A stretch of 64,000 nucleotides of DNA from Candidatus Dojkabacteria bacterium (lineage in GTDB: Bacteria > Patescibacteriota > Dojkabacteria > J137). Shown here piece after piece: positions 1 through 64,000 of this stretch. The stretch is taken from positions 711,457 through 775,456 of the forward strand of contig AP024679.1 in NCBI GenBank assembly GCA_025999215.1, written 5' to 3'. The notes beneath the pieces were generated by a model. It made no database searches. It was not told where the DNA came from and saw only the letters and a program-made list of their open reading frames with translations. The translations under genes and the position numbers were made by a program. Positions within the stretch are counted from its first letter, which is position 1. Each line of letters starts with the position of its first letter.

Positions 1-481
1 ACCAAAACGTACCAGCATCTTTTGGTGTAAATTCATATACGAAACTATCACCTGGCTCAATTGGATCTTGGTTTATTCCGGGAACACCATCCATTGCATT
101 AGGAACTCGTACTCCATGCCAATGGATTGTTGTTTCATCGGGTAGATTATTAGTAAAATTTACTTTGAGTGTATCACCTAGCTTTATTCTAATTTCTGGA
201 CCTGGCACAGAGCCGTTATAGTTCCAAACCTTAGTCTTGTATCCATCAAAAATTTCTATTTCACCTTCCGATGCTTCTAGATCTATTTCGACTACGTTGC
301 CATTTTCTTCTATATCTTCTGTATAAGCAATCCCAAATTCATCTCTAAGAGATTCTGCTGAAATATTTTCTGATTTAGAGCCAATAGTAATGGATACTAA
401 ACCCAATATTGCAATTAAAACCATAATTATTAGAAATTTAGCATAATTTTTGATCTTGTGTATATTTAATCTGATAGTCAT
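1..481 (-). CDS. Multicopper oxidase (CopA/CueO-like), N-terminal part. The gene continues beyond the window start.
   Basis: Reverse translation from the ATG at 479-481 gives MTIRLNIHKIKNYAKFLIIMVLIAILGLVS (signal anchor) ... TIHWHGVRVPNAMDGVPGINQDPIEPGDSFVYEFTPKDAGTFWYH. The HWHG...DG and WYH motifs are the type-2/3 copper sites of multicopper oxidases. It is not in the ORF track because it is truncated. Confidence 0.8.
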   Translation of the reverse strand, partial: MTIRLNIHKIKNYAKFLIIMVLIAILGLVSITIGSKSENISAESLRDEFGIAYTEDIEENGNVVEIDLEASEGEIEIFDGYKTKVWNYNGSVPGPEIRIKLGDTLKVNFTNNLPDETTIHWHGVRVPNAMDGVPGINQDPIEPGDSFVYEFTPKDAGTFW

Positions 482-508
482 ATTTTATTTATTATAATAT
501 TTAGTATG

Positions 509-1273
509 CTATTCTATATATTCTTTTTTTTCAAAATGCCTGGCACGTTCTAAGTAAAGTTTTTTGTCATCAACATTGAATACTCTCTCAATGGTCGAAT
601 GACCTGCACTAGTTGTGACTTCATAGTTGTATCCTGGAAATCTTGCTTTTGCATCAAAAAGTAGATGTGAAGGTTTATAGACTTTTGAAGATATGTTCCA
701 CGAAAATACAATAAAGCACATAAATAGGATTGAAAAAACAAATGTCCAAATAATTGGCTTAATATAAATTATCGGACTTATAAATTGATTGAAGGAATTT
801 AGATATGGAAACATAGCAAATGCAACTCCAATTCCAAATAATGTCCCTGTAATACTTCGCATCAAATTGGTGCTCTCGTAGAAAGGTAAACCACTTCCAC
901 CGTAACTAGTCATTTCAGCGATTGCCTGAATTACTCCATCCATCCCCAGAGGTATTATGAAAATTACTGCAAATATTACTGCTGTAAAAGGCTTAAGTGG
1001 TTTTAAGTTTTTTATATAAATAAGCAAAGAAGCAATTGCCATGGAACCAAACATCAGCATCATCCTTGCATCCATTGCTAGTTGATAGTCAAATAAGTGA
1101 TATGACCTCCATGGTCTTTGGTGGCAGAACCACTGATAGATCCAATAAATTGGATCTGCAATAAAATTAAGATTAAGATATGCTGCTATTGGTGCAATAA
1201 TTGGCAATAATGTAAATATAAATAAAAATACACTTAGCCCAAATAAAATTTTACGTTCAAAGCTATTCTTCAT
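509..1273 (-). CDS. Integral membrane protein, DUF2085-like (CHQRPWRSY motif)
   Basis: 254-aa ORF with multiple TM segments. The conserved CHQ-R-(P)-RS segment is typical of DUF2085 membrane proteins. It sits inside the copper gene cluster. Confidence 0.45.
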   Translation of the reverse strand: MKNSFERKILFGLSVFLFIFTLLPIIAPIAAYLNLNFIADPIYWIYQWFCHQRPWRSYHLFDYQLAMDARMMLMFGSMAIASLLIYIKNLKPLKPFTAVIFAVIFIIPLGMDGVIQAIAEMTSYGGSGLPFYESTNLMRSITGTLFGIGVAFAMFPYLNSFNQFISPIIYIKPIIWTFVFSILFMCFIVFSWNISSKVYKPSHLLFDAKARFPGYNYEVTTSAGHSTIERVFNVDDKKLYLERARHFEKKEYIE

Positions 1274-1941
1274 TAATTGTCTATCTTATATTCACAAATA
1301 TAATTGTTGCTATTTATACCCAAATTCATTTCCCTAGGTATAAAATTTTTTAAAAGTAAGAAACCAGAAATAGTAAAAATACTAAGACTTAAGTATTTAA
1401 GATTTCTAAAAAATCTTTCATTAATTTTAATTGTTTTTCTACCTATTATTAAGATATATGATTTGTTCAAATCACAAATGCCTAATATCTTAGGAGCCGT
1501 CTCAAAAAGAGAAATTAAAAATAAAATCAGAGCTAGAATTTTTAATTCGATACCTCCAAAAGGGAGTGTTCCTATTGCAGAACTAATTCCAGCAACAGGA
1601 ATAAGAAGCGAGCCACATATATAACATCCTGATGTTCCAACAGTAAAAATCAATGAACTTGTTGATTGAATAGAACTAAGCCCATTAAACTGTTTCTGTT
1701 TAGAAAATAAAAAAAATATGAATGTAATTGCAAGTCCACCAAATACTGCGTTTAAAACACTTAAGACGATCTGCAAAATTATAAAAATACTACTATTAGC
1801 CATAATGAACATATTTATTGAAACCGAGAACTCTATAGCTATGGAATACATTCCTAAAATTATTACAGTGGTGATTATAAAAAATGTAAACCATTTTCTT
1901 TCACCTAAAACTGATTTTGTAGCTTCTAATAGTTGTGTCAT
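1273..1941 (-). CDS. Hypothetical polytopic membrane protein
   Basis: 222-aa hydrophobic ORF. Its stop overlaps the start of the downstream gene in an ATGA-type overlap, and it lies in the same operon orientation as the copper genes. Confidence 0.5.
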   Translation of the reverse strand: MTQLLEATKSVLGERKWFTFFIITTVIILGMYSIAIEFSVSINMFIMANSSIFIILQIVLSVLNAVFGGLAITFIFFLFSKQKQFNGLSSIQSTSSLIFTVGTSGCYICGSLLIPVAGISSAIGTLPFGGIELKILALILFLISLFETAPKILGICDLNKSYILIIGRKTIKINERFFRNLKYLSLSIFTISGFLLLKNFIPREMNLGINSNNYICEYKIDN

Positions 1942-2041
1942 TTTATAAAAACTTTAACTTTTCTAAATAATTCTTTTTTCCACATTGTACTTATATATAA
2001 AATTTATACCTATGATATAAAATTATTTTAATGTTTAAAAA

Positions 2042-2263
2042 CTAAATAACCTCGTATAATTCTGTTTTATTAATTTTATCAATTATTTTTCGTATATCAT
2101 GTTCATCCATATTTTTTAGTACAATAACACCTTGATTATTAGCCTCCAATTCGATTTTCTCTATATTCTCCTCCAAGTCCATTTCTTCTAACTCCACTCT
2201 TATTAACATCTTACAAGCATTACAATGCATACCCTTTACTCTGATTTTTATTTTTTTGCTCAT
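2042..2263 (-). CDS. copZ: Heavy-metal-associated (HMA) copper chaperone, CopZ-like
   Basis: 73 aa with a GMHCNAC (MxCxxC) metal-binding motif near the N-terminus, typical of the HMA ferredoxin-like fold. Confidence 0.75.
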   Translation of the reverse strand: MSKKIKIRVKGMHCNACKMLIRVELEEMDLEENIEKIELEANNQGVIVLKNMDEHDIRKIIDKINKTELYEVI

Positions 2264-2283
2264 ATTTTTTGCGTTATAAAAAA

Positions 2284-3735
2284 TTAAATAACGTTTATTA
2301 TAATTGGTTTAACCATGCCCATTGAACAAGTTAGTTTATATTTTCCTTCTTTTGGGATACCAAGATCAATGACATTTTCACCGTTTTTTAACCAAACGAA
2401 CCCATCAAACAAACCTGTAGCAGTTATGGCAGCTCCGCACCCTTGAACTCCTTGATTATCAACAAAGAACTTTGCAGGTATTCCAGCTTTTAAAGTCATT
2501 GATGATGTAGGTATATACTCAAAACCTTTTGCAATAATTGAAATTTGTTGAATACCTTCACTATTTATGCCAACTGCATCTAAATTAGAGCTTATTTCAG
2601 AAGAAAAAAATTCTATATCACTTAAGCTTGGTAAACCTAAAACATTTAATTGCCCATTAATGTTGTAAATCGCGAAGAAAATTACAATCAACCCGGCAAC
2701 CACATTAAATTTTGCAGTTAAATCTGGCCTTCTATTAAACACTACCCCACTGTAGCTTATGCCCATAAGAACAGGCAAGGTTCCAAGCGCAAAAGAAATC
2801 ATAATTAAAGATCCTTGTAATATAGAACCGCTTGTTAAAGCTAAAGTTTGTGCAATCAAAGTAAAACCGCAAGGCAAGAAAAATGTAGATGCGCCAATAA
2901 AAAAAGGCATGTATTTCCCTTTGAAGCTTGATTCATCTGCAATTAGTTTACTGAATGCTTTTGGTGTACCAAATCTAAACCTTTGAGCCCACTCTACACC
3001 AATCATTTGCAAAGCCAAAATAAACATAATGATAGATACTAATATAGTAATTAATGCATAGAAATAGTTGTTACTCAAAGAAATAGATTCACCGAGCAAA
3101 CCTAGAAAACCACCAAACAATCCGAAAGAAATCAACCTCCCTGAATGAAATAAGATATGAGGGCTAGCTTTTTCGAAGTTAGATTCAGAATCAATATAAA
3201 GCTCATTCCACTGCTTTATCATCGACAGTAAAACACCACCAACAAGCGCGGCACAACTTGAAAGGCTCGCCACAATACCAAAAACAAAAAATGCAGCAAT
3301 AGATGAGTTTGAATCTACGTTTATATATCTACCTAAACTTAAATTTTCAATACCAAAGAAAATTATTAGGAATGAAATAAAGAAAAATACAATTTTAAAA
3401 AAGTTTTTTAACTTTGAATGATTTATGATTAATTCTCCATTTTTTACTGAAAACAAAGGTAAATCATTTCGTTTTATTTTTTTTGTGTTAAATTTGTAAC
3501 CTAACTCACTAAATTCTTCATTCAATTTTTGAATATTTGGTTGATAATTTCCAACATAACGTATTTCTACCTTTCTTCCTTTTAATGATGCATCAACTGC
3601 TTGTATACCTTCTTGTTTTAGAAGTTTTTTTTCAAGAAGTACTTCACAAGAAGCGCAATGCATTCCATCAACAAATAATGTGCAAGTTTTAACACGATTG
3701 TTTTTACTTTTAGATTTTACTTTCTTTTTGCCCAT
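2284..3735 (-). CDS. HMA-domain membrane protein: N-terminal HMA (GMHCASC) fused to a DsbD_2/TauE-like polytopic permease with intramembrane Cys motifs and a C-terminal soluble Cys/Met-containing beta-rich domain
   Basis: 483 aa. An N-terminal MxCxxC motif is followed by about 8 predicted TM helices carrying SSCAALVGG and FLPCGFTL motifs. The last roughly 100 aa (QGCGAA...TCSMGM) are soluble. Confidence 0.6.
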   Translation of the reverse strand: MGKKKVKSKSKNNRVKTCTLFVDGMHCASCEVLLEKKLLKQEGIQAVDASLKGRKVEIRYVGNYQPNIQKLNEEFSELGYKFNTKKIKRNDLPLFSVKNGELIINHSKLKNFFKIVFFFISFLIIFFGIENLSLGRYINVDSNSSIAAFFVFGIVASLSSCAALVGGVLLSMIKQWNELYIDSESNFEKASPHILFHSGRLISFGLFGGFLGLLGESISLSNNYFYALITILVSIIMFILALQMIGVEWAQRFRFGTPKAFSKLIADESSFKGKYMPFFIGASTFFLPCGFTLIAQTLALTSGSILQGSLIMISFALGTLPVLMGISYSGVVFNRRPDLTAKFNVVAGLIVIFFAIYNINGQLNVLGLPSLSDIEFFSSEISSNLDAVGINSEGIQQISIIAKGFEYIPTSSMTLKAGIPAKFFVDNQGVQGCGAAITATGLFDGFVWLKNGENVIDLGIPKEGKYKLTCSMGMVKPIIINVI

Positions 3736-3743
3736 AAAATATT

Positions 3744-4022
3744 TTATTTGTAATCAAATAAACGCAATAATTCGTCTCTGGTTTTATCTTCTTGTCCATT
3801 TTTAATTTGGTGAACTACGCATGTTTTTAAGTGATCTTCTATAATTAACAAGTCTAGCTTCTTTAGTGCACTTTGAACTGCTCTTGATTGATGAACAATA
3901 TCTACACAATACTCTTCATCCTCAATCATCTGCTGAATTTTTTGAAGATGACCTTGAATTATTTTTATTCTATGAATAGCTTTTTCTTTAACATTATGTC
4001 GTGAAATAGTTTTTTTCTTCAT
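3744..4022 (-). CDS. csoR: CsoR/RcnR-family metal-sensing transcriptional repressor (copper-sensitive operon repressor)
   Basis: 92 aa. It carries the R-x-x-G-H-L-x-x-x-x-x-M, C-x-D-x-x-x-Q-x-x-A and H-L-x-x-C signature of the CsoR family (the C-H-C ligand set). It is the first gene of the copper operon. Confidence 0.8.
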   Translation of the reverse strand: MKKKTISRHNVKEKAIHRIKIIQGHLQKIQQMIEDEEYCVDIVHQSRAVQSALKKLDLLIIEDHLKTCVVHQIKNGQEDKTRDELLRLFDYK

Positions 4023-4039
4023 TTTTAATCATTAATAAG

Positions 4040-4087
4040 TAATCCCCTCTACCAGGATAGGTTATAATGTTTTTTAGAAAAAGTCAA
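4040..4087 (-). promoter_or_regulatory. Candidate promoter plus CsoR operator upstream of csoR
   Basis: On the minus strand there is TTGACT (plus-strand 4082-4087), a 15-nt spacer, then TATAAC (4061-4066). A locally GC-rich pseudo-palindrome, TAATCCCCTCTACCAGGATAGGTTA (4040-4065), sits between the -10 element and the start codon. It resembles the GC-rich inverted repeats bound by CsoR. Confidence 0.25.
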
Positions 4088-4120
4088 CATATTTCCAAAA
4101 ATTTATTTAAAGGAAAATAA

Positions 4121-4195
4121 TGGAGCGAGCAACGGGACTCGAACCCGTATCTCCTGCTTGGAAGGCAGGGATAATAGCCATTATACGATGCTCGC
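4121..4195 (-). tRNA. tRNA-Gly (anticodon TCC), CCA encoded
   Basis: The reverse complement is GCGAGCATCGTATAATGGCTATTATCCCTGCCTTCCAAGCAGGAGATACGGGTTCGAGTCCCGTTGCTCGCTCCA. It has a 7-bp acceptor stem, an anticodon stem CCTGC/GCAGG with loop CTTCCAA, and a T-arm ACGGG-TTCGAGT-CCCGT. Coordinates may be off by one. Confidence 0.85.
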
Positions 4196-4300
4196 TTGAA
4201 CGTAGTCTATTTAATTATAATACTGCTCATCTCAATTTTCAATATATCTCTAAACACCTTAACCTAACAACAAAGTTTCAAACCTTTTTTAAAATTAGTT

Positions 4301-5107
4301 TTAATTGACTCTTTCTAACTGTTCTTCAATAACTTGTTTAAATACGCTGTACGGTTGTGCTCCAGCAACATTTACGCCATCAACATTTCCGTTTTCATCT
4401 AATACACCTATTATAAATCCTGGGGTTCCATTGATTCCAGCTGCAGTTCCATCTTGTATATCTCTTTGTATTTCATCCAAAAATTTATCTGATGCAACAC
4501 AGTTTTTAACTTCATCCTGATTTACTCCAATTTGACTTGCAAGAGTATATAGTTGGTCTTCTTTCATTCCATTTCCGTTAGAATTTGTTGTCTCAAAAAT
4601 TAATTTTGAATATTCAAAGTACTTATCATCTCCAGCAATATCTTGTACACACTCTGCAGCTAGTGCTTGAGTTGTTGCCAACGGATCATGAAAACTCAAA
4701 GGGAAATCTCTGTAAACTATGATTGCTTTTCCAGTATTTACAAATTCTTCTACTATCTGATCAAAAGTTTCCTGGTGATGCCTCTTACAGAATGGACATT
4801 CATAGTCGCTAAATTCAACTATAGCAACTTTAGCTTTATTTCTATCACCTAGTACTGGATCATCATCAATTGATACCTGAGCTTTTACATTAGCATCATC
4901 TGGCACAACAACTGGATCCGCAACATTAGAGCCTGCATCTGATGTTTCTTTTGTATTTATTTGTACATTCTTAAAACTAAAGTAAAAAGATAGTGAAAGT
5001 GATAATGATAAGATAATTGATGAAAGTAAAATTGATGCAGGAGTTAATATCTGTTCTACAGAAAGCTTTATTACTTTTTCATCTGTTGTGTTTTTTTTTC
5101 TTGCCAT
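4301..5107 (-). CDS. DsbA-family thiol:disulfide oxidoreductase (membrane-anchored, extracytoplasmic)
   Basis: 268 aa with an N-terminal TM anchor. The thioredoxin-fold active site is YECPFCKRHH, and the C-terminal GINGTPGFIIG (cis-Pro loop) is typical of DsbA. Confidence 0.75.
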   Translation of the reverse strand: MARKKNTTDEKVIKLSVEQILTPASILLSSIILSLSLSLSFYFSFKNVQINTKETSDAGSNVADPVVVPDDANVKAQVSIDDDPVLGDRNKAKVAIVEFSDYECPFCKRHHQETFDQIVEEFVNTGKAIIVYRDFPLSFHDPLATTQALAAECVQDIAGDDKYFEYSKLIFETTNSNGNGMKEDQLYTLASQIGVNQDEVKNCVASDKFLDEIQRDIQDGTAAGINGTPGFIIGVLDENGNVDGVNVAGAQPYSVFKQVIEEQLERVN

Positions 5108-5160
5108 AAAATTAAAAATAAAAGTTAACTATTAAAATTCTTATTTATTCTAACACTATT

Positions 5161-5871
5161 TTAAATTTTGTCAAAATTTTTTATTTTTCCACTTTCCATA
5201 TAAATTATTCTATCTGTTTTTTCGGCAATTTCTTGATCATGAGTCACTACTACCAAGGTAACACCTAATTCGTGATTCAGTTTAACCATTAAATCAAAAA
5301 TTTCGAAAGCTGTTTTTCTGTCTAAATTTCCAGTTGGTTCATCCGCCCAAATGACTTCAGGTGAATGAACTAATGCTCTAGCAATCGTAACCCTTTGCTT
5401 TTGGCCACCAGACAATTCATTTGGCTTATGATAGTATCTTTCACTAAGCCCGACTTTGTCTAACATTAATTTTGCCTTTTTTCTTGCTTCTTTGGGCTTG
5501 TAACCATTTAGTAATAACGGTAACTCAACATTTTCAAGTGCATTCAAAACTGGTATTAAATTAAAACTTTGAAATATAAAACCCATTTTCTGTGATCTGT
5601 ATTTTGTTTTTTTATTGTCTGACATCTTTTGCAAGTTTTGTCTTGCTATCCAAATTTCACCTCTAGTTGCATCATCTATACCTGAAATACAGTTTAGTAA
5701 AGTTGTTTTTCCGCTTCCTGATGGCCCCATGATTGTTAGTGCTTCTCCTTTTCTAATTTGTAAATTTATATCAGATAAAGCAACTACCTCATTTGGCATT
5801 CCTTTGTTAAAAATTTTTACAACATTTTTTGCTTCTATCAAAAAATCATTGTTTTCTTGTTTTTGCTTCAT
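5161..5871 (-). CDS. ABC transporter ATP-binding protein (MacB/LolD family)
   Basis: Walker A GPSGSGKTT, the LSGGQKQRVTIARAL signature, Walker B VIWADEPTGNLD, and the H-loop VVVTHD. Confidence 0.85.
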   Translation of the reverse strand: MKQKQENNDFLIEAKNVVKIFNKGMPNEVVALSDINLQIRKGEALTIMGPSGSGKTTLLNCISGIDDATRGEIWIARQNLQKMSDNKKTKYRSQKMGFIFQSFNLIPVLNALENVELPLLLNGYKPKEARKKAKLMLDKVGLSERYYHKPNELSGGQKQRVTIARALVHSPEVIWADEPTGNLDRKTAFEIFDLMVKLNHELGVTLVVVTHDQEIAEKTDRIIYMESGKIKNFDKI

Positions 5872-5887
5872 AATTGTATTTTAAAAT

Positions 5888-8800
5888 TTATTCTACATAA
5901 TTTGTCGCCTCTACGGGACTTAATTTAGAGGCTTTAATTGACGGCAGTAATGCAAACAACATTGAGAATAAGTAAATCAATATTGCAATAAAAATAATCT
6001 CACCCCAAGGAACAATTATACTCAAATTAGGATTCTCCTCTCCAACAGAATTAAAAATTGTAACAGTACCTATCACACCCATTGCAACGCCCAAAATTAT
6101 TGCAATTGTTGCAATAAAAGTAGATTCGATAAAAAACATCAAAAGAATCATTTGTTTTTGAAATCCAAGGCTTCTTAACATTCCAATTTGTTGTTTTCTC
6201 TCATTAACTGATCTTGTGATAATTATAGCTAGGCCTGAAGCCCCCACAATTAAACTAAACGCTAAAAATCCTTGAGTTAACCTATATAAACTTTTAATAA
6301 AACTCAAGAAAGATTCTGATAAATCGTTAACATCAAAAAAAGCAACAATATTATAGTTACTTAACTTTTCTTTTAAAGTTTTTTTAACTTCCTCAGACAC
6401 TTCATTATTAATATCAACCAAAATTTGAGCATCTGAACTCTCATAAACTGTATCTAAACCGAAATCCTCAATTACAGTATTTTCAGGAATGATTAAATAT
6501 TCCAAAACAGTAAAACCTCTCTGTACTGTATTTGGCTCCAATATTCCTATCACCTCTTTTTCTACAATTTTTGTGTTAGTCAAGTCGCTAATTTTAATTT
6601 TATCTCCCACTTTAAAGTTTGGCATTGGGCCATAGCCTTGACTGTTAAAGGCAGTTCCTAAAACCACATAATCTTTGTTCCCAAACAAAGCATCCCAAAC
6701 TTCACTTTCATTTTGAAAAGTTTCTTTAAATTCTAAAAAATTTAGATCAAGTAGATTAATGTATTCTCTGCTAACCACGTTAATTTTAGTTGAAAAATTA
6801 TCTTCAGGTTTGAAAATGGGCGCTTGATTAGGATTACCAAAATATGGTTTGTTTTCAAGATCTTTATACTTAATATTTGGAAATTCTATGTTCATATTTA
6901 TAACTTTTTCTACACCAATTACATTTTCTGTTTTTTCAATATCGATAATCAAATCTTCTATACCTTCAAACAACTCTCTAGTTATTGTATTTGGTACAAT
7001 AACTAGCTCATATCCACCAAGATTTTTACTTACTTCGTTATCCGCCAAACTATCTACAGAAGCCTTTTCAATGCTGATAAAAGATATTAAAAATATAACC
7101 AATGAAAACATTAGCAGGGTAAAACCAGTTCTAGATCTGTTAAATGATGGATACCTTAATCCCATCATAAATACAGGTATTAGTTTTGATGCTGGTGAAA
7201 AAATTATTTTAATAAGTTTAGTTATAGCAACCAAATTAAATGATGTAATAATTGCTGAAGCTACAACTAAATTAACCCCAGAAATAAATATTAAACCTAC
7301 AGCTTCTTCGTATTTTAGCAGTTTAGTCAAGTAAGAAATTTCAGGCATCATTACAGTTACAACTATCAATGTTATCAAGCTCAAAGTGTAATAGAAACTA
7401 AGCATATCTTTTTTAAAGATCAGCCATGTAATTCTTCCTAAAAGTATTGCTCCAAAAATCAAAGCCCCAGTCAAACCAAGATAAAACGAATAACCTTGAA
7501 AAACCTCAGTATACCTTTGAACTTCTTGTTCGTTTAACCCTTGAAAAAAGCTATCTTTAAAATTTTCAATAAAAAATGTAAAAATAAATAAGGTCAAAAA
7601 ATTTATTGTTAAAAGGAAAATACCAAGAGTCCCTAGTATCCATTTTAAATTGATCTTTTTTGCTTTTTCTTCGCTCAAATCACGAATAGCGCTGACTATA
7701 GAAAAATTTGATATTCTCAAACTTACAAAGAGCGTAGTCAATATTGTAATAATTGATCCAACACAAAAAGCAATAACAAGACTTTCTAAATCAAAATCAA
7801 ACACTATTTCCAAATCCAATGAATTTGTAGATTTTAAAATTCCTTGAAAAGAACTTTGCAAAAAGTACGTTATCAAATAACCAATCCCCACACCAACTAT
7901 CACCCCAACGAATGATGAAATTAATGAATATATTGCACCCTCTATTACGAATGATAATGCTAATTTTCTTTTCGTTAAAGCAATTGCTCTCAATATGCCC
8001 ATCTCAAATTTTCTTTCGCTAGCTAACATCATGTATAAATTTATAATCAACAAAATTCCTGCCAAAATACCAAACATACTCAAAGCAATGAACATTGTAA
8101 CAAAAATTTTTAATCCATAACCATCGAGTGCTTCTTGTTTGATTTCATCTACAATCATAACTCTATCTTGAGTGGTAAATTCGTTAAAAATTGAAGATAA
8201 AATATTCGAAAAATTTATTGCATCATAATCATCAGGTATCACACCACCAACATGAGATATGAAAAAATAATTATATTTAGGTGAATTAAAATTTAAATTT
8301 TGTGCAACATAATAAATATCAGCAAAAATTTTTTCACCTCCCATCACTCCCTTTTCATCAGAAATATATTCAACTTTTAAAATTAATGGCTTATTACCTA
8401 AAATTACTCTAACCTCATCGCCAACTCTTAAATCCATTTTCTCAGAATACTCCTTTGAAATTACTATTCCATTTTGATTTTTAAAATTATTTACTTGTAT
8501 ACTTGAACTTCCAAAATTTTTTAATTGTTCAAAATCAATTCCGTAAAAATCAACCCCAAAAAAATTGTCAATTGTGGAGCCATCTATGTTCATTCTAATT
8601 TTTTGAGGAGACACTTGTAAGTATATCGCTGGCAAAAACCCATCAACTTGCCCAGTTTGTTGTAATTTGTTCGATATCTCATCAACTTCCGATTGTGTTA
8701 AAAATTTTTCAAAATAATTTTGATTTGCAAAAACTTGAGCATTTGCATCAACTTCACCAACTCTATTCTTTACTATCTTTAAAAAAGTAGCATCAAGACT

Positions 8801-8998
8801 ATCAGACATTACAAGAGCTCCGCAAATTAATGCTGTACCTACCATAGACCCTAAAACTACTAGTGCTGTATTACCTATCCTTCGTCTGACATTTCTAACA
8901 CCTACCTTTCTAGGTATTGGATTTAAAAGAGAAAGGGAAAATAAGGTAAAAATTATAAAACCAAAAATTATAAAAATAATTGTAGATACCATAAACAC
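5888..8998 (-). CDS. ABC transporter permease, FtsX/MacB-like with two FtsX-type 4-TM modules and large extracytoplasmic domains
   Basis: 1036 aa. It has two hydrophobic 4-helix bundles separated by a long soluble region, and it immediately follows the MacB-type ATPase. Confidence 0.75.
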   Translation of the reverse strand: MFMVSTIIFIIFGFIIFTLFSLSLLNPIPRKVGVRNVRRRIGNTALVVLGSMVGTALICGALVMSDSLDATFLKIVKNRVGEVDANAQVFANQNYFEKFLTQSEVDEISNKLQQTGQVDGFLPAIYLQVSPQKIRMNIDGSTIDNFFGVDFYGIDFEQLKNFGSSSIQVNNFKNQNGIVISKEYSEKMDLRVGDEVRVILGNKPLILKVEYISDEKGVMGGEKIFADIYYVAQNLNFNSPKYNYFFISHVGGVIPDDYDAINFSNILSSIFNEFTTQDRVMIVDEIKQEALDGYGLKIFVTMFIALSMFGILAGILLIINLYMMLASERKFEMGILRAIALTKRKLALSFVIEGAIYSLISSFVGVIVGVGIGYLITYFLQSSFQGILKSTNSLDLEIVFDFDLESLVIAFCVGSIITILTTLFVSLRISNFSIVSAIRDLSEEKAKKINLKWILGTLGIFLLTINFLTLFIFTFFIENFKDSFFQGLNEQEVQRYTEVFQGYSFYLGLTGALIFGAILLGRITWLIFKKDMLSFYYTLSLITLIVVTVMMPEISYLTKLLKYEEAVGLIFISGVNLVVASAIITSFNLVAITKLIKIIFSPASKLIPVFMMGLRYPSFNRSRTGFTLLMFSLVIFLISFISIEKASVDSLADNEVSKNLGGYELVIVPNTITRELFEGIEDLIIDIEKTENVIGVEKVINMNIEFPNIKYKDLENKPYFGNPNQAPIFKPEDNFSTKINVVSREYINLLDLNFLEFKETFQNESEVWDALFGNKDYVVLGTAFNSQGYGPMPNFKVGDKIKISDLTNTKIVEKEVIGILEPNTVQRGFTVLEYLIIPENTVIEDFGLDTVYESSDAQILVDINNEVSEEVKKTLKEKLSNYNIVAFFDVNDLSESFLSFIKSLYRLTQGFLAFSLIVGASGLAIIITRSVNERKQQIGMLRSLGFQKQMILLMFFIESTFIATIAIILGVAMGVIGTVTIFNSVGEENPNLSIIVPWGEIIFIAILIYLFSMLFALLPSIKASKLSPVEATNYVE

Positions 8999-9073
8999 AT
9001 CTTAATACTTTTTAGTTATTTTTTCAATGTCGTTTGATTTGCCATTGTTAAGATATTTAAAGTAATATTATTT

Positions 9074-10696
9074 ATGAAATATTTTAAATTATTTAAAATT
9101 TTGTCTTTAGTTTTACTGGTCGGTTGTTTGGCTTATTTCTTACTTTTAAATAATCATCAGGCAGATATTCCTAATTTTGCGAACAATTCTAATTCTACTG
9201 TTTGGTGGAATGATGATTTTGCATTTAGAAAAAGTTTTTATGTAAATGATTTAAATAAAATTGCTATCAAAATAAATCACGCTGATCTGACAATTTCTGG
9301 TTATTCTCAAACTGAAGGAGATGATTTGCAGGTAGTTTTTTGGGATGGTAAAGAACACCAAAGAATTGAAACAACTATTATTAATCCATTTAGTAACAAT
9401 ACTTTGATTGAATTTTTACCAATTGAAAAAGGAGAATATTACTTATACTTTGGAAACAAATCTTACATTCAAGATAATAAACCAGAAAATAATCAAATTA
9501 CAGATAATATCATTGAACTAAATTTAGAAAATTTTGAACATTTGGATTTTTCAGTTACCTCAAAGAAAAATTGGATTTTATACGACAGTTTAGACAATTT
9601 TTTTTATATTGATATTTTATTTGAGCCAAATTTAGATAAAGAAAAACAATATTATCTTTACGATAATGAAACTAAAGAAGCAATAGAAATAGAAAAAAAT
9701 TTGAATTTATTAAAAGTCCCACTCGACAAAATATATCCTGGACAAAAATATTTTAGCATTCTTGCATATTTTGACGATAAAGTTGTAAGAAGTAATAATT
9801 TCAGGATAAACATTTCATACCCTTTGTTCGTAGCATGGACAGTAAATTGGGAAGGTACCGATCCAGGCAGCGAAAACCAAAGTCTTGTTGATAAAATTTC
9901 AAAAAACTACTCTCTTCCTGTGACACATTTTTTTAATCCCAGAGTTTTAATCAAAAATGATATAACCGAAGCAAGAAAAATAGATATAGTTAATTGGTTA
10001 ATTGAGCGTCGTGAAAAACAAAAAGATGAAGTTGCCTTACATTTACACATGCATCACGACATGCTACTAAATGCAGGAGTTAAAACCATTGAAAATGTTG
10101 AAACTTGGAATGGAGATTTGAGAGGATATGACACCCCTCCCACTGTGTATAGTTATGAAGATTTTAAAAAGCTTTTGGCTTGGAGTTTAGATTTGCTCAA
10201 TTCTTACAATTTAAATCAAGTAAATGGATTCAGATCGGGTGGATGGTTTGCAAATGAAGAAATTTTGAGAGCTGTAGAAGATAGCGGATTCAAATACGAC
10301 TCCTCAAGTATTACACCATTTGAGATTGGTAAAAATAAATTTATACAAGATTGGAATATCAACCCAACATCCCAACCTTATTTTCCAAGTTACACTAATA
10401 AAAATCTCAAAAACGGGGATATGAAATTAATGGAAATACCGACAAACGGTGGAGAAAGTTTGTATTCACCACCAGAAAAATTAATTGAAAATTTTTATCA
10501 AAATTATTCACCTAATACTACCCTGAATAGTTCAAATATTATTGTTTTTGCCTCAAACATTGATTGGTTTTATCAAGAGGAACCTAAAATCAACATACTT
10601 TTTGAAGAAATTCAAAAATATAGATACGAACTAGATAGGGGTCCAGTTTGCTTCGTAACTATTCAAGAATATCTCACACAAACACAAAGCTTATAA
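9074..10696 (+). CDS. Secreted or membrane-anchored hypothetical protein, possibly CE4/NodB-like polysaccharide deacetylase-related
   Basis: 540 aa with an N-terminal signal anchor. The His-rich HLHMHHD segment and the GFRSGGW segment are reminiscent of NodB-homology motifs. The domain assignment is weak. Confidence 0.4.
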   Translation: MKYFKLFKILSLVLLVGCLAYFLLLNNHQADIPNFANNSNSTVWWNDDFAFRKSFYVNDLNKIAIKINHADLTISGYSQTEGDDLQVVFWDGKEHQRIETTIINPFSNNTLIEFLPIEKGEYYLYFGNKSYIQDNKPENNQITDNIIELNLENFEHLDFSVTSKKNWILYDSLDNFFYIDILFEPNLDKEKQYYLYDNETKEAIEIEKNLNLLKVPLDKIYPGQKYFSILAYFDDKVVRSNNFRINISYPLFVAWTVNWEGTDPGSENQSLVDKISKNYSLPVTHFFNPRVLIKNDITEARKIDIVNWLIERREKQKDEVALHLHMHHDMLLNAGVKTIENVETWNGDLRGYDTPPTVYSYEDFKKLLAWSLDLLNSYNLNQVNGFRSGGWFANEEILRAVEDSGFKYDSSSITPFEIGKNKFIQDWNINPTSQPYFPSYTNKNLKNGDMKLMEIPTNGGESLYSPPEKLIENFYQNYSPNTTLNSSNIIVFASNIDWFYQEEPKINILFEEIQKYRYELDRGPVCFVTIQEYLTQTQSL

Positions 10697-10700
10697 TAAA

Positions 10701-12002
10701 TTATGGTCTGTTGAGAGTGGTACTTCTTGGGAATGGTATTGTTTCTCTAATGTGATGTACTCCTGACAACCATCTTACCATTCTTTCTAAACCTAATCCA
10801 AAACCAGAATGAGGAACAGATCCGTATTTTCTAATATTCAAATACCATTCATACTCCTTTTTAGGATAGTTTCTTTTCTTAATTTCGTTTAACAGAACTT
10901 CATAGTCATCTTCTCTTTGACTACCACCAATTATTTCTCTAGCTTCTTCGGGAGCGATCAAATCGGCACACTTCGCTCGTTTTACTCCTCTTTCATCAAC
11001 AAAGCTCTTCATGTAAAAAGACTTTATCTCGAATGGATAGTCAGTAACAAAAACAGGAATTTGATATTTGTTACCTAATGCTATCTCTTCTTCAGTACTT
11101 AAATCATCGTTATAATCTACTTTAAGCCCATCTTTTTCGAGTTCTTGTTTTACCTCAAAATGACTTTTTCTTAAAAATTTGGTTTTTACACAATTTTCTA
11201 AAATTTTGGTATCTCTTTGTAAAATTTCAAGTTCTAATTTACAATTTTCAAGCGTGTCTTTAATTATTCTTTTAATCATTTTCTCTTGTAAATCCATATT
11301 CATATTTTGATCATAGTAAGCCATTTCAGCATCCATCATCCAAAACTCTGACAAATGATTCCTTGTTTTTGATTTCTCTGCTCTAAACACTGGGCCAAAG
11401 TCATAAACTTTTCCAAAACTCATGATTGCAGCTTCAGAATACAACTGCCCAGACTGAGTTAAATACATTTTTTCGTCATAAAAATCTAATTCAAAAAGTT
11501 GTGTTGTATCTTCGCAACTTGTTGGTTGCAAAATTGGAGTGTCAGTTCTGACAAAACCTTCTTCAGCAAAAAAGTTAGTTATACTCCTAAAAACCATGTC
11601 TCGTATTCTCAAAACCGCCCATGGAGTTTTAGATCTTAAATATAAATCCCTATTTTCAAATAAAAACTCTGGTCCATGCTCTTTTTTGCCAATTGGATAC
11701 TCAGGTGATAAATTGACTATCTCAATATGCATTACTTGTATTTCGTATTCTTCTTTTTTGGGGTGTTTAGTTATTGTACCATTTACAATAACTGATGATT
11801 CTATAGTCAAATTTTCGGCTGCTTCCCATACTTTTTCATCAACATTTTTTTGCTCCACTACGCCTTGTATAAAACCACTTCCATCTCTAAGTTGTAAAAA
11901 AATTATTTTACCACTAGATCTTTTATTGTACATCCAGCCTTTAATTTCTACCTTTTTATTAATAAATTTTGATGCATCTTTAATATAAAATTCCATATTC
12001 AA
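10701..12002 (-). CDS. asnS: Asparaginyl-tRNA synthetase (class IIb)
   Basis: 433 aa. It has an N-terminal OB fold (LRDGSGFIQ), motif 2 FRAEKSKTRNHLSEFWMMDAE, and a C-terminal GGSQRE...YGSVPHSGFGLGLER segment. The VPHSGFGLG form rather than PPHGG identifies AsnRS. Confidence 0.8.
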   Translation of the reverse strand: MNMEFYIKDASKFINKKVEIKGWMYNKRSSGKIIFLQLRDGSGFIQGVVEQKNVDEKVWEAAENLTIESSVIVNGTITKHPKKEEYEIQVMHIEIVNLSPEYPIGKKEHGPEFLFENRDLYLRSKTPWAVLRIRDMVFRSITNFFAEEGFVRTDTPILQPTSCEDTTQLFELDFYDEKMYLTQSGQLYSEAAIMSFGKVYDFGPVFRAEKSKTRNHLSEFWMMDAEMAYYDQNMNMDLQEKMIKRIIKDTLENCKLELEILQRDTKILENCVKTKFLRKSHFEVKQELEKDGLKVDYNDDLSTEEEIALGNKYQIPVFVTDYPFEIKSFYMKSFVDERGVKRAKCADLIAPEEAREIIGGSQREDDYEVLLNEIKKRNYPKKEYEWYLNIRKYGSVPHSGFGLGLERMVRWLSGVHHIRETIPFPRSTTLNRP

Positions 12003-12028
12003 ATAAATAATATGTATAATTTTTTTAA

Positions 12029-12511
12029 TTAATTTGAAATATCATCACTATCTAAAGTAGTTGAGGTTTTATCAATAAAAGCCAAAATTCCCCCTACAAT
12101 AATCAAAAGCATATTGGTGATAACAAAAAGCATAAATGCAGATTTTGTTACAAAAACTACATCAACTCCAGCTTGCGCGATTTCTAAAACATTATTTTTT
12201 TCTTTTGTATAATAATCAATAGATAAAATTAAATTTATTATAGGGATTATAACCATTACAAGTCCTGCTTGAAAATATAATTTATCTACAAAAATTGATA
12301 CTAACTGAGTCAGTAAAACTGCACAGGTAACTCCTACTATTACGTACTTAATATCTGCTTCTGAATCACTCCAAAGAGATGTAGTGTATTCTTCACCTTG
12401 AAATACCAAACCAATCCACTCCATAAAAAGACTAACAAAAAGAATAATCGTAAAAAATACAGAAATTGAAGTAATAAGTCTTTTTAAATTACTCATCTTT
12501 ACTCCACTCAC
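12029..12511 (-). CDS. Hypothetical small membrane protein
   Basis: 160 aa with 4 predicted TM helices. It sits between the two synthetase genes and its start overlaps the stop of the upstream gene. Confidence 0.45.
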   Translation of the reverse strand: MSGVKMSNLKRLITSISVFFTIILFVSLFMEWIGLVFQGEEYTTSLWSDSEADIKYVIVGVTCAVLLTQLVSIFVDKLYFQAGLVMVIIPIINLILSIDYYTKEKNNVLEIAQAGVDVVFVTKSAFMLFVITNMLLIIVGGILAFIDKTSTTLDSDDISN

Positions 12512-14306
12512 CTACGTGAGCATCTAAAATATTAAACAAATCTTGACTCTTCATCTCAATGGAACAAGTTCTCTTTCCACAATTAAAATCAATCACTTCC
12601 TCATTCAGTATGTTTTTATCAAGCAAAATCTCCATTCCTAGCAAATTGCCAAATGGTGGAATTCCTCCAATTTTTAAACCGTATTTACTTTCAATATTTT
12701 CTGGTTTTTCCATTTCAAAGTTTTCTCCTAAAAAATTTTTGATAAGTTTCAAATCAATTTTTCTATTTGCAGGAAGTGCAACCATTACATTTTTTCCAGT
12801 TTTTTTCCCTCTCAAAATGATAGCTTTTACTCCCTGTTCAATTCTTGTGCCTCTAACTTTTGAGGCTTCTTCGCTTGTTACAACCTCATCATGTTCATCA
12901 AACTTGTAATCAATACCATTTGAATCTAATATTCTCTTAATTTCATTAACTATTTCATCTTCACCAAAAACTTTTCTTTTAAAACTTACACTCGCAATGC
13001 GCTTTGTGTCTGATGGAAACAATACAGCTTCACGAATGTTATCAAGGCCTAGAAGTTGCATTGTAAATCTTTCTAGTCCCAAACCAAAACCTCCATGTTC
13101 AGGCATGCCATATTTGAAAATAGATAAATAATCTTCAAAATTATCTACATTTAACCCTTTGCTTTTTAAACTCACTTTTAATTCTTCATAATCACTAATT
13201 CTTTGACCTCCGCTTGATACTTCAGTACCATTACAAATCAAGTCCGCATATTCGCACACTTCAGGATTCTTAGAACTTGGTTTTGCATAAAAAGCACACT
13301 TAGATCTTGGAAAATGTGTTACAAAAACAAAATCAGATCCCGTTTCTTTTTTTGCGTAGCTTGAAATAAACTTTTCAGCATTTGGAGAAAGATCTTTTTC
13401 CGATCGTTCATCAATTCCTGTTTTTTGAAAGTACAACTCTAACACATCTTTTAATTTGATACGTAAAATTGGCTCTTCTGATAAAATCGCAAAATTTGGA
13501 AAAAATTTTTCTATTTCATCGTTTGCATTATTCATCACATGTTTATAAATAGCTCTAATTACTTTCTCTTCCCACTCTAAAATATCTTCCAAGCCATTAA
13601 TAAATCCTATTTCAAATTCCAATTGAGTTGCTTCTGTGACGTGTCTGCGAGTATTTGATTTCTCAGCTCTAAAACACTTGATACTACCAAACACTCTTTC
13701 AAAAACTCCAACCATGATTTGTTTATAAAGTTGGCTTGATTGTGCTAAGTTTGCTTCATATCCAAAGTAATCAACTTTAAATAATTCAGCACCTCCCTCA
13801 GTTGAAGCGCTAATGATTGCGGGGCCTATAAATTCGGTAAAACCATTTTCTATTAAAAATTTTCTGTATGCTTCTAATATCAATGCTTGAATTTTAAAAA
13901 CAGCCCTAATTTTTTCATTTCTTAAAGCAATGGGTCGAAACTCCAAAATTTTGTCAATGTTTGCATTAATTTCAGGCTTATTAATCTCTATTGGAGAAGG
14001 TTCAATAATCTTTTTAATAATTTTGATTTGTGGATCTATTATTTCTACACCGAGTTCTGTTTTATCTGTTTTTCTCACCTCACCAACAACTTCAATTACG
14101 CTACCAGGTTGCAAATTCTCAATTTCTTTTATTTGCTCTTTGTTTTCAATTACAACTTGAATGAATCCTTTTCCATCTCTTAGTATTAAAAATGCAATTT
14201 TACCTATGTTCCTTACTTTACTTAACCAACCTAGTAGTTTTACTTTTTCACCTGAGTATTCTTTCAATTGAGTGGAAAAAATTTTATTTTGTTGCACAAA
14301 ACTCAA
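12489..14306 (-). CDS. aspS: Aspartyl-tRNA synthetase, archaeal/eukaryal type, fused to a C-terminal YbaK/ProX-like aminoacyl-tRNA deacylase domain
   Basis: 605 aa. The synthetase core is the first roughly 435 aa: LRDGKGFIQ, FRAEKSNTRRHVTEATQLEFE, GGQRISD and MPEHGGFGLGLER, which is the Asp-type PxHGG form. The C-terminal roughly 170 aa carry the GGIPPFG loop characteristic of YbaK/ProX deacylases. Confidence 0.75.
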   Translation of the reverse strand: MSFVQQNKIFSTQLKEYSGEKVKLLGWLSKVRNIGKIAFLILRDGKGFIQVVIENKEQIKEIENLQPGSVIEVVGEVRKTDKTELGVEIIDPQIKIIKKIIEPSPIEINKPEINANIDKILEFRPIALRNEKIRAVFKIQALILEAYRKFLIENGFTEFIGPAIISASTEGGAELFKVDYFGYEANLAQSSQLYKQIMVGVFERVFGSIKCFRAEKSNTRRHVTEATQLEFEIGFINGLEDILEWEEKVIRAIYKHVMNNANDEIEKFFPNFAILSEEPILRIKLKDVLELYFQKTGIDERSEKDLSPNAEKFISSYAKKETGSDFVFVTHFPRSKCAFYAKPSSKNPEVCEYADLICNGTEVSSGGQRISDYEELKVSLKSKGLNVDNFEDYLSIFKYGMPEHGGFGLGLERFTMQLLGLDNIREAVLFPSDTKRIASVSFKRKVFGEDEIVNEIKRILDSNGIDYKFDEHDEVVTSEEASKVRGTRIEQGVKAIILRGKKTGKNVMVALPANRKIDLKLIKNFLGENFEMEKPENIESKYGLKIGGIPPFGNLLGMEILLDKNILNEEVIDFNCGKRTCSIEMKSQDLFNILDAHVGEWSKDE

Positions 14307-14495
14307 AATTTAAAAATTACGTAATCTATTTTACCTAATTATGGATTAGGAAACAAGAAAAATATAGTCCTAATATTTTATGCAAGGCCTTGCTTTAGGT
14401 TTGCGTACAACTACAATCTCAACTAATATTATCACCGAGAGATATGCTAGTCAACAGTAATTTAAATATCATTGAGTATTTTTAAAATATAAAAG

Positions 14496-14531
14496 TATTT
14501 TATTAGTGATAAAATATTGTGGTATAATGAT
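14496..14531 (+). promoter_or_regulatory. Candidate sigma70 promoter with an extended -10 (TGtgGTATAAT) upstream of efp
   Basis: TTAGTG lies around 14499. TATAAT lies at about 14524-14529 and is preceded by TGTGG, a TGn extended -10. The promoter is about 23 nt upstream of the efp ATG. Confidence 0.35.
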
Positions 14532-14552
14532 TTTACTTTTAATTATTAGATT

Positions 14553-15110
14553 ATGATACAAGGAAATCAAGTACGACGAGGAATGGTAATTATGCACAAT
14601 AATGAACCTTGTTTAGTTTTAGATCATCAACTTCGTGCCCAAGGTAGACAAGGTGGTTTAAACCAGACTAAGCTAAAAGGTTTATTAAGTGGAAGTATTA
14701 CTAATGTTAGGTTTAATGCAGCTGAAAAAGTAGAACCCGCTGACGTTAGCTACAAAACAATGCAGTATATTTTTGTTGATGGTGATAACGCTGTTTTTAT
14801 GGATCTTGAGACTTATGAGCAAATTTCAATACCTGTGGAAAATATTCCTATGGAAACAGCTTTTTTGAAAGAAGAGGAAAAATACATAGTTCAATTTTAT
14901 GAAGGTAAAGTCATATCCGTACAATTGCCCAAAAAAATTACTTTAAAAGTAACTAACGCTCCACAAGCAGTTAAAGGTGATACCGCAAACAATCCACAAA
15001 AAGAAGTTATAGTTGAAACCGGATACAAGCTTTTGGCTCCAATGTTTATAAAAGAAGGAGATTTGATTGAAATTAACACAGAAACTGGTTTATATTCAGG
15101 AAAAGCTTAA
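14553..15110 (+). CDS. efp: Elongation factor P
   Basis: 185 aa. It aligns with E. coli EF-P along its full length (three-domain architecture). The loop normally carrying the modified Lys34 reads AQGRQGG here, so Arg is at the tip. Confidence 0.9.
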   Translation: MIQGNQVRRGMVIMHNNEPCLVLDHQLRAQGRQGGLNQTKLKGLLSGSITNVRFNAAEKVEPADVSYKTMQYIFVDGDNAVFMDLETYEQISIPVENIPMETAFLKEEEKYIVQFYEGKVISVQLPKKITLKVTNAPQAVKGDTANNPQKEVIVETGYKLLAPMFIKEGDLIEINTETGLYSGKA

Positions 15111-15857
15111 TATTAAATATTTTAATATTGCTATTGTTGCGATACCTGCTGTCTCGCTTCTCAAAACGTTGTCGCTTATAGTTACAAAATCAACATCCAA
15201 TTGATCTAAAATCCTATATTCATTTTCAGAAAAACCACCTTCAGGACCAATACAAACCGCAATTTTAGAAAAATTTTTTGGTAATTTAAATTCTCTTGAA
15301 ATCTTGTTTTCAATAAAATGTGATTCTTTCCTGTTTTTAATAGATAATACAAAAACGCAGTCATAATTTTTTATATTTGAAATAAAATCTTTAAAATGTT
15401 GAGGAGGAAAAAGCTCCGGAATATCAATTCTTTCTGATTGCTTTGCAGATTCAACAATAATTTTTTTCCATCTAGGGTATTTTTTAACAAACTTTTCTTC
15501 AGAAATCTGAGAATAATCTGTATGTATTGGTTGAAATTTAGTTACGCCTAATTCTGTAGCTTTTTCAATGATTAGCTCAAACCTAATAGGCTTTATGATC
15601 CCCTGCACTAAAGTAATATCTTTGTAAGTTTCGTGACTAAAATCTAACTTTTCAACTATTTCAAATACTCTTGCCAATGAAAATGTTTTGGTAAGTTTAA
15701 TAATTTTAGCTTTAAATTCTTTCTCACCGTTAAAAATCAATATTTCATCACCTACTTTGAGTCTGAGTATTTTTCTCATGTGTGAAGTTTGATCAGCATC
15801 TAACTTTACGCTACTACCAACTCTTATATTTGTTCTTTCTGAAAAAAATCTCCTCAT
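15096..15857 (-). CDS. rsmE: 16S rRNA (uracil1498-N3)-methyltransferase RsmE
   Basis: 253 aa. It has a PUA-like N-terminus (MRRFF...) and a SPOUT C-terminal domain (GPEGGFSENE...). It ends in a TGA stop that convergently overlaps the efp 3' end by about 15 nt. Confidence 0.75.
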   Translation of the reverse strand: MRRFFSERTNIRVGSSVKLDADQTSHMRKILRLKVGDEILIFNGEKEFKAKIIKLTKTFSLARVFEIVEKLDFSHETYKDITLVQGIIKPIRFELIIEKATELGVTKFQPIHTDYSQISEEKFVKKYPRWKKIIVESAKQSERIDIPELFPPQHFKDFISNIKNYDCVFVLSIKNRKESHFIENKISREFKLPKNFSKIAVCIGPEGGFSENEYRILDQLDVDFVTISDNVLRSETAGIATIAILKYLILSFS

Positions 15858-16505
15858 TTAATCTAGAATTTTAGCCAAAGCATCTTCAGTAAATGGGTAA
15901 AAATCGTAACTTATACTAGGATGATTTAAAATAAATAGTTCAATATTAAATTTTTCAAAAGCTTCTTCACTTTGTTTTCTTGCCGCCTCTGCCCCATATG
16001 CATAATTTGTTGATTGAGGTCTCAAGAAAGGTAAATGTTTTTTGTTGATTACGACATATTCTGATGTAAAATTCATATAAGCTTCAAAAACCTCAAATTG
16101 AAATTGTGCACATGCGCTACATTTATAATCTTCATAAATATCTACAACAATGGGTAATTCATCAGCATTTTCTAGCCTTTCATTTATTAAGTCAGTTAAA
16201 GTTTTGCCTGTAACTCTTTGCACATAAACTCCATTTATAGCAACAGTTGGTGTTTGTGCTCCATTAATACCTGCCTCTTTCAAAATTTCTAGTGCTTCAT
16301 TTTTATTTTGTTCAACAATATTTTTAACTTCATCACTTTCATAATCTTCTAAAAAACGATCAACATCTAAGTTTAACTTCTCGGCAATTTGAACAAGATC
16401 AGAGTTTTCAACTCTCTCGTCCCTATAAGCAACAAACAATACTCCCAATACCCCAACTCCAAGTAAAATTGTAATTAACGAAACCAAAAAAGTTTTATTT
16501 TTCAT
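15858..16505 (-). CDS. Thioredoxin-fold DsbA-like oxidoreductase, membrane-anchored (CSAC active site)
   Basis: 215 aa with an N-terminal TM anchor and a CxxC motif (YKCSACAQF). A DsbA-like GAQTPTVAINGVYV (cis-Pro loop) segment precedes the CxxC motif in the primary sequence. Confidence 0.55.
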   Translation of the reverse strand: MKNKTFLVSLITILLGVGVLGVLFVAYRDERVENSDLVQIAEKLNLDVDRFLEDYESDEVKNIVEQNKNEALEILKEAGINGAQTPTVAINGVYVQRVTGKTLTDLINERLENADELPIVVDIYEDYKCSACAQFQFEVFEAYMNFTSEYVVINKKHLPFLRPQSTNYAYGAEAARKQSEEAFEKFNIELFILNHPSISYDFYPFTEDALAKILD

Positions 16506-16546
16506 TTTTTAAAATATAACATTTAATAACACATTTTACACTAAAA

Positions 16547-17674
16547 TTAGTTAGTTTTAAGTATTTTTTCGTGAATAAACTTAATGTATTTTTTATTTAA
16601 TTTTTCTTTTTGAAATTCTTTAGCAGTTTCATAAGCTTGATAACTAATTTTTTTCATATCTATCCAATTTTCGTATACGTAAGAAATTTTATTTTTAAAT
16701 TCTTCTAAATTTGAAGCTAAAAAACCATTTTTACCATTAACAAGAAAATCCTGAGCGCCTTGATTATTACTTGAAACAACAATTCGTGATAAACCCATGG
16801 CCTCTAGCAAAGCAATAGATTGAGCTTCTCTTATACTCGGTAGCACAAAAATATCTGATTTACTTACATTTTCTATAAATTCATCAAGATTGTAAGTTTT
16901 ATTTATTAATTTAACATTTTTAGGAATTTTATGTTCATTCAAATAATTGTTTTCAAATTTGTAACCTTGCACTGGACCGATTATTAAAAAATTTTTATTT
17001 TTAAAAAACTTTGCTACATCCAATATCCATTCCACTCTTTTGACTGGATCAATTCGCCCCATAAAAATAATTTTATTTAGAGGTTTTGTAGGCAGAGTTT
17101 TTTTCTTGGAGATTATACTTTTACTAATTCCATTCGGAATATAAATTGAATCTTTAACTCCTAATTTTTTTAGGTAAATTTCCTCCCATTTAGAAATTCT
17201 TATAACTCCATCGTAAAATCTCAACTCGATTCTCGCAATTAATAAATCGTAGATTATATCAATAATTTTTAATAAAAAAGGTCTTCTGTGATCTTTTTTG
17301 AAAGGCGCATGAGTTGTTAATACAACTTTTTTTCTATTTAATTTTCCCCATATCAGAGAAAACAGCGAATGTGGATGCCTGAAACCGTGAGTGTGAATTA
17401 AATCTGGGTTAATTTCTTTTAATTTTTTGAAAGGGAACCAAAACATTGAAGTTCCACCCAAACTAAACAAAACATTAAATCTATATACTTCAATATTTTC
17501 AAAAGAGTCTATAGATTCTGACATAGTATTAGTTCCTTTTATTATATTGGATGAAAAAATGAAAACATCATAACCAGCCGATTGCAACGCTTTTGCATCT
17601 TCAAATGCTCTCTTCCAAACACCACATGCGCTTGGATAAGAGTAAGGACAAATTATTACAGCTTTTTTATTCAT
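16547..17674 (-). CDS. Glycosyltransferase family 4 (GT-B fold)
   Basis: 375 aa. The C-terminal motif EAQSIALLEAMGLSRIVVSS...GAQDFL...GKNGFL fits the GT4 EX7E-type signature. Confidence 0.75.
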   Translation of the reverse strand: MNKKAVIICPYSYPSACGVWKRAFEDAKALQSAGYDVFIFSSNIIKGTNTMSESIDSFENIEVYRFNVLFSLGGTSMFWFPFKKLKEINPDLIHTHGFRHPHSLFSLIWGKLNRKKVVLTTHAPFKKDHRRPFLLKIIDIIYDLLIARIELRFYDGVIRISKWEEIYLKKLGVKDSIYIPNGISKSIISKKKTLPTKPLNKIIFMGRIDPVKRVEWILDVAKFFKNKNFLIIGPVQGYKFENNYLNEHKIPKNVKLINKTYNLDEFIENVSKSDIFVLPSIREAQSIALLEAMGLSRIVVSSNNQGAQDFLVNGKNGFLASNLEEFKNKISYVYENWIDMKKISYQAYETAKEFQKEKLNKKYIKFIHEKILKTN

Positions 17675-17758
17675 AAGTTACTAATCATGATATTGACTCT
17701 CTAACGTACGACTAAACAAAAAACTACAAATTAAACTCTCCCGAATTTTAAATATACA

Positions 17759-18562
17759 TTAAATACCTACTTTTTTAGATATTTCCCAAAGCATATCAAA
17801 CATTATTTTAAATGTGTCAGCTATGAATTTATTATTAACAACAACTGCCTTGTATGGTTGGTGAGAAACCATTATCGATATTTCATTTTCATAAATATAT
17901 GTAGTAGTTAAAAATTTCTTTGTGGTTGGCAATATTCTTGTTTCCCTAAGTTGCTCTTTATCATTTTTTGTTAGCTTATTTAGCATTGGGTCATCCAGGA
18001 CCAAATTTCGTACAGATATTCCTTTCCTTATCCTTTTTGGAATAAAAATTCTATCATCGTAATCCTTATTGTAAACCTTGAAAAACTCGCTAACATTAGA
18101 AATTATTAAAATTTCTTTGGAACCAGACTTAAGTGCTCGCTGAACTACATCTTTAAAACCGTTATCACCATCAAAATATTTAACATCAACATCATTCATT
18201 TTATCTTTTGTTGGAACAACTTCATTTATCCTTGACACAACCTCATCTATGCTTTCTTCTAGTTTCTGAATTTCCCACTTTTTACTATCAATAATCACAG
18301 ATAGCTTCTCGGGTGGTTCTGCTACCACCATTCTTCTTGCGCCGTAATAAGTTTGAGATGCAAGACCTTTTGCGACCAAATCTTCAACCACATTGTGAGT
18401 TGTAGATCTTTTGATACCAGTTTCTCTAGCAATTTTCATAACGCTGCTAGGTCCAATCCGTAAAAGCGTTAAGTAAACATTTATCTCTTTACTATTTAAA
18501 CCAAACTGTGTTAAATACTCAATTACTTTTTTATCGTTAACTGCATTGATTTTTTGCGTCAT
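17759..18562 (-). CDS. TrmB-family HTH transcriptional regulator
   Basis: 267 aa. The N-terminal winged HTH (LNSKEINVYLTLLRIGPSSVMKIARETGIKRSTTHNVVEDLVAKGL) is typical of TrmB sugar-responsive regulators, and a C-terminal effector domain follows. Confidence 0.6.
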   Translation of the reverse strand: MTQKINAVNDKKVIEYLTQFGLNSKEINVYLTLLRIGPSSVMKIARETGIKRSTTHNVVEDLVAKGLASQTYYGARRMVVAEPPEKLSVIIDSKKWEIQKLEESIDEVVSRINEVVPTKDKMNDVDVKYFDGDNGFKDVVQRALKSGSKEILIISNVSEFFKVYNKDYDDRIFIPKRIRKGISVRNLVLDDPMLNKLTKNDKEQLRETRILPTTKKFLTTTYIYENEISIMVSHQPYKAVVVNNKFIADTFKIMFDMLWEISKKVGI

Positions 18563-18607
18563 TTTTAATAGATAATAAATTAAACTTTGTCTATTTTAAC
18601 AGACAAA

Positions 18608-18640
18608 CTAAAAACTACCAAGTGGGTAGGTAGTTTTTAG
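18608..18640. terminator. Bidirectional rho-independent terminator hairpin downstream of the cytochrome b5 gene
   Basis: A perfect 12-bp inverted repeat, CTAAAAACTACC / GGTAGTTTTTAG, around a 9-nt loop (AAGTGGGTA). It is flanked by T/A-rich runs on both strands. Confidence 0.55.
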
Positions 18641-18659
18641 TTTTAATATTTTTTATAAA

Positions 18660-19061
18660 TTATTCCAAATCACCAATATAATATTCTTGCCAATCTTGAG
18701 GCTGTACACTATTGTGAGCCCCTACATTATCAAATACCTGTGTTATATCTTTTCCACAATTTTTGAAGATTGCTTCAGCTCCCCCAGGGTGTTTTTTTGC
18801 ATAATCCGTAACATCGTACACTTTCTCATCATAAACAACATAACAATCGCTTTCAGAATTATGCATAGCTACTTCCTCAAGAGTGAACTTAACATCTGTA
18901 TTTGAAACACTTTCTTTTGATTCTTCTTGAACTTCGTTTCCATCTTTTGCACTAGAATCTAAAGAGTCGTCATCTGATTGATTTTGAAATACAAAAAACG
19001 CAAGAATAGCACTTGAAACTAGCATAAATGCTACCACTACAAACAAAAGGTTTTTCTTCAT
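18660..19061 (-). CDS. Cytochrome b5-like heme-binding domain protein, membrane-anchored and extracytoplasmic
   Basis: 133 aa with an N-terminal TM helix. The C-terminal domain has the HPGG heme-ligand motif (AKKHPGGAEAIFKNCGKDITQVF) and a second His (VGAHN). Confidence 0.75.
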   Translation of the reverse strand: MKKNLLFVVVAFMLVSSAILAFFVFQNQSDDDSLDSSAKDGNEVQEESKESVSNTDVKFTLEEVAMHNSESDCYVVYDEKVYDVTDYAKKHPGGAEAIFKNCGKDITQVFDNVGAHNSVQPQDWQEYYIGDLE

Positions 19062-19111
19062 AATTTAAAAGATAAAATTTAAATCTAAGTTAATTTATCA
19101 TAAATCTAAAT

Positions 19112-19435
19112 TTAATCCAAATCAACGGGAAATACGACTTCCCCAGTATCTTTTTTGATTATCTTTATTGCAAAAACTGGACAAGACTGAGCGCCAGCCA
19201 AAATAATCTCATCTTCATCAAAGTTTTCAGTATCTAATCTCAACTGTGCTTTATTTTCTTCGTCCATGAAAAAAGTTTCAGCAGCAATTGCAGCGCATGA
19301 AGCAGCACCAATACAAACATTTCTATCATATTCAATAATGTATTTACTAGTTTCAGAAGTTGCTCTAAAAACCCCAGGTTTAATTTCTTCTATTATTATT
19401 CCATTTTTGTTTTTGATAATTTTTGAATTATTCAT
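19112..19435 (-). CDS. Single-cluster ferredoxin (CxxAxxC...CP, 3Fe-4S-type motif)
   Basis: 107 aa. CIGAASC...AQSCPVFAI matches the mono-cluster ferredoxin pattern, with the second Cys replaced by Ala. Confidence 0.6.
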   Translation of the reverse strand: MNNSKIIKNKNGIIIEEIKPGVFRATSETSKYIIEYDRNVCIGAASCAAIAAETFFMDEENKAQLRLDTENFDEDEIILAGAQSCPVFAIKIIKKDTGEVVFPVDLD

Positions 19436-19498
19436 AATTTTATTTTAAAATTTATTCGCGATAAGACATTTTAGCTTTAAACGTTTAAATTTTTCAAG

Positions 19499-19927
19499 AT
19501 GGTTACAAAAAAAAATATTATGATTTTTGTAAGTTTAGTGGGTTTAGCAGTTTCAACGTATCTTGCTTATCTTTACTCTCAACCAGAACCCATAGTTTGC
19601 GCAACAGACTGTGAATTGGTTCGGGAAAGCAAATATTCTACTCTTTACGGTATAAAAGTTCCTATTTTAGGAATAATTTTTTATACCACCTCACTGATAG
19701 CGCTATTTCTTAAAAATAACAAAAAAATAGGTAGTTTTATAAACTTCTTTCTTCAAATAATGCTAACTACTGGTTTTATATATTCTATTTATTTAACCTT
19801 CATAGAAGTTTTTGTGATTAATGCAATATGCCAATGGTGTGTGGTATCAGCGATTTGTTCGTTGTTGTTGTTTGTAATTCACACCTCCGCATTTCTTGAG
19901 TTTTTAGAAAAAAGAAAAATTGTATAA
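19499..19927 (+). CDS. Vitamin K epoxide reductase (VKOR) family protein, a DsbB analogue
   Basis: 142 aa with 4 TM helices. It has the loop Cys pair CATDC and the active-site CQWC at the start of TM4, as in bacterial VKOR. Confidence 0.7.
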   Translation: MVTKKNIMIFVSLVGLAVSTYLAYLYSQPEPIVCATDCELVRESKYSTLYGIKVPILGIIFYTTSLIALFLKNNKKIGSFINFFLQIMLTTGFIYSIYLTFIEVFVINAICQWCVVSAICSLLLFVIHTSAFLEFLEKRKIV

Positions 19928-19992
19928 CAATACAATGACGTAACCTCTTTCAACTGAAATAATTCTATAATTTTATTTCTTATTTATTTTAT

Positions 19993-20310
19993 ATGAATAT
20001 ACAAACAATTTTCTTGGTTGGAAGAGCCACTAAAGATCTAGAGATACAAGATAGTAAAAATGGAAATAAGTATGTGAGATTTTCTTTAGCCGTAAATGAC
20101 TATGATAAAAGTGCTGAAAAGGAAGAAGTTACTTATTACGATGTATTATTATTTGGACAGCAAGCAGAAAATGCTTCTGAAAGAATCAAAAAAGGTGATG
20201 CAGTTCTTGTAGTCGGCAAACCTGAAATTGATGCATATGCATCAAAAAACGAAGGTGAGCCAAAAGCTAAAGTATCTGTAATTGCTAAATATTGGCAAGC
20301 TCTTAAATAA
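19993..20310 (+). CDS. ssb: Single-stranded DNA-binding protein (short OB-fold SSB)
   Basis: 105 aa with an SSB-like OB-fold pattern (IFLVGRATKDLE...YVRFSLAVND...YYDVLLFG). It lacks the long acidic C-terminal tail. Confidence 0.6.
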   Translation: MNIQTIFLVGRATKDLEIQDSKNGNKYVRFSLAVNDYDKSAEKEEVTYYDVLLFGQQAENASERIKKGDAVLVVGKPEIDAYASKNEGEPKAKVSVIAKYWQALK

Positions 20311-20366
20311 ATCTTATTGTTATCTAAACAAAAATACTTGTAATTTTTCTTGTTTTTTAATATACT

Positions 20367-21041
20367 TTGCACAGTAAACTAAAAAATATGGCAAAGAAAA
20401 AAAGTAGAAATAAAAGTAAACAATCAAATCAAAAGCAAGAAAAAACCCAACAAAACAAGCAAAAAAATGAGAAGATAGAATCAAAATCTGACAAGAATGG
20501 AAAAAGTGGCACTAAAGCTTTCACTATTTTATTCTTGGTAACCATTCTGGGCTTGGTGTTACTTTTTGGGGTTGTTGGTTCAATATTTTTCATAAAGGAT
20601 ACCTTACTTAATGATAATGATAATGGTAATGATGGTGATAAAGTTGAAGAATATTCGTTAGCGAATGATAAAGAACAACAAATTGATACAGAAAAACCTC
20701 GTGAAGAAGATGCTTTAGAAATTGAAAAAATGGAAAACCAAAACGAGGATTCGCTTGATACTATTGCTGAAGCTACAGAGAGTGACAAAAATTCCAATGA
20801 AAAAGAAGAGGAAACTGGAGCGATTAGTGCTGAATCCAGTACGCCCGAAACCTCAGAAACTACGCAGAATAGGACACATGTAGTTTCTAGAGGAGATACT
20901 CTTTGGGATTTAGCCCAGAATTATTATGGGTCGGGATTTGAATGGGTAAAAATCCTTGAAGAGAACAAGGCAATGATTGGGTTTCTACCAAACGGGGAAC
21001 AAGCACTTATTTTCCCCGGGCAAGTACTTGTGATACCGTGA
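20367..21041 (+). CDS. LysM-domain membrane protein with a Lys-rich N-terminus and an acidic linker
   Basis: 224 aa with a TM helix. The C-terminal LysM domain is HVVSRGDTLWDLAQNYYGSGFEWVKILEENK. It ends in a TGA stop. Confidence 0.7.
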   Translation: MHSKLKNMAKKKSRNKSKQSNQKQEKTQQNKQKNEKIESKSDKNGKSGTKAFTILFLVTILGLVLLFGVVGSIFFIKDTLLNDNDNGNDGDKVEEYSLANDKEQQIDTEKPREEDALEIEKMENQNEDSLDTIAEATESDKNSNEKEEETGAISAESSTPETSETTQNRTHVVSRGDTLWDLAQNYYGSGFEWVKILEENKAMIGFLPNGEQALIFPGQVLVIP

Positions 21042-21102
21042 ATATTTTAAAATTAAAAATTTGCGCTTGATTTTAAGAAAGTATTTTAAAAGCGCAACAA
21101 AA

Positions 21103-21133
21103 AAGACCACATGTAATGTTGGTCTTTTTTGTT
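21103..21133 (+). terminator. Rho-independent terminator after the LysM gene
   Basis: An imperfect hairpin, GACCACA-TGTAA-TGTTGGTC, is followed by TTTTTTGTTTAT. Confidence 0.45.
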
Positions 21134-21147
21134 TATATTTTAAATGT

Positions 21148-22488
21148 TTAGAAAATTATATAATCTCTCTCATCTCCATATACTCTTTTATCAAAAACTT
21201 TTGGAATAATGTTTGTACTCATTTTACTTTCATAATCAATAAGACCTTTTTTCAAGTCGTCAAAAGAATTTATAAAATATAAATATTTTTTGATATCTTC
21301 ACTTAAATTCAAAGATCTTATCAATTCCGTCACTTTCGTGTTCCATGAATTTCCAAATAAATACACAGGTTTAGATGTAGCTCCATAAAGCGATATAAAT
21401 TCAAGTAAGTTAGCCAAAAAATTAAAGGTTGAATGATGAGAATCATCAAAAAATATAAAGTATCTACATTCCTTGATGAAAAAAATCATTTTTTCAAATA
21501 AATTTGAATAGTAAAAAAACGTCACATTATCACCTGGAGAAACTTTTAAAGTTTGATCATTTTGCATAGACTCAAAAGGCGAAAAAACAACAACTGTTGA
21601 TTTTACATTCTTATTTGCAACTCTATTTACAATTGATACATTTTTTCCGGTATTCACATCAAACAAAACCCTACCTGGATTAGTTACATAAAAATTAACT
21701 AATTCCTTCAAAAAATTTTCATCTACGACATTACTTTGATTAAATCCTACAACTCCTGGTTTAGTTAAAACTTTTATTTTACTAGTATTAAAATCTTTCT
21801 CCTCATATGAACTGTTGGTTTCGGTCTTTTTATACCATTTTTTATCGTATCTATTAATTTTATCTGAAGAATTATTTGCATTTTTTGATTGCCCAGCTAA
21901 ATCTGTATTTATGGTTTCAGCATTGGCTTCTTTGTCTTTGTCAGCATTTTGATCTTGTGTGTTCTGATTATCTAAGTTTTGATTATTTTTATTTGCTTCC
22001 AATTTTTGATCCATATTGGAATCTATATTTAATTCAGAACTATTATCAGAAGCTGCATCCTTTTCTATTTGAATGTCATCAGCTGGATTATCATCAAAAA
22101 GCTTGGTATTTAAATTTGATTTTTGCATATCCATTTGTGTATCAACGCTTTGTTCTGTATTATTTTGTGAATTGTTTGCATTTACCTCAAGGTTAGTATT
22201 CTGTTGAGTTTCATCCTTGCTTTGATACTCATTCTGAATTGGCGAAGGATTAAAATTATTTACGTCTGAATTTAAATTTGACTGTGAAAACTCACCCGAT
22301 TGCCCTCCCACTTGATTTTCTAAACTTGCATTTGAAAATTCATTAACTTGCGCTTGGGCTTCTTTAGCCTGATCAGTGCTTTGTAGTTGTTGTTCTTGCG
22401 GAATATTTGTAGTTACTTGAGCATTTTGATACTGATTCACTGTGTCAGAATTCGTGGAATTTTCATTTAAAAAATTTGGATTAGACAT
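21148..22488 (-). CDS. Hypothetical protein with a Q/N-rich low-complexity N-terminal half and a structured C-terminal domain
   Basis: 446 aa. Residues 1 to about 200 are Gln/Asn/Ser-rich. The C-terminal roughly 230 aa have ordinary composition with no motif recognised. Confidence 0.45.
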   Translation of the reverse strand: MSNPNFLNENSTNSDTVNQYQNAQVTTNIPQEQQLQSTDQAKEAQAQVNEFSNASLENQVGGQSGEFSQSNLNSDVNNFNPSPIQNEYQSKDETQQNTNLEVNANNSQNNTEQSVDTQMDMQKSNLNTKLFDDNPADDIQIEKDAASDNSSELNIDSNMDQKLEANKNNQNLDNQNTQDQNADKDKEANAETINTDLAGQSKNANNSSDKINRYDKKWYKKTETNSSYEEKDFNTSKIKVLTKPGVVGFNQSNVVDENFLKELVNFYVTNPGRVLFDVNTGKNVSIVNRVANKNVKSTVVVFSPFESMQNDQTLKVSPGDNVTFFYYSNLFEKMIFFIKECRYFIFFDDSHHSTFNFLANLLEFISLYGATSKPVYLFGNSWNTKVTELIRSLNLSEDIKKYLYFINSFDDLKKGLIDYESKMSTNIIPKVFDKRVYGDERDYIIF

Positions 22489-22589
22489 TTGTAGATTCTT
22501 GTTGACCTAAATTTTCACTTTGAGCATCAAAAGTTTGAGATTGCAGAATATGCTGGATCCTTGCGAAACCATTGCGGTTTGGCTCAACG

Positions 22590-22982
22590 TTAGATGTTTG
22601 AGTCTGAGTTTTTTTGCATTTCTAACTCTTGTTGCCACTTTAACGGATCAAAATCATCCTGTTGGTTGGCTACATTTTGTACATTTTGATTTAAAACTGG
22701 TTGCGGAATTTGAGAAAAATCATCATTGAGAGGTGTTGGATCAGCAAAATTCTCTTGATTTATGTTTGTATTTAAATTTTGCTGATTAGAATAATTTTGA
22801 CTCTGAGTTAAATTATTTGAGTTGCTGGAATACTGAGTGTTAGCATTTGACTGTGATTGCAAATTATTTCCTTGGTTATCGTTTTGTGTCTGTTGTGAAT
22901 TACCTCCACTAATCGGAGGTTGCACTAAACCTGATTGGTTTTTATTATCTTTGTCTTTTTTGCCAAAATCGAAAATTCCCAT
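22590..22982 (-). CDS. Q/N-rich low-complexity small protein
   Basis: 130 aa with QNxNQ-type repeats. It lies directly upstream of, and on the same strand as, the 446-aa Q/N-rich protein. Confidence 0.4.
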   Translation of the reverse strand: MGIFDFGKKDKDNKNQSGLVQPPISGGNSQQTQNDNQGNNLQSQSNANTQYSSNSNNLTQSQNYSNQQNLNTNINQENFADPTPLNDDFSQIPQPVLNQNVQNVANQQDDFDPLKWQQELEMQKNSDSNI

Positions 22983-23084
22983 AAATAAACTCTAACTAAT
23001 TCAAGATACAAAAATATTTGAAGAGATGCAAGTTTTTATTTTTATAATTCTGGAAATTATTGCAGGGTTTATTTTAATTCAGTA

Positions 23085-24185
23085 TCAAACTGATTTTACC
23101 CATTCAACCACTAACTTTCTGAAAATTTCTAAATCTTCAATATCACACCACTCGTTTACAATATGTATGTCCGAACATTTTGATTTACACATCACTACTG
23201 GAATGCCGTTTGCACTGAAAAACCTTGAGTCAGATCCACCTAAAGCTTTATAAAATTCTGGTTTTTTAAGGTTTTTATTCTTCAAGACTTCTATCCACTT
23301 TTTTAAGAAATAATTTTGTTCATCTGTATTCATCCCATAACTAATTACAGGTTCACTAGTTATTGTTACATTTCTTTCTTTAAAAACATTCATAACTATT
23401 TTTTTTATATTTTCTAAACCAATCTCTGATGGGAATCTAATATCAAATCTACCAAGTGCTTTATCTGGAACTTTATTAAATGCATCTCCTCCTTCAATCT
23501 TGGATAAAGATATTGTTGGAATCCATACACTATCCTTTTGTTTTTCTCCCCACACTTCGTTGAATTTAGTTTCAATTTCATTATAAGCTTTCCAAAGTTC
23601 ATTTATTGCATTTACTCCTTCCCACGGTCTAGATGAATGAGCACTTTTACCTTTACTTTCAACTTCAACAAACCACACACCTTTCTCACCAGTGCAAATC
23701 TCCCAATTTTTTTTACCTGTATCTGGAACAAAAGCACAATCGCAACTAAAACCTTCTTCGTTTAGCAAATAATCAACACCATCAAATCCTCCTTGTTCTT
23801 CATCTGAAGTTATCATTAAACCAATTTCTTTATCTATTCCTTCTTTTATCAAGTCAACAAATGCATATATCATTCCCACAACCGGACCTTTCATATCGCT
23901 AGCACCTCGACCGTAAATTTTAGATCATTTTTGATAAGGCTCAAAAGCTTTTGGATAATCGCCCGGAACAACATCAATATGTCCATTCAGAAAAATTTTA
24001 GGTTTTTTAGTAAAAGTATTGGTTACAACTAATGATGGTTTGCCATTTTTCTCATATCTTCTTGTGTGTACATCGTAATCATTAAAAAAAGAATCTAAAA
24101 AATCAATTGCTTCATTTAACTTATCTGGTTTGTATACAGTTGTTTCAAAAGACAAAAGCTTTTTCAGAAAAATTTTCATTTCCAT
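23085..24185 (-). pseudogene. M20-family metallopeptidase (DapE/ArgE-like) interrupted by a single in-frame TGA at 23925-23927
   Basis: The track ORFs 23925..24185 and 23085..23894 are in the same frame (start offset 291 = 97 x 3). Read through the TGA, the sequence is GHIDVVPGDYPKAFEPYQK*SKIYGRGASDMKGPVVG, which reproduces the conserved M20 HxD...GRGAxDMKG block. Confidence 0.6.
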
Positions 24186-24212
24186 ATTAAAAAAGTAATT
24201 TTTGAAAAGTAG

Positions 24213-25649
24213 TTGTATTATAACACTAAAGTTTTACTTTACAAAACTCAATATCTAAAATATAATTTGTTTGTGAAAAACAAATATCAAAAATATCTCG
24301 ATGAACTAATTGAATTACTGAAAATTCCAAGTATCTCCTCTTTGCCTACACATAAAAAAGATACTTTAAAAGCAGCAGAATTCATTATTGATGAATTAAA
24401 AAAGATTAATTTCAAAACGGAGTTATTTTACAGTAAAAAATATGGGGAAGAAAATCATTATCCTGTTATTTTCGCTGAAAAAATTTCAAATCCCAACAAC
24501 AAAACTATACTGATTTATGGTCACTATGATGTACAACCAGTTGATCCATTAACTGAATGGCTTACTGATCCTTTCAACCCAGAAATTAAGGAAGGTAAAA
24601 TCTATGCCAGAGGGGTAAATGACAATAAAGGTCAACTCTATACACATATTGCAGCACTCAAAGAATTAGATAAATGCTGGGGAGATAACTGGCCTGTGAA
24701 TGTAAAAATAATTTTTGAAGGTGAAGAAGAAAGTGGTGGCGAGACAATTGAAGCTTTTATTGATGAAAATAAAAATAATTCACTTTTGAAAGCGGACGTT
24801 TGCCTAGTCTCAGACACCCCTTGGATTAACAAAGATACTCCAGCAATACTAACTGGTTTACGAGGTATTGTTTATACACAAATTGATGTTAAAGCTTTTG
24901 ATGGTGATTTGCATTCTGGTGAATTTGGAGGAGCTGTCAGAAATCCCGCAAATGACCTTGCTTTTATAATTTCTAAACTTAAAGATGAAATTAGTGGAAA
25001 AATTTTAATACCTAACTTTTATGACAATGTTAAAGATTTTTCAAGTAATGAAAGAGAATTATTAAATAGTATCCCAGAAACAGAAAAACAATTTTTGAAA
25101 AATGCAAAAAATGCTAAAAGCACATTTATAGAATCTGGATACACTTTTATCGAAGGAAAAACAGTCAGACCAACGCTAGATGTAAATGGAATGTGGAGTG
25201 GATTTACTGAGGAAGGAGCCAAAACCATCATACCAGCAACAGCTCACGCAAAAGTAAGCATGAGGCTTGTACCCAATCAAGATCCCGAAAAAATATTTGA
25301 ATTATTTAAAAATTATGTGTTAAATATAGCTCCTGAGGGTCTAGATATAAGCGTTAATTTGATACATGGTGGCGAGTGGGTATCGACTTCAATTGATTCT
25401 GATTATGTTAAAATTGCTCAAAAAGCAATTAAAAAGGTTTTCAAAAAAGAAGCGCTTTTTTTCAAAGAAGGAGGATCAATTCCAGCAATTGCCAAAATAC
25501 AAAAAGCTTTAAATGTCGAGCCTGTTTTTTTGGGGTACGGGTTGCCAGATGATGCTTTACATAGCCCAAATGAAAAATTTGATTTAGACCAATTTTTTGG
25601 TGGTATTGATTGTAATATTGAGTTTTTTAAGTTAATATCAAAATCATGA
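24213..25649 (+). CDS. M20-family dipeptidase/deacylase (ArgE/DapE/ACY1/CPG2 family)
   Basis: 478 aa with YGHYDVQPVD, GVNDNKGQL and GEEESGG motifs. The true start is probably downstream, for example the GTG near 24273. It ends in a TGA stop overlapping the gatA ATG (ATGA). Confidence 0.8.
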   Translation: MYYNTKVLLYKTQYLKYNLFVKNKYQKYLDELIELLKIPSISSLPTHKKDTLKAAEFIIDELKKINFKTELFYSKKYGEENHYPVIFAEKISNPNNKTILIYGHYDVQPVDPLTEWLTDPFNPEIKEGKIYARGVNDNKGQLYTHIAALKELDKCWGDNWPVNVKIIFEGEEESGGETIEAFIDENKNNSLLKADVCLVSDTPWINKDTPAILTGLRGIVYTQIDVKAFDGDLHSGEFGGAVRNPANDLAFIISKLKDEISGKILIPNFYDNVKDFSSNERELLNSIPETEKQFLKNAKNAKSTFIESGYTFIEGKTVRPTLDVNGMWSGFTEEGAKTIIPATAHAKVSMRLVPNQDPEKIFELFKNYVLNIAPEGLDISVNLIHGGEWVSTSIDSDYVKIAQKAIKKVFKKEALFFKEGGSIPAIAKIQKALNVEPVFLGYGLPDDALHSPNEKFDLDQFFGGIDCNIEFFKLISKS

Positions 25650-27065
25650 GAAATAGTTTAGATATTCCTCAAATACCAAAGATAAAAGAAATAGTGAGTT
25701 TGGTAAAAACGGGTGATATTAAACCTACTGATCTAGTTAAAGAGCACATCAAAAGAATTAAAAATACCGAAAAAAATTTAAATGCCTTCATAACAATTTT
25801 AGAAAAAGAAGCCCTTGAGAGAGCAAAACAAATTGAAGCGGAAATAAAAAAAGGAAATTTAAATGGAAAACTCCTTGGTATACCTTTCACCGTAAAAGAT
25901 TTATATCTTGTAGAAGATACAATAACAACTTTTGCATCGCAGTATATGAAGGATTTTGTAGCTCCTTATACTTCAACAGTTGTAAAAAAAGCTTTGGATG
26001 AAGGTGCTATTTTGATAGGAAAAACAAATTGTGATCCTTGGGGTTTTGGAGGAAGCGGAGAAAATTCAGGTTTTGGTCCGAGTAAAAATCCTTATGATTT
26101 AGAAAGAGTTCCGGGGGGGTCTAGTTCTGGCTCAGCTGCAAGCTTAGCTGCTGGAATTGGATTTTTCTCCTTAGGCACAGACACAGGAGGATCAGTGAGA
26201 TTACCTGCAAATTTCTGTGGCCTTTATGGATATAAGCCTACATACGGAAGAAACTCAAGGTTTGGAATTGGAGTCATGGCAAGCTCATTTGACACTCCTG
26301 GATTCTTTGCTAGACATATCGAAGATATTGAATTACTAGAAGAAATTTTTGAAGGAGTTGATGAAAACGATCAAACAACTGATATTGCTCCAGAGAGTAG
26401 AAAAAAAAGAAAAATTAAAGTTTGGTTTGCCGCTTGAATATTTTGAAGAAAATTTTGATAAAGATACTAAAGACGCAATAAATCAAATAACTGAATCATT
26501 AAGAAGTTCTGGCTACTCGATAGAAAATGTATCGATTCCATCTAGCAAATTTGGCTTAAGTGTATACTACATTCTAGTGCCATCAGAAATTTCGTCAAAT
26601 AGAGCGCGATACGACGGTGTTAGGTATGGTCCCTTTGTTTCTGAAGAATATGAAGAAAACTTAGTTGAAGGAAGAAGTAAATATTTTGAAGATGAAGTAA
26701 AAAGAAGAATAATGATAGGAACTTATGCACTTAGCGCAGGTTACGGTGATGAGCTTTATCTTAAAGCTACAAAAGTTAGAAACAAAATCAAGCAAGAATT
26801 TGACGAAGCATTTAAAAAAGTTGATATACTTTTAGCTCCAACATCACCATCGAAAGCTTTCAAACTAGGTGAAAAAATTAATGATCCTATTTCAATGTAT
26901 CTAACTGATCTCTACACTGTAAATGCCAACATTACTGGAATACCAGCAATAAATATTCCGTTAGGCATAAAAGACAGATTACCAATTGGAATGCAGTTAA
27001 TGGCTCAAAGATGGAATGATGAATATTTATTTCAAGCTAGTAGAGTTATTAGAGAGCTTTCTTAG
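25646..27065 (+). CDS. gatA: Glutamyl-tRNA(Gln)/Asp-tRNA(Asn) amidotransferase subunit A, frameshifted in this sequence within an A8 run near 26398-26408
   Basis: The two overlapping track ORFs are in different frames (25646 = frame 2, 26349 = frame 0). Together they cover a full-length amidase-signature GatA: GGSSSGSAAS, then after the shift KFGLPLEYF and the C-terminal PAINIPLG. The shift falls in GAGAGTAGAAAAAAAAGAAAAATTAAAG. Confidence 0.75.
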
Positions 27066-28466
27066 TTTTTGACCACTTTTTGTATCTATTACAACAAGCC
27101 CATATTTTTCTGCAATCTCATCTCTTATTCTGTCTGCTTCTATAAAATTCTTTTCTTTTCTAGCCTTTTCCCTTTCATCTAAAAGTTTTCTTAATTCAGG
27201 TGTTATTTTGATGTCGTTATCTTTGTTATTTTCTAATTCTAAATCAAGCCCTAAAACTTTATCAAAATCTAAAATAGTTGCTCTCTTGTCTTCAGGGCTT
27301 AAATTTGAACTTAATACTTCCCATAAAACACTCAAACCAACCGCTATATTAAAATCATCTTCTAAAGCATTTATAAATTTTTCTTTATAATAATTACTTA
27401 TTTGTCCACCATTATTCGGAAAGCTATTAAGTTTTTCTAAAATTTTATCAAGAGATCGTGCTGAGGCATCTAACGCCTTAAAAGTAAAATTTTGCTTGGA
27501 CCTGTAATGAGCCGATAACAAAAAATACCTAAAATCTAGAGGTCTATATCCTTTTTGTTCTAAATCATCAAGCGTGAAAATATTTCCTTTTGATTTTGAC
27601 ATTTTTTCACCATCAATCAAAAGATGTTCATGATGCAACCAATATTTTACATACTCTTTACCTGTCAGAGCTTCGCTTTGAGCAATTTCGTTCGTATGAT
27701 GAACAGCGATGTGCTCTACTCCACCCATATGAATGTCTATAGTTTCTCCAAGTGTACTCAAAGCCATTGCTGAACATTCAATATGCCATCCTGGAAAACC
27801 ATGAAGTGTTGGCTGATTGATACCACTAAATTTATATTCCCATGTCTGAAGAGCATTTTTATGAACTCCTACTTTAAAAAACCACAAAGCAAAATCATAG
27901 GGATTTTTCTTATCATCATCTTCAACATCTCCAAAACCAGCTCCCACCTTGTTTTTTTCTAGCTTTTGACGATTTAGTTTATTGTATTCTGGAAATTTAT
28001 CCACATCAAAATAAATAGCTTTCTCCCTGGCATATGCATACCCCTTATCTAAAAGAGTTTGAGCAAATTCTGCCATTTTATATACATACTCAGTTGCTTT
28101 AGGCTCTACATCTGGAGGAATTACATTTAGTTTTTGTAAATCATTATGGTAAAGTGATGTATATTTTTCAGCAATTTCTTGAGGACTTAGTCTTTCTTTT
28201 TTTGCTCCCTTTGCCATTTTATCTTCACCTTCATCACCATCACTTACTAGGTGGCCAACGTCAGTTATATTTCTCACATATTTCACATCATATCCAAGAT
28301 ACTTTAAAGCCCTTCTAATCAAGTCTCCCCTAACGGCTGCACTTAAATTTCCAATGTGTTGCCTAGAGTAAACAGTTGGACCACACTGATAAAACCGAAC
28401 CTTTTTATCTTCAATTGGTACAAATTTTTCTTTTTTCCTAGTGAGGGTGTTAGTAATTTTTAACAT
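27027..28466 (-). CDS. cysS: Cysteinyl-tRNA synthetase
   Basis: 479 aa with the HIGN (class I HIGH) motif at CGPTVYSRQHIGN and KMSKSKGN. Confidence 0.9.
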   Translation of the reverse strand: MLKITNTLTRKKEKFVPIEDKKVRFYQCGPTVYSRQHIGNLSAAVRGDLIRRALKYLGYDVKYVRNITDVGHLVSDGDEGEDKMAKGAKKERLSPQEIAEKYTSLYHNDLQKLNVIPPDVEPKATEYVYKMAEFAQTLLDKGYAYAREKAIYFDVDKFPEYNKLNRQKLEKNKVGAGFGDVEDDDKKNPYDFALWFFKVGVHKNALQTWEYKFSGINQPTLHGFPGWHIECSAMALSTLGETIDIHMGGVEHIAVHHTNEIAQSEALTGKEYVKYWLHHEHLLIDGEKMSKSKGNIFTLDDLEQKGYRPLDFRYFLLSAHYRSKQNFTFKALDASARSLDKILEKLNSFPNNGGQISNYYKEKFINALEDDFNIAVGLSVLWEVLSSNLSPEDKRATILDFDKVLGLDLELENNKDNDIKITPELRKLLDEREKARKEKNFIEADRIRDEIAEKYGLVVIDTKSGQKLRKLSNNSTSLK

Positions 28467-28576
28467 AATTAATTTTAGCGTATTTTTTTATCTTTAAACA
28501 GTATTATTTTGGATATTGACATGAGAAACAATATGTACTATTATCTGATTCGTTATAGAAATTAAAATACTTAAAA

Positions 28577-29299
28577 ATGGTAAATTTTAATATTCCTCTA
28601 AATCCAGAAAATCGAAAAGGAAACAGCACTCAGGAATTAATCCGGTCACTTTGTGAAAAGTTAAAAAATATAGAGGACTTTGAAAAACTATATAGGACTT
28701 TTCAAGCATATTTAGAAAACAATGAAGAAAGTAATGTATTGAATCGGAAACAAGCTATAGCCACTACAATTTTTAATATTCTTAACAAATTTAATTCACC
28801 AACTGAAAACGATTTAGAAGAAAAAATAAATTTAATTGAGTTAATTTTAACTAATTTACTATTAGTTTTTACCTACTATTTGATTCAAACTAGTATTACT
28901 CAAGATAATGTTCAACTGCACCCTAACCAACATATTGCTATATCAGATTACATTATTATTGACATTTTAAATGCAATTACAAGATCCACTGATCAAATTT
29001 TTACTAACCGAGAAAAGACCCTAGAATCACATTTGGTTCCAAAAATGCAAAGAGTAAATTTATTATTCGCTTTGTTTAGTAGAACAGCAGTGAATAATAT
29101 GGATATAGAAGTTAATTATACCCAAGAAATAGAACAACTCCAGGCTAGAATACCTGATGATATTTTGAAACATATGTTAATGGAAGTTAAGAAAACTAAT
29201 TTAAATGTGATCGAAGACCCAAATCAAATTAATCCAATTATAGGTATTTTGAGGATTTTAAGAAAACTCTACAAACAGCTACCAAATTTAGAGCATTAA
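28577..29299 (+). CDS. Hypothetical protein
   Basis: 240-aa ORF with ordinary composition and no recognisable motif. Confidence 0.4.
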   Translation: MVNFNIPLNPENRKGNSTQELIRSLCEKLKNIEDFEKLYRTFQAYLENNEESNVLNRKQAIATTIFNILNKFNSPTENDLEEKINLIELILTNLLLVFTYYLIQTSITQDNVQLHPNQHIAISDYIIIDILNAITRSTDQIFTNREKTLESHLVPKMQRVNLLFALFSRTAVNNMDIEVNYTQEIEQLQARIPDDILKHMLMEVKKTNLNVIEDPNQINPIIGILRILRKLYKQLPNLEH

Positions 29300-29331
29300 A
29301 TTTTTCAATAAAAGACTTAATAATATCAATA

Positions 29332-29865
29332 TCAATTTTTAATTCTTTCACAAAAATAAACAATTTCATCAAAGACTTCTTTTACAAAACCTTCATACTC
29401 TTTATTTTTAATTTTACCAGTTTCATCAAACAAATCTTGCACTCTTGGGAACTGAACATCTTTGCTCAGCAATATCATACCCAATGTCCGTAAAACAGGA
29501 ATTAGATTTTCAATTACCCTTACTCCACCCCAATTACCTGAAGAAACACCAGCTAAACCCACAGGCTTTCTTTTGTAGTTATCAAAATCACTATCTAATA
29601 ACTTTTTAAGAGTACCAGGATAACCATGGTTATACTCAGGCACCACCAAAAAATAAGCATCAGCCCATTTGTTTATCTCTATCCATTCTTGGTTAGGATT
29701 TTTTCTTCCATCACTTTTATCAATTTCTAACTTTGAAGGATCAACTAACCTACACTCGACATTCTCTAGAGTATTTCCAAAATTTGTAATAAAGTTTGCC
29801 ACCACCAAGCTCATGCTACCAGTTCTGGCAGTGCCACAAACCACTGCAACTTTTACTTTATCCAT
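29332..29865 (-). CDS. NAD(P)H-dependent FMN reductase / flavodoxin-like oxidoreductase
   Basis: 177 aa. The N-terminal KVAVVCGTARTGS matches the flavodoxin-like nucleotide-binding loop of the SsuE/NQR family. Confidence 0.65.
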   Translation of the reverse strand: MDKVKVAVVCGTARTGSMSLVVANFITNFGNTLENVECRLVDPSKLEIDKSDGRKNPNQEWIEINKWADAYFLVVPEYNHGYPGTLKKLLDSDFDNYKRKPVGLAGVSSGNWGGVRVIENLIPVLRTLGMILLSKDVQFPRVQDLFDETGKIKNKEYEGFVKEVFDEIVYFCERIKN

Positions 29866-29890
29866 AAATTTTTATTGAAAAAATATTTAA

Positions 29891-30190
29891 TTAATCACAA
29901 TATGGAAAAATATCTTCTGTTTCATCCCCATAAATTTCCCTAAGTTCATCACATTGTTCAGAAAGCTTATCCTCAACAGCATCAATGCCAGCATCTGATG
30001 CGAAAAATCCTAATGCATAGAAACCTACACAACAGCATGCGCAACAAAAAAATATAAATCCTAAAACTCCCAAAATAATCAACAATGTTTTGTTATTTGA
30101 AGATGCTTGGGAAGTAGCATTATTTGATTTTTCTTGAACCTCAGTTGGCTCAACGGCTTCAACTTTTTTTTGATTTTTTTTCTCAGACAT
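29891..30190 (-). CDS. Small membrane protein with a poly-Cys TM motif and an acidic Cys-containing tail
   Basis: 99 aa. It has a single TM helix containing FFCCACCCVGF and a C-terminal SEQCDEL...FPYCD. Confidence 0.4.
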   Translation of the reverse strand: MSEKKNQKKVEAVEPTEVQEKSNNATSQASSNNKTLLIILGVLGFIFFCCACCCVGFYALGFFASDAGIDAVEDKLSEQCDELREIYGDETEDIFPYCD

Positions 30191-30215
30191 TAAATAAAAA
30201 TTAATAAATAATACA

Positions 30216-30286
30216 TTGCCGGGCAGGGACTCGAACCCCGATAAGCAGGACCAAAACCTGCTGTCCTACCATTAGACGACCCGGCA
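30216..30286 (-). tRNA. tRNA-Gln (anticodon TTG), CCA not encoded
   Basis: The reverse complement is TGCCGGGTCGTCTAATGGTAGGACAGCAGGTTTTGGTCCTGCTTATCGGGGTTCGAGTCCCTGCCCGGCAA. It has a U1:A72 acceptor pair typical of bacterial tRNA-Gln, an anticodon stem GCAGG/CCTGC and loop TTTTGGT. Confidence 0.8.
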
Positions 30287-30406
30287 GCAAGAACACTAGT
30301 TCATTATACATTAAATTGAGAAATTTTGAAATAGAAATAAAAGTACTAGACAAAAACATAAAATTATAAGATAATGCGGTATATATTAAATGTTAATTTA
30401 TAAAAA

Positions 30407-30985
30407 ATGGCTGTAGGATTAATTTTTCTTGTTGTTTGTCTTTGTTTGGTGTTTTTTTTCCTTGGGTTTGTTTTATATATTATTTCAGTTTACAACAAAC
30501 TTCAAAAACAACACGTTTTGGTTGATGAAGCTTGGAGTGGAATTGATGTGCAATTAAAAAGACGATTTGACTTAATACCTGATTTTATTGAATCAGTGAA
30601 AGGTTACAAGCAATTTGAAGCAGATACTTTAACAAAAGTTACTGAATTAAGATCAAAAATGATGGGAACTGATTCGCCAGAAAAATTAGCTATGTATGAA
30701 AATCAACTGTCATCCACGCTAAAATCTATCTTTGCTGTTGCTGAAAATTATCCAGAATTAAAGTCCAACACTATGTTTAGTGAATTTAACCAAGCTAATG
30801 ATAAGATTGAAGAAGCTATTCAGAGCGCTAGAAGATACTACAATGGAGCTGTAAGAGACTTAAACAGAATGATTGTTGTATTCCCAACAAATATCATTGC
30901 TAATTTTCTTGGAATTAAGAAAAGAGAATTTTTTGAGATTCAAGATGCTAGTCAACGTGAAGATGTGAAGGCTGATTTTAGTTAA
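30407..30985 (+). CDS. LemA family protein
   Basis: 192 aa with an N-terminal TM helix and a LemA-like conserved core (NKLQKQHVLVDEAWSGIDVQLKRRFDLIPDF...). Confidence 0.75.
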   Translation: MAVGLIFLVVCLCLVFFFLGFVLYIISVYNKLQKQHVLVDEAWSGIDVQLKRRFDLIPDFIESVKGYKQFEADTLTKVTELRSKMMGTDSPEKLAMYENQLSSTLKSIFAVAENYPELKSNTMFSEFNQANDKIEEAIQSARRYYNGAVRDLNRMIVVFPTNIIANFLGIKKREFFEIQDASQREDVKADFS

Positions 30986-31090
30986 AAAAGTCATAAGCCT
31001 TGTTACTAAAATTACAGAATCAAAGGATTAGTAAGTTTGAGATTGGAAAGATTGTTTAAGAGTGTAAAGTTATTTTGCAAAGAGAAGATA

Positions 31091-32014
31091 TCAATTTGAC
31101 AGGTTCATTTTTCTCTTTGCTTTCTCTTCTCTTCTTTTTCTCCAATATTCAACCTTGGGTTTACATTCATTGCTACAAGCCCCATTCATTTCTTTTTCAC
31201 AGTTCTCACAACAAATAAATCTTTTATTACACTCGGCATTTTCACAGTTTTTGTACCTCGCTACTTCAACTCCACAAATTTCACATTTTGAAATTATTTT
31301 TGGATTAACATGATTAACTGGTACATGAACTCTGCCATCAAAAACATACATCAATCCTTCAAAATTTTTTCCTCCAGTAATTTCTGAATATCTATGAATA
31401 CCCCCATGCAATTGTCTTACATTTTTAAAACCTTGCTCTCTTAGGTAAGCAGAAAATTTTTCACACCTTATTCCGCCTGTGCAGTAAGTAACCACAAGTT
31501 TATCTTTATAATTTTTTATCTTTTTAATCTGCTTTGGCAAATCTTTAAATACATCAATGTCAAAGTAAATTGCATTTTTAAATTTACCAATTCTTGCCTC
31601 ATACTCATTTCTTGCATCAATAATCACAAAATCTTCTCCCTTCTCATACAATTCTAAAAGCTCTTCTGGCTCAATGTATTGAGCTTTGTGTTCTAATGAA
31701 ACATCATTATTCTCCCTTTTCAGTCCAAGAGTTACTATCTCTTCTCTAACAACTACTCTCAATCTTGGAAACGCATCATCTGGTCCTTCTGATATCTTCC
31801 ATTCAATCCCTTTAAATTCAGGATACGACTCAGTTTCTCTCATATATTTCTCCACAGCATCAGGACTTCCACCAACTGTTCCATTTATTCCTTCTGAGGC
31901 AATTAAAATTCTACCTTTTAAATTTAATTTTTTACACAAATCATATTGTTTGTCTCTGATTTCTTGAGGGTTATCAATTTTAGTGTACTTATAGTAAAGT
32001 AAAATCTTTATCAT
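31091..32014 (-). CDS. trhO: Rhodanese-domain tRNA U34 hydroxylase TrhO (UPF0176/YceA family) with a Cys-rich C-terminal extension
   Basis: 307 aa. The N-terminal MIKILLYYKY...ILIASEGINGT is typical of the family. It has the rhodanese active-site Cys (TYCTGGIRCEK) and a C-terminal CEICG...CENC...CSNEC cluster. Confidence 0.7.
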   Translation of the reverse strand: MIKILLYYKYTKIDNPQEIRDKQYDLCKKLNLKGRILIASEGINGTVGGSPDAVEKYMRETESYPEFKGIEWKISEGPDDAFPRLRVVVREEIVTLGLKRENNDVSLEHKAQYIEPEELLELYEKGEDFVIIDARNEYEARIGKFKNAIYFDIDVFKDLPKQIKKIKNYKDKLVVTYCTGGIRCEKFSAYLREQGFKNVRQLHGGIHRYSEITGGKNFEGLMYVFDGRVHVPVNHVNPKIISKCEICGVEVARYKNCENAECNKRFICCENCEKEMNGACSNECKPKVEYWRKRREEKAKRKMNLSN

Positions 32015-32052
32015 CGTAAAATTTTAACTTCTTAATTATATCAAATTTTTCT

Positions 32053-33828
32053 TTACTTTGTAGGGACATCTAAATATTCTCTAATCGCATTGAAAGTTTC
32101 CATCCAAACAATTCTTGCGTTGTGAAAAGCAAGTCGCGGATATTCTGGCAAGTTTGGATCTTCTAGTCTTACAAGCATTATAAATGTTTTTCTATCTGAT
32201 GCATCAAACCCAATGTATGAAGCATTTATTCTATCACTGTAACCTGTATTTGTAGCAATTAACCCGGTTCCTGATTTTGCGGCAATATTATAATTTTTGA
32301 GATGTTGATAATAATATTCGCTTGATAAAATACTCCTATTGTAAAACTCATTCATAATAACTTTTAATTCATCCGCTGTTTTTTTTGAGATGACATTACT
32401 ATCAACGATTTCTGGTTGAAAAACTTTTACATTACCTTGCGAGTCTACAATTTTGGTTATTAAATGTGGCTTCATTCTTACCCCATCATTGGCAACTGTA
32501 GCTACAGCTTCTGTTATTTGAACTGCGTTAACAAGGTAACCATGACCATACGAAAAAGCTGATACATCTCCAACATTCCATTGAGAAAAATTTTTAAGCT
32601 CACCATAAGACTCACCTTGTAAATCTATTCCTGTAGGTGAACCGATTCCAAAATCTTTCAAATAATTATAAAAATCTTCGTTATTCATTCTATCTGCAAG
32701 GTAATAAAAACATAAATTATCTGATGTTATCAAACATTCACTCACTGGCATTGGCGGTTTAGGTTTTTTATCCCATGTACAAACTGGTTTTAGGTCGCGA
32801 GATATCTCTTCGCAACCATTGTGTCCATTTTCTAAAATAACTGTATCAGGCTCCACAGTTTCGTTGTCAAGCGCAGCTGCAAGTGTTAAAACTTTACCGA
32901 TGGAACCTACTTCATAAGGTTCAGTGATAGCAATATTTCCATAGACTTCTGGATTATTTTCTCGAACATTTGGATCATAAGATGGCCAATTTGCTAAAGC
33001 AAGTATTTCTCCAGTCTTGGGATCCATTATAACTATAGTTCCGGCTTTAGCTTCGTATTTTTCAACCCCCCATTTTATTTTTTCTTCGGCAACTTTTTGT
33101 AAATATTTATCAATCGAAATATAAATTGAACTACCGTTCTTTGGTTCAATTGTTGGAAGCAATGCAGAAGATATTGCTTGGCCATTTACATCGCTTTCTT
33201 TTATCAAAAACCCTTTTACGGGATTTAAAATCCTATCCCAGTATCCTTCTAATCCTCCAACACCAATTACATTGTCCTTATATTTTGTAGTTAATCCAAT
33301 CACCTGTGATGCCAAATAGCCTTCTGGATAATTCCTTGTTGAAGTGTAATCAAACCTCAATCCGTTCAGTGTGTATTCTTTGTTTGAATTAGATCGCAAA
33401 TTATTTAATTTTTCCCATTTTTCAGCTGGAATTCCATCAGCTATCTTAAACCATAAAATATTATTTTCTTCATAATATTCTCTTATTTTTTTATTAAGTT
33501 TTTCTGGAGTAAGATCAATTATTGGAGCTACCTGATTTATAAAATCATCTCTTGTTTGTAATCCCTTATCTTCAAAAAAAAGCAAATCCTCCATCCAAAT
33601 GTAAACATCAAATCTTGGCTCTGAGAAAGCTAATGTAGAGCCGTCACGTGCATAAATGGTGCCTCTTAGTGAATCTATTTCAGAAACATATACTCTTGAT
33701 TCTTGAATTTCCTTAAATTTTGAAGCATCTAAAACTTGCCATTTAAAACTTGCCAACAGAAGAATTAACGAAAATATGAAAGATACAAAATAAATTTTAT
33801 TAATTTTTGAAGCGTTGGTCATTTTCAT
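32053..33828 (-). CDS. ftsI: Penicillin-binding protein 2/3-type transpeptidase (FtsI-like)
   Basis: 591 aa with an N-terminal TM anchor and the SxxK (SIGK), SxN (SDN) and KSG(T) transpeptidase motifs. It lies in the dcw cluster after ftsL. Confidence 0.8.
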   Translation of the reverse strand: MKMTNASKINKIYFVSFIFSLILLLASFKWQVLDASKFKEIQESRVYVSEIDSLRGTIYARDGSTLAFSEPRFDVYIWMEDLLFFEDKGLQTRDDFINQVAPIIDLTPEKLNKKIREYYEENNILWFKIADGIPAEKWEKLNNLRSNSNKEYTLNGLRFDYTSTRNYPEGYLASQVIGLTTKYKDNVIGVGGLEGYWDRILNPVKGFLIKESDVNGQAISSALLPTIEPKNGSSIYISIDKYLQKVAEEKIKWGVEKYEAKAGTIVIMDPKTGEILALANWPSYDPNVRENNPEVYGNIAITEPYEVGSIGKVLTLAAALDNETVEPDTVILENGHNGCEEISRDLKPVCTWDKKPKPPMPVSECLITSDNLCFYYLADRMNNEDFYNYLKDFGIGSPTGIDLQGESYGELKNFSQWNVGDVSAFSYGHGYLVNAVQITEAVATVANDGVRMKPHLITKIVDSQGNVKVFQPEIVDSNVISKKTADELKVIMNEFYNRSILSSEYYYQHLKNYNIAAKSGTGLIATNTGYSDRINASYIGFDASDRKTFIMLVRLEDPNLPEYPRLAFHNARIVWMETFNAIREYLDVPTK

Positions 33829-34157
33829 TATAAACTTGCTAATTCATTTGTATTATCTCCTTGTAGCACTGTAACTGGCTTTATTGTCAAATTATTTTCT
33901 TTTGCAATGGATTCTGATCTATTTAATGATTTTAAACTATCTATTTCTGCTCTCAAGATTTCTGTTTGCAATCTTATTTCATCTTTCTGTCTTCTAATTT
34001 CTTCTATTTCAACAGATTTCGTGCCTATGATGCTAGTTTTGCCAACCTGGATTACTATAAAAACCACAAGAAGAATTATGTTCAAAATAAACAAACTTTT
34101 GTTTAACGATTGTAAATTATTTTTTTGTTTAGTCATTTTGTATCTTTTTAACTCCAA
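33828..34157 (-). CDS. ftsL: FtsL/DivIC-like cell division protein
   Basis: 109 aa, with a single TM helix followed by a coiled-coil segment. It sits between rsmH and ftsI. Confidence 0.5.
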   Translation of the reverse strand: MELKRYKMTKQKNNLQSLNKSLFILNIILLVVFIVIQVGKTSIIGTKSVEIEEIRRQKDEIRLQTEILRAEIDSLKSLNRSESIAKENNLTIKPVTVLQGDNTNELASL

Positions 34158-35016
34158 ATAATTTTGCGCTTCGAGCCCTTAAGTTATTTTTTATTTCGTT
34201 AACGGATGGTCGAATAAATAAACCGAAAGAACTATCAGTAATGGGCTCGCACTTCCCTGCAGCTAAATTACTCTTAATAAAATCGTCTACAATGACTTCT
34301 TCACCAGAATGAAATGTTATTATTAAGAGTACTCCACCAACTTTTAAAATAGGAAAAGAATCTGGCAGTGTTTTCTTTAGAATGGACAGTTCTTGATTAA
34401 CTGCGATTCTCAAAGCTTGGAATACTCTAGAAACTAAATTAGAATATTCGCTTGCAGGGAAGTGCGAACTAACTACTTCCCTCAAATCCTTTACGGTTTT
34501 AAAGAGCTTTATTTTTCTTTGACTAACTATTTCGTTTGTTAACTTATTTAATTTATGACCTCTTATGTCGGCATAATCCTCAAATAGCTTTTTTAATTCT
34601 TTTTTTCCTAATGCATTCAATAAATCACCTGCAGTTACTCCTAATGTTTGATCGAAACGCATATCTAACAAATCTTTACTTCTTTTATGAGATAATCCCG
34701 GTAAAGTTTCTAACTGATCACTTGACCAACCCAAATCAAAAATTATCCCATCAACCCTTTCAACTACATAATTTTTAAGGTTCGAAAAATTATCGTTTAT
34801 CAAAGTTAATCTATCATCATCACCAACCCTATCTTTAAAATTTTGAATTGATAAAGGGTCTATATCAAAGCAATATAACTTTCCTTTTTTTAACTTTTCT
34901 AAAATTTTTAAAGAGTGTCCGCCTGCACCAAGAGTACAATCCACATACACTCCATTTTCTTTAATTTCTAAAAGATCAATAACTTCTTTTTGTAATACGC
35001 TTATATGTTCTGTCAT
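34129..35016 (-). CDS. rsmH: 16S rRNA (cytosine1402-N4)-methyltransferase RsmH (MraW)
   Basis: 295 aa starting HISVLQKEV...YVDCTLGAGGHS, the SAM-binding motif of the family. It immediately follows mraZ. Confidence 0.9.
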   Translation of the reverse strand: MTEHISVLQKEVIDLLEIKENGVYVDCTLGAGGHSLKILEKLKKGKLYCFDIDPLSIQNFKDRVGDDDRLTLINDNFSNLKNYVVERVDGIIFDLGWSSDQLETLPGLSHKRSKDLLDMRFDQTLGVTAGDLLNALGKKELKKLFEDYADIRGHKLNKLTNEIVSQRKIKLFKTVKDLREVVSSHFPASEYSNLVSRVFQALRIAVNQELSILKKTLPDSFPILKVGGVLLIITFHSGEEVIVDDFIKSNLAAGKCEPITDSSFGLFIRPSVNEIKNNLRARSAKLFGVKKIQND

Positions 35017-35438
35017 TATGTACTTAATCTATCTGCAATTTCTGATGCATTATTTGTTAAATTTTCTAACTTAGCATCCCACGATGCTTCATCCCAAACC
35101 TCAATCCACTCTCCAACCCCCAAAAACACTATTTTATCTTCAATTCCACTAAACAATCTCAAACTATCTGGTATTACAAAGCGACCTTGTTTGTCTAATT
35201 CAACTTCAAAAGCTCCTCCTATCAAATACCTTTTAGTGTCTCTCACATCCATTTTGAGTAAAGGGTTTTGGTTTATTTTTTGTAATAAACCATCCCAATG
35301 TTTTTTATCGAGCATCAAAATACACTTTTCATAACCTCTGGTTAAAATCACCTCATTATCTAATTCTTTTCTCAAATTCTTAGGTAGAGCTACTCTATTT
35401 TTTTCACTTAATTGTGTTCTATATTCTCCTAGATACAT
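35016..35438 (-). CDS. mraZ: Transcriptional regulator MraZ
   Basis: It has two tandem MraZ/SpoVT-AbrB-like repeats (MYLGEY...KNRVALP; ELDKQGRFVIP). The track ORF starts at a TTG at 35441, but the likely start is the ATG at 35438. Confidence 0.85.
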   Translation of the reverse strand: MYLGEYRTQLSEKNRVALPKNLRKELDNEVILTRGYEKCILMLDKKHWDGLLQKINQNPLLKMDVRDTKRYLIGGAFEVELDKQGRFVIPDSLRLFSGIEDKIVFLGVGEWIEVWDEASWDAKLENLTNNASEIADRLST

Positions 35439-35459
35439 CAATTTGTTTTAACCTACAGA

Positions 35460-35489
35460 ATTATACCCCAATTCACCACTTTTCACCAC
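35460..35489 (-). promoter_or_regulatory. mraZ promoter: -10 TATAAT plus two 10-bp-spaced GTGGTG MraZ-box direct repeats
   Basis: The minus strand reads AAAAGTGGTG-AAAAGTGGTG-AATTGGGGTATAAT, ending about 21 nt upstream of the mraZ ATG. GTGG[T/G]G repeats with helical-turn spacing are the described MraZ binding boxes. Confidence 0.5.
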
Positions 35490-35579
35490 TTTTATCCATA
35501 TTAAAGTTTTGTAAACAAGCTGTCAAGAAAAATAAGCCTTTTTTTTAAAAAAAAATTTTTGTAATATTAACTTGGATAA

Positions 35580-37706
35580 TTATTTAGAAAATTCCCATTT
35601 GTGGATATTTAGGAATCTTTCTTCTAAAGAAGTAGCTCTGGAGAGATCAATATTCTGAACTTTATTAGTAAAATAAATAAATTTAGGATGGTATAAAAAT
35701 ACAACAGGGAAATCCCGAATTAACAAATTCTGAAATTCGTTGTATTCTTCTTTTCGGCGATTTTTAGCTAAAACCGGATCAAAACTTCTAGTTTCATCTA
35801 AAATTCTATCAACTTTAGGAACCCTAGCTAGAGCATCGTCACTATTTTGCCTATCTTGTAGAGATAAAACTTGCACACTCTCCACAGTTCCCGTGTAACC
35901 AGATATATTTAAACCAGGATGTGTTTGTTGAGAACTATGAAAAAGTTCATACCTGTCAGGATCCACAAAAGTTTCCATCCCATATAAAATCACATCAAAA
36001 AGTCGTGGCGCTAGCACTTGATTATTTAATTCTTCAAGTGTCCAACCCGCAGGAGCATCTTCATCATTTTCTTGTCCAGGATGTTCCCTTCTATCAATGT
36101 TTACTTTAATTCCAACTCGTTTAAGATCATTTTTAATTGCTTGCGCAATATTTTTTCTATCAAAACTATCTACAAAATATAAATTAAATTCCATGATTTC
36201 ACCGTTCCTTACTCTATACTCATTTCCCGGCAACAACTTCCAATCAGTTTCATCTAAAATTTTTGAGGCAAAATTAGGATTGTATTCTAACCATACCCCT
36301 TCAATATCAACATTAATTCCATTTTTTCTTAAAATATTATTTGCAAGCTCTTTATTTTCTTCAAAAGTTAAATTACCATCATATTTAAAATTTTCTTGAC
36401 TTAAAATTTCTTGTACTCTTTCTTGATTTTCACCTAGCCAAAGTGAGGCAAAATTAAAAAAATCTGACCTAAAACTTATTGGACCTAACGCTATCTTACC
36501 AGCTCCTAGTAAAGAATTTTGAATAATTGCCTCCCTATTGATCGCAAAACTGATAGCCTTTCTAATCTCTACATCCTGCAAAAATTCTTTGGAAACTGCT
36601 CTACCGTTCGGATCTTTTCTTAAATTAAAATAAAGTCCCCAATATTGTTGATCAATCATTTCACTCAAATTAGTTTCGATGTACTTATATTTTTTAATAT
36701 CGTTCAAATATTCAACAGATATTGTAGGTAGAGAGTTAATTTCACTATTTTTCAAAGCAATTATTGCATCATCTAAAGTTTTGAAAAATTTAAATTCAAT
36801 TTTTTTTATGGTTGGAGAAGAAGTTTTATCATGGTGTAAATCAAAATACTCTAATTTGGTTGAATTACTGCTAGCCCCTGCAAACTTGTATTTTCCTGTT
36901 CCTATTGGTGTTCTAAAGAGAGATGGCTGATTGGTATTGATTGTTTGAGAGTTTATATCGGAAATTTTATGTTTGGGTAAAATTTTCACTCCTATTAACT
37001 CAAGAAAGTTTGAAAAAATCGGGCTATCTGAACCCGCGTTACAAAAATTGTTATTTTCATTTTTGGTACATATTCTTAAGTTATAGTCATCTATTTTTTC
37101 CCATTGAAGCTGCTTGATTGCCTGAATTGAAGGGTTCGAAACGTTTAAACTCGAAATTAAATCAAATGTTGCCACCACATCATCAGCGTTAAATTCTTTA
37201 CCATCGTGCCAAAGCACATTTTTCTTCAACCTAAACTGATAATCTGCTCCCTCTCGAAACTTTATAATCTCTTCAACTAACACAGGTGAAATTTCTGCAG
37301 TACCAGTATTGGGATTAAGAGAATATCTAATCAAAGGCTCGTAAATAAGTTCAGACATATCTTTTTCAAGCTGAATGTTTGATGCAATGATAGGATTGAC
37401 TTTGTTTATTCTTTGAACATCACCATTTTCATTTACTCCCATAACAACTCCCTCAATTAAAGTATCTCGAGAAGAATTTGACTGAACAAAAGCTGGAAGA
37501 TTCAAGAAAGATAAAAAAAATATCAAGTTCAAAATAAATGATAAAACAAAATGGGAATAAGGAATAAACCAATTATAAATTTTTTTGAATTTGTGAGCTA
37601 AAGATAATTCTCCAAAAAATAAAACCTCAGGATACCTCCACATCAAATCCCGAAGTAAATACACCAACTTCTCAATGTAAAAAAATATATTTAGAAATCT
37701 AAACAT
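35580..37706 (-). CDS. ABC transporter substrate-binding protein, family 5 (OppA/DppA/NikA-like)
   Basis: 708 aa with an N-terminal signal anchor. An SBP_bac_5-type core is recognisable (LKKNVLWHDGKEFNADDVVATFD and related segments). Confidence 0.65.
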   Translation of the reverse strand: MFRFLNIFFYIEKLVYLLRDLMWRYPEVLFFGELSLAHKFKKIYNWFIPYSHFVLSFILNLIFFLSFLNLPAFVQSNSSRDTLIEGVVMGVNENGDVQRINKVNPIIASNIQLEKDMSELIYEPLIRYSLNPNTGTAEISPVLVEEIIKFREGADYQFRLKKNVLWHDGKEFNADDVVATFDLISSLNVSNPSIQAIKQLQWEKIDDYNLRICTKNENNNFCNAGSDSPIFSNFLELIGVKILPKHKISDINSQTINTNQPSLFRTPIGTGKYKFAGASSNSTKLEYFDLHHDKTSSPTIKKIEFKFFKTLDDAIIALKNSEINSLPTISVEYLNDIKKYKYIETNLSEMIDQQYWGLYFNLRKDPNGRAVSKEFLQDVEIRKAISFAINREAIIQNSLLGAGKIALGPISFRSDFFNFASLWLGENQERVQEILSQENFKYDGNLTFEENKELANNILRKNGINVDIEGVWLEYNPNFASKILDETDWKLLPGNEYRVRNGEIMEFNLYFVDSFDRKNIAQAIKNDLKRVGIKVNIDRREHPGQENDEDAPAGWTLEELNNQVLAPRLFDVILYGMETFVDPDRYELFHSSQQTHPGLNISGYTGTVESVQVLSLQDRQNSDDALARVPKVDRILDETRSFDPVLAKNRRKEEYNEFQNLLIRDFPVVFLYHPKFIYFTNKVQNIDLSRATSLEERFLNIHKWEFSK

Positions 37707-37932
37707 TTACTAACCCTACTGCTAGGGATAATATTACAAATACAATGGAAAGAATAATAGTTGCATTGTACAAAAAAGCTTCAAAACCTCTTCTTGATTT
37801 ATATAAACCACTATCGCCACTTCCTCCAAAAACACTACCCAAACCACCACCACGCTGCTGCAACAATACCGCTAAAATCAACAATATACTTACAAAAAAC
37901 AAAGCGTATTTTAAAATTACATCAATAGTCAT
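37699..37932 (-). CDS. secG: Preprotein translocase subunit SecG
   Basis: 77 aa with two TM helices flanking the Gly-rich loop LLQQRGGGLGSVFGGSG. Confidence 0.75.
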   Translation of the reverse strand: MTIDVILKYALFFVSILLILAVLLQQRGGGLGSVFGGSGDSGLYKSRRGFEAFLYNATIILSIVFVILSLAVGLVNV

Positions 37933-37980
37933 AAATTCTAAATTAATTAGACAGATTTTAGCATAAATAATTTTAAAAAA

Positions 37981-38385
37981 CTATTTAGATTGACTCAAAG
38001 TCTCCATTATCATGCTCAAAGTTGCAGATACTACACTTAGCACCATAAAAGCCACTGTTCTATCTTCCATTCTAAAGTCAAGACTCTCTATGCCTGTTTC
38101 AACTACTCCGTTTGAAGCAACAGTCAAAAATTCAGTTAAATAAAAGCCAACAAAATAAAATAAAAATGCAGCAACAACTCCAATTAAGATTAATGAACCT
38201 GCATTAACTGGCAGCTTAAAAAACTTCAAAATGATGGGAAGAGATGCCATTAATAAACCAAATAACAATCCTACAAAAATCTTATCAACCATAGTGTTAT
38301 TTCGAACAGCAATGGTATCTTGAAAAAGACTAATCAAGAAAAAAAATAAAAGAGTATTTCTAAGTGTAACGTATAAAAACATCAT
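37981..38385 (-). CDS. Hypothetical membrane protein
   Basis: 134 aa with 4 predicted TM helices. Confidence 0.4.
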   Translation of the reverse strand: MMFLYVTLRNTLLFFFLISLFQDTIAVRNNTMVDKIFVGLLFGLLMASLPIILKFFKLPVNAGSLILIGVVAAFLFYFVGFYLTEFLTVASNGVVETGIESLDFRMEDRTVAFMVLSVVSATLSMIMETLSQSK

Positions 38386-38407
38386 TTTAAAATAAATAAC
38401 AAATAAA

Positions 38408-39412
38408 TTATCGAATATATCTTCGAATTGATAAATAGCTACTCAATGCTCCCAAGCAAAAACCACACATTGTCAAAATCAAAATAATAATACCATAATG
38501 TACAACACCCAAACTTGGCCAATTTAGCTTTCCTATACTTTCATAAATAAAAATTGTTAAGTTTGACCCTTGATTTACTACAAAAACGAATGTGAATATC
38601 AAACCTAAAATCAGTGAAGAAATCATTGCGCCTATAGCTCCATAAAAACCTCCTTCTAAAATATACGGTGATCTAATAAAAAATAAACTTCCACCAACTA
38701 ATTGCATTACTCCTATTTCTTCCATTTGCCTAGATAACCTAAACTCAACCGTCATAAATGTAAAGAAAAAAATTACAATCAACAACAGTGATATTATCGC
38801 AACTCCAACAATTCTAATAGCAAAGAAAACTTCTCTAAGTTGATCAAGGTTTTCATCATCGACCACTAATTTTATGGGAGGATCATTAGGCTCATCAGAA
38901 TATTGATAATAAACTTCTCCTGGTTTAGCATTTTCACCGGTTTGAATTATTTTGAGCTTTTCGAGTTCTTCCTCAATGTCTCTTTGTATCAAAAGCTTAG
39001 TCTCCTCCAGTTTATCAAGCGAGTACAATTGTATATCAAGACTAGAGGGAAGAGTTTTGTTTTCTCTGGTTCTTAAAACTGCATATGTTTCAGGCCTAAC
39101 CCTTGATGTATAATCACTATATAACTTGTAAGCTTCTTCTTCACTTGTATAGTTAATATTTTTAATATTCTCATACCCTTCCCACTTTTCTCTTAAATTA
39201 TTAACTATTGTTAAGTCCATACCTTCTTCAAAAAATACCAACAAGTTACTTTTCTGTTCAATAAACTGAATGTATAAGTTTGAAACATAAGCAAGAAGTC
39301 CAAAAATTGTAGCCACCAAAAAAGCCATAGTCATAATAGCAATTGAGCCCCAACCAGCCCAACCACTCCTTGATATTTGCTTTCTGGTATTATCTATAAT
39401 TCTCCAAAACAT
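38408..39412 (-). CDS. ftsX: Cell division ABC transporter permease FtsX
   Basis: 334 aa with an FtsX topology: TM1, a large extracytoplasmic domain, then three C-terminal TM helices. It lies directly downstream of ftsE. Confidence 0.75.
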   Translation of the reverse strand: MFWRIIDNTRKQISRSGWAGWGSIAIMTMAFLVATIFGLLAYVSNLYIQFIEQKSNLLVFFEEGMDLTIVNNLREKWEGYENIKNINYTSEEEAYKLYSDYTSRVRPETYAVLRTRENKTLPSSLDIQLYSLDKLEETKLLIQRDIEEELEKLKIIQTGENAKPGEVYYQYSDEPNDPPIKLVVDDENLDQLREVFFAIRIVGVAIISLLLIVIFFFTFMTVEFRLSRQMEEIGVMQLVGGSLFFIRSPYILEGGFYGAIGAMISSLILGLIFTFVFVVNQGSNLTIFIYESIGKLNWPSLGVVHYGIIILILTMCGFCLGALSSYLSIRRYIR

Positions 39413-39416
39413 AAAT

Positions 39417-40685
39417 TTATTGTAATAATTTATTTAATTCATCAATATCTTTTTTACTAATCCCTTCAATTTGTGCCAAATCATTCAAATCTATTTGGTT
39501 TAAATCGCTCACATTTTTATAACCATTATTCATTAAAAGTTTTTTTAATTTTTTGCTTATTTTTAAATCGCTTATATCCTTTTCAGATAAATCTGCTTGC
39601 TTCACAGAAACTTTTTTGTCTTTGGAACTTTTTTTGGTAATTTTTTTATTTTTTTTCTTTGCCTCATTACTTTCTTTTTCTTGAGAATCAACACTATTTG
39701 TTTCTTCACTTTGAGCTTTTACTGGAATTTTTACACCTTTACGTCCAAGTGTAATTTTGAGTTCTATCGGTTTTTTATCAGAATCATTGCTTTCATCATT
39801 TTCACCGCTTGTATTATCAGAAGTATCACTCTTACTTTTTTCTTCATCACTCTCTACTTCTTCTTGAGCTTCTTTTATTTTTTTACTTATCTCAATTTTT
39901 AACTTTTTATGTTTTTCTTCAAAAAAATCTGGCTTTTTCTGTGTATCAACCTCTGTTGCGTCAAGAGTTCCTTTTTCGTAAGCAGAAGTCATTTCATACT
40001 GGCCTTCACTATCATCTCTGATTATTTCTCCTTTATGCATTTGTATTACTCTTTTATTGAGAGAATTTACAATCTCTGTTCCATGAGTAGACATGATAAC
40101 TGTTGTTCCCCATGAATTAATTTTGGTTAAAACTTGTACAATATCCCAGGCACTAGCAGGATCCAAATTTCCAGTTGGCTCATCAGCTATCAAAATTTTA
40201 GGATTATTCGCTATAGCTCTTGCAATAGCAACTCTTTGTTGCTCACCTCCTGACAATTCTCGTGGAAAAGCATCCATTCTATGTTCTAATCCAACAATAT
40301 CCAAAACATATGGAACTGCTTCCTTAATTTCTTTGTTAGACTTGCCAGCAGCTTCCATAGCAAAAGCAACATTTTCATAAACTGTTTTTTCGGGAACTAG
40401 TTTGTAATCTTGAAAAATAACTCCAATCTCTCTTCTAAGCCTATATACTTTTCTTCTTGGTAATTTTGTAATATCTTTATCATCAAAGAAAATTTTTCCT
40501 GTGGTAGGTAATTCATCTCTAATCAACATTTTTATAATGGTTGTTTTACCACTACCTGATGGGCCAATCAAAAAAACAAACTCGCCAGGGTCTATCACAA
40601 AAGAAACATTATTAACCCCAACTATAGAATTTTTATATATTTTAGTTACATTTTTAAATTGAACCATCACTTCAAGTATACACAT
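39417..40685 (-). CDS. ftsE: Cell division ATP-binding protein FtsE with a long K/E/S-rich C-terminal tail ending in a helix-hairpin-helix (RNAP alpha-CTD-like) module
   Basis: Residues 1 to about 230 form a canonical FtsE ABC ATPase (GPSGSGKTT, LSGGEQQRVAIARA, ILIADEPTGNLD). Residues from about 230 to 422 form a low-complexity acidic/basic tail ending LKKLLMNNGYKNVSDLNQIDLNDLAQIEGISKKDIDELNKLL. Confidence 0.8.
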   Translation of the reverse strand: MCILEVMVQFKNVTKIYKNSIVGVNNVSFVIDPGEFVFLIGPSGSGKTTIIKMLIRDELPTTGKIFFDDKDITKLPRRKVYRLRREIGVIFQDYKLVPEKTVYENVAFAMEAAGKSNKEIKEAVPYVLDIVGLEHRMDAFPRELSGGEQQRVAIARAIANNPKILIADEPTGNLDPASAWDIVQVLTKINSWGTTVIMSTHGTEIVNSLNKRVIQMHKGEIIRDDSEGQYEMTSAYEKGTLDATEVDTQKKPDFFEEKHKKLKIEISKKIKEAQEEVESDEEKSKSDTSDNTSGENDESNDSDKKPIELKITLGRKGVKIPVKAQSEETNSVDSQEKESNEAKKKNKKITKKSSKDKKVSVKQADLSEKDISDLKISKKLKKLLMNNGYKNVSDLNQIDLNDLAQIEGISKKDIDELNKLLQ

Positions 40686-40748
40686 TAAAATATTTTCTGT
40701 GAAGTTTTTTAATATTCCAATCGAAAAGTTGTAGAATTAACCCCAAAA

Positions 40749-42032
40749 TTAATATATAAACTTCTCTTCTTCATCAGAATCTTCACTATCAACATCAGTT
40801 ATGATGTTAACTTGAACTTCTTTGTTTAATAACGGATCTTCTTTTTGAGTTAACAAATGAAGTTTGTTCCTAATATCATTCCTTTTTTTCAAAAAAGCTA
40901 CAACCGTGAATGCTACAAAAATCAGAGTTAGCGAAGCAAACATAGCAAAATACTCTCTTTCAACCCCGCTAAACCAGAAAGCTATTGTACATAATATCAT
41001 CATCATCATTACCTCTATTAAAACAACCATTTTTTTTGAATAACCGGAAGCTAAAAGTCTGTGATGTAAATGATTTTTATCACTAATACTTAAAATTTTT
41101 AGAGGATTTCGTCTAACTTCCTTATGCTCTTTAAACCTCATAGTAACCACCAATAGTGCATCCAAAATAGGTAAACCTAAAATAATTATTGTAGCAACCC
41201 ATTTTGTACTAGAAAAAATCGCAAAGACTGCCAACAAATAACCATTTAAATAATCACCTATTGATCCATACATCATTTTTTGTGGATACCAGTTGTACGG
41301 TAAAACTCCTAATGTTCCACCCACGTAAATTGCAATCAAACTAGCTAACGCAATATCAGGATTATTTCTATCAAGTACTATCAATAAAAATGTAAATCCT
41401 GCAAGACTGCTCACTGCTCCATTCAAACCATCAACTCCTCCAACCCAATTAATAGCATTCATCAATCCTATAACCCAAACCATAGTAATTAAATCAGCAG
41501 GGAAAATAAAATTATATGTATAACCTGCAATGTTAAAAACTAAATCTGAATACCAATTTAAATTGATAACCCAAAAGCCAAAATCAACTTCTTTTATGGT
41601 GTTACCCGCAAAAACCAATATAAAAGCTACTAAAAATTGTCCAAAAAGCTGGAATTTAGCGCTCATCTCCCAAAGAGTGTCAATCAAACCAAATACTACA
41701 ACAATTGTAAATCCCAAAGCTATTCCTTTAGTTATGTAACCAGATTCACCCAAAATAAGGATAGCCAAAATAATTGCCAATGCTGTACCTAGCCCACCAA
41801 GATTAGAAATAATCCCTTCATGAATTCTACGCGATGCAGTTTTGTCACTTGGATCACGTAAAGATTTTGGCTTATCTACAGCTCCTATCTTGTGTGCAAT
41901 TCTATCTATAAGAGGTGAAATTACGAAAGCAACTAAAAAAGCAACCAGAAAACCTTCACTTACACGAGTTAAGTTTTGAATTAACTGGGGGTTGGTGATT
42001 TTGTTATAAAAAATTTCTAGTAATTCAATCAT
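40749..42032 (-). CDS. Polyprenyl-phosphate phospho-sugar transferase, MraY/WecA (GT4 membrane) family
   Basis: 427 aa and polytopic. The motif LMNAINWVGGVDGLNG matches the NxxNxxDGxDGL signature of MraY/WecA. Confidence 0.7.
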   Translation of the reverse strand: MIELLEIFYNKITNPQLIQNLTRVSEGFLVAFLVAFVISPLIDRIAHKIGAVDKPKSLRDPSDKTASRRIHEGIISNLGGLGTALAIILAILILGESGYITKGIALGFTIVVVFGLIDTLWEMSAKFQLFGQFLVAFILVFAGNTIKEVDFGFWVINLNWYSDLVFNIAGYTYNFIFPADLITMVWVIGLMNAINWVGGVDGLNGAVSSLAGFTFLLIVLDRNNPDIALASLIAIYVGGTLGVLPYNWYPQKMMYGSIGDYLNGYLLAVFAIFSSTKWVATIIILGLPILDALLVVTMRFKEHKEVRRNPLKILSISDKNHLHHRLLASGYSKKMVVLIEVMMMMILCTIAFWFSGVEREYFAMFASLTLIFVAFTVVAFLKKRNDIRNKLHLLTQKEDPLLNKEVQVNIITDVDSEDSDEEEKFIY

Positions 42033-42568
42033 CTAATTAGAGTATAAATCTGTGATAGAGCAAACCATAACATCAAGTTTAAATACGTAATCAACCAAGC
42101 AAAAGTATATGCCAACCTTTTATCTTGTCTTACAATTTTAAAAATAAATTGTATCGAGGTAAATTCTAACACACCTAAAAAAATTCCCAAAACAAATATT
42201 ATTGATTTGTCAACTTGTTCCCATCTCTCCTCTGTGGAGTTAAAAACCAAAGGAATCGTGCTCGGTAGATCATTAAAAACTAAAAGCCCTCCTAACACTA
42301 TAAAAATAAATAATAACAAAGAAGATACTATCGCCAAAGGTAAAGATACAGACTTCCAAACTTGAGATATTTCGAGCTCACGGTTTTTCTTTTTGATATT
42401 GTATTTTAATCCTCCCCAAAAATAGTTTAAATTAAAAATATTTTTTTCTAGCTTAAAAGCTAGTTGATCTTTTGATGGTTTTGGTAACTGCTTGTGCGAC
42501 TTCGGCTCTTTTTTGAAGTCATACTCTGTCGGGTTTTTTAATATTTCCTGGTCTTTTTCAAAATTCAT
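42029..42568 (-). CDS. Hypothetical membrane protein
   Basis: 179 aa with a basic N-terminus followed by TM helices. Its start overlaps the stop of the upstream gene. Confidence 0.4.
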   Translation of the reverse strand: MNFEKDQEILKNPTEYDFKKEPKSHKQLPKPSKDQLAFKLEKNIFNLNYFWGGLKYNIKKKNRELEISQVWKSVSLPLAIVSSLLLFIFIVLGGLLVFNDLPSTIPLVFNSTEERWEQVDKSIIFVLGIFLGVLEFTSIQFIFKIVRQDKRLAYTFAWLITYLNLMLWFALSQIYTLIR

Positions 42569-42677
42569 TGAACTATTTTACCTCAAAAATTGTAATTTGT
42601 GTTATAATTTTGTAGACTTTGATGAATTGGGGTTGTTGTCCCAATTTTTTTTGAATTTATTTATTAATTGAACAAAA

Positions 42678-43964
42678 ATGAGCGATCAAATAGATATAAT
42701 GTCTGCGATAAGACAAATTGCTGCTGAAAGAAAAATTGATCCCGATAAGATTATTGAAGCAATTAAACAAGCAATTAAAACAGGATTTAGAAATGAGTAT
42801 GGAGTTGAAAATTTAGATTTATTAACAGTCGATTTTGAACCAGAAAAAGGGTTTATAGCGGTTTACATTACTAAAAAAGTTGTAAATAAAGTCAATAACC
42901 CTCAGGAAGAAATAAGTTTAAAGGAAGCAAAAGAGCTAGAACCTAATGTTAAAGTTGGCGACGAGCTGCTCATAGATATCACTCCAGAGGGAGATTTTGG
43001 TAGAATCGCTGCCCAAACAGCAAGACAAATAATTTTACAACAATTAAGAGAAGCTGAAAAATCAGCTGCTATTTCTGAAATTAAAGAAAAACTAGGTTCT
43101 ATTGAAAATGTTGTTGTTCAAAGATTTACTGCAAAAAAAGAGGTTATTTGTGAAGTCAACAGAGCGCGTGCTGTAATGCCGCCACACGAGCAAGTACCTA
43201 CTGAATTTTATAAAATTGGCTCACGAATTAAAGTTTTGTTGAAATCCATAGAAGAAGATGAGAGGGGTGAATATGTTTTAATCTCTAGAGCTGATCCGGA
43301 ATTTTTAGAAGAACTGTTTAGGTTAGAAGTTCCAGAAATTGATTCTGGCTCTGTTGAAATTGTAAACATTGCAAGGGAAGCTGGAAGCAGAGCAAAAGTT
43401 GCCGTTAAATCAAATGCTCCTGGAGTTGATCCAATTGGTGCATGCGTAGGTCAAAAAGGTGTCAGAATCAATGCAATTAGTAATGAGTTGAAGTTAGGTA
43501 ACTTTGAAGAAAAACTTGACATAATTTTGTGGGATGAAAATATTGAAGTTTTCTTGTCAAATGCCATTAGACCAGCGGAAGCTATTGAAGCAAAAATTAT
43601 AGATGAAAAGAAAAAACAAGCTTTAATTGTAGTTTCTGATGACCAGCTATCACTAGCAATTGGTAAAGACGGGCAAAATGTAAGACTTTCATCCAAGCTA
43701 ACTGGTTGGGATCTAGATATTGTCGGTGAAAGTGAATATAAAAAACAAAAACAAGGAAATAAAATCTCAAAACCTTCTAAAGATTCAAGTAAAGAAAACA
43801 AAAGCGATCTAGAAAGTTTAGGATTATCATCAAGAATTATTAATGCTCTACAAAAAGTAGGTATAGAAAATTTAGAAGATTTGAGATCCAAAATAGAAAA
43901 TAATGAAAAAATAGAAGGTATCGGAGAAAAATCTTTGGAAGAAATTAAAAAAGCTTTAGTTTAA
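42678..43964 (+). CDS. nusA: Transcription termination/antitermination factor NusA
   Basis: 428 aa. It has the NusA N-terminal domain, an S1 domain, tandem KH domains (GxxG: VGQKGVRI, IGKDGQNV) and a C-terminal HhH (LSSRIINALQKVGIENLEDL). Confidence 0.9.
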   Translation: MSDQIDIMSAIRQIAAERKIDPDKIIEAIKQAIKTGFRNEYGVENLDLLTVDFEPEKGFIAVYITKKVVNKVNNPQEEISLKEAKELEPNVKVGDELLIDITPEGDFGRIAAQTARQIILQQLREAEKSAAISEIKEKLGSIENVVVQRFTAKKEVICEVNRARAVMPPHEQVPTEFYKIGSRIKVLLKSIEEDERGEYVLISRADPEFLEELFRLEVPEIDSGSVEIVNIAREAGSRAKVAVKSNAPGVDPIGACVGQKGVRINAISNELKLGNFEEKLDIILWDENIEVFLSNAIRPAEAIEAKIIDEKKKQALIVVSDDQLSLAIGKDGQNVRLSSKLTGWDLDIVGESEYKKQKQGNKISKPSKDSSKENKSDLESLGLSSRIINALQKVGIENLEDLRSKIENNEKIEGIGEKSLEEIKKALV

Positions 43965-43987
43965 GTAATGGCTTTAAAAGTTTTAAA

Positions 43988-45757
43988 CTAAATTCGTAAT
44001 TTTAACTTTTTGAACACTGGTTCAAGAAATTTTCTAAAGATTTTTAGTTCTTCGACTTTTAACAAGGCACTCATCAGGATATATACGGCTATCCCCGTGC
44101 TGACAGTTATACTTGTTAAAATAGCTAAGTTTAAAGTGGTTGAACCTCGATATTGCGGCCCTGCTCTGTCTGGAAAAGAATAACTCAAAACATTCCACAT
44201 TTTGTATATAAAGTACATTATCAAAAACATGATTAAAGAACTTAAAAATTTTTTAAATGTTTGGATGAAAATATCTTTTAAATCTAGTTTTATAAATTTT
44301 TTATGGAAAAAATAAAGAAGCATTGTAAATTCGAAAAAGTACGAAAAGCTCATAGCCAAAGCAATCCCTCCAATCCCTGCTGGATGGCTACCTCTAGTCA
44401 AAAAATTATCAATTGTAAATGTAATTTGAGAGATTGCATAGTCATTGTTATGACTCATAAGATTTGAAAAAATAAGCCCCAAAATTATTGTAATTACTAA
44501 ACTACTAAGCGCTACACCAAAAGGAATTAGTGTATTTTTGCCCGCATAAAAAAGGCGAAACATGAACCACTTTCCAGCCAAAAAAACCCATCCTAAAGAA
44601 AACCACATTAGTATCCATGCAACCTGACTTGAAGCTTCAAGGTCAAAGTTTGTGTTTGGTAATAACCCGTATGTCAACCTAACAACAGGCAACCTCATGG
44701 CAGTAAAAATCATTGTAAAAGGTAGCGCCAAAAATAAAATTTCTTGAAGAGTTTTTTGCACAATATCTTTTACTTTATTTAATTCTTGAGATTCAAACAA
44801 TCTTGACAAAGTTGGATAGGAAGCATAAGAAAAAGTAAAACCAAAAAGTGTTGGAATTACAAGGGAAATTGAATTAGCGTAAAACAAAGCTGAAGGCCCA
44901 ACTTGATTAATTCCATATGCCAAAAACTTATTGAAAGTTAAAACAATGTGTTCTGATGCCAGGGCAAACATTCTTGGTATACCCAAAACTCCTAACTCCT
45001 TGATATATTTTGAATGAATATCTACAACAGGTAACCACTTTAAATCAAGACTTCTGTACAAAGGAAGCTGAATTATTAAATGCAAAATAGAACCAACATA
45101 AGTTCCAATGATTACAGCCCAAGGACTATTGTTTAAAATTGGTAAAAAAATTAAAAGAGAAAGAATTCTTCCTATATTAAAAAACAAAGGAGCAAAGTTA
45201 GGAATCAAAAACCTATCATAAACATTTATACCGTTAGAGACAAAAATACTAATTCCTAAAATCATTTGAGGAACTAGAAGGGCTCTTAACATGTTAGCAA
45301 TTCTTACATAATCACTTGAGGTAATATTTTGACTGGCTTCTCCTCCAAAAATATTTATTATACTTGGAATGAGCGCGCCTGCTGAAATAAACAAAACGAC
45401 AGAAATTAATACAAATACTAAAATTGATAAATTAATGATCGTACTATAGACTCGATAAAAAGTTTCCTTACCCTCATTTTTAGCAGATATAAGAATAGGT
45501 ATCACAAGAGAACCAACAGCTCCAGCCAAAAAAACATTTGTTATTAACTCAGGAATTGCATTTGCGATTATAAATTGATTCCAGCCAGGGTCTTGTGTAC
45601 CAAAGTACGACGCAGCCAAAAGATTAAATAATTGCCCAGTTACCTTCGTAAGCAACGTAGGGATCATTAATAGGAAAGCCGTTTGCAAAATATGTGTTTG
45701 CTCCTTACTTAACAATGTATTAATCTGCTTGATTTTTCTTTGTACAATCTTAGTCAT
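43988..45757 (-). CDS. murJ: Lipid II flippase MurJ (MviN)
   Basis: 589 aa with about 14 TM helices and MurJ/MOP-superfamily N-terminal features. Confidence 0.75.
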   Translation of the reverse strand: MTKIVQRKIKQINTLLSKEQTHILQTAFLLMIPTLLTKVTGQLFNLLAASYFGTQDPGWNQFIIANAIPELITNVFLAGAVGSLVIPILISAKNEGKETFYRVYSTIINLSILVFVLISVVLFISAGALIPSIINIFGGEASQNITSSDYVRIANMLRALLVPQMILGISIFVSNGINVYDRFLIPNFAPLFFNIGRILSLLIFLPILNNSPWAVIIGTYVGSILHLIIQLPLYRSLDLKWLPVVDIHSKYIKELGVLGIPRMFALASEHIVLTFNKFLAYGINQVGPSALFYANSISLVIPTLFGFTFSYASYPTLSRLFESQELNKVKDIVQKTLQEILFLALPFTMIFTAMRLPVVRLTYGLLPNTNFDLEASSQVAWILMWFSLGWVFLAGKWFMFRLFYAGKNTLIPFGVALSSLVITIILGLIFSNLMSHNNDYAISQITFTIDNFLTRGSHPAGIGGIALAMSFSYFFEFTMLLYFFHKKFIKLDLKDIFIQTFKKFLSSLIMFLIMYFIYKMWNVLSYSFPDRAGPQYRGSTTLNLAILTSITVSTGIAVYILMSALLKVEELKIFRKFLEPVFKKLKLRI

Positions 45758-45827
45758 AAGCTACAAAATAATAGCCTCTTAAACTTTTTGTCGAGTATCT
45801 TACTTGTTATTCCAAACAGAAAAGTTT

Positions 45828-48095
45828 TTAGTTTCTTCTAAATCCTCTTTTGTTACCAAAACCATTTCTATTCCTATTTGGTTTATGTGAATTTTTTTGC
45901 GAATTTGGTTTTGAACTTACGTTACTTAATCTATTTTCAATCTCTTCTGGTTGCATCAATCCTTTCATTGTCATGGATACTTTGCCTCCTTCTATACTTT
46001 TTACAAGGACATTAACTCTATCACCCTCTTTAAAAAGCTCAGATAGATTGCCAATGTATTTGTCAGTAATTTCTGAAATGTGAACCAGTCCTTGAATTCC
46101 CGTTTTAGGCACTCTTACAAATAGACCAAAGTCAGCCACTTTCTCTACCTCAACTTCATATTCTGCACCCAATTTAGCCGTTTCAAACATTTTTTGAATT
46201 CTATCTTTTACATATTCTAACTGCTCAGAATTAGCGGCAGAAATTAAAACACTTCCATCATCTTCAATTGCTATATCAGCATCAACTTTACCAAAATCTC
46301 TTGAAGACTCAACCAATTCTTTGATTGTTTTGCCACCTGGTCCAATTAATTCACCAATTTGATCTTGTTCAATTTGAATTTTTTCAACAACTGGCGCATT
46401 CTTCGGTAATTCACTTCTTGATTGTGAAATAGCTTGATTCATAACCTCTAAAACCTCCAACCTTCCTTTTCTTGCAAGTCTGAAAGCTTCCTTCAAAATT
46501 TCTAACCTAACTCCTCGTATCTTGTTTTCATACTGAATTGCAGTAATACCGTTTTTGGTACCACAAACTTTAAAATCCATGTCACCATAAAAATCTTCTG
46601 TTCCTTCTATATCAAGAAGTAATTTATAATTAGTTTCATTATTCTCATCAATTACCAATCCAACACCGATTCCAGCTACAGCTTCCTTCAACGGAACTCC
46701 TGCGGCCATCAAAGCCATGCTAGATGCACAAGTTGCCGCCATTGACGTTGAACCATTTGAAGATAGAATTTCAGATACAACTCTAATTGTGTAAGGAAAA
46801 TCATCAGCTGAAGGAATTAAATTTTTTAAAGCGTTTTCACCAATTGCGCCATGTCCAATTTCTCTTCTACCAGCCCTGTAATTATACCTTCCAGCTTCTC
46901 CAGTTGAAAAATTAGGCATGTTGTAGTGATGCATGAAAGTTTTAGTATATTCACCCATCATATCATCAACCAACAATTCATAACTTTTAGGAGCTAGTGT
47001 CACAATTGATAAACATTGAGTTAATCCTCTTGAAAAAAATGCCGATCCATGAACAACAGGTAACACGTCAACTTCGGCATGTAAATCCCGAATTTGATAG
47101 AAATCTCTTCCGCTTATTCTCTTGTTTTCTTCAATAACAGCTTTTCGCAAAAGATATCTTAGAACATACTCTATTGCGTCTTGCACTTCATTTTCAGAAT
47201 AATTTTCGTTATTTTCATTTTTTACAGGACTTTCTTCAGCTGTAATCAAACCAATTATTTCTTGTTTTAGAGTTTTAATAGACTTTTCTCTATCTATTTT
47301 GTTTGGAACGAAAAGTACTTCCTTTAAATTTTGTGAATATTGATTTTTAATATAATCAATTAATTTTGAATCCACTGTTAAATCACTGTAATCATCAAAA
47401 TTAACCTCTGGTGTGTTAATTTTTTGAGCAAATTCTCTTTGAAACTGATTCAATGCCTTTATACTTTCCATAGATTTATCAAGAACTTTATCCATTAATT
47501 CCTCAGGTATTTCTTTTGCCCATCCTTCTAAATTCAAAACCTTATCATCAACTCCAGAAACAACAAAATCTGCTTTTAAATCATGCCTAACATTTACATC
47601 AGGATTTATAATTATTTCATCGTCATTTGTAACCCCAACCACAACACTTGAAGCAGGTCCCATAAAAGGTATTCCTGACTGGATCAATGCCATGCTTGCC
47701 ACCAAAACAGATAAATTTTCTGGATCGTTTATTTCATCATAACTTAGTACAGTCAAAACCACAGATGTTGGTTTTTTAAAACTTTTAGGGAATAATGATC
47801 TTATTGAATGATCAACTTGCCTTGCTTTAATTATTGAATCTTCACCAGGAAAACCTTCTCTTTTTTGAAACCTCGAACCTGAGACCACACCTCTTGCGTA
47901 CATTTTTTCTATGTACTCAACTCCCAGAGGAAAATAATCCATTTCCGAATCTGTATCATCTACGGTTACTGTTCCCAAAACAGTGGTTCCACCAATTTGA
48001 CCTATCACTCTACCCAACGCTTGTGGAGCAATTTGACCTGATTTTAAAATAATTTCTTTACCATTTAAGGTAATTGTATGTGAAGTCATTTCCAT
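45828..48095 (-). CDS. pnp: Polyribonucleotide nucleotidyltransferase (PNPase) with an RG-rich C-terminal tail
   Basis: 755 aa with two RNase PH domains, a KH domain (IGPGGKTIKEL) and an S1 domain. It has an extra C-terminal tail, NRNGFGNKRGFRRN. Confidence 0.9.
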   Translation of the reverse strand: MEMTSHTITLNGKEIILKSGQIAPQALGRVIGQIGGTTVLGTVTVDDTDSEMDYFPLGVEYIEKMYARGVVSGSRFQKREGFPGEDSIIKARQVDHSIRSLFPKSFKKPTSVVLTVLSYDEINDPENLSVLVASMALIQSGIPFMGPASSVVVGVTNDDEIIINPDVNVRHDLKADFVVSGVDDKVLNLEGWAKEIPEELMDKVLDKSMESIKALNQFQREFAQKINTPEVNFDDYSDLTVDSKLIDYIKNQYSQNLKEVLFVPNKIDREKSIKTLKQEIIGLITAEESPVKNENNENYSENEVQDAIEYVLRYLLRKAVIEENKRISGRDFYQIRDLHAEVDVLPVVHGSAFFSRGLTQCLSIVTLAPKSYELLVDDMMGEYTKTFMHHYNMPNFSTGEAGRYNYRAGRREIGHGAIGENALKNLIPSADDFPYTIRVVSEILSSNGSTSMAATCASSMALMAAGVPLKEAVAGIGVGLVIDENNETNYKLLLDIEGTEDFYGDMDFKVCGTKNGITAIQYENKIRGVRLEILKEAFRLARKGRLEVLEVMNQAISQSRSELPKNAPVVEKIQIEQDQIGELIGPGGKTIKELVESSRDFGKVDADIAIEDDGSVLISAANSEQLEYVKDRIQKMFETAKLGAEYEVEVEKVADFGLFVRVPKTGIQGLVHISEITDKYIGNLSELFKEGDRVNVLVKSIEGGKVSMTMKGLMQPEEIENRLSNVSSKPNSQKNSHKPNRNRNGFGNKRGFRRN

Positions 48096-48307
48096 GAACT
48101 TTTACATTAATAAATAAACTTTTAGTTTCTTGTAACCCATACAATCTTACCATAAAGTCAAAAGGTATGAGGAATATAATTCATGAAAAACTAAACGTCG
48201 AAGAGAAGAGAAAAAGTTGAAGTCAACACTTTCTTTTCGCTTCGAAATAATGTTTAACTTTTCTAAGAAACTATTAAATTTTACCACAAAAATAATCTTG
48301 ACTCAAA

Positions 48308-49459
48308 TTATTTATTTTTTAAGATCTTTTTTTCAAATTTATTTCTAGACCTTAAAAATGTTTTTTTTGCTAATTTAATGTTAGCTTTATCGATCTTTGG
48401 TTTTGAATTTAAAGATTTTAAAATATTTTGAAATAGCAAATCCAATTTTGCATAGTCTATTTGTGTAGCAACCAGAGCACTTACCAACAAGCTTAAACCA
48501 ATTAATAATCTAGAGTTATCGCTGTCAAAAATCGCAGTCTCTGGAATCTCAGGCTTTTCATTAATTACATTACACAAACTTTCATCACAGTCAAACCCTT
48601 GCGTACATTCAGTAAGAACACACCTACCATTTGAACAAACATTTCCTTCTGGACATTGTTGAGAATTAACACAAGTATCTCCACAGAATTTAGGTGCTTC
48701 ACAACTTCCGCCTACCGCTTGGTTACAATTTGGATTACTGGTATAACCTGCTGGACAAGTTTCAGCTTGAAATGTTTGCGATTCACAAGCATCTCCATCC
48801 CCTTCTTGTGGAGTACACCTATAACAAGTGATTTCAGGTGTTTCAGGTGGTTGACATTCAAAACCTCCACTACATCTACATGTTGCAGCAATTGGGTTTG
48901 GATCAGATACATTGTTAACAATGTCAATCTGTACACACTTGCAAGGCGCATATGGATCATAGGTAGCACCAGGATTAAGGTTTTGAACACTTAAACTATA
49001 ACCTGGTTCATTTGAATCTTGCTCACTCACGAAACAATCGCTAAATTTAGTATCTGTACCGTAATAATTTTTCTCAAATCTTTTTACAATCAAGCTACTT
49101 GAACACGCCTGAGTTGTTCTAAGGGCTCCACCTACATTCGTAATTGAACAAGAGGGACCTGCGCCAGGAGTCCCAGTTGTTGAACAAAATACTTGAGGAT
49201 CAATATTTGCTTGTCTTACCCCTCCCTTGTCTGCGCAATAAATTCTCGCTCTTTCATTACACTCAAAGGGCGAATTTCTATCGTCTCCTGCTTCGCTTCC
49301 ATCATTACATAAAATCCTTCCACAACAATATGTACTTGCACTACTATCATCAGGAGCTGTATCCTCTTGTAATAGCATAAAACCAATGTATACAGAAGCT
49401 ACCCCTAACAATAAAGTTAGCACAGTAAAAATCGCAATAGCTATCTTTCGTGAACTCAT
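48308..49459 (-). CDS. Cysteine-rich secreted/surface protein (about 40 Cys) with an N-terminal signal anchor and a C-terminal hydrophobic segment plus Lys-rich tail
   Basis: 383 aa. The ectodomain is full of CxxC, CxC and C-x(4-8)-C spacings. Residues 330-345 (LLIGLSLLVSALVATQ) are followed by a K-rich tail. The ORF's coding GC looks higher than that of its surroundings. Confidence 0.5.
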   Translation of the reverse strand: MSSRKIAIAIFTVLTLLLGVASVYIGFMLLQEDTAPDDSSASTYCCGRILCNDGSEAGDDRNSPFECNERARIYCADKGGVRQANIDPQVFCSTTGTPGAGPSCSITNVGGALRTTQACSSSLIVKRFEKNYYGTDTKFSDCFVSEQDSNEPGYSLSVQNLNPGATYDPYAPCKCVQIDIVNNVSDPNPIAATCRCSGGFECQPPETPEITCYRCTPQEGDGDACESQTFQAETCPAGYTSNPNCNQAVGGSCEAPKFCGDTCVNSQQCPEGNVCSNGRCVLTECTQGFDCDESLCNVINEKPEIPETAIFDSDNSRLLIGLSLLVSALVATQIDYAKLDLLFQNILKSLNSKPKIDKANIKLAKKTFLRSRNKFEKKILKNK

Positions 49460-49505
49460 ATTTTTAATATAATTCTTAATAATATAACAAAATTTTTAAA
49501 CAAAG

Positions 49506-51011
49506 TTAAACATCATTTTTTAATTTTTTGTAATACTCTTCCGCTTTTTGTAGCAGCAAATCTTTTGAATTTAATAAAGGATCATCAATTACTTCTTCAA
49601 TTAAAGCATTTAGTATTTTGCCAACAATAGGTCCTGCCGAAATTTTTAAGTGTTTCTTTATATCTTCTCCATTTATATCTAAATCCTTAATTGAAATTGC
49701 CATATCTTTTGATCGAACTTGTGCTATTCTCTCAGCTAAAGCATCAAGTTCTTTTGGGTTGAATTTAAAAAGTGGATTTGCGCTTGCATCAGCAATTCTT
49801 AGTTTCATTAAGTCTTCTACGGCATCCTCTCCACCTACATTTCTAATAAATCTCCTTATCGCTGCATCACTCCAACCGTGAGTATCTGTGTCGTCATGTT
49901 TTTCAAAAAAAGTTTTCTGATTTGGATCAAAACCTTGATCTATTTTTTCTTTACGCCAATCTGCACTGGGATAATAAAACATATGCCATCTTACAAGTTT
50001 ACTTACTCTTTCAATTTCTGATTTAGGAAATTTTAATCTTTGCATTATTTTTTTTGTGATTTCAGCCCCTTTAACATCATGCCCATAAAAATGAACTCCT
50101 TTTTCATCAACTGTTTTCGTAAAAGGTTTGCCAATATCATGGAAAAGCGCCGCCAGCTTGACTGAGTCTTCAGCAAAATCCACAGCGAGAATGGAATGTT
50201 CAAAAACATCGTAAGCATGAACTCCAGGTTGAGTTACACCAACACCTTCCACAAGCTCAGGTATAAAAATTTCTAAAATTCCGGTTTGTTGCATTAATCT
50301 AAGACCAGTAGATGGTTTGTTCGCTTTTCTTAGTAATTTAAGCAATTCATCTCTAAACCTTTCGACTGATATGTGTTTGGTCACATTTAGTGTTTTAGAT
50401 ATTGCGTTAAGTGTATTTGGTTCTATTGTAAAATTTAGTTGCGCTGCAAGCCTGCAGGCTCGAACTGCTCTTAATCCATCTTCACTAAACCTTTCTATAG
50501 GATTACCACATGCTCTTATAATTTTTCTCTTTAAATCACTAATACCATCAAATGGATCAATTAAGATTTGTTGAATAGAAATATCTGGATTATCAAATTC
50601 TTGCAAATTTAAAGCAATCGCGTTTATTGTAAAGTCGCGTCTTTTTAAATCATCATAAATATTTCTAGTAAATTCAATTTTAGATGGCCATCGTCCACCT
50701 ACATAATCTTCTTCACTCCTGTATGTTGTGATTTCTACGTTTCTAGTTTCACCTTCATCATCTTGTAATACAACAGTGATGGTACCAAATGTAGCACCAG
50801 TTGGAATTGATTTAGGAAATATCTTTTCAATTTCGTGAGGTAGAGCATTCGTTGCTACATCATAATCATCTGGAATTAAACCCAAAAGTATATCTCTCAC
50901 ACTTCCACCCACTAGATGTGCTTCAAAACCATGATTTTGCAACTCTTCAGCAATGTCTAAAATATACTTAGGAATTCTTTGTACAAATTCTGAAACTCTA
51001 AGTTCTAGCAT
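49506..51011 (-). CDS. cca: CCA-adding tRNA nucleotidyltransferase / poly(A) polymerase family with an HD domain
   Basis: 501 aa. The head domain is GGSVRD...DYDVAT, followed by an HD phosphohydrolase domain (HDIGKP). Confidence 0.8.
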   Translation of the reverse strand: MLELRVSEFVQRIPKYILDIAEELQNHGFEAHLVGGSVRDILLGLIPDDYDVATNALPHEIEKIFPKSIPTGATFGTITVVLQDDEGETRNVEITTYRSEEDYVGGRWPSKIEFTRNIYDDLKRRDFTINAIALNLQEFDNPDISIQQILIDPFDGISDLKRKIIRACGNPIERFSEDGLRAVRACRLAAQLNFTIEPNTLNAISKTLNVTKHISVERFRDELLKLLRKANKPSTGLRLMQQTGILEIFIPELVEGVGVTQPGVHAYDVFEHSILAVDFAEDSVKLAALFHDIGKPFTKTVDEKGVHFYGHDVKGAEITKKIMQRLKFPKSEIERVSKLVRWHMFYYPSADWRKEKIDQGFDPNQKTFFEKHDDTDTHGWSDAAIRRFIRNVGGEDAVEDLMKLRIADASANPLFKFNPKELDALAERIAQVRSKDMAISIKDLDINGEDIKKHLKISAGPIVGKILNALIEEVIDDPLLNSKDLLLQKAEEYYKKLKNDV

Positions 51012-51029
51012 TTGATTTATTGAAAAATT

Positions 51030-51557
51030 TTATAAAAACAAACCTTGTTCCATTTTATCCACTTCCTCAGCTGTATACAAATTTTTGGGATCGTCCAAAT
51101 ACTTTGTAAACAAGATTCCATCTAAATGATCAATTTCGTGCTGTATCAAATGAGAAAAATAATCATTAGCCTTTATTTTTTTTGTTTTTCCTGAAGGGTC
51201 TAAATACTCAACAACTACGGACTTTGGTCTGCTCACCAAACCATAGAGTCCTCCATTAGCAATACTCAAACAACCTTCCCAGTTCGTAGAAATTTTTTTA
51301 CTTTTTTTAATTATTTTTGGATTAATTAAAACTTCCCAATCGCTACCATCTCTATCAAGACGATTTACAACAGTAACGCGAAGTAGTTCTCCAATTTGAT
51401 TTGCTGCAAGCCCAGCAGAATTAGGCCCAGCATTTTTTGCTGTATCAAGTAAATCCTCTATTAAGTTTTGAACTTTATTTGAGGTAACATCCTTAACTTC
51501 TTGAGCTTTTTGTGTTAGAGTTGGAAAACCAAGTTGTACTATTTTTTTAATTGCCAT
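51030..51557 (-). CDS. def: Peptide deformylase
   Basis: 175 aa with the GLAANQIG, EGCLS and HEIDHL motifs. Confidence 0.85.
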   Translation of the reverse strand: MAIKKIVQLGFPTLTQKAQEVKDVTSNKVQNLIEDLLDTAKNAGPNSAGLAANQIGELLRVTVVNRLDRDGSDWEVLINPKIIKKSKKISTNWEGCLSIANGGLYGLVSRPKSVVVEYLDPSGKTKKIKANDYFSHLIQHEIDHLDGILFTKYLDDPKNLYTAEEVDKMEQGLFL

Positions 51558-51572
51558 AATACATTATAGCAA

Positions 51573-53015
51573 ATGAAAGATTCTTTTTTTGAAAAAAGAG
51601 TTATTAAGCTTAAGACCACTCAATATGAAGGTAAATCTGTGATTTACGTAATGTCTAGAGATCAGAGAATTCATGACAATCACGCGTTGCTTTTAGCGCA
51701 AAAATTATCAGAAGAAAAAAAGCTCCCTCTAATTGTTGCTTTTAACTTATACCCTAACGTAAAAAACAGAAATTTTAAGCATTATGAATTTATGCTTAAT
51801 GGTTTAAAAATTTTGCAACAAAACTTAAATGATTTAAATATACCTTTTGTTGTGAGTGTAGGTAAAGCGTTAGATAACTACAATTTACTAGAAAAACAAT
51901 TTGATCCGAGTGATATGGTTTTTGATTTTTCGCCATTGCGCGGACCAAAGAAAATAAAAAAGGTTTTTAGTGAGCAAAATAAAGCAAATGTTTATGTAGT
52001 TGATACTCACAATATTATTCCTGTTTGGGAAGCTTCTCACAAACAGGAATTTGCAGCTTATACCATTAGACCAAAAATTTTAAAACTCCTAGATAATTAT
52101 TTGGTTGAACCAGAAAAAATTTCTAAAAATAATTTTTTCTGGAAAGGCGAAGTTTCACCTAGGCTATACTTTTTTGACAATTCAAATATTCAAGAACATG
52201 AAACACTATGGAATAAAATCTTTCAATCGTGTAACGCACTTAAAATACCAAATTATAGTTTTAGTTTCCGACCTGGAGAACAAGATGCTACAAAAAAATT
52301 AGAATTTTTTTTGGAAAATAAATTTAGTTCATACGGAGAATCAAGAAATAACCCTAATGAAAATTCAATTTCAAACTTAAGCCCATATATTCATTTTGGA
52401 ATGATTTCTTCTCTACGCATTGCTTTAGAAACAATTAAATTTTGCGAGGAAAACAATTTAGAAAACTCTGAGTCTAAAAAAAGTTTTCTTGAGGAGTTAA
52501 TAATCAGAAAAGAATTAAGTGACAATTATTGTTTTTATAACAATAACTATGATAATTTCAATGGCTTGCCTGATTGGGGAAAAGAAACTCTAAATTTACA
52601 CAGAAAAGATAAGAGGGAATTTGTTTACGATTTAGAACAATTCGAAAAAGCCCAAACGCACGATAAAGCCTGGAATGCTTCACAAATACAAATGATGAGC
52701 GAAGGCAAAATGCACGGTTACATGAGGATGTACTGGGCAAAAAAAATTTTAGAATGGAGTGAATCACCCGAAACAGCAATTAATGTAGCTATTTATCTAA
52801 ACGATAAATACAACTTAGACGGTTATGATCCAAATGGTTATGTTGGAATTTTATGGAGTATTGGAGGTCTCCATGATAGACCATGGTTTGAACGTAAAAT
52901 TTTTGGTAAAATAAGATATATGAACTACAATGGACTTAAGAGAAAGTTTGATGTTGATAGTTATATCAGGAAGTATTGTAAAATAAATACCAACACCCCC
53001 CAAACCTTGTGTTAA
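51573..53015 (+). CDS. phr: Deoxyribodipyrimidine photolyase, class II CPD type
   Basis: 480 aa. The N-terminal VIYVMSRDQRIHDNHALLLAQ is a class II signature, and a C-terminal FAD-binding helical domain follows. Confidence 0.8.
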   Translation: MKDSFFEKRVIKLKTTQYEGKSVIYVMSRDQRIHDNHALLLAQKLSEEKKLPLIVAFNLYPNVKNRNFKHYEFMLNGLKILQQNLNDLNIPFVVSVGKALDNYNLLEKQFDPSDMVFDFSPLRGPKKIKKVFSEQNKANVYVVDTHNIIPVWEASHKQEFAAYTIRPKILKLLDNYLVEPEKISKNNFFWKGEVSPRLYFFDNSNIQEHETLWNKIFQSCNALKIPNYSFSFRPGEQDATKKLEFFLENKFSSYGESRNNPNENSISNLSPYIHFGMISSLRIALETIKFCEENNLENSESKKSFLEELIIRKELSDNYCFYNNNYDNFNGLPDWGKETLNLHRKDKREFVYDLEQFEKAQTHDKAWNASQIQMMSEGKMHGYMRMYWAKKILEWSESPETAINVAIYLNDKYNLDGYDPNGYVGILWSIGGLHDRPWFERKIFGKIRYMNYNGLKRKFDVDSYIRKYCKINTNTPQTLC

Positions 53016-53026
53016 AATACTGAGAA

Positions 53027-54589
53027 TTGAGTAACCCTGACACATTTAAAAGTTCGATTACTTCAATACCTTTATCAAAGGAAAGGAAAAGTGAAGACTT
53101 TTATAATTTTTTAAAATTTTTAAGAGAAAATAATTACGATATAGATTATATAGACTTAAATTTTTTGGCTAGATTATTTTTTTTCTTCAAACATCTAGGA
53201 ATTTCTGCTTACCATCAAATTTATGAAGAAATACAAAGAATATTAAATTTTGATTTTATAAAATTTTTAATTTTTTTGGAAAACAATAATTTTAATTTTA
53301 ATAGTAAAAACGCCTTTGAAGAAATATATAACTTTGTACAACATAATATACCAAAAAGTCAACAAATACATGAACTGTATTTGGAATTTCTAAAAACTCA
53401 ACACATAACATTTAACAATAAAAGAGAATATATATTACACGATAAAGGGTTTTTCGAAATAGTTGATTATTTTCAAAAAACTTTTTATATTGATTTTTCG
53501 AGTGAAAAGTACACTTTGGTAAAACTTTTAATATTTTTGTTTAAAGATAATACTGCAAATACGGTCGAAAATTATGCTCAACACCTCATGGAAAAGAGAA
53601 TACAGAGTCTACAACTCTTACTTCTCTCAAATTTACCAGAAGACTTACTTAATAATAATATTTTAAGAAATATATTAACATCCGAAAAATTAACAACTTA
53701 TGTCATAGATTTATTACAAAATAATTGGGATCAAATAATCGACTCCTTTCCTGAAGACAAAAAAACTTCTTTAATCATAATGTTTAATTGGATTATTGAA
53801 TTGCTTAATACTAAGCCTCAAATTACTCAAGAAATAAAATTGTTTTATGAACAAACATTAGAACCTGAAAGAATTTTAATTAATAAAATAGTTTTAAAGT
53901 ATAATTCTGAACTCAACCAAGCTATCAGTAAATTTAAAAATCTCGATACTTACGAGATTTTTTTAGATTTTCTTAATGAAACTCAAGAAATTGATGAAAG
54001 AATAAAAAGCATATTAGAATATAACGAGTGTTACGATCCCGCTGAATTGTATTCCTTGGTGATTTACGAAACTTATACATTTCAAGCTGATATCAAAGAT
54101 TTTTTATACAATTTTTTTGATACTGAAGAACAAACTGAAATAAATTCATTATTTATTAATTTGTTTTTTGAGTATATTTTTTTAAACTTAGATATTAATA
54201 TACTATCAAAACTTATACAAGGAAATATTATTGTTACGAGAAAATTTTTAAGTTTCGTTGAAAGTAAAATTATAAATGGAGTCTTTAAAGATTACTTAAG
54301 TGAAAGATTAAAAATATGCTTTATTCATATTTTCAACCAAACTCAAATAACAGGAATACAACTTAAAATTTTAGAGGTTTCTTTTGAATGTTATAAAAAA
54401 CGTAAAATTAGTAGTGAAGATTTTAAAGCTTTTATAAATTTTGTTAAGAAAAATTGCGACACCAACAATCTTGTTAGGTATGCAAATATGATGTATTTAA
54501 GTGGATATACTTCGTCAATGTATTTACATGAAAGTAATGAATTTATTGATTTCATAAACCGTAACCTCGGAGGTATATCTTTTAATTAA
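53027..54589 (+). CDS. Hypothetical protein (orphan, N/F/I/K/L-rich, soluble)
   Basis: 520-aa ORF with no recognisable motif. Its composition is biased but not purely repetitive. Confidence 0.4.
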   Translation: MSNPDTFKSSITSIPLSKERKSEDFYNFLKFLRENNYDIDYIDLNFLARLFFFFKHLGISAYHQIYEEIQRILNFDFIKFLIFLENNNFNFNSKNAFEEIYNFVQHNIPKSQQIHELYLEFLKTQHITFNNKREYILHDKGFFEIVDYFQKTFYIDFSSEKYTLVKLLIFLFKDNTANTVENYAQHLMEKRIQSLQLLLLSNLPEDLLNNNILRNILTSEKLTTYVIDLLQNNWDQIIDSFPEDKKTSLIIMFNWIIELLNTKPQITQEIKLFYEQTLEPERILINKIVLKYNSELNQAISKFKNLDTYEIFLDFLNETQEIDERIKSILEYNECYDPAELYSLVIYETYTFQADIKDFLYNFFDTEEQTEINSLFINLFFEYIFLNLDINILSKLIQGNIIVTRKFLSFVESKIINGVFKDYLSERLKICFIHIFNQTQITGIQLKILEVSFECYKKRKISSEDFKAFINFVKKNCDTNNLVRYANMMYLSGYTSSMYLHESNEFIDFINRNLGGISFN

Positions 54590-55356
54590 GTGTTTGGAGA
54601 GAGTTGATTGTTTATAAATAATTTCTTTATAGAATAAAAAACTCTTGTTTAATTGTTGTTTAAGATTAGTAAAGCTTCTGACATAAATCTTCAAAATTAA
54701 GTATTTCATCTAAAAGATAGCTAGTTCGTTTAACATCAAATGTACACAAGTTTTCGATTTTTTCAAAATCCATTGCAGTTTTCTTCTCTGTTATATGTGA
54801 TTCAACTGAAAATTTTGAAGAAGAAACCATAAGGTACACACTCTTCACATCAAAAATGACTTGATAAGTGAAAGTTATAGCTAAAGTTTTTGATTTAATC
54901 TACAAAAAAACAACAAAATATATTTATAAATTTATAATCCCTTAAAGCATAGCACAAAAAATAGTTAGAATTATGAAAGTTATATTTTTCCAATCTAGGT
55001 TGTAAATTATTTTGGATAGGATTGAACTTTAACTAACTGGATTGTATCAGGTTTTACTACAACACTAAAGTACAGAATAAAGCATTGCGTGGTACATTGC
55101 AAACTAAGATTTTACAACTTTTCGATATTTTCAACAAAATCAAAGTTATCTTTGAAAACGATGCTGGTTATACAACTTCGGGATTGACTCTAGCGGTCTA
55201 ACATGTCCGGCGTTAGTAACAGACTAAAATTAGCATAGGGTCAAATAGAAGGCAAAAGTTCTTTGTATTTTTCTACCTTTTCCTCTTTTGTCATAGCTGC
55301 ATAACGCGGTGATGGGGAAGGTAGATAAATTAATTGTACATCTGGATGATTTTCAA

Positions 55357-55762
55357 CTAAGTGTTGGAATTGTTTTTGTATTGACTTTCGATATATCTAC
55401 TAGAAAAATACACAGCCTTAATGCCAGATTTTACTAAGTTTTCTAAATTAGGATTGTGGGAAATTATTTCCAGATGGTTATCAAGGCTTGATTGCTTTGT
55501 TCTCTTACATTCGTAGATTATGTCTGTTATTCCTAACCCTAGCCTTTCGCATAACTGCATCTTTTGATCTTTAGTCTCTAATGTCAAATTGTATACTTGT
55601 CCTATTAACTTCCAGAATGGGTTTCTTCAGTTTGAATAAAACCAATTATAATCATTATTTTTAGCAATGAAATTAGATGTAAAGCTACCTAGCAGAAGGT
55701 ATTTGAAGTTCTTAGGAACAAAGTCTCCAAATTTGTGAGTTTCAATTCTAATGTTATCCATT
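55357..55762 (-). pseudogene. UDG-superfamily DNA glycosylase (hypoxanthine/mismatch DNA glycosylase-like) with one in-frame TGA
   Basis: From the ATG near 55762 the sequence is MDNIRIETHKFGDFVPKNFKYLLLGSFTSNFIAKNNDYNWFYSN*RNPFWKLIGQVYNL..., continuing as the track ORF 55357..55587 (...ERLGLGITDIIYECKRTKQSSLDNHL...). The LLLGSFPS, Y-x-x-x-NxFW and G-x-D family motifs are present, and a single TGA interrupts the N-x-FW block. Coordinates are approximate to 1 nt. Confidence 0.55.
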
Positions 55763-55926
55763 GGATTGTAACCATTTGCCTAACTCATCCCATGCATCTC
55801 CCCATACAGCAATTTCTCTTCGTCAGTCATTTCTGCAAGTGTTTTATGTTCATCTTTGACTAAGAATATTTTGTCATAACTCCAACCATTTTCGCCCCTT
55901 TCTTCTTGTATTATTGTGCCATACCC

Positions 55927-56306
55927 TCATGACTGAAATATTTCAGTTTTTTCTCCATCAGTATATGCAATTGTTCTTTGAACATATGCGGAATTATTAG
56001 GAATATTTTTAGTGAGGTCCATTAAACCTTTCTCACCAATAGTTTCTAATATGTATTTCGTATACACTCCTGGAAAATCTTTAAGATCTTCGATAAATAG
56101 ACCTGAATCCATCACTGTGAGAGCTTTTGAGTTTCTTTGAATGCTTTCTCTGCTTTATCTATTGCTACTTGAGATGGATCGTTAGATTGAATCTCATCCA
56201 ACTTGACCTCAACGCTCTTTACGTCAATCCCAAATTTCTCTAAGACAGAAGATGCTGAAGCAAGTTTGTGTTCGTTTATTGTTGTAAATAGTATTTCTTT
56301 AATCAT
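55927..56306 (-). pseudogene. Non-canonical purine NTP pyrophosphatase (RdgB/Ham1 ITPase family), frameshifted
   Basis: The track ORF 56112..56306 (MIKEILFTTINEHKL...) corresponds to the ITPase N-terminus. The ORF 55927..56115 (DSGLFIEDLKDFPGVYTKY) carries the conserved DSGL...PGVYSARY block in a different frame. The 1-nt frame change lies at about 56112-56115. Confidence 0.55.
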
Positions 56307-56819
56307 TACTTAGGAACTTTAATAATTCTATTTTTATTATATCTCGAGTGCCTTCCCAACTTAAGTCTTTATCGATATCTTCAATAGGTTCAAATTTTCG
56401 ATACTGTTGCTCTCCACCTGGGTCGTTCACAAATTCGTGTATTTCTTTTACTTTTGTAACATAACGTAATTGAGTTGTGTGATATGTTTTATTTCCATCA
56501 TCATCCAAATCCCAAGAAATCATATTGAAAAAGGTTTGATATAACTCCCATCGATCACCACAGCAGTTTCTTCATACACTTCTCTTGCAAGTGTTTGTTC
56601 TGGTGTTTCTCTTTTTTTAATTGTTCCACCTGGTAATCCCCACCAATGCTTATCTGCGCTAACAAGTAAAACCTCGTTATTGGTATTGAGCACAATACCT
56701 AAACTTTGATTTGGAACGTTTGCAAGCTTTGAAAAATCAGTATCAAAATACTCTTCAAAGAGCATATCTTGCCCATTGAAATTTATTTTTGTTGAGAGGG
56801 TAGGTTTATTCGTCATCAT
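56299..56819 (-). pseudogene. Nudix hydrolase, frameshifted just after the Nudix box
   Basis: The ORF 56520..56819 ends 10 aa after the Nudix box GLPGGTIKKRETPEQTLAREVYEETAV. The remaining C-terminal fold is encoded in the overlapping ORF 56299..56523, in another frame. The junction lies near an A5 run (56527-56531). Confidence 0.5.
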
Positions 56820-57410
56820 AATGAAATACTAAATTAACTACCTCATCTTCGAATTTAGGCTCATTGGTATCAGATATTCTATAACTGTGATCAGCCCCCT
56901 CAATTTCAATAACTCTAGCCTCAGATAATCCATTGCTATATAAATCCTTCCTAACTGCATCTGCATTTCCTAATCTATCATTTGAACCTTGAATGACTGT
57001 TAAATTACCTTTGAAACCGGATAGATCAATATCTCCCAAAACATATCCAGGTATTACAACTTCAATTTTCTTCTCATGTAAATCTTTTTGATTATTCTGC
57101 AAGTATTTAGCTAATACTATATCTCCAAGTGATTTTGCTATAAATTTAATCTCTTTAAAATTAAATTGACTGATAAAGTTAATTATCTGTGCGATAGTCT
57201 GTTGCTCTTCTGTTAAATCTTCTCCTGAACTATTTTCCTCACCTCGATCTAAATACGGAAAGTTGAAGGTGATTGTACTTATACCGCTAGCAGTAGATTT
57301 TTTATAGAGTTTCTCCATAAAGGGAGTTCAATCCCTTTAGAACCGCCATGAATAATTATATTGATAGCATTACCCTTTGTAAAAGAGAATTTAAGTTTTG
57401 GAAAAATCAT
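56806..57410 (-). pseudogene. Alpha/beta-hydrolase (KANL3/Tex30-like), N-terminus in a different frame
   Basis: The track ORF 56806..57318 (…FNFPYLDRGE…GADHSY…) lacks its N-terminus. An upstream out-of-frame segment from the ATG at about 57410 encodes MIFPKLKFSFTKGNAINIIIHGGSKGIELPL, the expected HGG oxyanion-hole start of this hydrolase family. Confidence 0.45.
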
Positions 57411-57434
57411 AATACTTTTCAATATTGCAATAAA

Positions 57435-58583
57435 TTATCTTAATGTTATCTCTCCCCCAAAGTCAACTGAAAGCCCTTGTGTAATTCTCTCAACAAAGTT
57501 TTCCTGGGAATAATCTCTATTTATTAACTGCACTCCGTTTTCTCTAATACTAGACCAGATGCTTTCCTCAGTATAAAGTAGCCTTAGCTTATATGCGAAT
57601 TCATCTGGAGTATCGGCAACCATTGCGTTAATTCCATCGGTTAATCCAACCTGCCTAGCAATAATAGAGGTGGTAATCACTGGCATACCCATTGAGATGG
57701 CTTCGGTTACTTTCCAAGGTAATCCAGCAGCATATCTGGTCGGTGCAACGAATACACGCGAACTAGAATAAAATTGTGAGATATCTTCAACTCTCCCATG
57801 AATACGCACAAAGGTACTTTCTAGTTCCCTTACCCTCTTCGATGAGCAGATACCAATCAAATCTAAATGTCCTAATTCAGATATGTCATCACTTAAATAT
57901 GGTAGTACGTTATTAATAAACCATAGTATAGAGTTGCTATTAGGTGTGTCATCACCGTGCATTGCACCCACAAATAGTAACCCTTTTCTATTATTAAATG
58001 CATAACCCTTTTCCGATATTTCTAAAGATGGATGCCCAATAATATCTATTCTTACGTCTACAATTTGACTATTAACGAGAATTTGTCTCTCATGTTCTGA
58101 AACAACCCACACTGAGTTAGCATGTTTTGCATATTTCATCTCTTCTCGAATAATCCTTATTCTTTCCTTTAAAGCAACAGGATGTTCCAACTCCATTTTT
58201 GCAATTGTTCTTAAAGAACCAATAGCCTCAGTATCAAAAATAATTGGAATATTTATATTTAATCCATTTTCTATTAATTCTCCTACTCTCCTCATATTAT
58301 GTGCTCTAGATACTATGATCTTTTTAAACGCACTAGATTCCCTTCTGAGAAAGTCACCTAATCTTTCTTTGCTTTTGTCATCTGCTCTTAGAAATCTAAC
58401 ATTGGGATATTTATTTACAAATCTTTCATAGTATTCTGGATACTCATCAGGTTTAAGAGCGTAAAAAGTTACCGTCTTACCCAATATATTGCTAATCACA
58501 TGTAGGATATTTGAAGCTCTTGGATACCCAGCACCTAAAAACGGATAGGGTATTCGGTCTTCGATTATAAGTATTTCACTCAT
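57435..58583 (-). CDS. Glycosyltransferase family 4
   Basis: 382 aa. The C-terminal segment RVFVAPTRYAAGLPWKVTEAISMGMPVITT...GLTDG fits the GT4 (GT-B) donor-binding region. Confidence 0.75.
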   Translation of the reverse strand: MSEILIIEDRIPYPFLGAGYPRASNILHVISNILGKTVTFYALKPDEYPEYYERFVNKYPNVRFLRADDKSKERLGDFLRRESSAFKKIIVSRAHNMRRVGELIENGLNINIPIIFDTEAIGSLRTIAKMELEHPVALKERIRIIREEMKYAKHANSVWVVSEHERQILVNSQIVDVRIDIIGHPSLEISEKGYAFNNRKGLLFVGAMHGDDTPNSNSILWFINNVLPYLSDDISELGHLDLIGICSSKRVRELESTFVRIHGRVEDISQFYSSSRVFVAPTRYAAGLPWKVTEAISMGMPVITTSIIARQVGLTDGINAMVADTPDEFAYKLRLLYTEESIWSSIRENGVQLINRDYSQENFVERITQGLSVDFGGEITLR

Positions 58584-59587
58584 TATTTGGGATAGGGTTT
58601 AACTAATACTCCGTCTTTCCAGAAACCAATACTTTGGTTCAATCTTCTTAAAAACCAATAGTTATAGTAAGATTCATCTAACATTAATTTATTTACGTTA
58701 ACTCCTAGCTCTATTTCTCTTGATAAAAAATCGTAAATATCTTTTTTCCACTTTTCAAAAAAAACTAGATTAGGTTTTTTATAATATTCATCCATCTTTA
58801 CTTTTTGAGAACTCTTCAACCGAACATTAAAAGCTTTATGCCTGAAATGATGAACAAAAACATTTGTAGCTATTCCCAATTTGTAACCATTTGTTGATAT
58901 GCGCCAAGATAAATCAATATCCTCAGATCCATGTGGAAATTTTGGATCAATGATACCCCCAACCTTATTGATAAGTTTATTTCTTACTATGAAGCAACAT
59001 CCCCCAATATGTGCAGGCGGACATTCAACGTATTTAACACCATTACTGTGCATAGCCAGGAAATCTTTAACGAACTCATCGAAAGAAGAACCTCTAGTTA
59101 AACCGGAGATTTCATTCTCTATCGATAACCCAAGGGGAAGACCGTTCACAACATCGTCTGTAGAGGAATTAATATATGGATGTTCGAATATTGGTAGAGG
59201 CCTTGCTGGTCCGAGCATAGCAAGAGTTTTATCCTTATTGAACTCTTCAAGCATCTTTTCCAACCATTTTTTGGAAAATAGTAAGTCATTATTAAGAATA
59301 ACCGTAAAGTTACAATTCTTAAAATATTCTCTTGCTGAATAGATTGCCCCTCCATAACCAAGATTTTGATTTTTAAGCAACACATTAATGTCTGCATTAG
59401 GATAATAATTGTGTATGTCTTTTAAATAATCTCTAGTACCGTCTGTGGAGTTATTGTCTACTATTGTAAAAGTAAATTTTTTTTCAGTTGATTCATACAA
59501 ACTTTTTATAGTTAGCTTGGTATATTCTAAAGCATTCCAAGTAACCATAAGAATATGAATTTTGGGATCTGAATCTAAATTTTTCAA
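58583..59587 (-). CDS. Glycosyltransferase family 2
   Basis: 334 aa with an N-terminal GT-A domain (ILMVTWNALEYT...VDNNSTDGT, the DxD-like NNDLL, and SEDIDLSWR). Confidence 0.75.
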   Translation of the reverse strand: MKNLDSDPKIHILMVTWNALEYTKLTIKSLYESTEKKFTFTIVDNNSTDGTRDYLKDIHNYYPNADINVLLKNQNLGYGGAIYSAREYFKNCNFTVILNNDLLFSKKWLEKMLEEFNKDKTLAMLGPARPLPIFEHPYINSSTDDVVNGLPLGLSIENEISGLTRGSSFDEFVKDFLAMHSNGVKYVECPPAHIGGCCFIVRNKLINKVGGIIDPKFPHGSEDIDLSWRISTNGYKLGIATNVFVHHFRHKAFNVRLKSSQKVKMDEYYKKPNLVFFEKWKKDIYDFLSREIELGVNVNKLMLDESYYNYWFLRRLNQSIGFWKDGVLVKPYPK

Positions 59588-60195
59588 TTAATGTATTTCT
59601 GCTTAAGAATTTGAATTATCTCTGATTGTAATGCATTTTCCAACGCCTCCAATTGTTCAATAGGATGGAAAAACATTTTTGAATCTGGATCATCTGGTTC
59701 ACTTTCATTGAATACAAGTGAGTCCGCATCAACGTTGATGATAAAAACCTTTTCTGGACCAAAATTTTCTTTGTGTTGTTCATGTACCATTTCATAATCA
59801 TATTTGGTTATATCAATACCCACTTCCTCCTTCATCTCTCGTATTAAGGCATCTACTATTTTCTCACCTTCTCTAACGTGTCCTCCTGGGAAAACATGGT
59901 AAGTAAAGTTTGGCCTAACCCGCTTGATTATTAAGGCCTTACTGCCATCTGTAATAACTCCAATTACATAAGTAGTTGTGTCCAGCTTTACCTGGTTTCT
60001 GTTAATACTATGTCCTGATTCATTTAGGAATTCCACATTCAATACCTCATACTTTTTTTTATCTTGATTAATGTATATTTTTCCATTCTCAGTAAAAGGT
60101 TTCCCCGACCTCATCCCAATTAATTCAGCGCCCACTGGGTTGTAGTCCTTTATTATTATTGTAACTCCAAATTCAGTATATTTTATTTCGTCCAT
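59584..60195 (-). CDS. Nudix hydrolase
   Basis: 203 aa with the Nudix box GGHVREGEKIVDALIREMKEEVGI. Confidence 0.75.
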   Translation of the reverse strand: MDEIKYTEFGVTIIIKDYNPVGAELIGMRSGKPFTENGKIYINQDKKKYEVLNVEFLNESGHSINRNQVKLDTTTYVIGVITDGSKALIIKRVRPNFTYHVFPGGHVREGEKIVDALIREMKEEVGIDITKYDYEMVHEQHKENFGPEKVFIINVDADSLVFNESEPDDPDSKMFFHPIEQLEALENALQSEIIQILKQKYIN

Positions 60196-60218
60196 ACAAT
60201 TTTAGATAAAAATTTAAA

Positions 60219-61229
60219 TTAAAGTATTCTAGATAATACATAATCTCTAATACTAGTTATAGGTGTATCTATACTTTTATCATTTACTATTCTACCAATA
60301 AGTAGATCATTCCTTAAAGCTAAATATGCTTTATGATATAAGTCTCTTTTATATTGAATTAATTGAGTTAAATGCCCCATAGCATTACCTTGATGTAATT
60401 GAGATACAGCATTTGATTCCAGCTGTTTTGCACTTATAAATGGAATATGTCCCATTGATATTTGGATAAATGTTTGCACATCTGTATCTAATCCATACCC
60501 ACCGGGTAGAACCTCAATTATTCCACCTAGCTTCATCTCGTGAGGTGTGTCAACAGTTCTTTTATAAAACTTCTTGCCATAACTTGTAAACCGATAATTA
60601 GGACTTCTCTCGTCTTCAATTTTATTTGAATATATTGTAGATACAGGTCTTAGCACTCCATTATTCATATCAAATTCGTTCCAATCATCAGAAACCATGA
60701 CAAATCTATCCGGAGCTTCAACTTCTACCATCGAAGATACAGTTGATTTTCCTAAAGTACCATCACCTACTAATATGAATGCTAATGAACGTTTTCTATC
60801 GTATATACAAGAAGAATGTAACCCAATTAATCCATCTTCGATTCCACAGAAGGAACGTATTCCGTATACTAATGATGAAGCAATTCCAAAAAGACCTGCA
60901 CCGGCAAATGCAAATGATCTAAGATCGTAGGTGGTATAAATTTCCCCTAGATCTTCAATGGTCATCATTCTGATTAATGGTGTCCCGTCCTTATCTAAAA
61001 ATGGTAGAGGGGATTGGGTCAAATAGTAAAGTGCGGGCTTCCCTCTTTTCAATGTCGGAAGGTAAAAGTCCTCCTCTGCTTCAAGAAAATTTGAATGTAA
61101 TATTGGATCATCAGTAATGAATCTGACTCCAACCAGACTAGACTCACTTAAGACTTCATTATTAGCTTCAATTGTATTTTGAATCGGTGCCTCACCGAAT
61201 CTGACTTCTCTTACAGGTTTGTCAATCAT
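60219..61229 (-). CDS. Hypothetical P-loop protein with an HprK/P C-domain-like GDGTLGKST motif (putative kinase)
   Basis: 336 aa. LAFILVGDGTLGKSTVSSMVE resembles the HPr kinase C-terminal P-loop (ILITGxSGxGKSE). The N-terminal region is unassigned. Confidence 0.35.
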   Translation of the reverse strand: MIDKPVREVRFGEAPIQNTIEANNEVLSESSLVGVRFITDDPILHSNFLEAEEDFYLPTLKRGKPALYYLTQSPLPFLDKDGTPLIRMMTIEDLGEIYTTYDLRSFAFAGAGLFGIASSLVYGIRSFCGIEDGLIGLHSSCIYDRKRSLAFILVGDGTLGKSTVSSMVEVEAPDRFVMVSDDWNEFDMNNGVLRPVSTIYSNKIEDERSPNYRFTSYGKKFYKRTVDTPHEMKLGGIIEVLPGGYGLDTDVQTFIQISMGHIPFISAKQLESNAVSQLHQGNAMGHLTQLIQYKRDLYHKAYLALRNDLLIGRIVNDKSIDTPITSIRDYVLSRIL

Positions 61230-61960
61230 ATATTGTGTGCATTAGAAATAAAATTATTTTTATCAATATCCTGTCTTTGTTTTAAAACAACTTTTTTAGG
61301 TAGTTCTATTTTCTCCCTATATTTAGGAAAACCTGAATAGTAATTACCTTCATAGTAACTTAGTAAAAGTGGATACTTTTCTAAATATTTGTCCCTATCA
61401 ATTTGAAACTCTTCTTCTTTTAATCTGGCATGTTTCCGAATATATTCCTTACGCAGAAAATATTCAGTTAGAAGTGCCTTATCCTCATCAGTCACAAAAT
61501 TTTCAGTATAATTTATTAGATCATCAGCCTCAGAATTTTTATAAATGAAACTATGAGGGCTTATTGTTAGTATCGTTTTAATAGCTGATGTACCCTTCCT
61601 AGCAACCTCCCTCTTTGCAGTATCGATATCAACAATGTTAATTGTCATGCAGTAGTTCATTTTTTCCTTTATATTATTCTCGCTGATATAGCTTTCAATA
61701 TTTTTTTTACATATATTCTTATCCGAACTTATAATTAAAACATCTACATCGGGTCTGATTTCTAATTTCGTAAATGTAGATTTTTGGAACTTGTTCTTAA
61801 AATAAACCCTGGTATCGACGTAAGACACATCTGGTAGCTCATCTTTACGTTCGTATAAGAATGAACCATGAAGTACTGTAGTTAATATGTTCTCCTCATT
61901 TATAGTTGAGATATCTCCTAGAAACTCTATTGGATCGGGTTTAAAATTTCTTTTTTTCAT
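61226..61960 (-). CDS. Hypothetical protein
   Basis: 244-aa ORF. Its start overlaps the stop of the upstream FAD oxidase, so it is co-transcribed with the glycan locus. It has a possible weak hGS...D-x-D nucleotidyltransferase-like pattern, which is not convincing. Confidence 0.35.
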   Translation of the reverse strand: MKKRNFKPDPIEFLGDISTINEENILTTVLHGSFLYERKDELPDVSYVDTRVYFKNKFQKSTFTKLEIRPDVDVLIISSDKNICKKNIESYISENNIKEKMNYCMTINIVDIDTAKREVARKGTSAIKTILTISPHSFIYKNSEADDLINYTENFVTDEDKALLTEYFLRKEYIRKHARLKEEEFQIDRDKYLEKYPLLLSYYEGNYYSGFPKYREKIELPKKVVLKQRQDIDKNNFISNAHNI

Positions 61961-63264
61961 TGTGTAAAAACTTTTAATAAGTATTTATTCAAAAATTTCT
62001 TTTTCGGATCGAGTGATTCACGTAATTCAAGGAAATCCGACCATTTCGGATAAAGTCCTGATAGTATTTTCCCATCAGCTAAAAACTTCTTTGCCCAATG
62101 GGGACGTCCTTGATATTTTAAAAATATTCTCTCAATTGATCTAAATGCTTCATATTCATCTGCTTTAGAGGGTACCCTGCAAGTAAGCCCCACGGTGACT
62201 ATATCTCTTTGATAAGCATAACTTAACCAAGAATTGTCTCGTTTAACTATTCTTATATCCATTGGAATATGTGCATATGCTATGTTGTTATGTGATTCAA
62301 ATTCTTTTTTCAGTTCTACAAAAAGATCATGAAAATTATCTCTAGCAACTGTCCACTCTGTTATTTCAGAAGTACCCTTACCTCTAACTTTTGTTACTGT
62401 AGTTTCGTAAAGATTCCCTGAATGCTCTTTTTTGAATGTATAGAATAATAAAAAGATTAGCTTGTTTATATAAACAGAAAATCTTGGATAGTTAAAACAA
62501 ATCTCATACAGTTTGGTAGATAAATATCTTCTATATTTAAGATGTCGAGGTCCTTTCTTTTGTTTTATACTTTGATAATCAGTTACCTTATCGCCGGTGA
62601 TTACGTAACCAAATCCGGTATGCGGTAACCACAAAACTCTAAAAAAATCATGATTTCTTGCCAACATGTCAAATTTATCAACCCATACTTTGTCCCTAAT
62701 AGGTCTTTCCTTGATGTGTAAAATGTATTCTTCTGTACATTGGAAGGTTACTTCAGAAATAATTCCAAGAACACCTAATGAAACTCTTACAGCTGCCATG
62801 TTGTCATTCAACTCATCAATGATTTGTATTTGACCATCTGCCGTAATTAGCCTTAACGCTACTACATACTGAGACAGAATATAACCCTCATCTGAAGTGC
62901 CATGTGTTGCAGTTGCAATTGCTCCTCCGATGGATATTGAGCTAATGTCAGGTAAGCAAGGAATTGTCCATTTCAACTTGGATAGTTCATCTAATAGATC
63001 TGAAAGCATAGCTCCTGACTCTATTGTGATCCTCTTATTTTTATGATCGATATTTTTTATCCTATTATATTTTTTCAAACTAATTAATGTATCAGTTCCC
63101 CCAGCTATATCAGAGGTTGAATGCCCTGCACCAACAACCCTTACTTTAGCAGAGTTAGCTATTATTCTTCTCAGCTCAGGTTCTGATTTAGGATAATAGA
63201 TTTTTTCATAAGTGTGTTTAATATTACCATTCCAGTTTTGCCAGGTTTTATTAGCGTTTTTCAT
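61957..63264 (-). CDS. FAD-linked oxidase of the sugar-1,4-lactone oxidase family (GULO/ALO-like)
   Basis: 435 aa. The N-terminal FAD_binding_4 domain is VRVVGAGHSTSDIAGGTDTLISL, and the C-terminal GRPHWAKKF (HWAK motif) is typical of ALO/GULO-type oxidases. Confidence 0.65.
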   Translation of the reverse strand: MKNANKTWQNWNGNIKHTYEKIYYPKSEPELRRIIANSAKVRVVGAGHSTSDIAGGTDTLISLKKYNRIKNIDHKNKRITIESGAMLSDLLDELSKLKWTIPCLPDISSISIGGAIATATHGTSDEGYILSQYVVALRLITADGQIQIIDELNDNMAAVRVSLGVLGIISEVTFQCTEEYILHIKERPIRDKVWVDKFDMLARNHDFFRVLWLPHTGFGYVITGDKVTDYQSIKQKKGPRHLKYRRYLSTKLYEICFNYPRFSVYINKLIFLLFYTFKKEHSGNLYETTVTKVRGKGTSEITEWTVARDNFHDLFVELKKEFESHNNIAYAHIPMDIRIVKRDNSWLSYAYQRDIVTVGLTCRVPSKADEYEAFRSIERIFLKYQGRPHWAKKFLADGKILSGLYPKWSDFLELRESLDPKKKFLNKYLLKVFTQ

Positions 63265-63836
63265 TCTATAGATTTTAAAAGTTGAATCTCTAATAATTCA
63301 CATATAATGTGAATTATTGTTATGTGAGATTCTTGGATTCTAGGAGTATTTGAGGAATCGACTATGAGACTATGTTCTACTAAATCCTTCATTAAACCAC
63401 CATTATTGCCAATCAATCCTATTGTGCGTATATTCATTTCTTTTGCTCTATTAACTGCTTCAAGTATATTTCTCGAGGTACCGCTTGTTGATATGCCAAT
63501 AAATACATCACCTGGCTTTCCTAGTGCTTCTATTTGCCTTGAAAATATATTGTTAAAGTCAACATCATTAGACCATGCGGTTATGAACGAAGAATCTACT
63601 GTCAAAGCAATGCATGCTAAACCTTGCCTGTTAATTTTAAACTTACCGACTAACTCAGCTGCAAAGTGCTGTGCATCCGCTGCACTTCCACCGTTTCCAG
63701 CTATCATAATTTTATTACCTTGTTTTAAAACATCTAAAAGAATTAATATAGTTTTTTCGATATCATTATTGAGAGATATAAGGCTTTTCTTAACTGAAAA
63801 ACTTTCTTCTATTTGTTCTCTGATTCTAGTTTTCAT
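63261..63836 (-). CDS. gmhA: Phosphoheptose (sedoheptulose-7-phosphate) isomerase, SIS domain
   Basis: 191 aa with IMIAGNGGSAADAQHFAAELVGKF and GISTSGTS, typical of GmhA/DiaA SIS proteins. Confidence 0.75.
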   Translation of the reverse strand: MKTRIREQIEESFSVKKSLISLNNDIEKTILILLDVLKQGNKIMIAGNGGSAADAQHFAAELVGKFKINRQGLACIALTVDSSFITAWSNDVDFNNIFSRQIEALGKPGDVFIGISTSGTSRNILEAVNRAKEMNIRTIGLIGNNGGLMKDLVEHSLIVDSSNTPRIQESHITIIHIICELLEIQLLKSIE

Positions 63837-63924
63837 ATAATGTGATTATATTCTAATTTAAATTATTTAATATGGATTGTAACATCTAGTATTAATATAA
63901 GCATTGTATTGCAATACAAGTTTA

Positions 63925-64000
63925 CTCATTTTCTCTAATTTTTAATATACTTACTTTAACCACTTTTCCTGATGGACTTTCAAAGTCAAAGCCTTTACCT
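63925..64000 (-). CDS. C-terminal end of an unidentified gene that continues beyond the window end
   Basis: An open frame on the minus strand (...GKGFDFESPSGKVVKVSILKIRENE*) runs off the 3' edge of the window. Confidence 0.25.

Follow-up and report, generated by a model that had tools for sequence, protein, structure and literature searches.

An Archaeal-Type Aspartyl-tRNA Synthetase With a C-Terminal YeaK/YbaK-Fold Deacylase-Like Domain in Candidatus Dojkabacteria

Introduction

Hydrolases of the INS type are known within class II synthetases from two kinds of ProRS. Bacterial ProRS carries an INS domain and ProRS fusions of protists carry an N-terminal ProXp-ala domain, and in both cases the hydrolase proofreads the product of its own synthetase (PMC11295145). 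The E. coli protein YeaK (ProXp-ST1) works in trans. Its substrates are Ser- and Thr-tRNAs, among them tRNA-Lys that LysRS has mischarged, and its tRNA specificity is broad (PMC11295145). Among the synthetases, the curated overviews consulted assign INS-type domains only to ProRS, and a 2024 review describes the remaining superfamily members as single-domain proteins. According to AARS Online, the only editing domains common to several synthetase families are Edit-LIV and Edit-AT.

Here we describe an AspRS of a Candidatus Dojkabacteria bacterium that carries a domain of this superfamily at its C-terminus. Its gene lies in a stretch of 64,000 nucleotides of contig AP024679.1 (assembly GCA_025999215.1), hereafter the window, and all coordinates refer to positions in the window. 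The initial annotation of this DNA regarded the joining of an AspRS to a deacylase as a non-standard architecture, and indeed no prior description of a fusion between AspRS and an INS-type domain was found in the open-access literature searched.

The Gene and Its AspRS Part

The fusion gene, here termed aspS-edit, is one ORF on the minus strand (12489..14306, stop codon 12489..12491). It begins with a TTG start codon, contains no internal stops and encodes 605 residues. The deposited protein begins at a GTG start at 14297 and is 602 residues long. In this genome it is named 'hypothetical protein', while aspS-edit proteins are otherwise deposited as 'aspartate--tRNA ligase'. Because the entries carry only these names, the deacylase domain is invisible in the current annotation. 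Scanning 10400..14800 for promoters and terminators returned nothing exceeding shuffled expectation.

The AspRS part contains an OB-fold anticodon-binding domain (residues 22-96, 14019..14243, minus strand), which was identified by Pfam PF01336 tRNA_anti-codon (E 1.6e-15) and by alignment to 3nel and 1n9w. It is followed by a class II catalytic core (residues 119-433, 13008..13952, minus strand; Pfam tRNA-synt_2, PF00152) with the motif 3 sequence GGFGLGLER (13068..13094, minus strand). The core is unbroken and lacks the GAD insertion, and no Pfam match to GAD (PF02938) was found in the protein. The protein scores 483 bits with NF003483 (cut-off 353), against 269 bits with the AsnRS model and 132 bits with the LysRS model of NCBIfam. 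Models of bacterial-type AspRS give it 185-200 bits, under their cut-offs. The best solved relative of the core is T. thermophilus AspRS2 (1n9w, E 2.4e-96). The core is that of a class IIb AspRS of the archaeal/eukaryal type, in agreement with the archaeal type first assigned to it. The motifs on which the initial annotation relied are all present, with MPEHGGFGLG in AspRS, VPHSGFGLG in AsnRS and GGIPPFG at residues 547-553 of the fusion protein. 'aspartate--tRNA(Asn) ligase', the name given by NCBIfam, merely labels the family and carries no evidence for the use of tRNA-Asn.

The discrimination of AspRS between tRNA-Asp and tRNA-Asn was also considered. In T. kodakarensis AspRS it is set by positions W26 and K85, with Trp and Lys in discriminating enzymes and His and Pro in non-discriminating ones. 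In the alignment with 3nel and 1n9w these positions are occupied by S29 and E84 of the window AspRS. Since this pair matches neither signature and both positions are variable in the fusion family, no conclusion on discrimination against tRNA-Asn is drawn from them. Likewise, no systematic difference was found between the anticodon-binding domains of 30 fused and 89 unfused bacterial-type AspRSs.

A short linker of about 15 residues (434-449, TKRIASVSFKRKVFGE, 12960..13007, minus strand) begins after LFPSDxKR, the usual end of an archaeal-type AspRS. The AlphaFold model of the whole protein has a pLDDT of 89.3 and a pTM of 0.73, and the pLDDT in the linker is low, at about 65.

The C-Terminal Deacylase-Like Domain

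The extra C-terminal part, put at about 170 residues in the initial annotation, measures 169 residues (437-605). Residues 450-603 (12498..12959, minus strand) make up a YeaK/YbaK-fold aminoacyl-tRNA deacylase-like domain, in which Pfam tRNA_edit (PF04073) matches residues 472-591 (nucleotides 12534..12893) with 79.5 bits (cut-off 25.5, E 2.8e-22). K494 (codon 12825..12827, minus strand) corresponds in the alignment to Lys46, the catalytic residue in H. influenzae YbaK, and is invariant in every fused and free relative examined. The GGIPPFG loop (residues 547-553, 12648..12668, minus strand) contains the Gly-x-x-x-Pro motif (G547..P551). Its residues G547, P550, P551 and G553 are invariant in an alignment of 65 sequences, and K494 together with the GxxPPFG loop is invariant in 121 fused proteins. 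H472, R485, F574, N575 and S582 are nearly invariant in fused and free forms alike. Overall, the domain is about as conserved as the anticodon-binding domain, with a mean top-residue frequency of 0.67 vs. 0.62. Its profile, fold, catalytic Lys and Gly-x-x-x-Pro loop place the domain in the INS/YbaK superfamily. The YbaK/ProX fold that was first proposed for this region has thus held up in the HMM scan, in the alignment of K494 with K46 of YbaK and in the intact loop.

R485 (codon 12852..12854, minus strand) lies in an R-G-T motif and serves as a marker of the clade. It is kept in 129 of 138 clade members and in E. coli YeaK, and is replaced by Leu in YbaK and by Ala in 3op6. A role of R485 in binding the aspartyl carboxylate was considered, given its absence from YbaK and 3op6. 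This idea is weakened by YeaK, which also carries the R-G-T motif but deacylates Ser- and Thr-tRNAs.

Several comparisons bear on the place of the domain within the superfamily. BLASTP aligns it to E. coli YeaK with 29% identity (E 8e-18). With hhalign, the fusion family matches YeaK at E 2.2e-17 and YbaK at E 1.7e-10, seven orders of magnitude apart, and YeaK gets the higher score from 147 of the 153 members of the clade. A rough NJ tree puts YeaK close to the root of the clade, and by BLOSUM distance the window domain is about equally distant from YeaK and YbaK. Judged by sequence, YeaK/ProXp-ST1 is probably the closest relative among the characterized references compared, nearer than YbaK or ProXp-ala. 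Because of the 29% identity and the similar distance to YbaK, the amino-acid specificity of the domain may differ from that of YeaK. The domain is not YbaK in the strict sense, i.e., a Cys-tRNA-Pro deacylase, and its scores stay below the YbaK equivalog cut-offs (63.8 vs. 153.25 bits for TIGR00011 and 38.7 vs. 243 bits for NF007951). For the fused form, nothing supported tRNA-Pro as the target, which had initially been named as a possibility.

Recurrence of the Fusion

The fusion is widespread among uncultured bacteria. Clustering at 90% identity gives more than 200 clusters with this architecture, which come from Ca. Dojkabacteria and from environmental Chlamydiota. Each of the 120 best clusters carries the fusion, down to 48% identity, and species-representative genomes contain 29 intact fusion ORFs of 593-633 residues. 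A missing stop codon, which the initial annotation named as something that could undo its reading, is contradicted by the open frame and by this recurrence. An artefact of assembly or annotation, in which the loss of a stop codon joins two genes, could be suspected from the L031 genome, where aspS, a stop codon and then the edit gene are found as separate ORFs. However, the same open frame is kept in the clusters across many samples and several assemblers and is also open in the 29 representative genomes. Moreover, the Logan assembly of run DRR290133, a run that may also underlie the deposited MAG, encodes the exact deposited 602-residue protein in an open frame. The fusion of AspRS and deacylase is genuine, and the chance of such an artefact is negligible.

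Beyond what the initial annotation had covered, the domain clade was also found on another kind of AspRS and as free copies. On bacterial-type, GAD-containing AspRSs it is present in 30 of the best 120 clusters, Dojkabacteria among them. In the best 150 representative clusters AspRS is the only synthetase partner (8 archaeal-type and 12 bacterial-type), and 118 clusters are free-standing. Free copies have the same active-site signature as the fused domains. Two of them lie directly behind tRNA-Pro and tRNA-Ala genes, at 23 to 64 nt, against a background of about one tRNA per 50 kb in other scanned loci. The clade domain is also found beside Peptidase_S11, a D-Ala-D-Ala carboxypeptidase, or fused to it. 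A link to D-amino acids was considered from this and rejected. Peptidase_S11 follows bacterial-type aspS with or without the edit domain, and because this order is independent of the domain it reflects local gene order and gives no functional clue.

Gene Neighborhood

The asnS gene (10701..12002, minus strand) encodes an AsnRS of 433 residues, which scores 501.5 bits with NCBIfam NF003037 (cut-off 414) and 442 bits with TIGR00457 (cut-off 342.6), above the AsnRS equivalog cut-off. It was initially described as adjacent to aspS in tandem. The two genes are on the same strand with asnS downstream, but they are not directly adjacent. A 160-residue ORF with four hydrophobic segments and no family match (12029..12511, minus strand) lies between them, and a 50%-identical homologue occupies the same position in a relative (L088).

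The gene order in relatives was read from flanks of 6-10 kb. The order aspS-edit ... asnS is kept in L088 and in a further relative, L089, which has a tRNA-Asn gene between the two. A cluster of aspS-edit, in some cases tRNA-Asn, and asnS is conserved in the window lineage, which adds to the initial annotation. Two tRNA-Asn genes in the clusters of relatives have U1-A72 and G73. In one case a free edit gene precedes asnS by 2 nt, at the place that the fusion takes in relatives. At 26 other fused loci, no asnS neighbor was found within the flanks of 6-10 kb. gatA, which had been reported in the window, is present there but is split by a frameshift at an A8 run (25646..26437 and 26349..27065, plus strand).

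Possible Function of the Fusion Protein

We infer that the C-terminal domain hydrolyzes aminoacyl-tRNA, and its substrate and its mode of action, in cis or after recapture, are proposed in the same way. We tentatively favor a natural two-function enzyme that combines an archaeal-type AspRS with an autonomous deacylase domain of the YeaK clade, a reading that we place a little short of an even chance. With its OB-fold anticodon domain the AspRS part would bind a tRNA and then charge it. If the amino acid esterified to the CCA end were a wrong one, the tethered domain would hydrolyze the ester with Lys494 and the GxxPP loop, both conserved, either while the tRNA is still bound or after it has been quickly recaptured. 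Homology to YeaK suggests that such an amino acid would be a small hydroxylated one of the Ser/Thr type. The tether would provide a tRNA-Asp/tRNA-Asn address for a deacylase that is otherwise unselective for tRNA. The position of the free copy just before asnS and the presence of tRNA-Asn in the cluster suggest that the edit module also serves AsnRS and tRNA-Asn. We know of no report of misactivation of Ser or Thr by AspRS. To our knowledge AspRS and its fellow class IIb enzymes AsnRS and LysRS are regarded as lacking an editing domain. The predominance of free-standing copies, two of them behind tRNA-Pro and tRNA-Ala genes, speaks against a two-function enzyme and fits a general trans-acting factor.

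The appended domain could also act on a product of AspRS itself, hydrolyzing Asp-tRNA-Asn made by a relaxed AspRS and sparing Asp-tRNA-Asp. It would read the acceptor stem (U1-A72 vs. G1-C72), Asn-tRNA-Asn would be made directly by AsnRS, and Asp would be kept out of Asn codons. The similarity of the core to the non-discriminating AspRS2, the conserved cluster with tRNA-Asn and asnS, the free edit gene 2 nt 5' of asnS and the U1-A72 and G73 of the two tRNA-Asn genes are all consistent with this. A precedent for the removal of a free transamidation intermediate exists in H. pylori GluRS2, which deacylates excess Glu-tRNA-Gln (PMC3241645). Environmental chlamydiae such as P. amoebophila have AsnRS (PMC2490706), and the fusions in Chlamydiota can therefore be reconciled with hydrolysis of Asp-tRNA-Asn. 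However, free copies unlinked to aspS or asnS have an identical active-site signature, YeaK, a Ser/Thr deacylase, shares it, and R485, first taken for a carboxylate binder, is found in YeaK too. The anticodon-binding domains of fused and unfused bacterial-type AspRSs do not differ systematically, and asnS is absent from the neighborhood of the 26 other fused loci. The discrimination of AspRS can be shifted by replacing single residues of the anticodon domain, and a whole editing domain therefore seems a costly device for this purpose. We regard hydrolysis of Asp-tRNA-Asn as an unlikely main function.

It is comparably doubtful that the domain is a broad YeaK-like trans-editing factor for which AspRS is a stable and abundant dimeric scaffold or an expression partner. 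Such a factor would clear the errors of other synthetases, e.g., Ser-tRNA-Ala or Thr-tRNA-Lys. The free-standing majority of the clade (118 of the best 150), the copies close behind tRNA-Pro and tRNA-Ala genes and the broad tRNA range of ProXp-ST1 (PMC11295145) point in this direction, and the fusion to Peptidase_S11 indicates that fusion can simply track gene order. Against it, AspRS of two non-orthologous types is the sole synthetase partner in those clusters, a relative without a fused AspRS keeps the domain beside asnS, and the linker is short. A non-catalytic YbaK-fold appendage that binds tRNA or protein, for instance in tRNA-Asn retention or GatCAB docking, would have a parallel in SadB, an adaptor of P. 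aeruginosa with a YbaK-like domain. Archaeal-type AspRS has no GAD insertion, a part that has been proposed to aid retention of Asp-tRNA-Asn by the bacterial-type ND-AspRS (PMC3367201). We consider a non-catalytic appendage very improbable in view of the invariant K494, G547, P550, P551 and G553 and the near-invariant H472, R485, F574, N575 and S582 in fused and free forms, and of the occurrence of the domain on bacterial-type AspRSs that already carry GAD.

Significance and Comparison With Known Systems

On AspRS of two non-orthologous kinds, a YeaK-like deacylase has repeatedly been added, and where there is no fusion it is kept as a free gene beside asnS. This pattern points to an undescribed fidelity problem in Asp/Asn decoding in the CPR Dojkabacteria and the environmental Chlamydiota, two large host-dependent bacterial groups. 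If an error of the Ser/Thr type is cleared, AspRS would join the editing synthetases. If Asp-tRNA-Asn is cleared, the boundary between Asp and Asn in the genetic code would be policed in a new way. A class IIb synthetase would then proofread by tRNA identity, AspRS would discriminate through editing, and bacteria that have gone over to AsnRS would possess a hydrolytic counterpart of the GatCAB route.

For the synthetase part, the nearest solved core is that of T. thermophilus AspRS2 (1n9w), which represents the non-discriminating AspRS of archaeal type found in bacteria. AspRS2 stops where the linker of the window protein starts, and it has His and Pro where the window protein has S29 and E84. 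For the domain, H472, the R485-G-T motif, G492, K494, the PPF loop, FNxG and S582 are in common with YeaK. YeaK is a single-domain protein that works in trans on many tRNAs, whereas the window domain is covalently attached as the C-terminus of an AspRS. ProXp-ST1 is by definition free-standing and single-domain, and in this respect the C-terminal part of a 605-residue AspRS differs from it. At the positions of R485, G492, P550 and S582 in the window clade, YbaK carries Leu, Val, Ser and Asp, and it has an insertion of two residues before the helix relative to the clade. The best sequence match to the C-terminal domain in the PDB is L. pneumophila lpg1207 (3op6; E 3.9e-12, 27% identity), an uncharacterized YbaK-like protein that is free-standing and lacks S478, R485, G492 and S582. 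ProRS is a class IIa enzyme. In the ProRS cases the INS domain lies in the catalytic core or at the N-terminus, belongs to another clade and is Ala-specific, whereas in the window protein the domain is C-terminal on a class IIb AspRS.

The Fused Gene and Its Domains

The gene aspS-edit (12489..14306, minus strand) is one ORF of 605 aa without interruption. Its start codon is ambiguous: TTG at 14306 gives the longest ORF, while GTG at 14297 gives the 602-aa product deposited from a Candidatus Dojkabacteria (CPR) genome as "hypothetical protein KatS3mg085_696". Pfam recognizes an OB-fold anticodon-binding domain at residues 22-96, a class II D/K/N catalytic core at residues 119-433 and a tRNA_edit domain (PF04073) at residues 472-591. 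The AspRS part is matched over its full length by Thermus thermophilus AspRS2 (1n9w, E 2.4e-96) and, in an alignment, by T. kodakarensis AspRS. It closes with the usual LFPSDxKR, which is followed by about 15 weakly conserved residues and, from about residue 450, by a YbaK-type fold. The aligned counterpart of K494 in Haemophilus influenzae YbaK is the catalytic Lys46. An alignment of 65 sequences shows no variation at K494, H472, R485, G492, G547, P550, P551, G553, and F574 and very little (at least 90% conservation) at N575, G577, and S582.

The motifs quoted in the initial annotation are all found in the window, and its assignment of the two synthetases agrees with NCBIfam. Residues 1-437 score 483 bits with the archaeal-type AspRS model NF003483 and 269 bits with the AsnRS model; the neighbouring asnS (10701..12002, minus strand) scores 501 bits as AsnRS. 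The proposal of a YbaK/ProX-like C-terminal domain is supported, with a refinement. The tRNA_edit match is significant (79.5 bits; gathering score, 25.5), but YbaK proper is ruled out by a score of 63.8 bits, far under the NCBIfam cut-off of 153.

Distribution of the Fusion

The fusion is genuine. Its possible origin from a missing stop codon is contradicted by the same architecture in related genomes, and an artefact has a negligible probability. All of the best 120 clusters (at 90% identity) share the three Pfam domains; these proteins are 594-621 aa long, are down to 48% identical and come from Dojkabacteria and Chlamydiae/Parachlamydiaceae. A chlamydial member used as query returned a further 120 fused clusters, each with 73% identity to it or more. 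When species-representative genomes were scanned, 29 fused ORFs were found intact, with lengths of 593-633 aa; they belong to Dojkabacteria, other CPR MAGs, Parachlamydiales, Rhabdochlamydiaceae and a few MAGs classed as Verrucomicrobia, Bdellovibrionota, Gammaproteobacteria, and Legionellaceae. Across 121 aligned fused proteins, the edit domain matches the anticodon-binding domain in conservation, with mean top-residue frequencies of 0.67 and 0.62, respectively. The deposited 602-aa protein is also encoded exactly in the Logan assembly of run DRR290133, which is not necessarily independent of the deposited MAG.

Those from the Bdellovibrionota, Gammaproteobacteria, and Legionellaceae MAGs are 41-47% identical and could reflect horizontal transfer or mis-binned chlamydial contigs. 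In a chlamydial MAG (locus L032, about 5018..6418) the fused gene is degraded over several frames and is an apparent pseudogene.

Relationship of the Edit Domain

The C-terminal 165 residues were searched against 1.84 billion representative proteins, which gave 2115 matches at E<=1e-3 and 397 at E<=1e-10. Among the best 150, 118 are free-standing proteins of 120-200 aa (up to 50-52% identity), 12 clusters are fused to bacterial-type AspRS with a GAD domain and eight to archaeal-type AspRS, two are fused to Peptidase_S11, one is a triple tandem of the domain, and the rest are proteins of 200-300 aa with no recognized partner. No synthetase other than AspRS occurs as a partner among these 150. 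The triple tandem (P0181, 448 aa) consists of three tRNA_edit domains and nothing else.

By sequence comparison, the closest characterized relative of the edit domain is YeaK. With the Escherichia coli yeaK and ybaK references taken from the K-12 record, YeaK is 29% identical to the domain (BLASTP, E 8e-18), and the family profile aligns to YeaK at E 2.2e-17 vs. 1.7e-10 for YbaK (hhalign). Of the 153 sequences in the clade, 147 score higher to YeaK, with which some free members share 43-46% identity. YeaK and the edit domain share the R-G-T motif, G492, K494, PPF, FNxG, and S582. The clade signature (S478, R485, G492, P550, F574-N575, and S582) is identical between fused and free members and is absent from YbaK and from the YbaK-like Legionella pneumophila protein lpg1207 (3op6). 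YeaK, or ProXp-ST1, deacylates Ser- and Thr-tRNAs over a broad tRNA range that includes tRNA-Lys (PMC11295145). Because a rough NJ tree places YeaK close to the base of the set, the domain is best termed YeaK-like and not a proven orthologue of ProXp-ST1.

Fused, Split, and Free Forms

The edit domain is found at the C-terminus of two non-orthologous types of AspRS. The bacterial-type fusions (740-758 aa) make up 30 of the 120 clusters that lie closest to the protein P0132 and are also present in Dojkabacteria, Nomurabacteria, and other Patescibacteria; sisters at 67% identity are without the domain. Some CPR bacterial-type AspRSs (P0354-P0359, 735-744 aa) exceed the usual length by about 150 aa; they have no edit domain and a normal C-terminus, the extra length lying elsewhere. 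A split form is found in a CPR MAG (L031, 1048..3944), where a 447-aa aspS has its own stop and a separate edit gene starts 7 nt on (ATG at about 2399, to 2884), followed by a D-Ala-D-Ala carboxypeptidase-like gene with an SITK motif. The NJ tree intermingles the fused with the free domains, a pattern that suggests fusion or fission on several occasions.

Two proteins, P0240 (505 aa) and P0264 (486 aa), carry the edit domain N-terminal to Peptidase_S11. In Dojkabacteria a Peptidase_S11 gene follows bacterial-type aspS with or without the edit domain (L082, L090, and L091 were examined), so these fusions mirror gene order.

Gene Neighbourhood

The two synthetase genes had been described as adjacent; an ORF of 160 aa (12029..12511, minus strand), with four hydrophobic segments, separates them and overlaps the 3' end of aspS-edit. 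Neither Pfam nor NCBIfam gives a match for it. In the homologous locus L088 its place is taken by a 50% identical homologue, and none is found in L089. The order aspS-edit, (small membrane ORF), asnS, DUF2334-like gene is kept in the lineage of the window, with synthetases 72% and 79% identical in L088 and 63% and 72% in L089. In L089, a tRNA-Asn(GTT) gene (8095..8166) lies between aspS-edit and asnS. In the same neighbourhood at L083, a free edit copy (49% identical) lies 2 nt upstream of asnS, and a tRNA-Asn gene (6934..7007) lies about 1 kb upstream of both. Both tRNA-Asn genes have U1-A72 and G73. No aspS remnant is found at the L083 locus; the edit module is retained there despite loss of the AspRS moiety.

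A 540-aa ORF adjoins asnS in the window (9074..10696, plus strand) and is kept beside asnS in L083, L088, and L089 (37-55% identity). Pfam finds DUF2334 in the called genes of L083 and L089; that of L088 has no Pfam match.

tRNA Discrimination and gatA

In T. kodakarensis AspRS, two positions switch the enzyme between a discriminating form (W26 and K85) and a non-discriminating one (H and P). The window AspRS aligns S29 and E84 there, which fits neither pair; T. thermophilus AspRS2 has H and P, and the aspS-edit family varies at both. The gatA gene noted in the initial annotation is present (25646..27065, plus strand) but split into two overlapping ORFs, which match gatA profile positions 4-231 and 238-461. 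The frame changes at an A8 run (26399..26407); the split may represent a homopolymer or sequencing error, a pseudogene or a site of transcriptional slippage. The scan for gatB took in the 20 larger window ORFs and gave no match; gatC would be expected among the smaller ones.

Possible Functions of the Fusion

The best-supported reading, which we hold tentatively, is that aspS-edit carries a tethered post-transfer editing module. The AspRS part would provide tRNA binding, and the YeaK-like domain would hydrolyse a wrong aminoacyl ester, by homology of the Ser/Thr type, on tRNA-Asp and possibly tRNA-Asn too. Three points favour this: the catalytic residues are intact, the partnership with AspRS is exclusive and repeated, and the linker is short. 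LysRS is a class IIb synthetase that is not known to have an editing domain. It offers a precedent, as ProXp-ST1 removes Ser and Thr from tRNA-Lys mischarged by LysRS (PMC11295145). The most interesting rival, hydrolysis of Asp-tRNA-Asn by the edit domain, is unlikely. It draws on the asnS/tRNA-Asn gene context and on the resemblance of the core to the non-discriminating AspRS2, but unlinked free copies and YeaK have the same active site, and AspRS discrimination shifts easily by point mutation. It does fit Chlamydiota, as AsnRS is present in P. amoebophila (PMC2490706), and has a functional precedent in GluRS2, which clears excess Glu-tRNA-Gln (PMC3241645).

We also doubt that the domain is a general trans-editing factor with AspRS as a mere carrier, although several observations count against a strict tie to AspRS. 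Besides the L083 copy, three free copies lack a neighbouring synthetase gene. Two of these lie 23 nt behind tRNA-Pro(GGG) in L084 (4903..4978) and 64 nt behind tRNA-Ala(GGC) in L086 (4863..4937; see also L085 and L087), whereas the other loci scanned have only about one tRNA gene per 50 kb. In chlamydial loci asnS does not adjoin the fused gene, and pnp lies upstream in eight of these. A non-catalytic adaptor, like the YbaK-like domain of SadB, is highly improbable, the catalytic residues being intact.

Comparison With Known Editing Systems

No description of an AspRS with an INS/YbaK-type domain was found in the searchable literature, and public fused sequences carry the plain annotation aspartate--tRNA ligase. 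In AARS Online, Edit-LIV and Edit-AT are the only editing domains given as common to at least two synthetase families (PMC11580382), and ProXp-7, -8, and -9 are uncharacterized (PMC11295145). The hydrolase family is known; what is new is its recurrent pairing with a class of synthetases considered to lack editing. A protist ProXp-ala-ProRS fusion and a plant C-terminal domain have been described separately (PMC11295145). The protist protein joins ProRS with ProXp-ala, whereas aspS-edit joins AspRS with a YeaK-like domain.

Follow-up and report, generated by a model that had tools for sequence, protein, structure and literature searches.

A putative sortase-anchored, modular and disulfide-rich surface protein encoded in a conserved gene slot of Dojkabacteria

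The Cys-rich protein of 383 residues described here, whose gene lies in a 64-kb stretch of Candidatus Dojkabacteria DNA (the window), is rather probably a lineage-specific, modular and disulfide-rich surface protein of Dojkabacteria that would be exported via Sec, oxidized by a DsbA/VKOR system and anchored in a sortase-type reaction at IPET↓A (the arrow marking the presumed cleavage site), with an ectodomain that varies between lineages. In GenBank, a sequence-identical product is found as 'hypothetical protein KatS3mg085_735' of a Candidatus Dojkabacteria metagenome-assembled genome (MAG; GCA_026004355.1). Dojkabacteria belong to the ultra-small bacteria of the CPR, and the present material stems from a hot spring (run DRR290133). 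A preliminary description of the window had taken the protein for a eukaryote-like disulfide-knot surface protein of possibly horizontal origin. The part of this interpretation that concerns a disulfide-rich surface protein is supported by the present analysis, whereas eukaryote-like character and horizontal origin are not. All features with their positions are compiled in Table 1.

Table 1. Features of the Cys-rich gene and of its cell-wall and redox context (nucleotide positions refer to the 64-kb window; residues to the 383-aa protein).
Feature	Position (nt)	Strand	Residues	Basis or remark
Whole ORF	48308..49459	minus	383 aa	28 Cys
Promoter-like site, TTAACT-17-TATATT with TG	49481..49509	minus		Consensus match only; not enriched over shuffles
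Leader	49337..49459	minus	1-41	Leader HMM matches 48 of 74 proteins
Module A1 (CCGRILC...)	49157..49327	minus	45-101	6 Cys; rare, only 4 proteins
Module A2 (CKCVQIDI motif)	48845..49150	minus	104-205	8 Cys; only in P0001, P0002 and P0003
Module B ('CYRCT' repeat)	48701..48832	minus	210-253	6 Cys; 105 copies in 32 proteins
Module C	48572..48685	minus	259-296	8 Cys; 133 copies in 54 proteins
Putative sorting pentapeptide IPETA	48533..48547	minus	305-309	Alignment of homologues
Acidic linker IFDSDNSR (310-317) and TM helix (318-334)	48458..48532	minus	310-334	Alignment, hydropathy
Basic cytoplasmic tail	48311..48457	minus	335-383	49 aa; predicted
Tail end R-N-K-F-E-K-K-I	48323-48346		372-379	
MurJ lipid II flippase	43988..45757	minus		Conserved syntenic neighbour
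VKOR (PF07884; loop Cys34/38, CQWC)	19499..19927	plus		Pfam, active-site residues
Second DsbA-like protein (CSAC)	15858-16505			Pfam matches in permuted order
Membrane-anchored canonical DsbA/MdbA-like oxidoreductase (CPFC, GTPGF cis-Pro loop)	4301..5107	minus		Pfam, active site
DsbD_2/HMA membrane protein	2284-3735			

A Native Gene with an Exceptional Cysteine Content

With 28 Cys, corresponding to a fraction of 7.3 % against a mean of 0.92 % (z = 5.4), the protein ranks first among the 53 ORFs of the window, even though the count falls short of the roughly 40 Cys initially estimated. The CxxC and CxC patterns that had been put forward do occur, but more sparsely than suggested (one CxxC, namely CYRC, and two CxC, besides a single CC), and it is the C-terminal third in which the Cys follow a regular C-x3-5-C spacing. 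Hydrophobic segments are located at residues ~5-31 and ~316-337, the latter being followed by a Lys-rich tail, just as previously described.

The ORF is indeed more GC-rich than its neighbours; at 36.5-36.6 % it has the highest GC content in the window (mean 31.8 %). This excess is confined to codon position 2 (46.4 %, z = 3.8), while GC1 is average, GC3 (20.3 %) ranks 42nd of 53 and a CAI-like score against the other 52 window genes gives z = +0.65. Moreover, the GC content expected from the amino acids of the ORF and the codon usage of the window amounts to 37.0 %, as compared to ~36.6 % observed, and the raised value is thus a consequence of amino-acid composition. The gene is furthermore embedded between core genes (peptide deformylase, CCA-adding enzyme, PNPase, MurJ, and NusA), and the order def-cca-[gene]-pnp-murJ recurs in related loci (L003, L005, L011, L012/L013, L014, L017, and L019). 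Native GC3 and codon usage together with this recurring synteny refute the horizontal acquisition that had been suspected from the GC content: the gene is native to the Dojkabacteria genome and not imported. The idea of a horizontally acquired, eukaryote-like protein of the EGF, granulin or TNFR type, which draws on the high Cys content, the highest GC in the window and a marginal match of one module to the Drosophila Dumpy DPY module (see the following section), is contradicted by both the composition and the synteny tests and almost certainly does not apply. DNA-level repeats, donor cassettes, template/variable pairs resembling those of DGRs, and tandem repeats were all sought at the gene and found to be absent. 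The gap upstream of the gene measures 46 bp and contains the promoter-like site of Table 1.

Modular Architecture of the Ectodomain

Neither Pfam (at E ≤ 10) nor NCBIfam profiles matched the 383-aa protein. Its relatives were instead collected by a word-indexed search of 5.8 billion proteins (four relatives), an exhaustive search through 1.84 billion representatives with HMMER (71 relatives), and a word-indexed search with the family alignment (at least five proteins). A six-sequence alignment furthermore retrieved one locus from JGI metagenomes and no confirmed relative from the GTDB representative genomes, among which the source genome is evidently not included. The matches of these homologues are modular, and iteratively built HMMs split the protein into six parts, that is, the leader, A1, A2, B, C, and the C-terminal signal. 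The ectodomain of ~267 aa hence comprises four Cys-rich modules with 6 + 8 + 6 + 8 Cys, for none of which (A1, A2, B, or C) a Pfam or NCBIfam model exists.

Module A2 is predicted to be β-rich, with strands modelled at a pLDDT of ~63-77. Module B has the spacing C-x2-C-x9-C-x9-C-x9/10-C-x7/8-C and the repeat consensus 'TCYRCT...DGNxCES...CPxG', and no relative of it was found in Pfam or the PDB. The spacing of module C is C-x3-C-x5-CP-x4-C-x4-C-x4-C-x5/6-C-x4-C. Both B and C recur as repeats in related metagenomic proteins, which are likely of CPR origin. The Cys pattern, on whose conservation the earlier reading of the protein depended, is kept throughout: all 28 Cys are retained in the closest homologue P0002 (73 % identity), six Cys are present in 96 of 101 copies of module B and eight in 119 of 132 copies of module C.

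Regarding the fold, the AF2 model of module C is confident (pLDDT 90.3), and its Foldseek neighbours consist for the most part of inhibitor cystine knots, such as those of squash trypsin inhibitors and toxins, besides domains of the Dickkopf/colipase type. In addition, the module C profile marginally matches the Dumpy DPY module (PDB 1OIG; E = 3.6e-4 over 22 residues), with the core C-x5-CP-x4-C-x4-C being alignable, and 4 of 72 relatives match Pfam PF21164 (Dumpy_DPY; best E = 2.9e-5), the target itself having no Pfam match. Of the likeness to knottins that had been proposed for the whole protein, there are only weak DPY- or knottin-like hints for module C, and membership in the EGF, granulin, or TNFR families is not supported. 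As regards EGF-like domains, Pfam gave no match to the target (E ≤ 10) and the module C profile reached only E = 4 against a fibrillin EGF; as regards granulin, the entire protein has one CC pair instead of the four expected of the 12-Cys pattern, lacks a Pfam match, and Granulin-1 scored E = 0.23-0.36 against the module C profile. No TNFR cysteine-rich domain was matched by Pfam either in the target (E ≤ 10) or among the 72 relatives. FN3/Ig-like Foldseek matches (E ≥ 0.03) obtained with an AF2 model of the whole ectodomain (seven-sequence alignment, pLDDT 59.8) were disregarded.

The knottin neighbourhood of the confident module C model would also suit a series of knottin-like mini-domains which, once shed or secreted, inhibits proteases of a host or competitor or is toxic to it, a function that we regard as highly improbable for this protein. 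Other family members carry DUF11, an RrgB-type isopeptide domain, or dockerin as passengers, all of which are typical of Gram-positive wall proteins.

The N-Terminal Leader

The leader of the target consists of a basic n-region (SRK), ~23 hydrophobic residues, and the c-region QEDTAPDDSSA. Throughout the family, an R-[KR]-I n-region precedes ~22 hydrophobic residues, in the middle of which L-T is conserved, and these give way to Q-[ED]-Q-A-P-[DE]-D-S-[SA]-A; the c-region consensus A-P-x-[DE]-[STGA]-[SGA]-A fits the -3/-1 rule of signal peptidase I. Given the small residues at -1 and -3 and the Pro at -6, the leader is likely cut by signal peptidase I after A41. At ~23 aa, its hydrophobic core would be long enough for an uncleaved anchor as well. 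Two further signal types were considered and rejected. A Tat signal, suggested by the S-R-[RK]-I n-region, is disfavoured by the very hydrophobic core, and Cys-rich proteins that require extracytoplasmic oxidation would be expected to travel via Sec. A prepilin (class III) signal was dismissed because a motif of the G↓F-T-L-x-E type is missing.

Leader and C-terminal signal occur together in 45 of 74 proteins, while three have only the leader and ten only the tail, an association that is biased upward because the 74 proteins were gathered with a query containing both ends. Several of the ten tail-only proteins are N-terminally truncated fragments. What lies between the two ends, on the other hand, varies from protein to protein.

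A Sorting Signal with a Long Tail

The hydrophobic stretch and the Lys-rich tail at the C-terminus had been recognized before, but the conserved IPETA motif preceding them had been overlooked. Taken together, and as judged from the alignment of homologues, these elements form a sorting signal of the sortase type whose tail departs from the canonical one. In ~55 homologues, a pentapeptide follows directly after module C and conforms to [LI]-P-x-T-[AGS], with Leu in 41 and Ile in 13 cases at the first position and Ala in 32, Gly in 13, and Ser in 6 cases at the last. Sortase cleavage is presumed to take place between T308 and A309; the peptide ...EKPEIPETAIFD... spans this site, with the cut expected after Thr. 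The linker to the TM helix has a median length of 8 aa in the family, and the helix of the target is characterized by Kyte-Doolittle values > 1.6 and a conserved Gly. The subsequent tail is unusually long for a signal of this type, with a family median of 47 aa (range 5-63) and a terminal motif, R-x-x-[F/Y]-E-x-[K/R]-Φ, that is present in 47 of 55 proteins as compared to 15 % of shuffled tails and whose median distance from the C-terminus is 8 residues.

LPXTA and LPNTA variants of the classical pentapeptide are recognized by some sortase classes of Gram-positive bacteria. Of the features of LPXTG-type substrates, the target has the pentapeptide near the C-terminus, the TM segment after the motif, and the N-terminal secretion signal, but not the canonical short tail, its own being basic yet 49 aa long and equipped with the conserved end motif. 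The curated NCBIfam model for LPXTG anchors, TIGR01167, gave no match to the target at E ≤ 10 and matched 3 of 72 relatives weakly (best E = 0.018). Proteins without a high Cys content (L006 and L019) bear the long-tail signal as well, which indicates a general sorting signal of the clade, and slot neighbours in L014 and L017 combine LPDTA with a TM helix and a tail of the short, canonical type.

The same ends could conceivably remain uncleaved, so that the protein would be a doubly anchored integral membrane protein, in which two TM helices flank the Cys-rich part as an extracellular loop, with the tail motif binding a cytoplasmic partner, as in a receptor or scaffold. Such a topology would be in line with the N-terminal core of ~23 residues, which has the length of a TM segment, and with the long tail, whose size and conserved end motif suit a cytoplasmic function better than simple retention; also, no sortase was found in the 64-kb window. 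It would, however, leave unexplained why a near-invariant [LI]PxT[AGS] is placed at a fixed distance of ~8 residues before the TM helix and why the -3/-1 rule is observed family-wide in the leader, and it is at odds with the LPDTA proteins of canonical tail in L014 and L017. We thus consider a double anchor unlikely and favour the sortase-type signal.

Sortases, Peptidoglycan and Oxidative Folding

According to Méheust et al. 2019 (PMC6744442), over half of the CPR genomes encode a sortase. Neither a TLxTC regular expression, nor a clade-specific HMM, nor Pfam scans of nearly all mid-sized ORFs detected one in the 64-kb window, and the regular expression and the clade HMM likewise found none at distances of up to 10 kb from the family members. 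Seven other loci of Dojkabacteria/Patescibacteria, by contrast, contain a sortase (PF04203, E ~1e-22 to 1e-25) with the His, Cys, and Arg positions intact. They come from Dojkabacteria of a more distant clade, with a PNPase identity of 38-40 %. A database search with the alignment of Dojkabacteria sortases yielded 561 clusters, several of them named 'sortase [Candidatus Dojkabacteria bacterium]'; a sortase of the source MAG is not among the 120 matches listed. As for the acceptor, the window encodes, in addition to MurJ, the peptidoglycan genes MraZ, MraW, a PBP transpeptidase, and MraY, and this set shows that the peptidoglycan precursor, which serves sortases as acceptor, is made by the organism.

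The statement that a VKOR/DsbA machinery is encoded in the same window proved correct: VKOR and two DsbA-like proteins were found, accompanied by a DsbD_2 protein. The second DsbA-like protein (15858-16505) gave no match to PDB sequences. MdbA-like oxidoreductases, often adjacent to VKOR, are enriched in CPR (PMC6744442). The VKOR and DsbA-like genes of the window are located 29-46 kb from the Cys-rich gene and hence not adjacent to it. Presumably, VKOR reoxidizes the DsbA-like oxidoreductase, and the canonical enzyme of 4301-5107 presumably oxidizes the 28 Cys.

A Conserved Slot with Variable Content

In the relatives, the slot of the def-cca-[slot]-pnp-murJ arrangement holds one to five such genes with different modules. 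There are three tandem genes in L003 (A1-C; C; and A2-DUF4215-C), a set in L011 that includes a 1072-aa protein and an 869-aa protein with six or more copies of module B and five or more of module C, a protein with three copies of module C in L012, a B-only protein in L019, and, in L014 and L017, a short LPDTA protein next to a 676-aa protein with module B and a dockerin-like part. Identity to the window across these relatives amounts to 50-84 % for the flanking genes, 41-68 % for the leader, and 24-42 % over partial coverage for the ectodomain. In P0002, the closest relative, which stems from the same sequencing run, identity amounts to 81 % for the ectodomain, as compared to 78-84 % for the neighbours; it is thus by the replacement of modules from lineage to lineage that diversification proceeds, with no evident rapid point substitution. 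As judged from gene order and identities, the slot is vertically inherited, with leader and anchor being kept and passenger modules being exchanged, duplicated, or expanded in the relatives.

Module C repeats also occur outside this arrangement, in the proteins P0073 and P0074 at the 3' end of PilN-PilO clusters of other CPR lineages. Since, among the organelles with which CPR bind hosts, type IV pili are documented best (PMC6744442; PMC11623550), the target might likewise be a pilus component or tip adhesin and not an independent wall-anchored protein. Its gene is located outside any pilus cluster, with cca, pnp, and murJ as neighbours, and the protein has no class III signal; P0073 and P0074, in turn, are devoid of the leader and carry a different C-terminal signal (LPKAG or VPKAG and a TM helix, no tail). 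A role in type IV pili is thus very unlikely, and independent wall anchoring remains our preferred reading.

Proposed Route to the Cell Surface

Based on these features, we propose that the leader would direct the protein to Sec export and be cut off by signal peptidase I after APDDSSA, as suggested by the -3/-1 rule and the Pro at -6. On the outer side of the membrane, the DsbA/MdbA-like oxidoreductase anchored there would then oxidize the ectodomain, a substrate relationship that we infer, and would itself be recycled by VKOR, while the TM helix and the basic tail would hold the protein in the membrane until a sortase acts. This enzyme, common in the phylum and for this genome a candidate only, would cut IPET↓A and join Thr308 to lipid II, through which the protein would become linked to peptidoglycan. 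The long tail with its R-x-x-[F/Y]-E-x-[K/R]-Φ motif constitutes a conserved extra element of the sorting signal. The slot itself is passed on vertically, with the relatives maintaining leader and anchor and swapping the modules in between.

Relation to Known Systems

The general kind, a surface protein with a sortase signal that is oxidized by an MdbA/VKOR-type system, is already known. With LPXTG-type sortase substrates, the family shares the export signal, the passenger, the [L/I]PxT[A/G] motif, the hydrophobic helix, and the basic C-terminus, and some members carry the same DUF11 and RrgB-type isopeptide domains. It differs in the tail (~47 aa with an end motif versus a few basic residues), in the ~8-residue acidic linker, and in the family-specific conserved leader, and TIGR01167 misses the target. 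For Actinomyces oris and Corynebacterium, MdbA/VKOR-dependent oxidative folding of sortase substrates has been described (PMC6744442). Common to both settings are a membrane-anchored DsbA/MdbA-like oxidoreductase, VKOR, putative sortase-type substrates, and the lack of an outer membrane; actinobacterial pilins, however, have few disulfides, whereas the target would need about 14 in ~267 residues.

Bacterial extracellular Cys-rich repeats are also represented by the acidic repeats of the Myxococcus type (TIGR02232 / PF13948 DUF4215). The DUF4215 repeat serves as alternative passenger in six family members, including the syntenic P0003, but is missing from the target, whose modules A1, A2, B, and C are distinct from it. 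Streptococcal M and M-like proteins have conserved signal and anchor ends with exchangeable central regions. The Dojkabacteria family resembles them in the conserved 5' leader and 3' anchor, the modular variable centre, and the tandem paralogues at one locus, with the difference that its variation is found between lineages only, the gene having no DNA-level repeats or donor cassettes and no sign of within-population switching. No description seems to exist of the long-tail FE signal with its coupled leader, of the two repeat modules, or of the variable slot: Pfam and NCBIfam do not contain them, and a targeted full-text literature search gave none.

Biological Implications

Conserved ends combined with exchanged modules are the behaviour expected of a surface protein for cell interaction, which makes adhesion to a host or partner cell the likeliest role that we would assign to the protein. 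According to the abstract of PMC11623550, all cultivated CPR/Patescibacteria are episymbionts attached to other microbes, and little is known about their host recognition and binding beyond type IV pili. Host attachment is a plausible role given this episymbiotic lifestyle of cultivated CPR.

More tentatively, the pairing of the leader (APDDSSA) with [L/I]PxT[A/G], the TM helix, and a ~47-aa tail ending in R-x-x-[F/Y]-E-x-[K/R]-Φ could represent an as yet undescribed sorting system of one Dojkabacteria/Patescibacteria clade, in which a specialized sortase or a cytoplasmic partner would read the tail and which would mark a hypervariable host-interaction locus next to pnp-murJ; this is possible, if doubtful at present. 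The conserved tail, given its length, would add a new variety to the sorting signals of sortases. Should the signal turn out to be ordinary, the gene would still be native, not eukaryote-like, and annotatable as that of a putative sortase-dependent Cys-rich surface protein. With 14 predicted disulfides, the protein lends itself as a substrate on which to test the MdbA/VKOR pathway that is enriched in CPR. Sorting signals together with swappable disulfide-rich modules at a single locus furthermore provide a searchable signature for candidate surface and adhesion proteins in at least one clade of Dojkabacteria.

Composition and repeats around the target ORF

The preliminary description had taken the ORF of the cysteine-rich surface protein (383 aa, hereafter the target) to be visibly more GC-rich than its neighbours and had read this as a hint of horizontal origin. 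The true compositional outlier of the window is not this gene but a 520-aa ORF within the window's lowest-GC stretch, the product of which has no Pfam match. The imperfect inverted repeat that brackets the target is probably due to chance in AT-rich DNA, since 17 pairs of this kind occur across the window. A related locus from another genome, L005, derives from the same sample as the window (DRR290133). Two related Dojkabacteria populations coexist in this one hot-spring run; between them, the target orthologues are 73% identical, as compared to 78-84% for the flanking genes.

Features of the window and of related loci (L-numbers, own coordinates)
Feature	Position	Strand	Remarks
DsbD_2/CcdA-type membrane protein	2284-3735	-	CASC; fused N-terminal heavy-metal-associated domain
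Canonical DsbA-like protein	4301-5107	-	CPFC
DsbA-like protein, membrane-anchored, 215 aa	15858-16505	-	CSAC; Pfam match
Cytochrome b5-like haem protein, exported	18660-19061	-	VKOR neighbourhood (18660-19927)
4Fe-4S ferredoxin	19112-19435	-	divergent neighbour of VKOR
VKOR	19499-19927	+	
N/Q-rich low-complexity ORFs, 446 aa and 130 aa	21148-22982	-	adjacent pair
GatA-type amidase, two overlapping ORFs	25646-27065	+	different frames; Pfam Amidase
Predicted membrane protein, 99 aa	29891-30190	-	
Imperfect 39-nt inverted repeat	48245-48283 and 49480-49518		72% complementary; intergenic, both sides of target ORF
520-aa ORF	53027-54589	+	lies in a stretch of 23-24% GC
Module C repeat proteins, other CPR lineages	L007 4358-11281; L008 1949-7579; L009 5054-10684		
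Dojkabacteria sortases, ~265 aa	L026 4594-5415; L028 2715-3533; L039 3118-3918; similar loci		

Other unusual ORFs in the window

Positions 1-220 of the Pfam Amidase profile are covered by 25646-26437 of the GatA-type amidase, and positions 230-444 by 26349-27065. The gene may be genuinely split, or the break may stem from a frameshift or a sequencing error. The 99-aa membrane protein carries an unusual cysteine cluster (FFCCACCCVGF) inside its TM segment and two further cysteines near the C-terminus; neither this protein nor the 446-aa N/Q-rich product has a Pfam match.

Redox proteins of the window

In the 215-aa membrane-anchored DsbA-like protein, the order of the Pfam matches is permuted: residues 33-111 align with positions 121-190 of the DSBA profile, towards its C-terminal end, and residues 118-187 with the N-terminal, CxxC-bearing part of Thioredoxin_4. 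Its thioredoxin fold may be circularly permuted, or two truncated copies may have been fused; no relative was found among PDB sequences. The canonical DsbA-like and DsbD_2/CcdA-type genes (2284-5107) form a second redox pair in the window. Quinone biosynthesis is generally considered absent from CPR bacteria; if so, the ferredoxin and cytochrome b5-like surroundings of VKOR might hint at another electron route for this enzyme.

Sortases and alternative C-termini

In the Dojkabacteria sortases, the cytoplasmic N-terminal segment ahead of the TM helix is conserved (…EWN[IV]P…KK…), as is the gene neighbourhood, sortase-dnaJ-nusA-infB-pnp. Modules of the target also occur in proteins with other C-termini. 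In other CPR lineages, proteins with Pro/Thr-spaced copies of the eight-cysteine module C end in LPKAG or VPKAG and a TM helix without a tail; their genes close rpsT-PilN-PilO clusters, behind those of large cysteine-rich and fn3-like proteins, and in L008 LCP and FemAB wall genes lie nearby. Three giant proteins (P0015, P0026, and P0031; 1682-1977 aa), with 5-13 repeats of the six-cysteine module B, lack both the conserved N-terminal leader and the LPxTA signal. They have in common a distinct conserved C-terminus (...F-K-W-D-G-L-x-I-K-G-G-x-Y...R-P-x-H-L-F...), which is possibly another sorting or assembly domain.

Follow-up and report, generated by a model that had tools for sequence, protein, structure and literature searches.

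Probable recent loss of a four-gene operon, including deaminated-purine sanitation genes, in a hot-spring Candidatus Dojkabacteria genome

A disrupted four-gene operon on the minus strand

We analyzed a stretch of 64,000 nucleotides (the window) from the genome of a Candidatus Dojkabacteria bacterium (Patescibacteria/CPR) from Katase hot-spring sediment at 52 °C. ORFs span approximately 90% of the window, and apart from the spacer described below the largest gap is 342 nt, in agreement with the original prediction that this genome is otherwise tightly packed. The same prediction proposed four adjacent disrupted genes on one strand. All four were found on the minus strand and all are broken. 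The locus is laid out as follows.

53027..54589, plus strand: 520-aa orphan ORF, 23% GC, convergent with the operon
54590..55240: AT-rich spacer, 651 nt, between the convergent orphan ORF (plus) and the HDG pseudogene (minus)
57410-55241, minus strand: four-gene operon remnant in the order hydrolase, Nudix, ITPase, HDG
56806..57410, minus strand: Abhydrolase_11 (PF20408) alpha/beta hydrolase pseudogene, 201 aa repaired
57327/57326, minus strand: hydrolase frameshift, 1-nt deletion (orthologue GAATCTCC, window GAACTCC)
56299..56819, minus strand: Nudix hydrolase pseudogene, 173 aa repaired
56528-56532, minus strand: Nudix frameshift in a T5 run (A5 on the plus strand), T6 in the orthologue
55754..56306, minus strand: Ham1/RdgB-type ITPase (XTP/dITP diphosphatase) pseudogene, 184 aa repaired
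56122..56128, minus strand: ITPase frameshift 1, 1-nt deletion, either CC to C at a conserved Pro codon or A5 to A4
55927..55929, minus strand: ITPase nonsense TGA, Arg or Lys in homologues (AGG in L003)
55812..55815, minus strand: ITPase frameshift 2, 1-nt deletion, just ahead of the C-terminal WGDAWDxLGxWL helix
55241..55761, minus strand: family-6 UDG-superfamily hypoxanthine-DNA (deoxyinosine) glycosylase (HDG) pseudogene, 173 aa repaired
55627..55629, minus strand: HDG nonsense TGA, GGA (Gly) in L002, G or K among homologues
55373..55377, minus strand: HDG frameshift, 1-nt deletion in an A5 run that is A6 in the orthologue

Each of the four genes overlaps or abuts the next, from which we infer a single operon; the restored stop of the ITPase gene, for example, overlaps the HDG start by 8 nt. 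Promoter and terminator scans gave no signal above the level of shuffled sequence. Profile matches cover the full length of the repaired translations, and in all four genes the frame is disrupted relative to an intact close orthologue, as in a pseudogene. Lesions in the hydrolase, Nudix, and HDG genes were called by alignment with their intact orthologues in a relative, L002 (Logan contig DRR684996_12185; 88-93% nucleotide identity), which left exactly one gap per gene. The ITPase lesions were called against L003, which comes from another metagenome and has this gene intact, plus 19 homologues. The total is seven disabling lesions, comprising five 1-nt deletions and two nonsense TGAs, with at least one in each gene. 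The original prediction was right about the disruption, counted too few lesions, and gave a few wrong coordinates. Since every gene carries a lesion, no full-length product would be expected from this operon.

The repaired hydrolase scored 51.0 bits against PF20408 (Pfam gathering cutoff, 27), and its intact orthologue, at positions 1967-2572 of L002, scored 56.0. The two are 89.7% identical at the nucleotide level and 87.6% at the amino acid level. As predicted, the N terminus is out of frame, and the deletion responsible lies at a site with no run longer than 3. The repaired Nudix protein scored 53.6 bits against PF00293 (cutoff, 21.1) and shares 88% nucleotide and 87% amino acid identity with the intact gene at L002 positions 5258-5779. 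Its Nudix box (GX5EX7REUXEEXGU) is present as G-TIKKR-E-TPEQTLA-RE-V-Y-EE-T-A-V, and the single deviation, A for G, is common to the intact orthologue. The frameshift had been correctly assigned to an A5 run, although the run occupies 56528-56532 and not 56527-56531. Against the MutT 8-oxo-dGTPase models (TIGR00586 and PRK10776) the Nudix protein reached 29 to 32 bits, below equivalog cutoffs of 98 to 148; thus, a "sanitizing" label for it is an assumption. The proposal that three of the four proteins sanitize nucleotides or DNA is clear for HDG and the ITPase only.

The repaired ITPase matched PF01725 with 119.8 bits (cutoff, 22.5) over profile positions 1-172 of 186. Against PRK14821 it scored 153.3 bits (E=5e-45; equivalog cutoff, 203) and against TIGR00042 126.5 bits (equivalog cutoff, 145). 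The intact homologue from L003 (P0001), which is 73% identical in amino acid sequence, falls equally below both equivalog cutoffs, with 150.9 and 122.2 bits, respectively. All residues that are invariant among 20 homologues are kept. A single 1-nt frameshift had been noted in this gene. The homologue alignment supported a frameshift and raised the number of lesions to three: frameshift 1 brings in a premature TGA at 56112-56114, and the conserved C terminus can be read only in the next frame.

The repaired HDG matched TIGR04274 at E=7e-18 over profile positions 5-149 of 150. Its 65.2 bits fall short of the equivalog cutoff of 80, as do the 61.0 and 64.6 bits of the intact orthologues P0121 and P0122. 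The shortfall is therefore a property of the clade and not of decay, and the CPR clade appears from these sequences to be a divergent subgroup of predicted specificity. UDG family 6 enzymes act on hypoxanthine and are without uracil activity (PMC5387724). The window copy is 90% identical in amino acid sequence and 92.7% identical in nucleotide sequence to P0121, the intact L002 gene. It keeps all 32 invariant columns in an alignment of 26 homologues, as well as the motif regions GSF(T/P)S and LPSPSPRYA. The in-frame TGA had been recognized from the start, while the A5-run frameshift had been overlooked.

The spacer, the orphan ORF, and related loci

The stretch from 54590 to 55260 had been described as noncoding, which holds with the right end moved to 55240. 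The longest ORFs within the spacer are 60 to 61 aa, and a 60-aa ORF had no homologue by phmmer among 1.84 billion representative proteins. An RNA gene, for which the original prediction had suggested an Rfam search, did not emerge: the spacer contained no tRNA by ARAGORN and no Rfam family at gathering score, and an Rfam scan at E values up to 10 gave chance-level matches only. With folding z-scores of +1.1 and +0.7 as well, a structured RNA was ruled out. We also searched the spacer for gene remnants. Neither tblastx nor blastn, run against the window and every fetched locus, matched anything but the HDG tail, and tblastn with all L002 proteins gave no match. There was no similarity to L002, to locus L084, or to the remainder of the window, and the repeats found were short two-copy families only. 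For a phage or mobile-element origin, blastn of positions 54000-58000 against a phage collection gave no match.

The neighboring 520-aa ORF had no Pfam or NCBIfam match, and its sole homologue in 5.8 billion proteins was the allele of a sister strain, KatS3mg086, with 69% amino acid identity. The two alleles share 83% nucleotide identity, compared with approximately 100% over the 11.7 kb upstream, and dN/dS was 0.38. On these sequences, a strain-specific region begins at the orphan ORF, which is hypervariable among the co-occurring strains. KatS3mg086 is about 100% identical to the window over 41.3-53.0 kb and unrelated beyond approximately position 54560. Because the spacer coincides with this point, where gene order departs from that of the sister strain, it most simply represents a rearrangement or decay scar. 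The operon loss thus adjoins both a hypervariable orphan gene and a point of strain-level rearrangement.

In L002, 14 Nudix/HD/HAD/Ham1/HIT genes lie in a row, with the HDG orthologue last. The window ITPase and that island's 219-aa Ham1 gene are not orthologues. In the window, an intact Nudix paralogue lies 2 kb upstream of the operon, and two glycosyltransferases separate it from the hydrolase. Close relatives of the zone came from Logan contigs only, as opposed to GTDB species representatives, in which an exact-peptide scan gave no orthologous loci. A profile scan of GTDB genomes yielded 80 HDG loci (≤58% identity), and within 10 kb of them there was no copy of this hydrolase or of this ITPase. 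This implies that the cluster is lineage specific.

Distribution and age of the lesions

The remainder of the window is not free of lesions, as a Pfam census revealed. An M20 peptidase carries an in-frame TGA that aligns with Asn/Gly, an amidase is split at an A8 run, and two further broken genes lie just past the window end. The broken genes outside the operon are of unrelated function (M20 peptidase, amidase, an HTH regulator, and a GreA-C-like gene). Nevertheless, of nine lesions detected across the window, seven fall within 2.17 kb, out of a coding total of approximately 58 kb. Such clustering is well beyond chance (roughly 1e-7, estimated from counts and allowing for the choice of position). 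Overall, about 8 of 68 genes in the stretch are disrupted; for CPR (Parcubacteria) MAGs, a pseudogene fraction of 5 to 10% has been reported (PMC11188291). This genome uses TGA as an ordinary stop codon, which ends 14 of the 61 window ORFs. A code in which UGA is read as Gly (code 25) was rejected on this count and on the different residues that in-frame TGAs match.

We then considered how recent the decay is. Compared with intact orthologues, dN/dS was 0.15, 0.14, and 0.17, and the value for the intact neighboring Nudix gene was 0.21. Values of 0.14 to 0.17 imply that purifying selection acted almost throughout the period after the two lineages separated. The operon genes have no surplus of lineage-specific amino acid changes; at conserved sites, changes derived in the window versus the sister numbered 6 versus 5 for HDG and 9 versus 6 for the ITPase. 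Profile scores of repaired versus intact proteins were 65 versus 61 to 65 bits for HDG, 153 versus 151 for the ITPase, 51 versus 56 for the hydrolase, and 54 versus 59 for the Nudix protein. Thus, apart from the lesions the sequences are almost unworn, and inactivation came late relative to the split from the closest relative (dS of 0.23 to 0.46). The ratio of indels to amino acid changes looks high for ordinary neutral decay.

Interpretation and comparison with known systems

Taken together, we believe that these are real, recent pseudogenes of a single accessory operon, in a part of the chromosome that varies among strains, and we place the probability of this reading at roughly 0.8. The four genes would be what is left of a bigger island for nucleotide house-cleaning or salvage, which a related lineage still has in full. 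The operon probably ceased to be needed or expressed as a unit, after which it would have gathered five 1-nt deletions and two nonsense substitutions. The original prediction read the coordinated loss as relaxed selection on nucleotide-pool hygiene. The decay itself stands; a hygiene-specific cause is only partly supported since unrelated genes are broken too, an intact Nudix paralogue lies upstream, and the low dN/dS points to purifying selection on these genes until late in their history. Given the operon-like overlap and abutment of the genes, one loss, of need or of expression, is enough to account for the decay of all four with no genome-wide change in hygiene. A better fit is therefore that a single accessory operon was lost where the chromosome varies between strains.

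The lesions appear to be real and not sequencing errors. If the genes were instead intact in the organism, the lesions would be consensus errors confined to this locus in a long-read metagenome assembly of low coverage. The published MAGs were indeed built with metaFlye from PacBio HiFi reads at modest coverage; for the sample's two Dojkabacteria o__J137 MAGs, the reported values are 10.8x and 5.9x. Moreover, each of the five frameshifts is the loss of one nucleotide, and between two and four of them fall in A/T runs, which is also the typical HiFi error mode, and the split amidase likewise breaks at its A8 run. FtsX is split in the sister-strain MAG and intact in the window, which shows that these assemblies can differ by indels. 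The data set (DRR290133) is unamplified PacBio HiFi, filtered at >Q20. Its Logan contig DRR290133_14256, a de Bruijn assembly of read k-mers with no polishing, is 100% identical to window positions 54969-64000 and includes all seven lesions. This is a separate method applied to almost certainly the same reads, and its coverage begins at 54969, to the right of spacer positions 54590-54968. K-mers that occur a single time are dropped by Logan (PMC12424806). That a k-mer assembly with singletons removed yields 9 kb of identical sequence makes consensus errors unlikely. In addition, two of the lesions are base substitutions to TGA, and at least one deletion lies outside any run longer than 3; TGA-making substitutions and deletions outside runs are rare HiFi error types. 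Seven errors would have to fall in 2.2 kb, with none in the adjacent 6.4 kb with its seven genes. The poor local assembly that was originally offered as an alternative is thus disfavored by the intact orthologues and the identical de Bruijn assembly, and we consider it improbable.

Two other explanations accept the lesions as real. The genes could have been broken in another lineage and then recombined into this flexible region. The genome is a mosaic, with tracts either 100% or approximately 85 to 95% identical to a co-occurring strain, the zone lies directly past a synteny breakpoint, and its gene order is unlike that of L002. However, no collection searched held another copy with the same lesions, and the low dN/dS and unworn sequences mean that a donor must have lost the genes recently too. 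For that reason this route, which we judge to be quite unlikely, is a variant of the main explanation. If it were true, the decay would be uninformative about selection in the window genome. Far less probable still is continued expression by recoding, in which TGA would be read through or reassigned and, at the A/T runs, ribosomes would shift frame or transcription would slip. Poly(A) slippage rescues genes in AT-rich endosymbionts, and the HDG shift site (C AAA AAC) is near a slippery heptamer. The HDG TGA aligns with a conserved Gly, UGA=Gly occurs in some CPR lineages, and one ITPase homologue (P0017) looks like a product of a mistranslated UGA=Gly genome. On the other side, HDG is itself among the 14 ORFs that end in TGA, and the ITPase TGA aligns with Arg/Lys and not with Gly. 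Seven independent rescues would be needed, five of them at sites with runs of at most 5 or with none, and the orthologues merely carry one extra base.

Returning to the dead operon, what we see is probably the very recent loss, across the whole operon, of genes for repair and sanitation of deaminated purines in a bacterium with a reduced genome living at 52 °C. The locus also serves as a calibration case: clustered frameshifts in a CPR genome built from HiFi data can be genuine. It illustrates a check that requires no reads and combines intact orthologues, dN/dS, and an exactly matching k-mer assembly. More speculatively, an episymbiotic strain of this 52 °C spring may be dismantling a lineage-specific island, with 14 genes in the relative, five here, and four of those freshly killed; loss of the ITPase and HDG, its two defenses against hypoxanthine, might then raise the mutation rate and contribute to the other fresh lesions nearby. 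We give this scenario little chance, but if true it would be a natural experiment in abandoning deaminated-purine sanitation at high temperature. No new mechanism is implied, as these are ordinary pseudogenes and fractions of this size are already known in CPR genomes.

Among known systems, the HDG gene resembles UDG family 6 (TIGR04274; prototype from Methanosarcina barkeri) in its length of approximately 170 aa. The nearest solved chain is PDB 2L3F, and JGI labels homologues of the window gene "hypoxanthine-DNA glycosylase." The window copy differs in being dead by a TGA and a frameshift. Similarly, the ITPase has the typical Ham1/RdgB length of 184 aa and differs by its three disabling lesions. 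Compared with the nucleotide house-cleaning island of L002, the window retains five of the families in a shorter cluster of different order, and four of the five survivors are broken. As in the genome-reduction pseudogenes of host-dependent bacteria, including CPR/Patescibacteria, accessory genes carry frameshifts and nonsense mutations with a deletion bias. The window differs from these in having four adjacent genes with seven lesions in 2.2 kb and almost no erosion: here, the decay is unusually fresh and operon-wide, not scattered.

Four broken genes and their intact relatives

Genes were called by translating the minus strand in three frames, scanning the repaired translations (lesions corrected) against Pfam and NCBIfam, and aligning them to intact relatives. 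These confirmed the original prediction that consecutive house-cleaning genes are disrupted. Four minus-strand genes, which overlap or abut (overlaps of 14, 8, and 8 nt), are broken. Each is hit, as predicted, but by seven lesions in total rather than four, and all five frameshifts are single-base deletions.

57410 to 56806, minus strand: Abhydrolase_11 hydrolase; one 1-nt deletion between 57327 and 57326
56819 to 56299, minus strand: Nudix hydrolase; T6 to T5 at 56528-56532
56306 to 55754, minus strand: Ham1/ITPase; 1-nt deletion in 56122-56128, nonsense TGA at 55927-55929, and second 1-nt deletion near 55812-55815
55761 to 55241, minus strand: family-6-like hypoxanthine-DNA glycosylase (HDG) of the UDG superfamily; nonsense TGA at 55627-55629 and A6 to A5 at 55373-55377

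All of these families (Abhydrolase_11, Nudix, Ham1 ITPase, and family-6 HDG) are known already. The HDG codon at 55627-55629 is TGA in the window versus GGA in the orthologue, and the second ITPase deletion directly precedes the conserved WGDAWDxLGxWL C terminus.

We rejected recoding because seven separate events would be required to rescue the genes. TGA terminates 14 of the 61 window ORFs, and the in-frame TGAs align with differing residues: Gly in HDG, Arg/Lys in the ITPase, and Asn/Gly for a third TGA outside the decay zone. Separately, an ITPase homologue from a 68.7-kb ENA contig (P0017) has Trp at the family's conserved Gly sites (WWFPWV, SRWYGEI, and WWDSW); this pattern suggests that a UGA=Gly (code 25) genome was translated with a UGA=Trp table.

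Intact orthologues of the hydrolase, Nudix, and HDG genes are carried by a related lineage (L002, Logan contig DRR684996_12185) at 89.7%, 88.2%, and 92.7% nucleotide identity, with exactly one gap per alignment. An ITPase relative from another metagenome (L003) is likewise intact (187 aa, 73% amino acid identity). In L002 (1967-10522), the orthologues lie inside a run of 14 co-oriented genes of nucleotide house-cleaning or salvage type: Abhydrolase_11, five Nudix, two HD, HAD, Ham1, an APH-like kinase, a Nudix-HIT fusion, HDG, and two unknowns. Such density is unusual for a CPR genome. Compared to this island, the window version is shorter and its order is changed, and neither the decay-zone hydrolase nor the ITPase was found near 80 other HDG loci in GTDB genomes. 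Thus, the cluster is lineage-specific and evolutionarily fluid.

Decay versus sequencing artefact

The window is bacterial (~31% GC, ~90% coding) and carries the kind of housekeeping genes usual in small genomes (PNPase, NusA, MurJ, PBP2, MraZ/MraW, aminoacyl-tRNA synthetases, and EF-P). Two paralogues of the class-II Asp/Asn/Lys-type tRNA synthetases are close neighbors (10701-12002 and 12489-14306, minus strand), the latter with an unusual C-terminal fusion to a YbaK-like aminoacyl-tRNA editing domain (PF04073). In a 215-aa ORF (15858-16505, minus strand), residues 33-111 match positions 121-190 of the DSBA profile (its C-terminal part) and residues 118-187 match positions 14-84 of Thioredoxin_4 (its N-terminal part); this odd domain order suggests that two DsbA-like genes were fused or rearranged.

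Exact-protein look-ups link the window to a metagenome of Katase hot-spring sediment (DRR290133), whose Logan contigs match window positions 54969-64000 and 50845-53237 with 100% identity. DRR290133 is the PacBio HiFi metagenome of sample KatS3 (52 °C sediment, unamplified HMW DNA, reads >Q20), assembled with metaFlye. In Table S3 of the KatS3 study, two MAGs are assigned to Dojkabacteria (order J137): KatS3mg085 (circular, 862,240 bp, 31.4% GC, 10.8x coverage), to which the window presumably belongs, and KatS3mg086 (6 contigs, 5.9x coverage).

If the lesions were artefacts, the four genes would be intact. A DRR290133 Logan contig is identical to the window at every base through all seven lesions; because the read set is shared, this is an independent method and not independent data, but it rules out consensus polishing as the source of the broken sequence. 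Logan discards k-mers seen once, and seven identical random errors common to two reads are implausible; two of the sites are substitutions, and at least one of the deletions is not in a homopolymer. The chief ground for retaining an artefact is that deletions predominate with scant amino acid change, a pattern that would also fit a putative mismatch-repair-deficient genome. With intact relatives and a second assembly reproducing every lesion, we believe that the zone reflects decay, as opposed to poor assembly, and we regard an artefact as very unlikely.

Other genes are also broken. An M20/M25/M40 peptidase (24185 to 23085, minus strand) has one in-frame TGA at 23925-23927 (EPYQK*SKIYGRGASDMKG), its halves otherwise sharing one frame; an intact second M20 peptidase (24213-25649) adjoins it. 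What looks like a +1 insertion in an A8 run (26401-26408) divides an amidase (PF01425; 25646-27065, plus strand) into ORFs of 263 aa (profile 1-220) and 238 aa (profile 230-444). This lesion is the one most compatible with HiFi homopolymer error or transcriptional slippage, and the Logan assembly has no record of the exact fragment. In the 1.29 kb past window position 64000 (Logan contig DRR290133_14256, 1-1370; genes on the window minus strand), an HTH_3 regulator is interrupted by an in-frame stop and a 1-nt deletion, another 1-nt deletion frameshifts a GreA/GreB C-terminal-domain gene, and a HAD-like ORF reaches only 101 aa. Domain matches in the remaining scanned ORFs are all full-length, and the seven genes directly upstream of the decay zone (57435-63836: two glycosyltransferases, Nudix, two unknowns, an FAD/ALO oxidase, and a SIS protein) are intact. 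The broken fraction, ~8 of ~68 genes, falls within the published range for pseudogenes in CPR MAGs (5-10%; PMC11188291). Lesion clustering is strong, with 7/9 in-window lesions inside 2.17 kb. FtsX is split in KatS3mg086 (224- and 115-aa ORFs, 11274-12279 of locus L086 from GCA_026004355.1) and intact in the window (334 aa, 38408-39412), so assembly or strain indel differences go both ways.

The spacer and the strain-specific region

The adjoining stretch, originally given as 54590-55260, is indeed noncoding, but its extent is 54590-55240. It lies between two convergent genes at a synteny break. The proposed Rfam search matched no family. We found no tRNA and no homologue of any ORF, folding energy showed no excess, the repeats were not meaningful, and nothing in the stretch resembled the relatives. 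The Logan contig ends within it at 54969, leaving 54590-54968 and the join to the neighboring orphan ORF without second-assembly support. The simplest reading would be a scar left by rearrangement or decay.

KatS3mg086 (BPIZ01000001) represents a sister strain that relates to the window as a mosaic. It is ~100% identical to window 41.3-53.0 kb except for an 18-mismatch patch (50501-51000) within the CCA-adding enzyme gene, which looks like a short recombination tract; farther upstream, identical tracts alternate with tracts of ~90-95% identity. The orphan ORF (53027-54589, plus strand; 520 aa, 23% GC) matched no family, and its sole homologue among 5.8 billion proteins is the KatS3mg086 allele. 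Unlike the ~100% identical 11.7 kb upstream, the alleles share 83% nucleotide and 69% amino acid identity (dS 0.46, dN/dS 0.38). The ORF is a hypervariable gene located where synteny between the strains breaks. Past ~54560, the two sequences are unrelated; thus, the decay zone starts exactly where the recombining, strain-specific region starts.

Age and meaning of the decay

Against the intact orthologues, dN/dS was 0.153 (hydrolase), 0.138 (Nudix), and 0.171 (HDG), versus 0.209 for the intact neighbor Nudix (59584-60195) and its own orthologue, at dS of 0.23-0.48. When differences were polarized with outgroups, changes at conserved sites were not in excess on the window side (HDG, 6 versus 5; ITPase, 9 versus 6), and repaired proteins scored as their intact orthologues or just 5-6 bits lower. 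These results imply that purifying selection acted for nearly all the time since the split and that inactivation was recent.

The original prediction tied the losses to relaxed selection on nucleotide-pool hygiene. The genes have decayed, but the claim is weakened because unrelated genes nearby are also broken, an intact Nudix paralogue survives, the Nudix and hydrolase proteins have no assigned substrate (MutT models gave 29-32 bits against cut-offs of 98-148), and back-up enzymes may exist elsewhere in the genome. Taken together, we think it probable (about 0.8) that an operon of four accessory genes sits in a flexible genome region, that its selection or expression was recently lost as one unit, and that small deletions and nonsense mutations are now eroding it. 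Pseudogenization during genome reduction is a known process, and the decay zone is a new instance, distinguished solely by being very fresh, operon-wide, and beside a hypervariable orphan gene.

Follow-up and report, generated by a model that had tools for sequence, protein, structure and literature searches.

The tiny genome of this Dojkabacteria (CPR) bacterium contains a seven-gene operon with a conserved core consisting of two orphan genes, here named U244 (244 aa) and P336 (336 aa), together with an oxidoreductase and a nucleotide phosphohydrolase. Matches among its relatives place P336, by a transitive link, as the founder of a rare new family within the HPr-kinase/PEPCK P-loop superfamily. 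The operon as a whole is probably an accessory, horizontally mobile one for sugar activation and tailoring; it probably makes an unusual activated sugar, which in this genome is possibly a heptose.

Organization of the operon and assignment of its products

The seven genes (Table 1) are intact and co-oriented, in the order GmhA, ALO/GULO-type FAD oxidase, U244, P336, Nudix, GT2 and GT4, spanning positions 57435–63836 on the minus strand of the window, by which we mean the whole 64-kb stretch of DNA that was analysed. The sequence inspected at this locus amounts to 64 kb (+1.4 kb) of an 862-kb contig. A previous sequence-only reading had placed the same seven ORFs on one strand, as we find them, and had described their stops and starts as all overlapping; this is nearly but not fully exact, since five junctions overlap (by 4 bp at GmhA/ALO, ALO/U244, U244/P336 and Nudix/GT2, and by 1 bp at GT2/GT4), but P336 and the Nudix gene are separated by a 23-bp gap. 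A 116-bp gap follows GT4. The surrounding genes are decayed, nucleotide-sanitising ones among them, and upstream of gmhA there are only gene fragments (locus L001). Just past the end of the window, at a distance of about 540 bp from gmhA, one finds an ORF of 101 aa that resembles the HAD superfamily (L001 608–913).

Table 1. Genes of the operon, in order of transcription
Gene	Predicted product	Length	Coordinates	Strand	Features
gmhA	gmhA-like sedoheptulose-7-phosphate isomerase	191 aa	63261..63836	-	SIS_2, E=3e-26; first gene of operon
ALO	ALO/GULO/alditol-oxidase-type flavoenzyme, VAO superfamily	435 aa	61957..63264	-	FAD_binding_4 + ALO
U244	Orphan family; candidate Pol-beta-fold nucleotidyltransferase	244 aa	61226..61960	-	C-terminal helical domain; conserved partner of P336
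P336	P-loop protein	336 aa	60219..61229	-	Walker A GDGTLGKS at residues 155-162
Nudix	Cassette-specific Nudix hydrolase	203 aa	59584..60195	-	~75-aa N-terminal extension, then Nudix domain with complete catalytic set
GT2	GT2 glycosyltransferase	334 aa (TTG start) or 321 aa (next ATG)	58583..59587	-	PF00535, E=5e-18
GT4	GT4 (GT-B) glycosyltransferase, soluble	382 aa	57435..58583	-	Glyco_trans_1_4, E=3e-19; last operon gene

Five of the products had been assigned previously, and profile and structure matches agree with those assignments. GmhA scores 208.7 bits against TIGR00441 (cutoff 209.45) and 125.7 bits against the DiaA model, aligns with Campylobacter jejuni GmhA (1tk9) at E=2e-53, and conserves AADAQHFAAEL and IQExH. 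The Nudix domain (PF00293, E=1e-13, residues 77–186) has a complete Nudix box, GHVREGEKIVDALIREMKEEVGI, at residues 105–127. The GT2 is soluble, with no hydrophobic segment, and the best NCBIfam match of the GT4, TIGR03087 at 88 bits, is far under cutoff.

The fifth, described as a sugar-1,4-lactone oxidase family FAD enzyme with an HWAK motif, matches PF04030 ALO (E=1e-45) and FAD_binding_4 (E=1e-23); its HWAK motif is at residue 389 and its GAGHS at 45. It shares this two-domain architecture and HWAK with ALO/GULO/GLDH, AldO and DprE1, but falls under every subfamily cutoff (247 bits for TIGR01678 and 245 bits for TIGR01679), is only about 27–30% identical to annotated bacterial homologues, and sits in a glycan-type operon. 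Among solved structures xylitol/alditol oxidase 2vfr is nearest (E=2e-36), with DprE1 at E~1e-11. The GAGHS histidine of the enzyme aligns with the covalent-FAD histidine in the GSGHSF segment of AldO, and the enzyme probably carries covalent FAD. Because of the glycan-type operon, and because NAD(P)-dependent SDR and AroE-like enzymes occupy its slot in the sister cassettes described below, the substrate is suggested to be a sugar or nucleotide-sugar hydroxyl rather than the free lactone of vitamin C-type chemistry; the enzyme is the putative redox-tailoring component of the Dojkabacteria-type cassette.

The P336 and U244 families

P336 itself has no family match and no significant direct match to any kinase model, and its AF2 model has a pLDDT of 35. 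Among 1.84 billion (1.84e9) proteins its family has 49 representatives at E<=1e-3, all of them metagenomic and without names, in which G136, H138, G160, K161, D181, W183, K219 and P263 are invariant. Members of the family match Hpr_kinase_C (6.7e-9), TIGR00679 (3.3e-9), PEPCK_ATP, TIGR04352 and ScmC, and one of them, P0053, can be aligned with HprK of Lactobacillus casei (1jb1; E=3e-6) over the His / Walker-A / Asp-Asp segment. The HprK/P-like P-loop proposed for the 336-aa protein is thus borne out, but only transitively, and P336 is presumed to be a phosphotransferase. HprK-related kinase A is matched by nine family members and ScmC by five; the latter is tied by its name to the SynChlorMet cassette. 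The neighbours of more distant P336 relatives include GT2s, methyltransferases and one alpha/beta-hydrolase.

U244 likewise has no family match, and none to any NTP-transferase Pfam model. Its family contains an invariant hGS...PDVD motif, and a low-confidence model gives weak, sub-significant fold matches to Pol-beta-type nucleotidyltransferases, including Tam41, which nucleotidylates a phosphomonoester. U244 may thus be a Pol-beta-fold nucleotidyltransferase, and the suggestion that it stands in place of a canonical enzyme, as the missing nucleotidyltransferase, is plausible on the grounds of the motif and these matches.

A cassette recurring in metagenomic loci

The ALO-U244-P336-Nudix order and its tight junctions recur in three other metagenomic contigs, L002 and L004 among them, with 42–77% protein identity and different flanks, which argues that the arrangement is not a chance one. 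In L002 and L004 the ALO orthologues (59–74% identity) occupy the same position and Nudix orthologues (53–69%) follow P336. GmhA is present in two of the three close loci, being kept in L002 but missing from L004, and none was detected in the available sequence of seven more distant loci. The GT2 and GT4 are missing after the Nudix gene of L002. GmhA is thus accessory to the conserved cassette, the two transferases are locus-specific, accessory additions, and the earlier picture of a unit formed by GmhA and replacement enzymes feeding two glycosyltransferases is not sustained. Because the ALO-U244-P336-Nudix block exists with or without them, it is the orphan genes that form the core.

About 10 independent metagenomic loci carry the U244 and P336 pair. 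Where a locus is Dojkabacteria-like, the ALO oxidase and the cassette-specific Nudix accompany the pair. Every locus of the closer subfamily instead has an NDP-sugar-type RmlD-like SDR directly after the P-loop gene, usually followed by an AroE-like dehydrogenase and then by an HD hydrolase or a Nudix of the same subfamily, often with a GT2 directly upstream to which the window GT2 is not orthologous. An HD hydrolase holds the Nudix slot in L009, L011, L012 and L016, all of which contain both U244 and P336 homologues, and in L014 the slot has a weak NDK-like match. The Nudix subfamily is nonetheless common to both cassette types: in L017 a 202-aa Nudix of the same architecture (28% identity over 195 aa, E=6e-23) follows the P-loop, SDR and AroE-like genes. 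Since the FAD oxidase and SDR share a position, as do the Nudix and HD enzymes, we argue that they have equivalent roles.

The sister cassettes resemble dTDP-rhamnose-type RmlB/C/D and Campylobacter GDP-heptose tailoring systems in sharing an RmlD-like reductase (with a cupin in one case) and in adjoining a GT2, but they contain no RmlA-type nucleotidyltransferase or 4,6-dehydratase, and the window version is without the SDR. On the HldD heptose-epimerase model the sister-cassette SDRs score 51–60 bits, under cutoff.

A putative sugar cassette and its alternatives

We tentatively read the operon as a non-orthologous 'phosphorylate, nucleotidylate, redox-tailor, transfer' sugar cassette built on P336 and U244, and give this account somewhat less than an even chance of being right. 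GmhA, on the basis of strong homology, would convert sedoheptulose-7-P to D-glycero-D-manno-heptose-7-P; P336 would phosphorylate a sugar hydroxyl at the expense of ATP, and U244 might, more speculatively, attach a nucleotide to the sugar phosphate, yielding an NDP-sugar. The covalent-FAD ALO-type enzyme would then oxidise a hydroxyl of that sugar (a step for the RmlD-like SDR, usually with the AroE-like dehydrogenase, in sister cassettes), and the Nudix enzyme (HD in most sister cassettes) would cleave a nucleotide-diphosphate linkage, either trimming a phosphate, which is the job of GmhB, or releasing or policing an activated intermediate. Finally, the soluble GT2 and GT4 would transfer the product onto an acceptor.

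This reading draws on the 1–4-bp overlaps, the intactness of the genes amid decay, the conserved ALO-U244-P336-Nudix order, the U244/P336 co-occurrence, the placement of the SDR and GT2 genes, the matching slots of FAD oxidase and SDR and of Nudix and HD, the Nudix subfamily common to both cassette types, the GT2s near distant P336 relatives, the GmhA homology, the NTase-like motif and weak fold matches of U244, and the placement of P336 in a superfamily with a PEPCK branch that works on small molecules. Against it, P336 has no direct significant kinase-model match, the U244 assignment stands on a motif and the sub-significant matches of a low-confidence model, the HprK-family enzymes characterised in the literature searched act on protein or peptide serines rather than sugars, a HAD-like fragment lies upstream of gmhA, and the operon lacks a membrane-anchored priming transferase, a flippase and a polymerase.

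Like NDP-heptose biosynthesis (GmhA with HldE or HddA/HddC and GmhB, with or without HldD) for LPS cores, S-layer glycans and capsules, the operon opens with a GmhA-like isomerase, and its parts list follows the same logic: it offers candidates for the kinase and the nucleotidyltransferase, has a phosphohydrolase as well as an oxidoreductase, and ends in glycosyltransferases. The downstream parts are non-homologous, however. The P-loop protein is of the HprK/PEPCK type and not PfkB/GHMP, the putative NTase is Pol-beta-like and not RmlA-like or cytidylyltransferase-like, the phosphohydrolase is Nudix/HD and not HAD, the redox enzyme is a predicted ALO-family covalent flavoprotein, and GmhA is no constant member. 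Consistent with the earlier claim that the canonical heptose-activating enzymes are missing from the locus, a motif search over all ORFs in the 64 kb of the window gave no PfkB, no GHMP, no HAD-type DxDxT, no NTP_transferase and no cytidylyltransferase, and a survey of CPR classes reports the canonical route to ADP-heptose for Paceibacteria alone, not for Dojkabacteria (PMC9166423); both points also favour the sugar cassette. The non-canonical nucleotide-heptose or oxidised-sugar pathway proposed previously is thus supported in part. We favour the general scheme and are less sure that its substrate is a heptose: with no GmhA in L004 and none detected in the available sequence of the sister cassettes heptose cannot be the general substrate, and the composition of the conserved core leaves it as one option among others.

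The main rival is phospho-modification of a macromolecule, which we consider rather unlikely but serious, as all the HprK-family enzymes characterised in the literature searched place their phosphate on serines of proteins or peptides, often with an NTP transferase as partner. P336 would then phosphorylate a serine, or another hydroxyl, of some peptide, protein or glycan that is encoded elsewhere, U244 would behave like the 'NTP transferase' of paeninodin-, pseudomycoidin- and LPP-type RiPP clusters, adding a sugar or nucleotide to the phosphate, and GmhA, the oxidoreductases, Nudix/HD and transferases would make or trim an unusual sugar donor. P336 shares with HPr kinase/phosphorylase and the RiPP kinases PadeK, PsmK and LppK the superfamily, the layout and spacing of the His / Walker-A / Asp-Asp segment, and an overall length of about 310–350 aa, and its pairing with a putative nucleotidyltransferase recalls the pseudomycoidin and LPP clusters (PsmN and similar). 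The family matches to HprK-related kinase A and ScmC, the solubility of the window's transferases and the lack of lipid-carrier machinery also agree with it, and an 'HprK-like kinase + uncharacterized NTP transferase' pair serves as a conserved core in a new family of RiPPs (PMC13381572). Unlike these kinases, P336 has no direct HMM match, and the ExRGxG signature is absent from all 43 family members compared (0/43). ExRGxG is an HPr-binding-type signature. Near P336 there is no HPr, precursor peptide, RRE, protease or exporter, and no RRE/PqqD, lasso cyclase/protease, signal peptidase or dedicated exporter occurs in the window or most loci; a comparison of 315 candidate small ORFs beside the cassettes of 10 loci gave chance-level matches only and no conserved one, and U244 matches no NTP-transferase Pfam model. 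The constant neighbours of P336 are sugar oxidoreductases and nucleotide hydrolases, and it is linked tightly and universally to a reductase of the NDP-sugar type, a trait more usual in pathways for sugars.

We regard as improbable an ordinary heptose-glycan locus, in which the canonical kinase, phosphatase and nucleotidyltransferase would be elsewhere and P336 and U244 unrelated or accessory, acting for example in regulation or phosphorylation of the finished glycan. The canonical genes could be located in another part of the 862-kb genome, given the extent of sequence inspected, the HAD-like fragment hints that canonical parts were once nearby, and neither GmhA nor the transferases are fixed cassette parts; however, the translationally coupled ALO-U244-P336-Nudix block is conserved with or without them, and the motif search and CPR survey argue likewise.

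There is only a slight chance of a nucleotide-centred system, with the NTase-fold, P-loop and Nudix/HD proteins making and degrading a modified nucleotide or nucleotide signal, for instance in defence/conflict or as part of salvage in a CPR cell auxotrophic for nucleotides, and the oxidoreductase modifying ribose as DprE1, a ribose 2'-oxidase, does: the third cassette slot is always a nucleotide-handling enzyme, the ALO enzyme is related to DprE1, the flanks differ per locus, the operon sits among decayed nucleotide-sanitising genes, and the Nudix matches PADLOC candidate PDC-S07 (E=6e-11), but P336, U244, ALO and GmhA have no PADLOC match, phage and plasmid records contain no homologues, an effector-like gene is lacking, and the constant partners are of sugar type (RmlD-like SDR, GT2, GmhA) rather than nucleases or toxins.

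The U244 and P336 pair and its partners

All seven open reading frames that the sequence-only reading had placed on the minus strand of the window are present, and domain scans bear out its identification of the GmhA-like protein, the FAD oxidase, the Nudix protein and the GT2 and GT4 glycosyltransferases. The genes are co-oriented and mostly overlap as it had described, by 4 bp or, between GT2 and GT4, by 1 bp, but one junction is a 23-bp gap. All seven products are predicted to be soluble. P336, a 336-aa P-loop protein, and U244, a protein of 244 aa, are identical to the NCBI entries 'hypothetical protein KatS3mg085_749' and '_750' respectively, and because both are called hypothetical, standard annotation misses them entirely as a module. 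The source is a metagenome-assembled genome of Candidatus Dojkabacteria (CPR/Patescibacteria) with a G+C content of about 31%.

Close relatives of the cassette share 42–88% identity with it, and their gene orders are given in the table. The more distant relatives of P336 (approximately 30% identity) are all encoded directly upstream of an RmlD-like SDR, which occupies the place of the ALO-type FAD oxidase in these sister cassettes; the two SDRs that were scanned score 119–144 bits against TIGR01214, below its cutoff. Relatives that are more distant still have GT2s, methyltransferases and an alpha/beta-hydrolase as neighbours. We conclude from this comparison of loci that U244 and P336 are a conserved pair, that the pair is always accompanied by an oxidoreductase (either the ALO flavoenzyme or the SDR, with or without an AroE-like dehydrogenase) and by a nucleotide phosphohydrolase (either the cassette-specific Nudix protein or an HD protein), and that GmhA and the window GT2 and GT4 are local additions. 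The cupin and the weakly NDK-like protein of one sister cassette (L014) are further examples of such part-swapping, which may give clues to the substrate. The Nudix protein of another (L017) is a homologue of the window Nudix from end to end, N-terminal extension included (28% identity over 195 aa, E=6e-23). We also considered whether the window GT2 corresponds to the GT2 of the sister cassettes, and comparison shows that the two are not orthologous.

The operon points to a recurring module of U244 and P336, linked to sugar tailoring by the genes around it. As a glycan or sugar operon it belongs to a kind of system that is already known; what is new is its modular exchange, in which FAD- and NAD(P)-type redox enzymes replace each other, as do Nudix and HD hydrolases, together with the P336 family and a tightly linked orphan family, possibly of nucleotidyltransferases, represented by U244. 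All occurrences of this core are in CPR-like genomes that are low in G+C and come from uncultured bacteria. Searches of 185,579 species-representative genomes with two different P336 alignments yielded no member of the P336 family, and phage and plasmid records yielded none either; of two metagenome scans, the first recovered nothing and the second a single locus, L017. We note that restriction-modification or serine recombinase/resolvase genes adjoin several of the sister cassettes, an association consistent with residence of the cassette in mobile or variable genome regions.

Features of the operon, its surroundings and related loci (L001, contig identical to the window; L002–L005, close relatives; the remainder, more distant loci)
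Contig	Position	Strand	Feature	Remarks
Window	57435-63836	-	Operon: GmhA, ALO-type FAD oxidase, U244, P336, Nudix, GT2, GT4
Window	53027-54589	+	520-aa Asn/Phe/Ile-rich ORF	TTG start; strand opposite the operon
Window	within 54590-56819		MutT-like Nudix	Apparently split, 99-aa and 74-aa pieces
Window	within 54590-56819		Ham1/ITPase-like gene	Split, 64-aa and 62-aa pieces
Window	within 54590-56819		Other short ORFs
Window	56806-57318	-	Abhydrolase_11 protein, 170 aa	116-bp gap after the operon; match begins at profile position 20
L001			GreA C-terminal fragment	Upstream of gmhA
L001			56-aa ORF	Upstream of gmhA
L001	~344-598	+	XRE-type HTH gene	In-frame stop inside; upstream of the operon, outside the window
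L001	608-913	+	HAD-like ORF, 101 aa	~540 bp upstream of gmhA, just past window position 64000
L002			(GmhA)-ALO-U250-P340-Nudix	Followed by unrelated opposite-strand genes; no GTs
L002	4098-4859	-	XRE-HTH protein, 253 aa	Intact
L003, L005			ALO-U-P-Nudix	Fragments of this arrangement
L004			ALO-U244-P338-Nudix	Divergent membrane protein before; no GmhA
L008	68-673		Restriction-modification or serine recombinase/resolvase
L009, L010			GT2, P-loop, SDR, HD, U248	U248 on the other strand
L011			U241, P-loop, SDR, AroE-like, HD
L011	14218-15696		Restriction-modification or serine recombinase/resolvase
L012, L016			U244-like, GT2, P-loop, SDR, AroE-like dehydrogenase, HD
L012	5158-9146	-	Restriction-modification or serine recombinase/resolvase
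L014			Cupin, P-loop, SDR, 213-aa protein
L014	7162-7563		Cupin_2 protein, 133 aa	Overlaps the P-loop gene at its start
L014	9491-10132		213-aa protein in the hydrolase slot	Weak NDK-like match only, E=5e-4
L017			P-loop, SDR, AroE-like, 202-aa Nudix

Relationships of P336 and U244

P336 and three close relatives have no sequence match in Pfam, NCBIfam or the PDB, and an AlphaFold2 model of P336 built from a three-sequence alignment was unusable (pLDDT 35). An exhaustive HMMER profile search of 1.84 billion representative proteins yielded a family of 49 members at E<=1e-3 (21 at E<=1e-30), mostly of 290–376 aa; the ten that were checked are all without a name, and the sources are Logan, ENA, JGI or NCBI metagenome assemblies. 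A third, word-indexed protein search contributed no more than two further distant members that could be used. An alignment of 43 sequences shows that G136, H138, G160, K161, D181, W183, K219 and P263 are invariant, and the family motif can be written LGLHS-(15-18)-GxxxxGK[ST]-(15-18)-hhhDDW. The catalytic layout is HprK-like, with H138, G155-S162 and D181-D182 invariant or nearly so, the His lying 15–18 residues from the Walker A motif and GK[ST] lying 15–18 from DDW (22 in one member).

The family members provide the matches that P336 itself does not. Among the 43, PEPCK_ATP is matched by 13 and Hpr_kinase_C by six (best 6.7e-9) in Pfam, and the NCBIfam models matched are PEPCK (14 members), HprK-related kinase A (nine), TIGR00679 HPr(Ser) kinase (five, best 3.3e-9) and ScmC (five). 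Against solved HprK chains, the profile of the family gives an alignment across the P-loop-plus-DD stretch, and a distant member, P0053 (E=4e-5 against the P336 profile in 1.84e9 proteins), matches the L. casei HprK/P structure 1jb1 at E=3e-6 exactly over the His, Walker A and Asp-Asp elements. The description of P336 as carrying an HprK/P-like P-loop is therefore right at the superfamily level. However, the ExRGxG motif, which we take to be the HprK signature sequence, is present in none of the 43 members, and the operon contains no HPr-like gene; because of these absences and the lack of a direct match, P336 appears from its sequence to be a member of the HprK/PEPCK superfamily but not an HprK orthologue. 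The P336 family is a previously undescribed one within that superfamily.

Neither U244 nor its close relatives match any sequence model in Pfam, NCBIfam or PDB searches. A sub-threshold match to NARF (E=0.019) was set aside because other members did not show it, and an hhalign comparison of the family with the CCA-adding enzyme encoded in the window detected no relationship. The invariant residues shared by seven divergent members are H31-G32-S33, P70-D71-x-D73, D80, N108, E118, R170-K171 and R215/K217. A marginal AF2 model (pLDDT 57, pTM 0.60) resembles Pol-beta-type nucleotidyltransferases in that HGS closes strand 1 and DVD is carried by the core strand that comes after it, with a helix and a further strand beyond; the hG[GS]...DxD motif is thus on the expected secondary-structure elements, with an unusually long insert of 37 residues between its two parts. 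Assignment of U244 as a nucleotidyltransferase is reasonable but unproven.

A possible route to activated sugars

The GmhA-like protein (SIS_2) scores 208.7 bits against TIGR00441, 0.75 bit short of the 209.45 cutoff, as compared with 125.7 bits for the paralogue DiaA. It matches C. jejuni GmhA (1tk9) at E=2e-53 over residues 18–183, and the alignment includes AADAQHFAAEL and a C-terminal QExH, presumably the active-site segments with the catalytic residues. The oxidase exceeds the Pfam thresholds for both PF04030 ALO (156.6 bits) and PF01565 FAD_binding_4 (83.5 bits), and has HWAK at 389 and, aligned to the GSGHSF of AldO, GAGHS at 45, whose His we assume to be the site of covalent FAD attachment. 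It falls in no defined subfamily, scoring 247 bits against TIGR01678 lactone oxidase (cutoff 396.8), 245 bits against TIGR01679 bacterial FAD oxidoreductase (cutoff 292) and 72 bits against the DprE1 model (cutoff 500); alditol/xylitol oxidase is its nearest solved relative, with DprE1 more distant. An ascorbate-like lactone pathway is unsupported, because these subfamily cutoffs are not reached and SDR and AroE-like enzymes take the place of ALO in the sister cassettes. The Nudix protein has a complete Nudix box (GHVREGEKIVDALIREMKEEVGI, residues 105–127) behind an N-terminal extension of about 75 aa, and scores 51.5 bits against PF00293 (cutoff 21.1) while reaching no NCBIfam equivalog.

Domain scans of the operon reveal no PfkB/GHMP heptose kinase, HAD-type GmhB or RmlA-like/cytidylyltransferase domain. 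In agreement with the claim that the canonical heptose enzymes are missing from the locus, no ORF of the 64-kb window carries a diagnostic motif, and upstream there is only a 101-aa HAD-like fragment. A phosphotransferase and a possible nucleotidyltransferase recur together with an oxidoreductase (either NDP-sugar-type or a sugar-alcohol/sugar-lactone oxidase), a nucleoside-diphosphate-X hydrolase and frequently a GT2, and these parts follow the logic by which nucleotide sugars are activated and tailored. GmhA would form D-glycero-D-manno-heptose-7-P, the sole step based on strong homology; P336 might then phosphorylate the heptose phosphate, U244 nucleotidylate it, the ALO enzyme oxidise a hydroxyl, the Nudix protein cleave or trim the diphosphate linkage, and the two soluble glycosyltransferases, GT2 and GT4, transfer the product. 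We tentatively favour such a non-orthologous pathway, running from GmhA through GT2/GT4, because of the logic of the parts, the absence of canonical motifs from the 64 kb, and a survey of freshwater CPR in which the canonical ADP-heptose pathway occurs only in Paceibacteria (PMC9166423). The earlier proposal of a non-canonical nucleotide-heptose or oxidised-sugar pathway is thus partly supported: the reading of non-orthologous sugar activation is retained, but the core is U244 and P336, with GmhA and the glycosyltransferases added locally. A broader form is unlikely as a whole, namely that P336 as a sugar or sugar-phosphate kinase and U244 as a Pol-beta-fold nucleotidyltransferase constitute a third pathway, non-orthologous, by which nucleotide-activated sugars are made, acting on heptose here and on other sugars in the sister cassettes, with plug-in redox (covalent flavoprotein, or SDR with AroE-like) and hydrolase (Nudix/HD) modules, and so far seen only in uncultured, mostly CPR-like bacteria.

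The strongest rival, which we consider doubtful, is that an HprK-like kinase and an NTP-transferase phospho-modify a protein or peptide in the manner of RiPPs. The characterised HprK homologues in the literature searched act on protein or peptide serines, and in paeninodin-, pseudomycoidin- and LPP-type RiPP clusters an HprK homologue is accompanied by an 'NTP transferase' that attaches hexoses to the phosphate (PMC8498205; PMC13381572). However, no conserved small ORF flanks the cassettes (315 candidates at 10 loci), and there is no RRE/PqqD, leader peptidase, lasso cyclase or constant exporter in the window operon or the conserved part of the 10 loci. It is quite unlikely that the canonical heptose genes, missing from the window, are encoded elsewhere in the genome. 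A nucleotide-centred system of defence or salvage is improbable, as PADLOC has no match for P336, U244, ALO, GmhA or GT4, the match of the Nudix protein to candidate PDC-S07 (E=6e-11) is one of Nudix-domain similarity, and the phage and plasmid searches gave no support for defence.

CPR bacteria account for a large share of bacterial diversity and live attached to host cells, so that surface glycans are likely to be central to their lifestyle; to our knowledge, their surface chemistry is almost unknown. If the pair does activate sugars, the HprK branch of the superfamily would gain its first small-sugar kinase in P336, U244 would found a new nucleotidyltransferase family, the use of GmhA by genomes without HldE, HddA and HddC would be explained, and new nucleotide-heptose-type molecules could result, a class with innate-immune relevance via ALPK1. 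Should the pair instead phospho-glycosylate proteins, RiPP-type chemistry would extend to CPR cell surfaces.

Surroundings of the operon

The Logan contig L001, whose sequence is identical to the window, reaches 1.4 kb further and shows that gmhA is the first gene of the operon. The HAD-like ORF upstream contains FDINGTL ... TGD ... K ... FDDV and scores 23 bits against Hydrolase_3, above the cutoff; HAD phosphatases are normally far longer, and Asn stands in place of the second Asp in motif I. The ORF could represent either what is left of a GmhB-type phosphatase or a HAD protein of minimal size. The interrupted XRE-type HTH gene has an intact counterpart adjoining the Nudix gene in a related soil contig (L002), and may represent a regulator associated with the cassette and now decayed in the source genome.

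Directly downstream of the operon, approximately 2.2 kb of the window contains only fragments and no RNA gene, so that an intact operon lies in a decaying, and probably also variable, region. The G+C content of the operon is 0.334, compared with 0.308 for the rest of the window. We note also that alpha/beta-hydrolases, such as the Abhydrolase_11 protein that follows the operon, are encoded near distant P336 relatives in L006 and L009.
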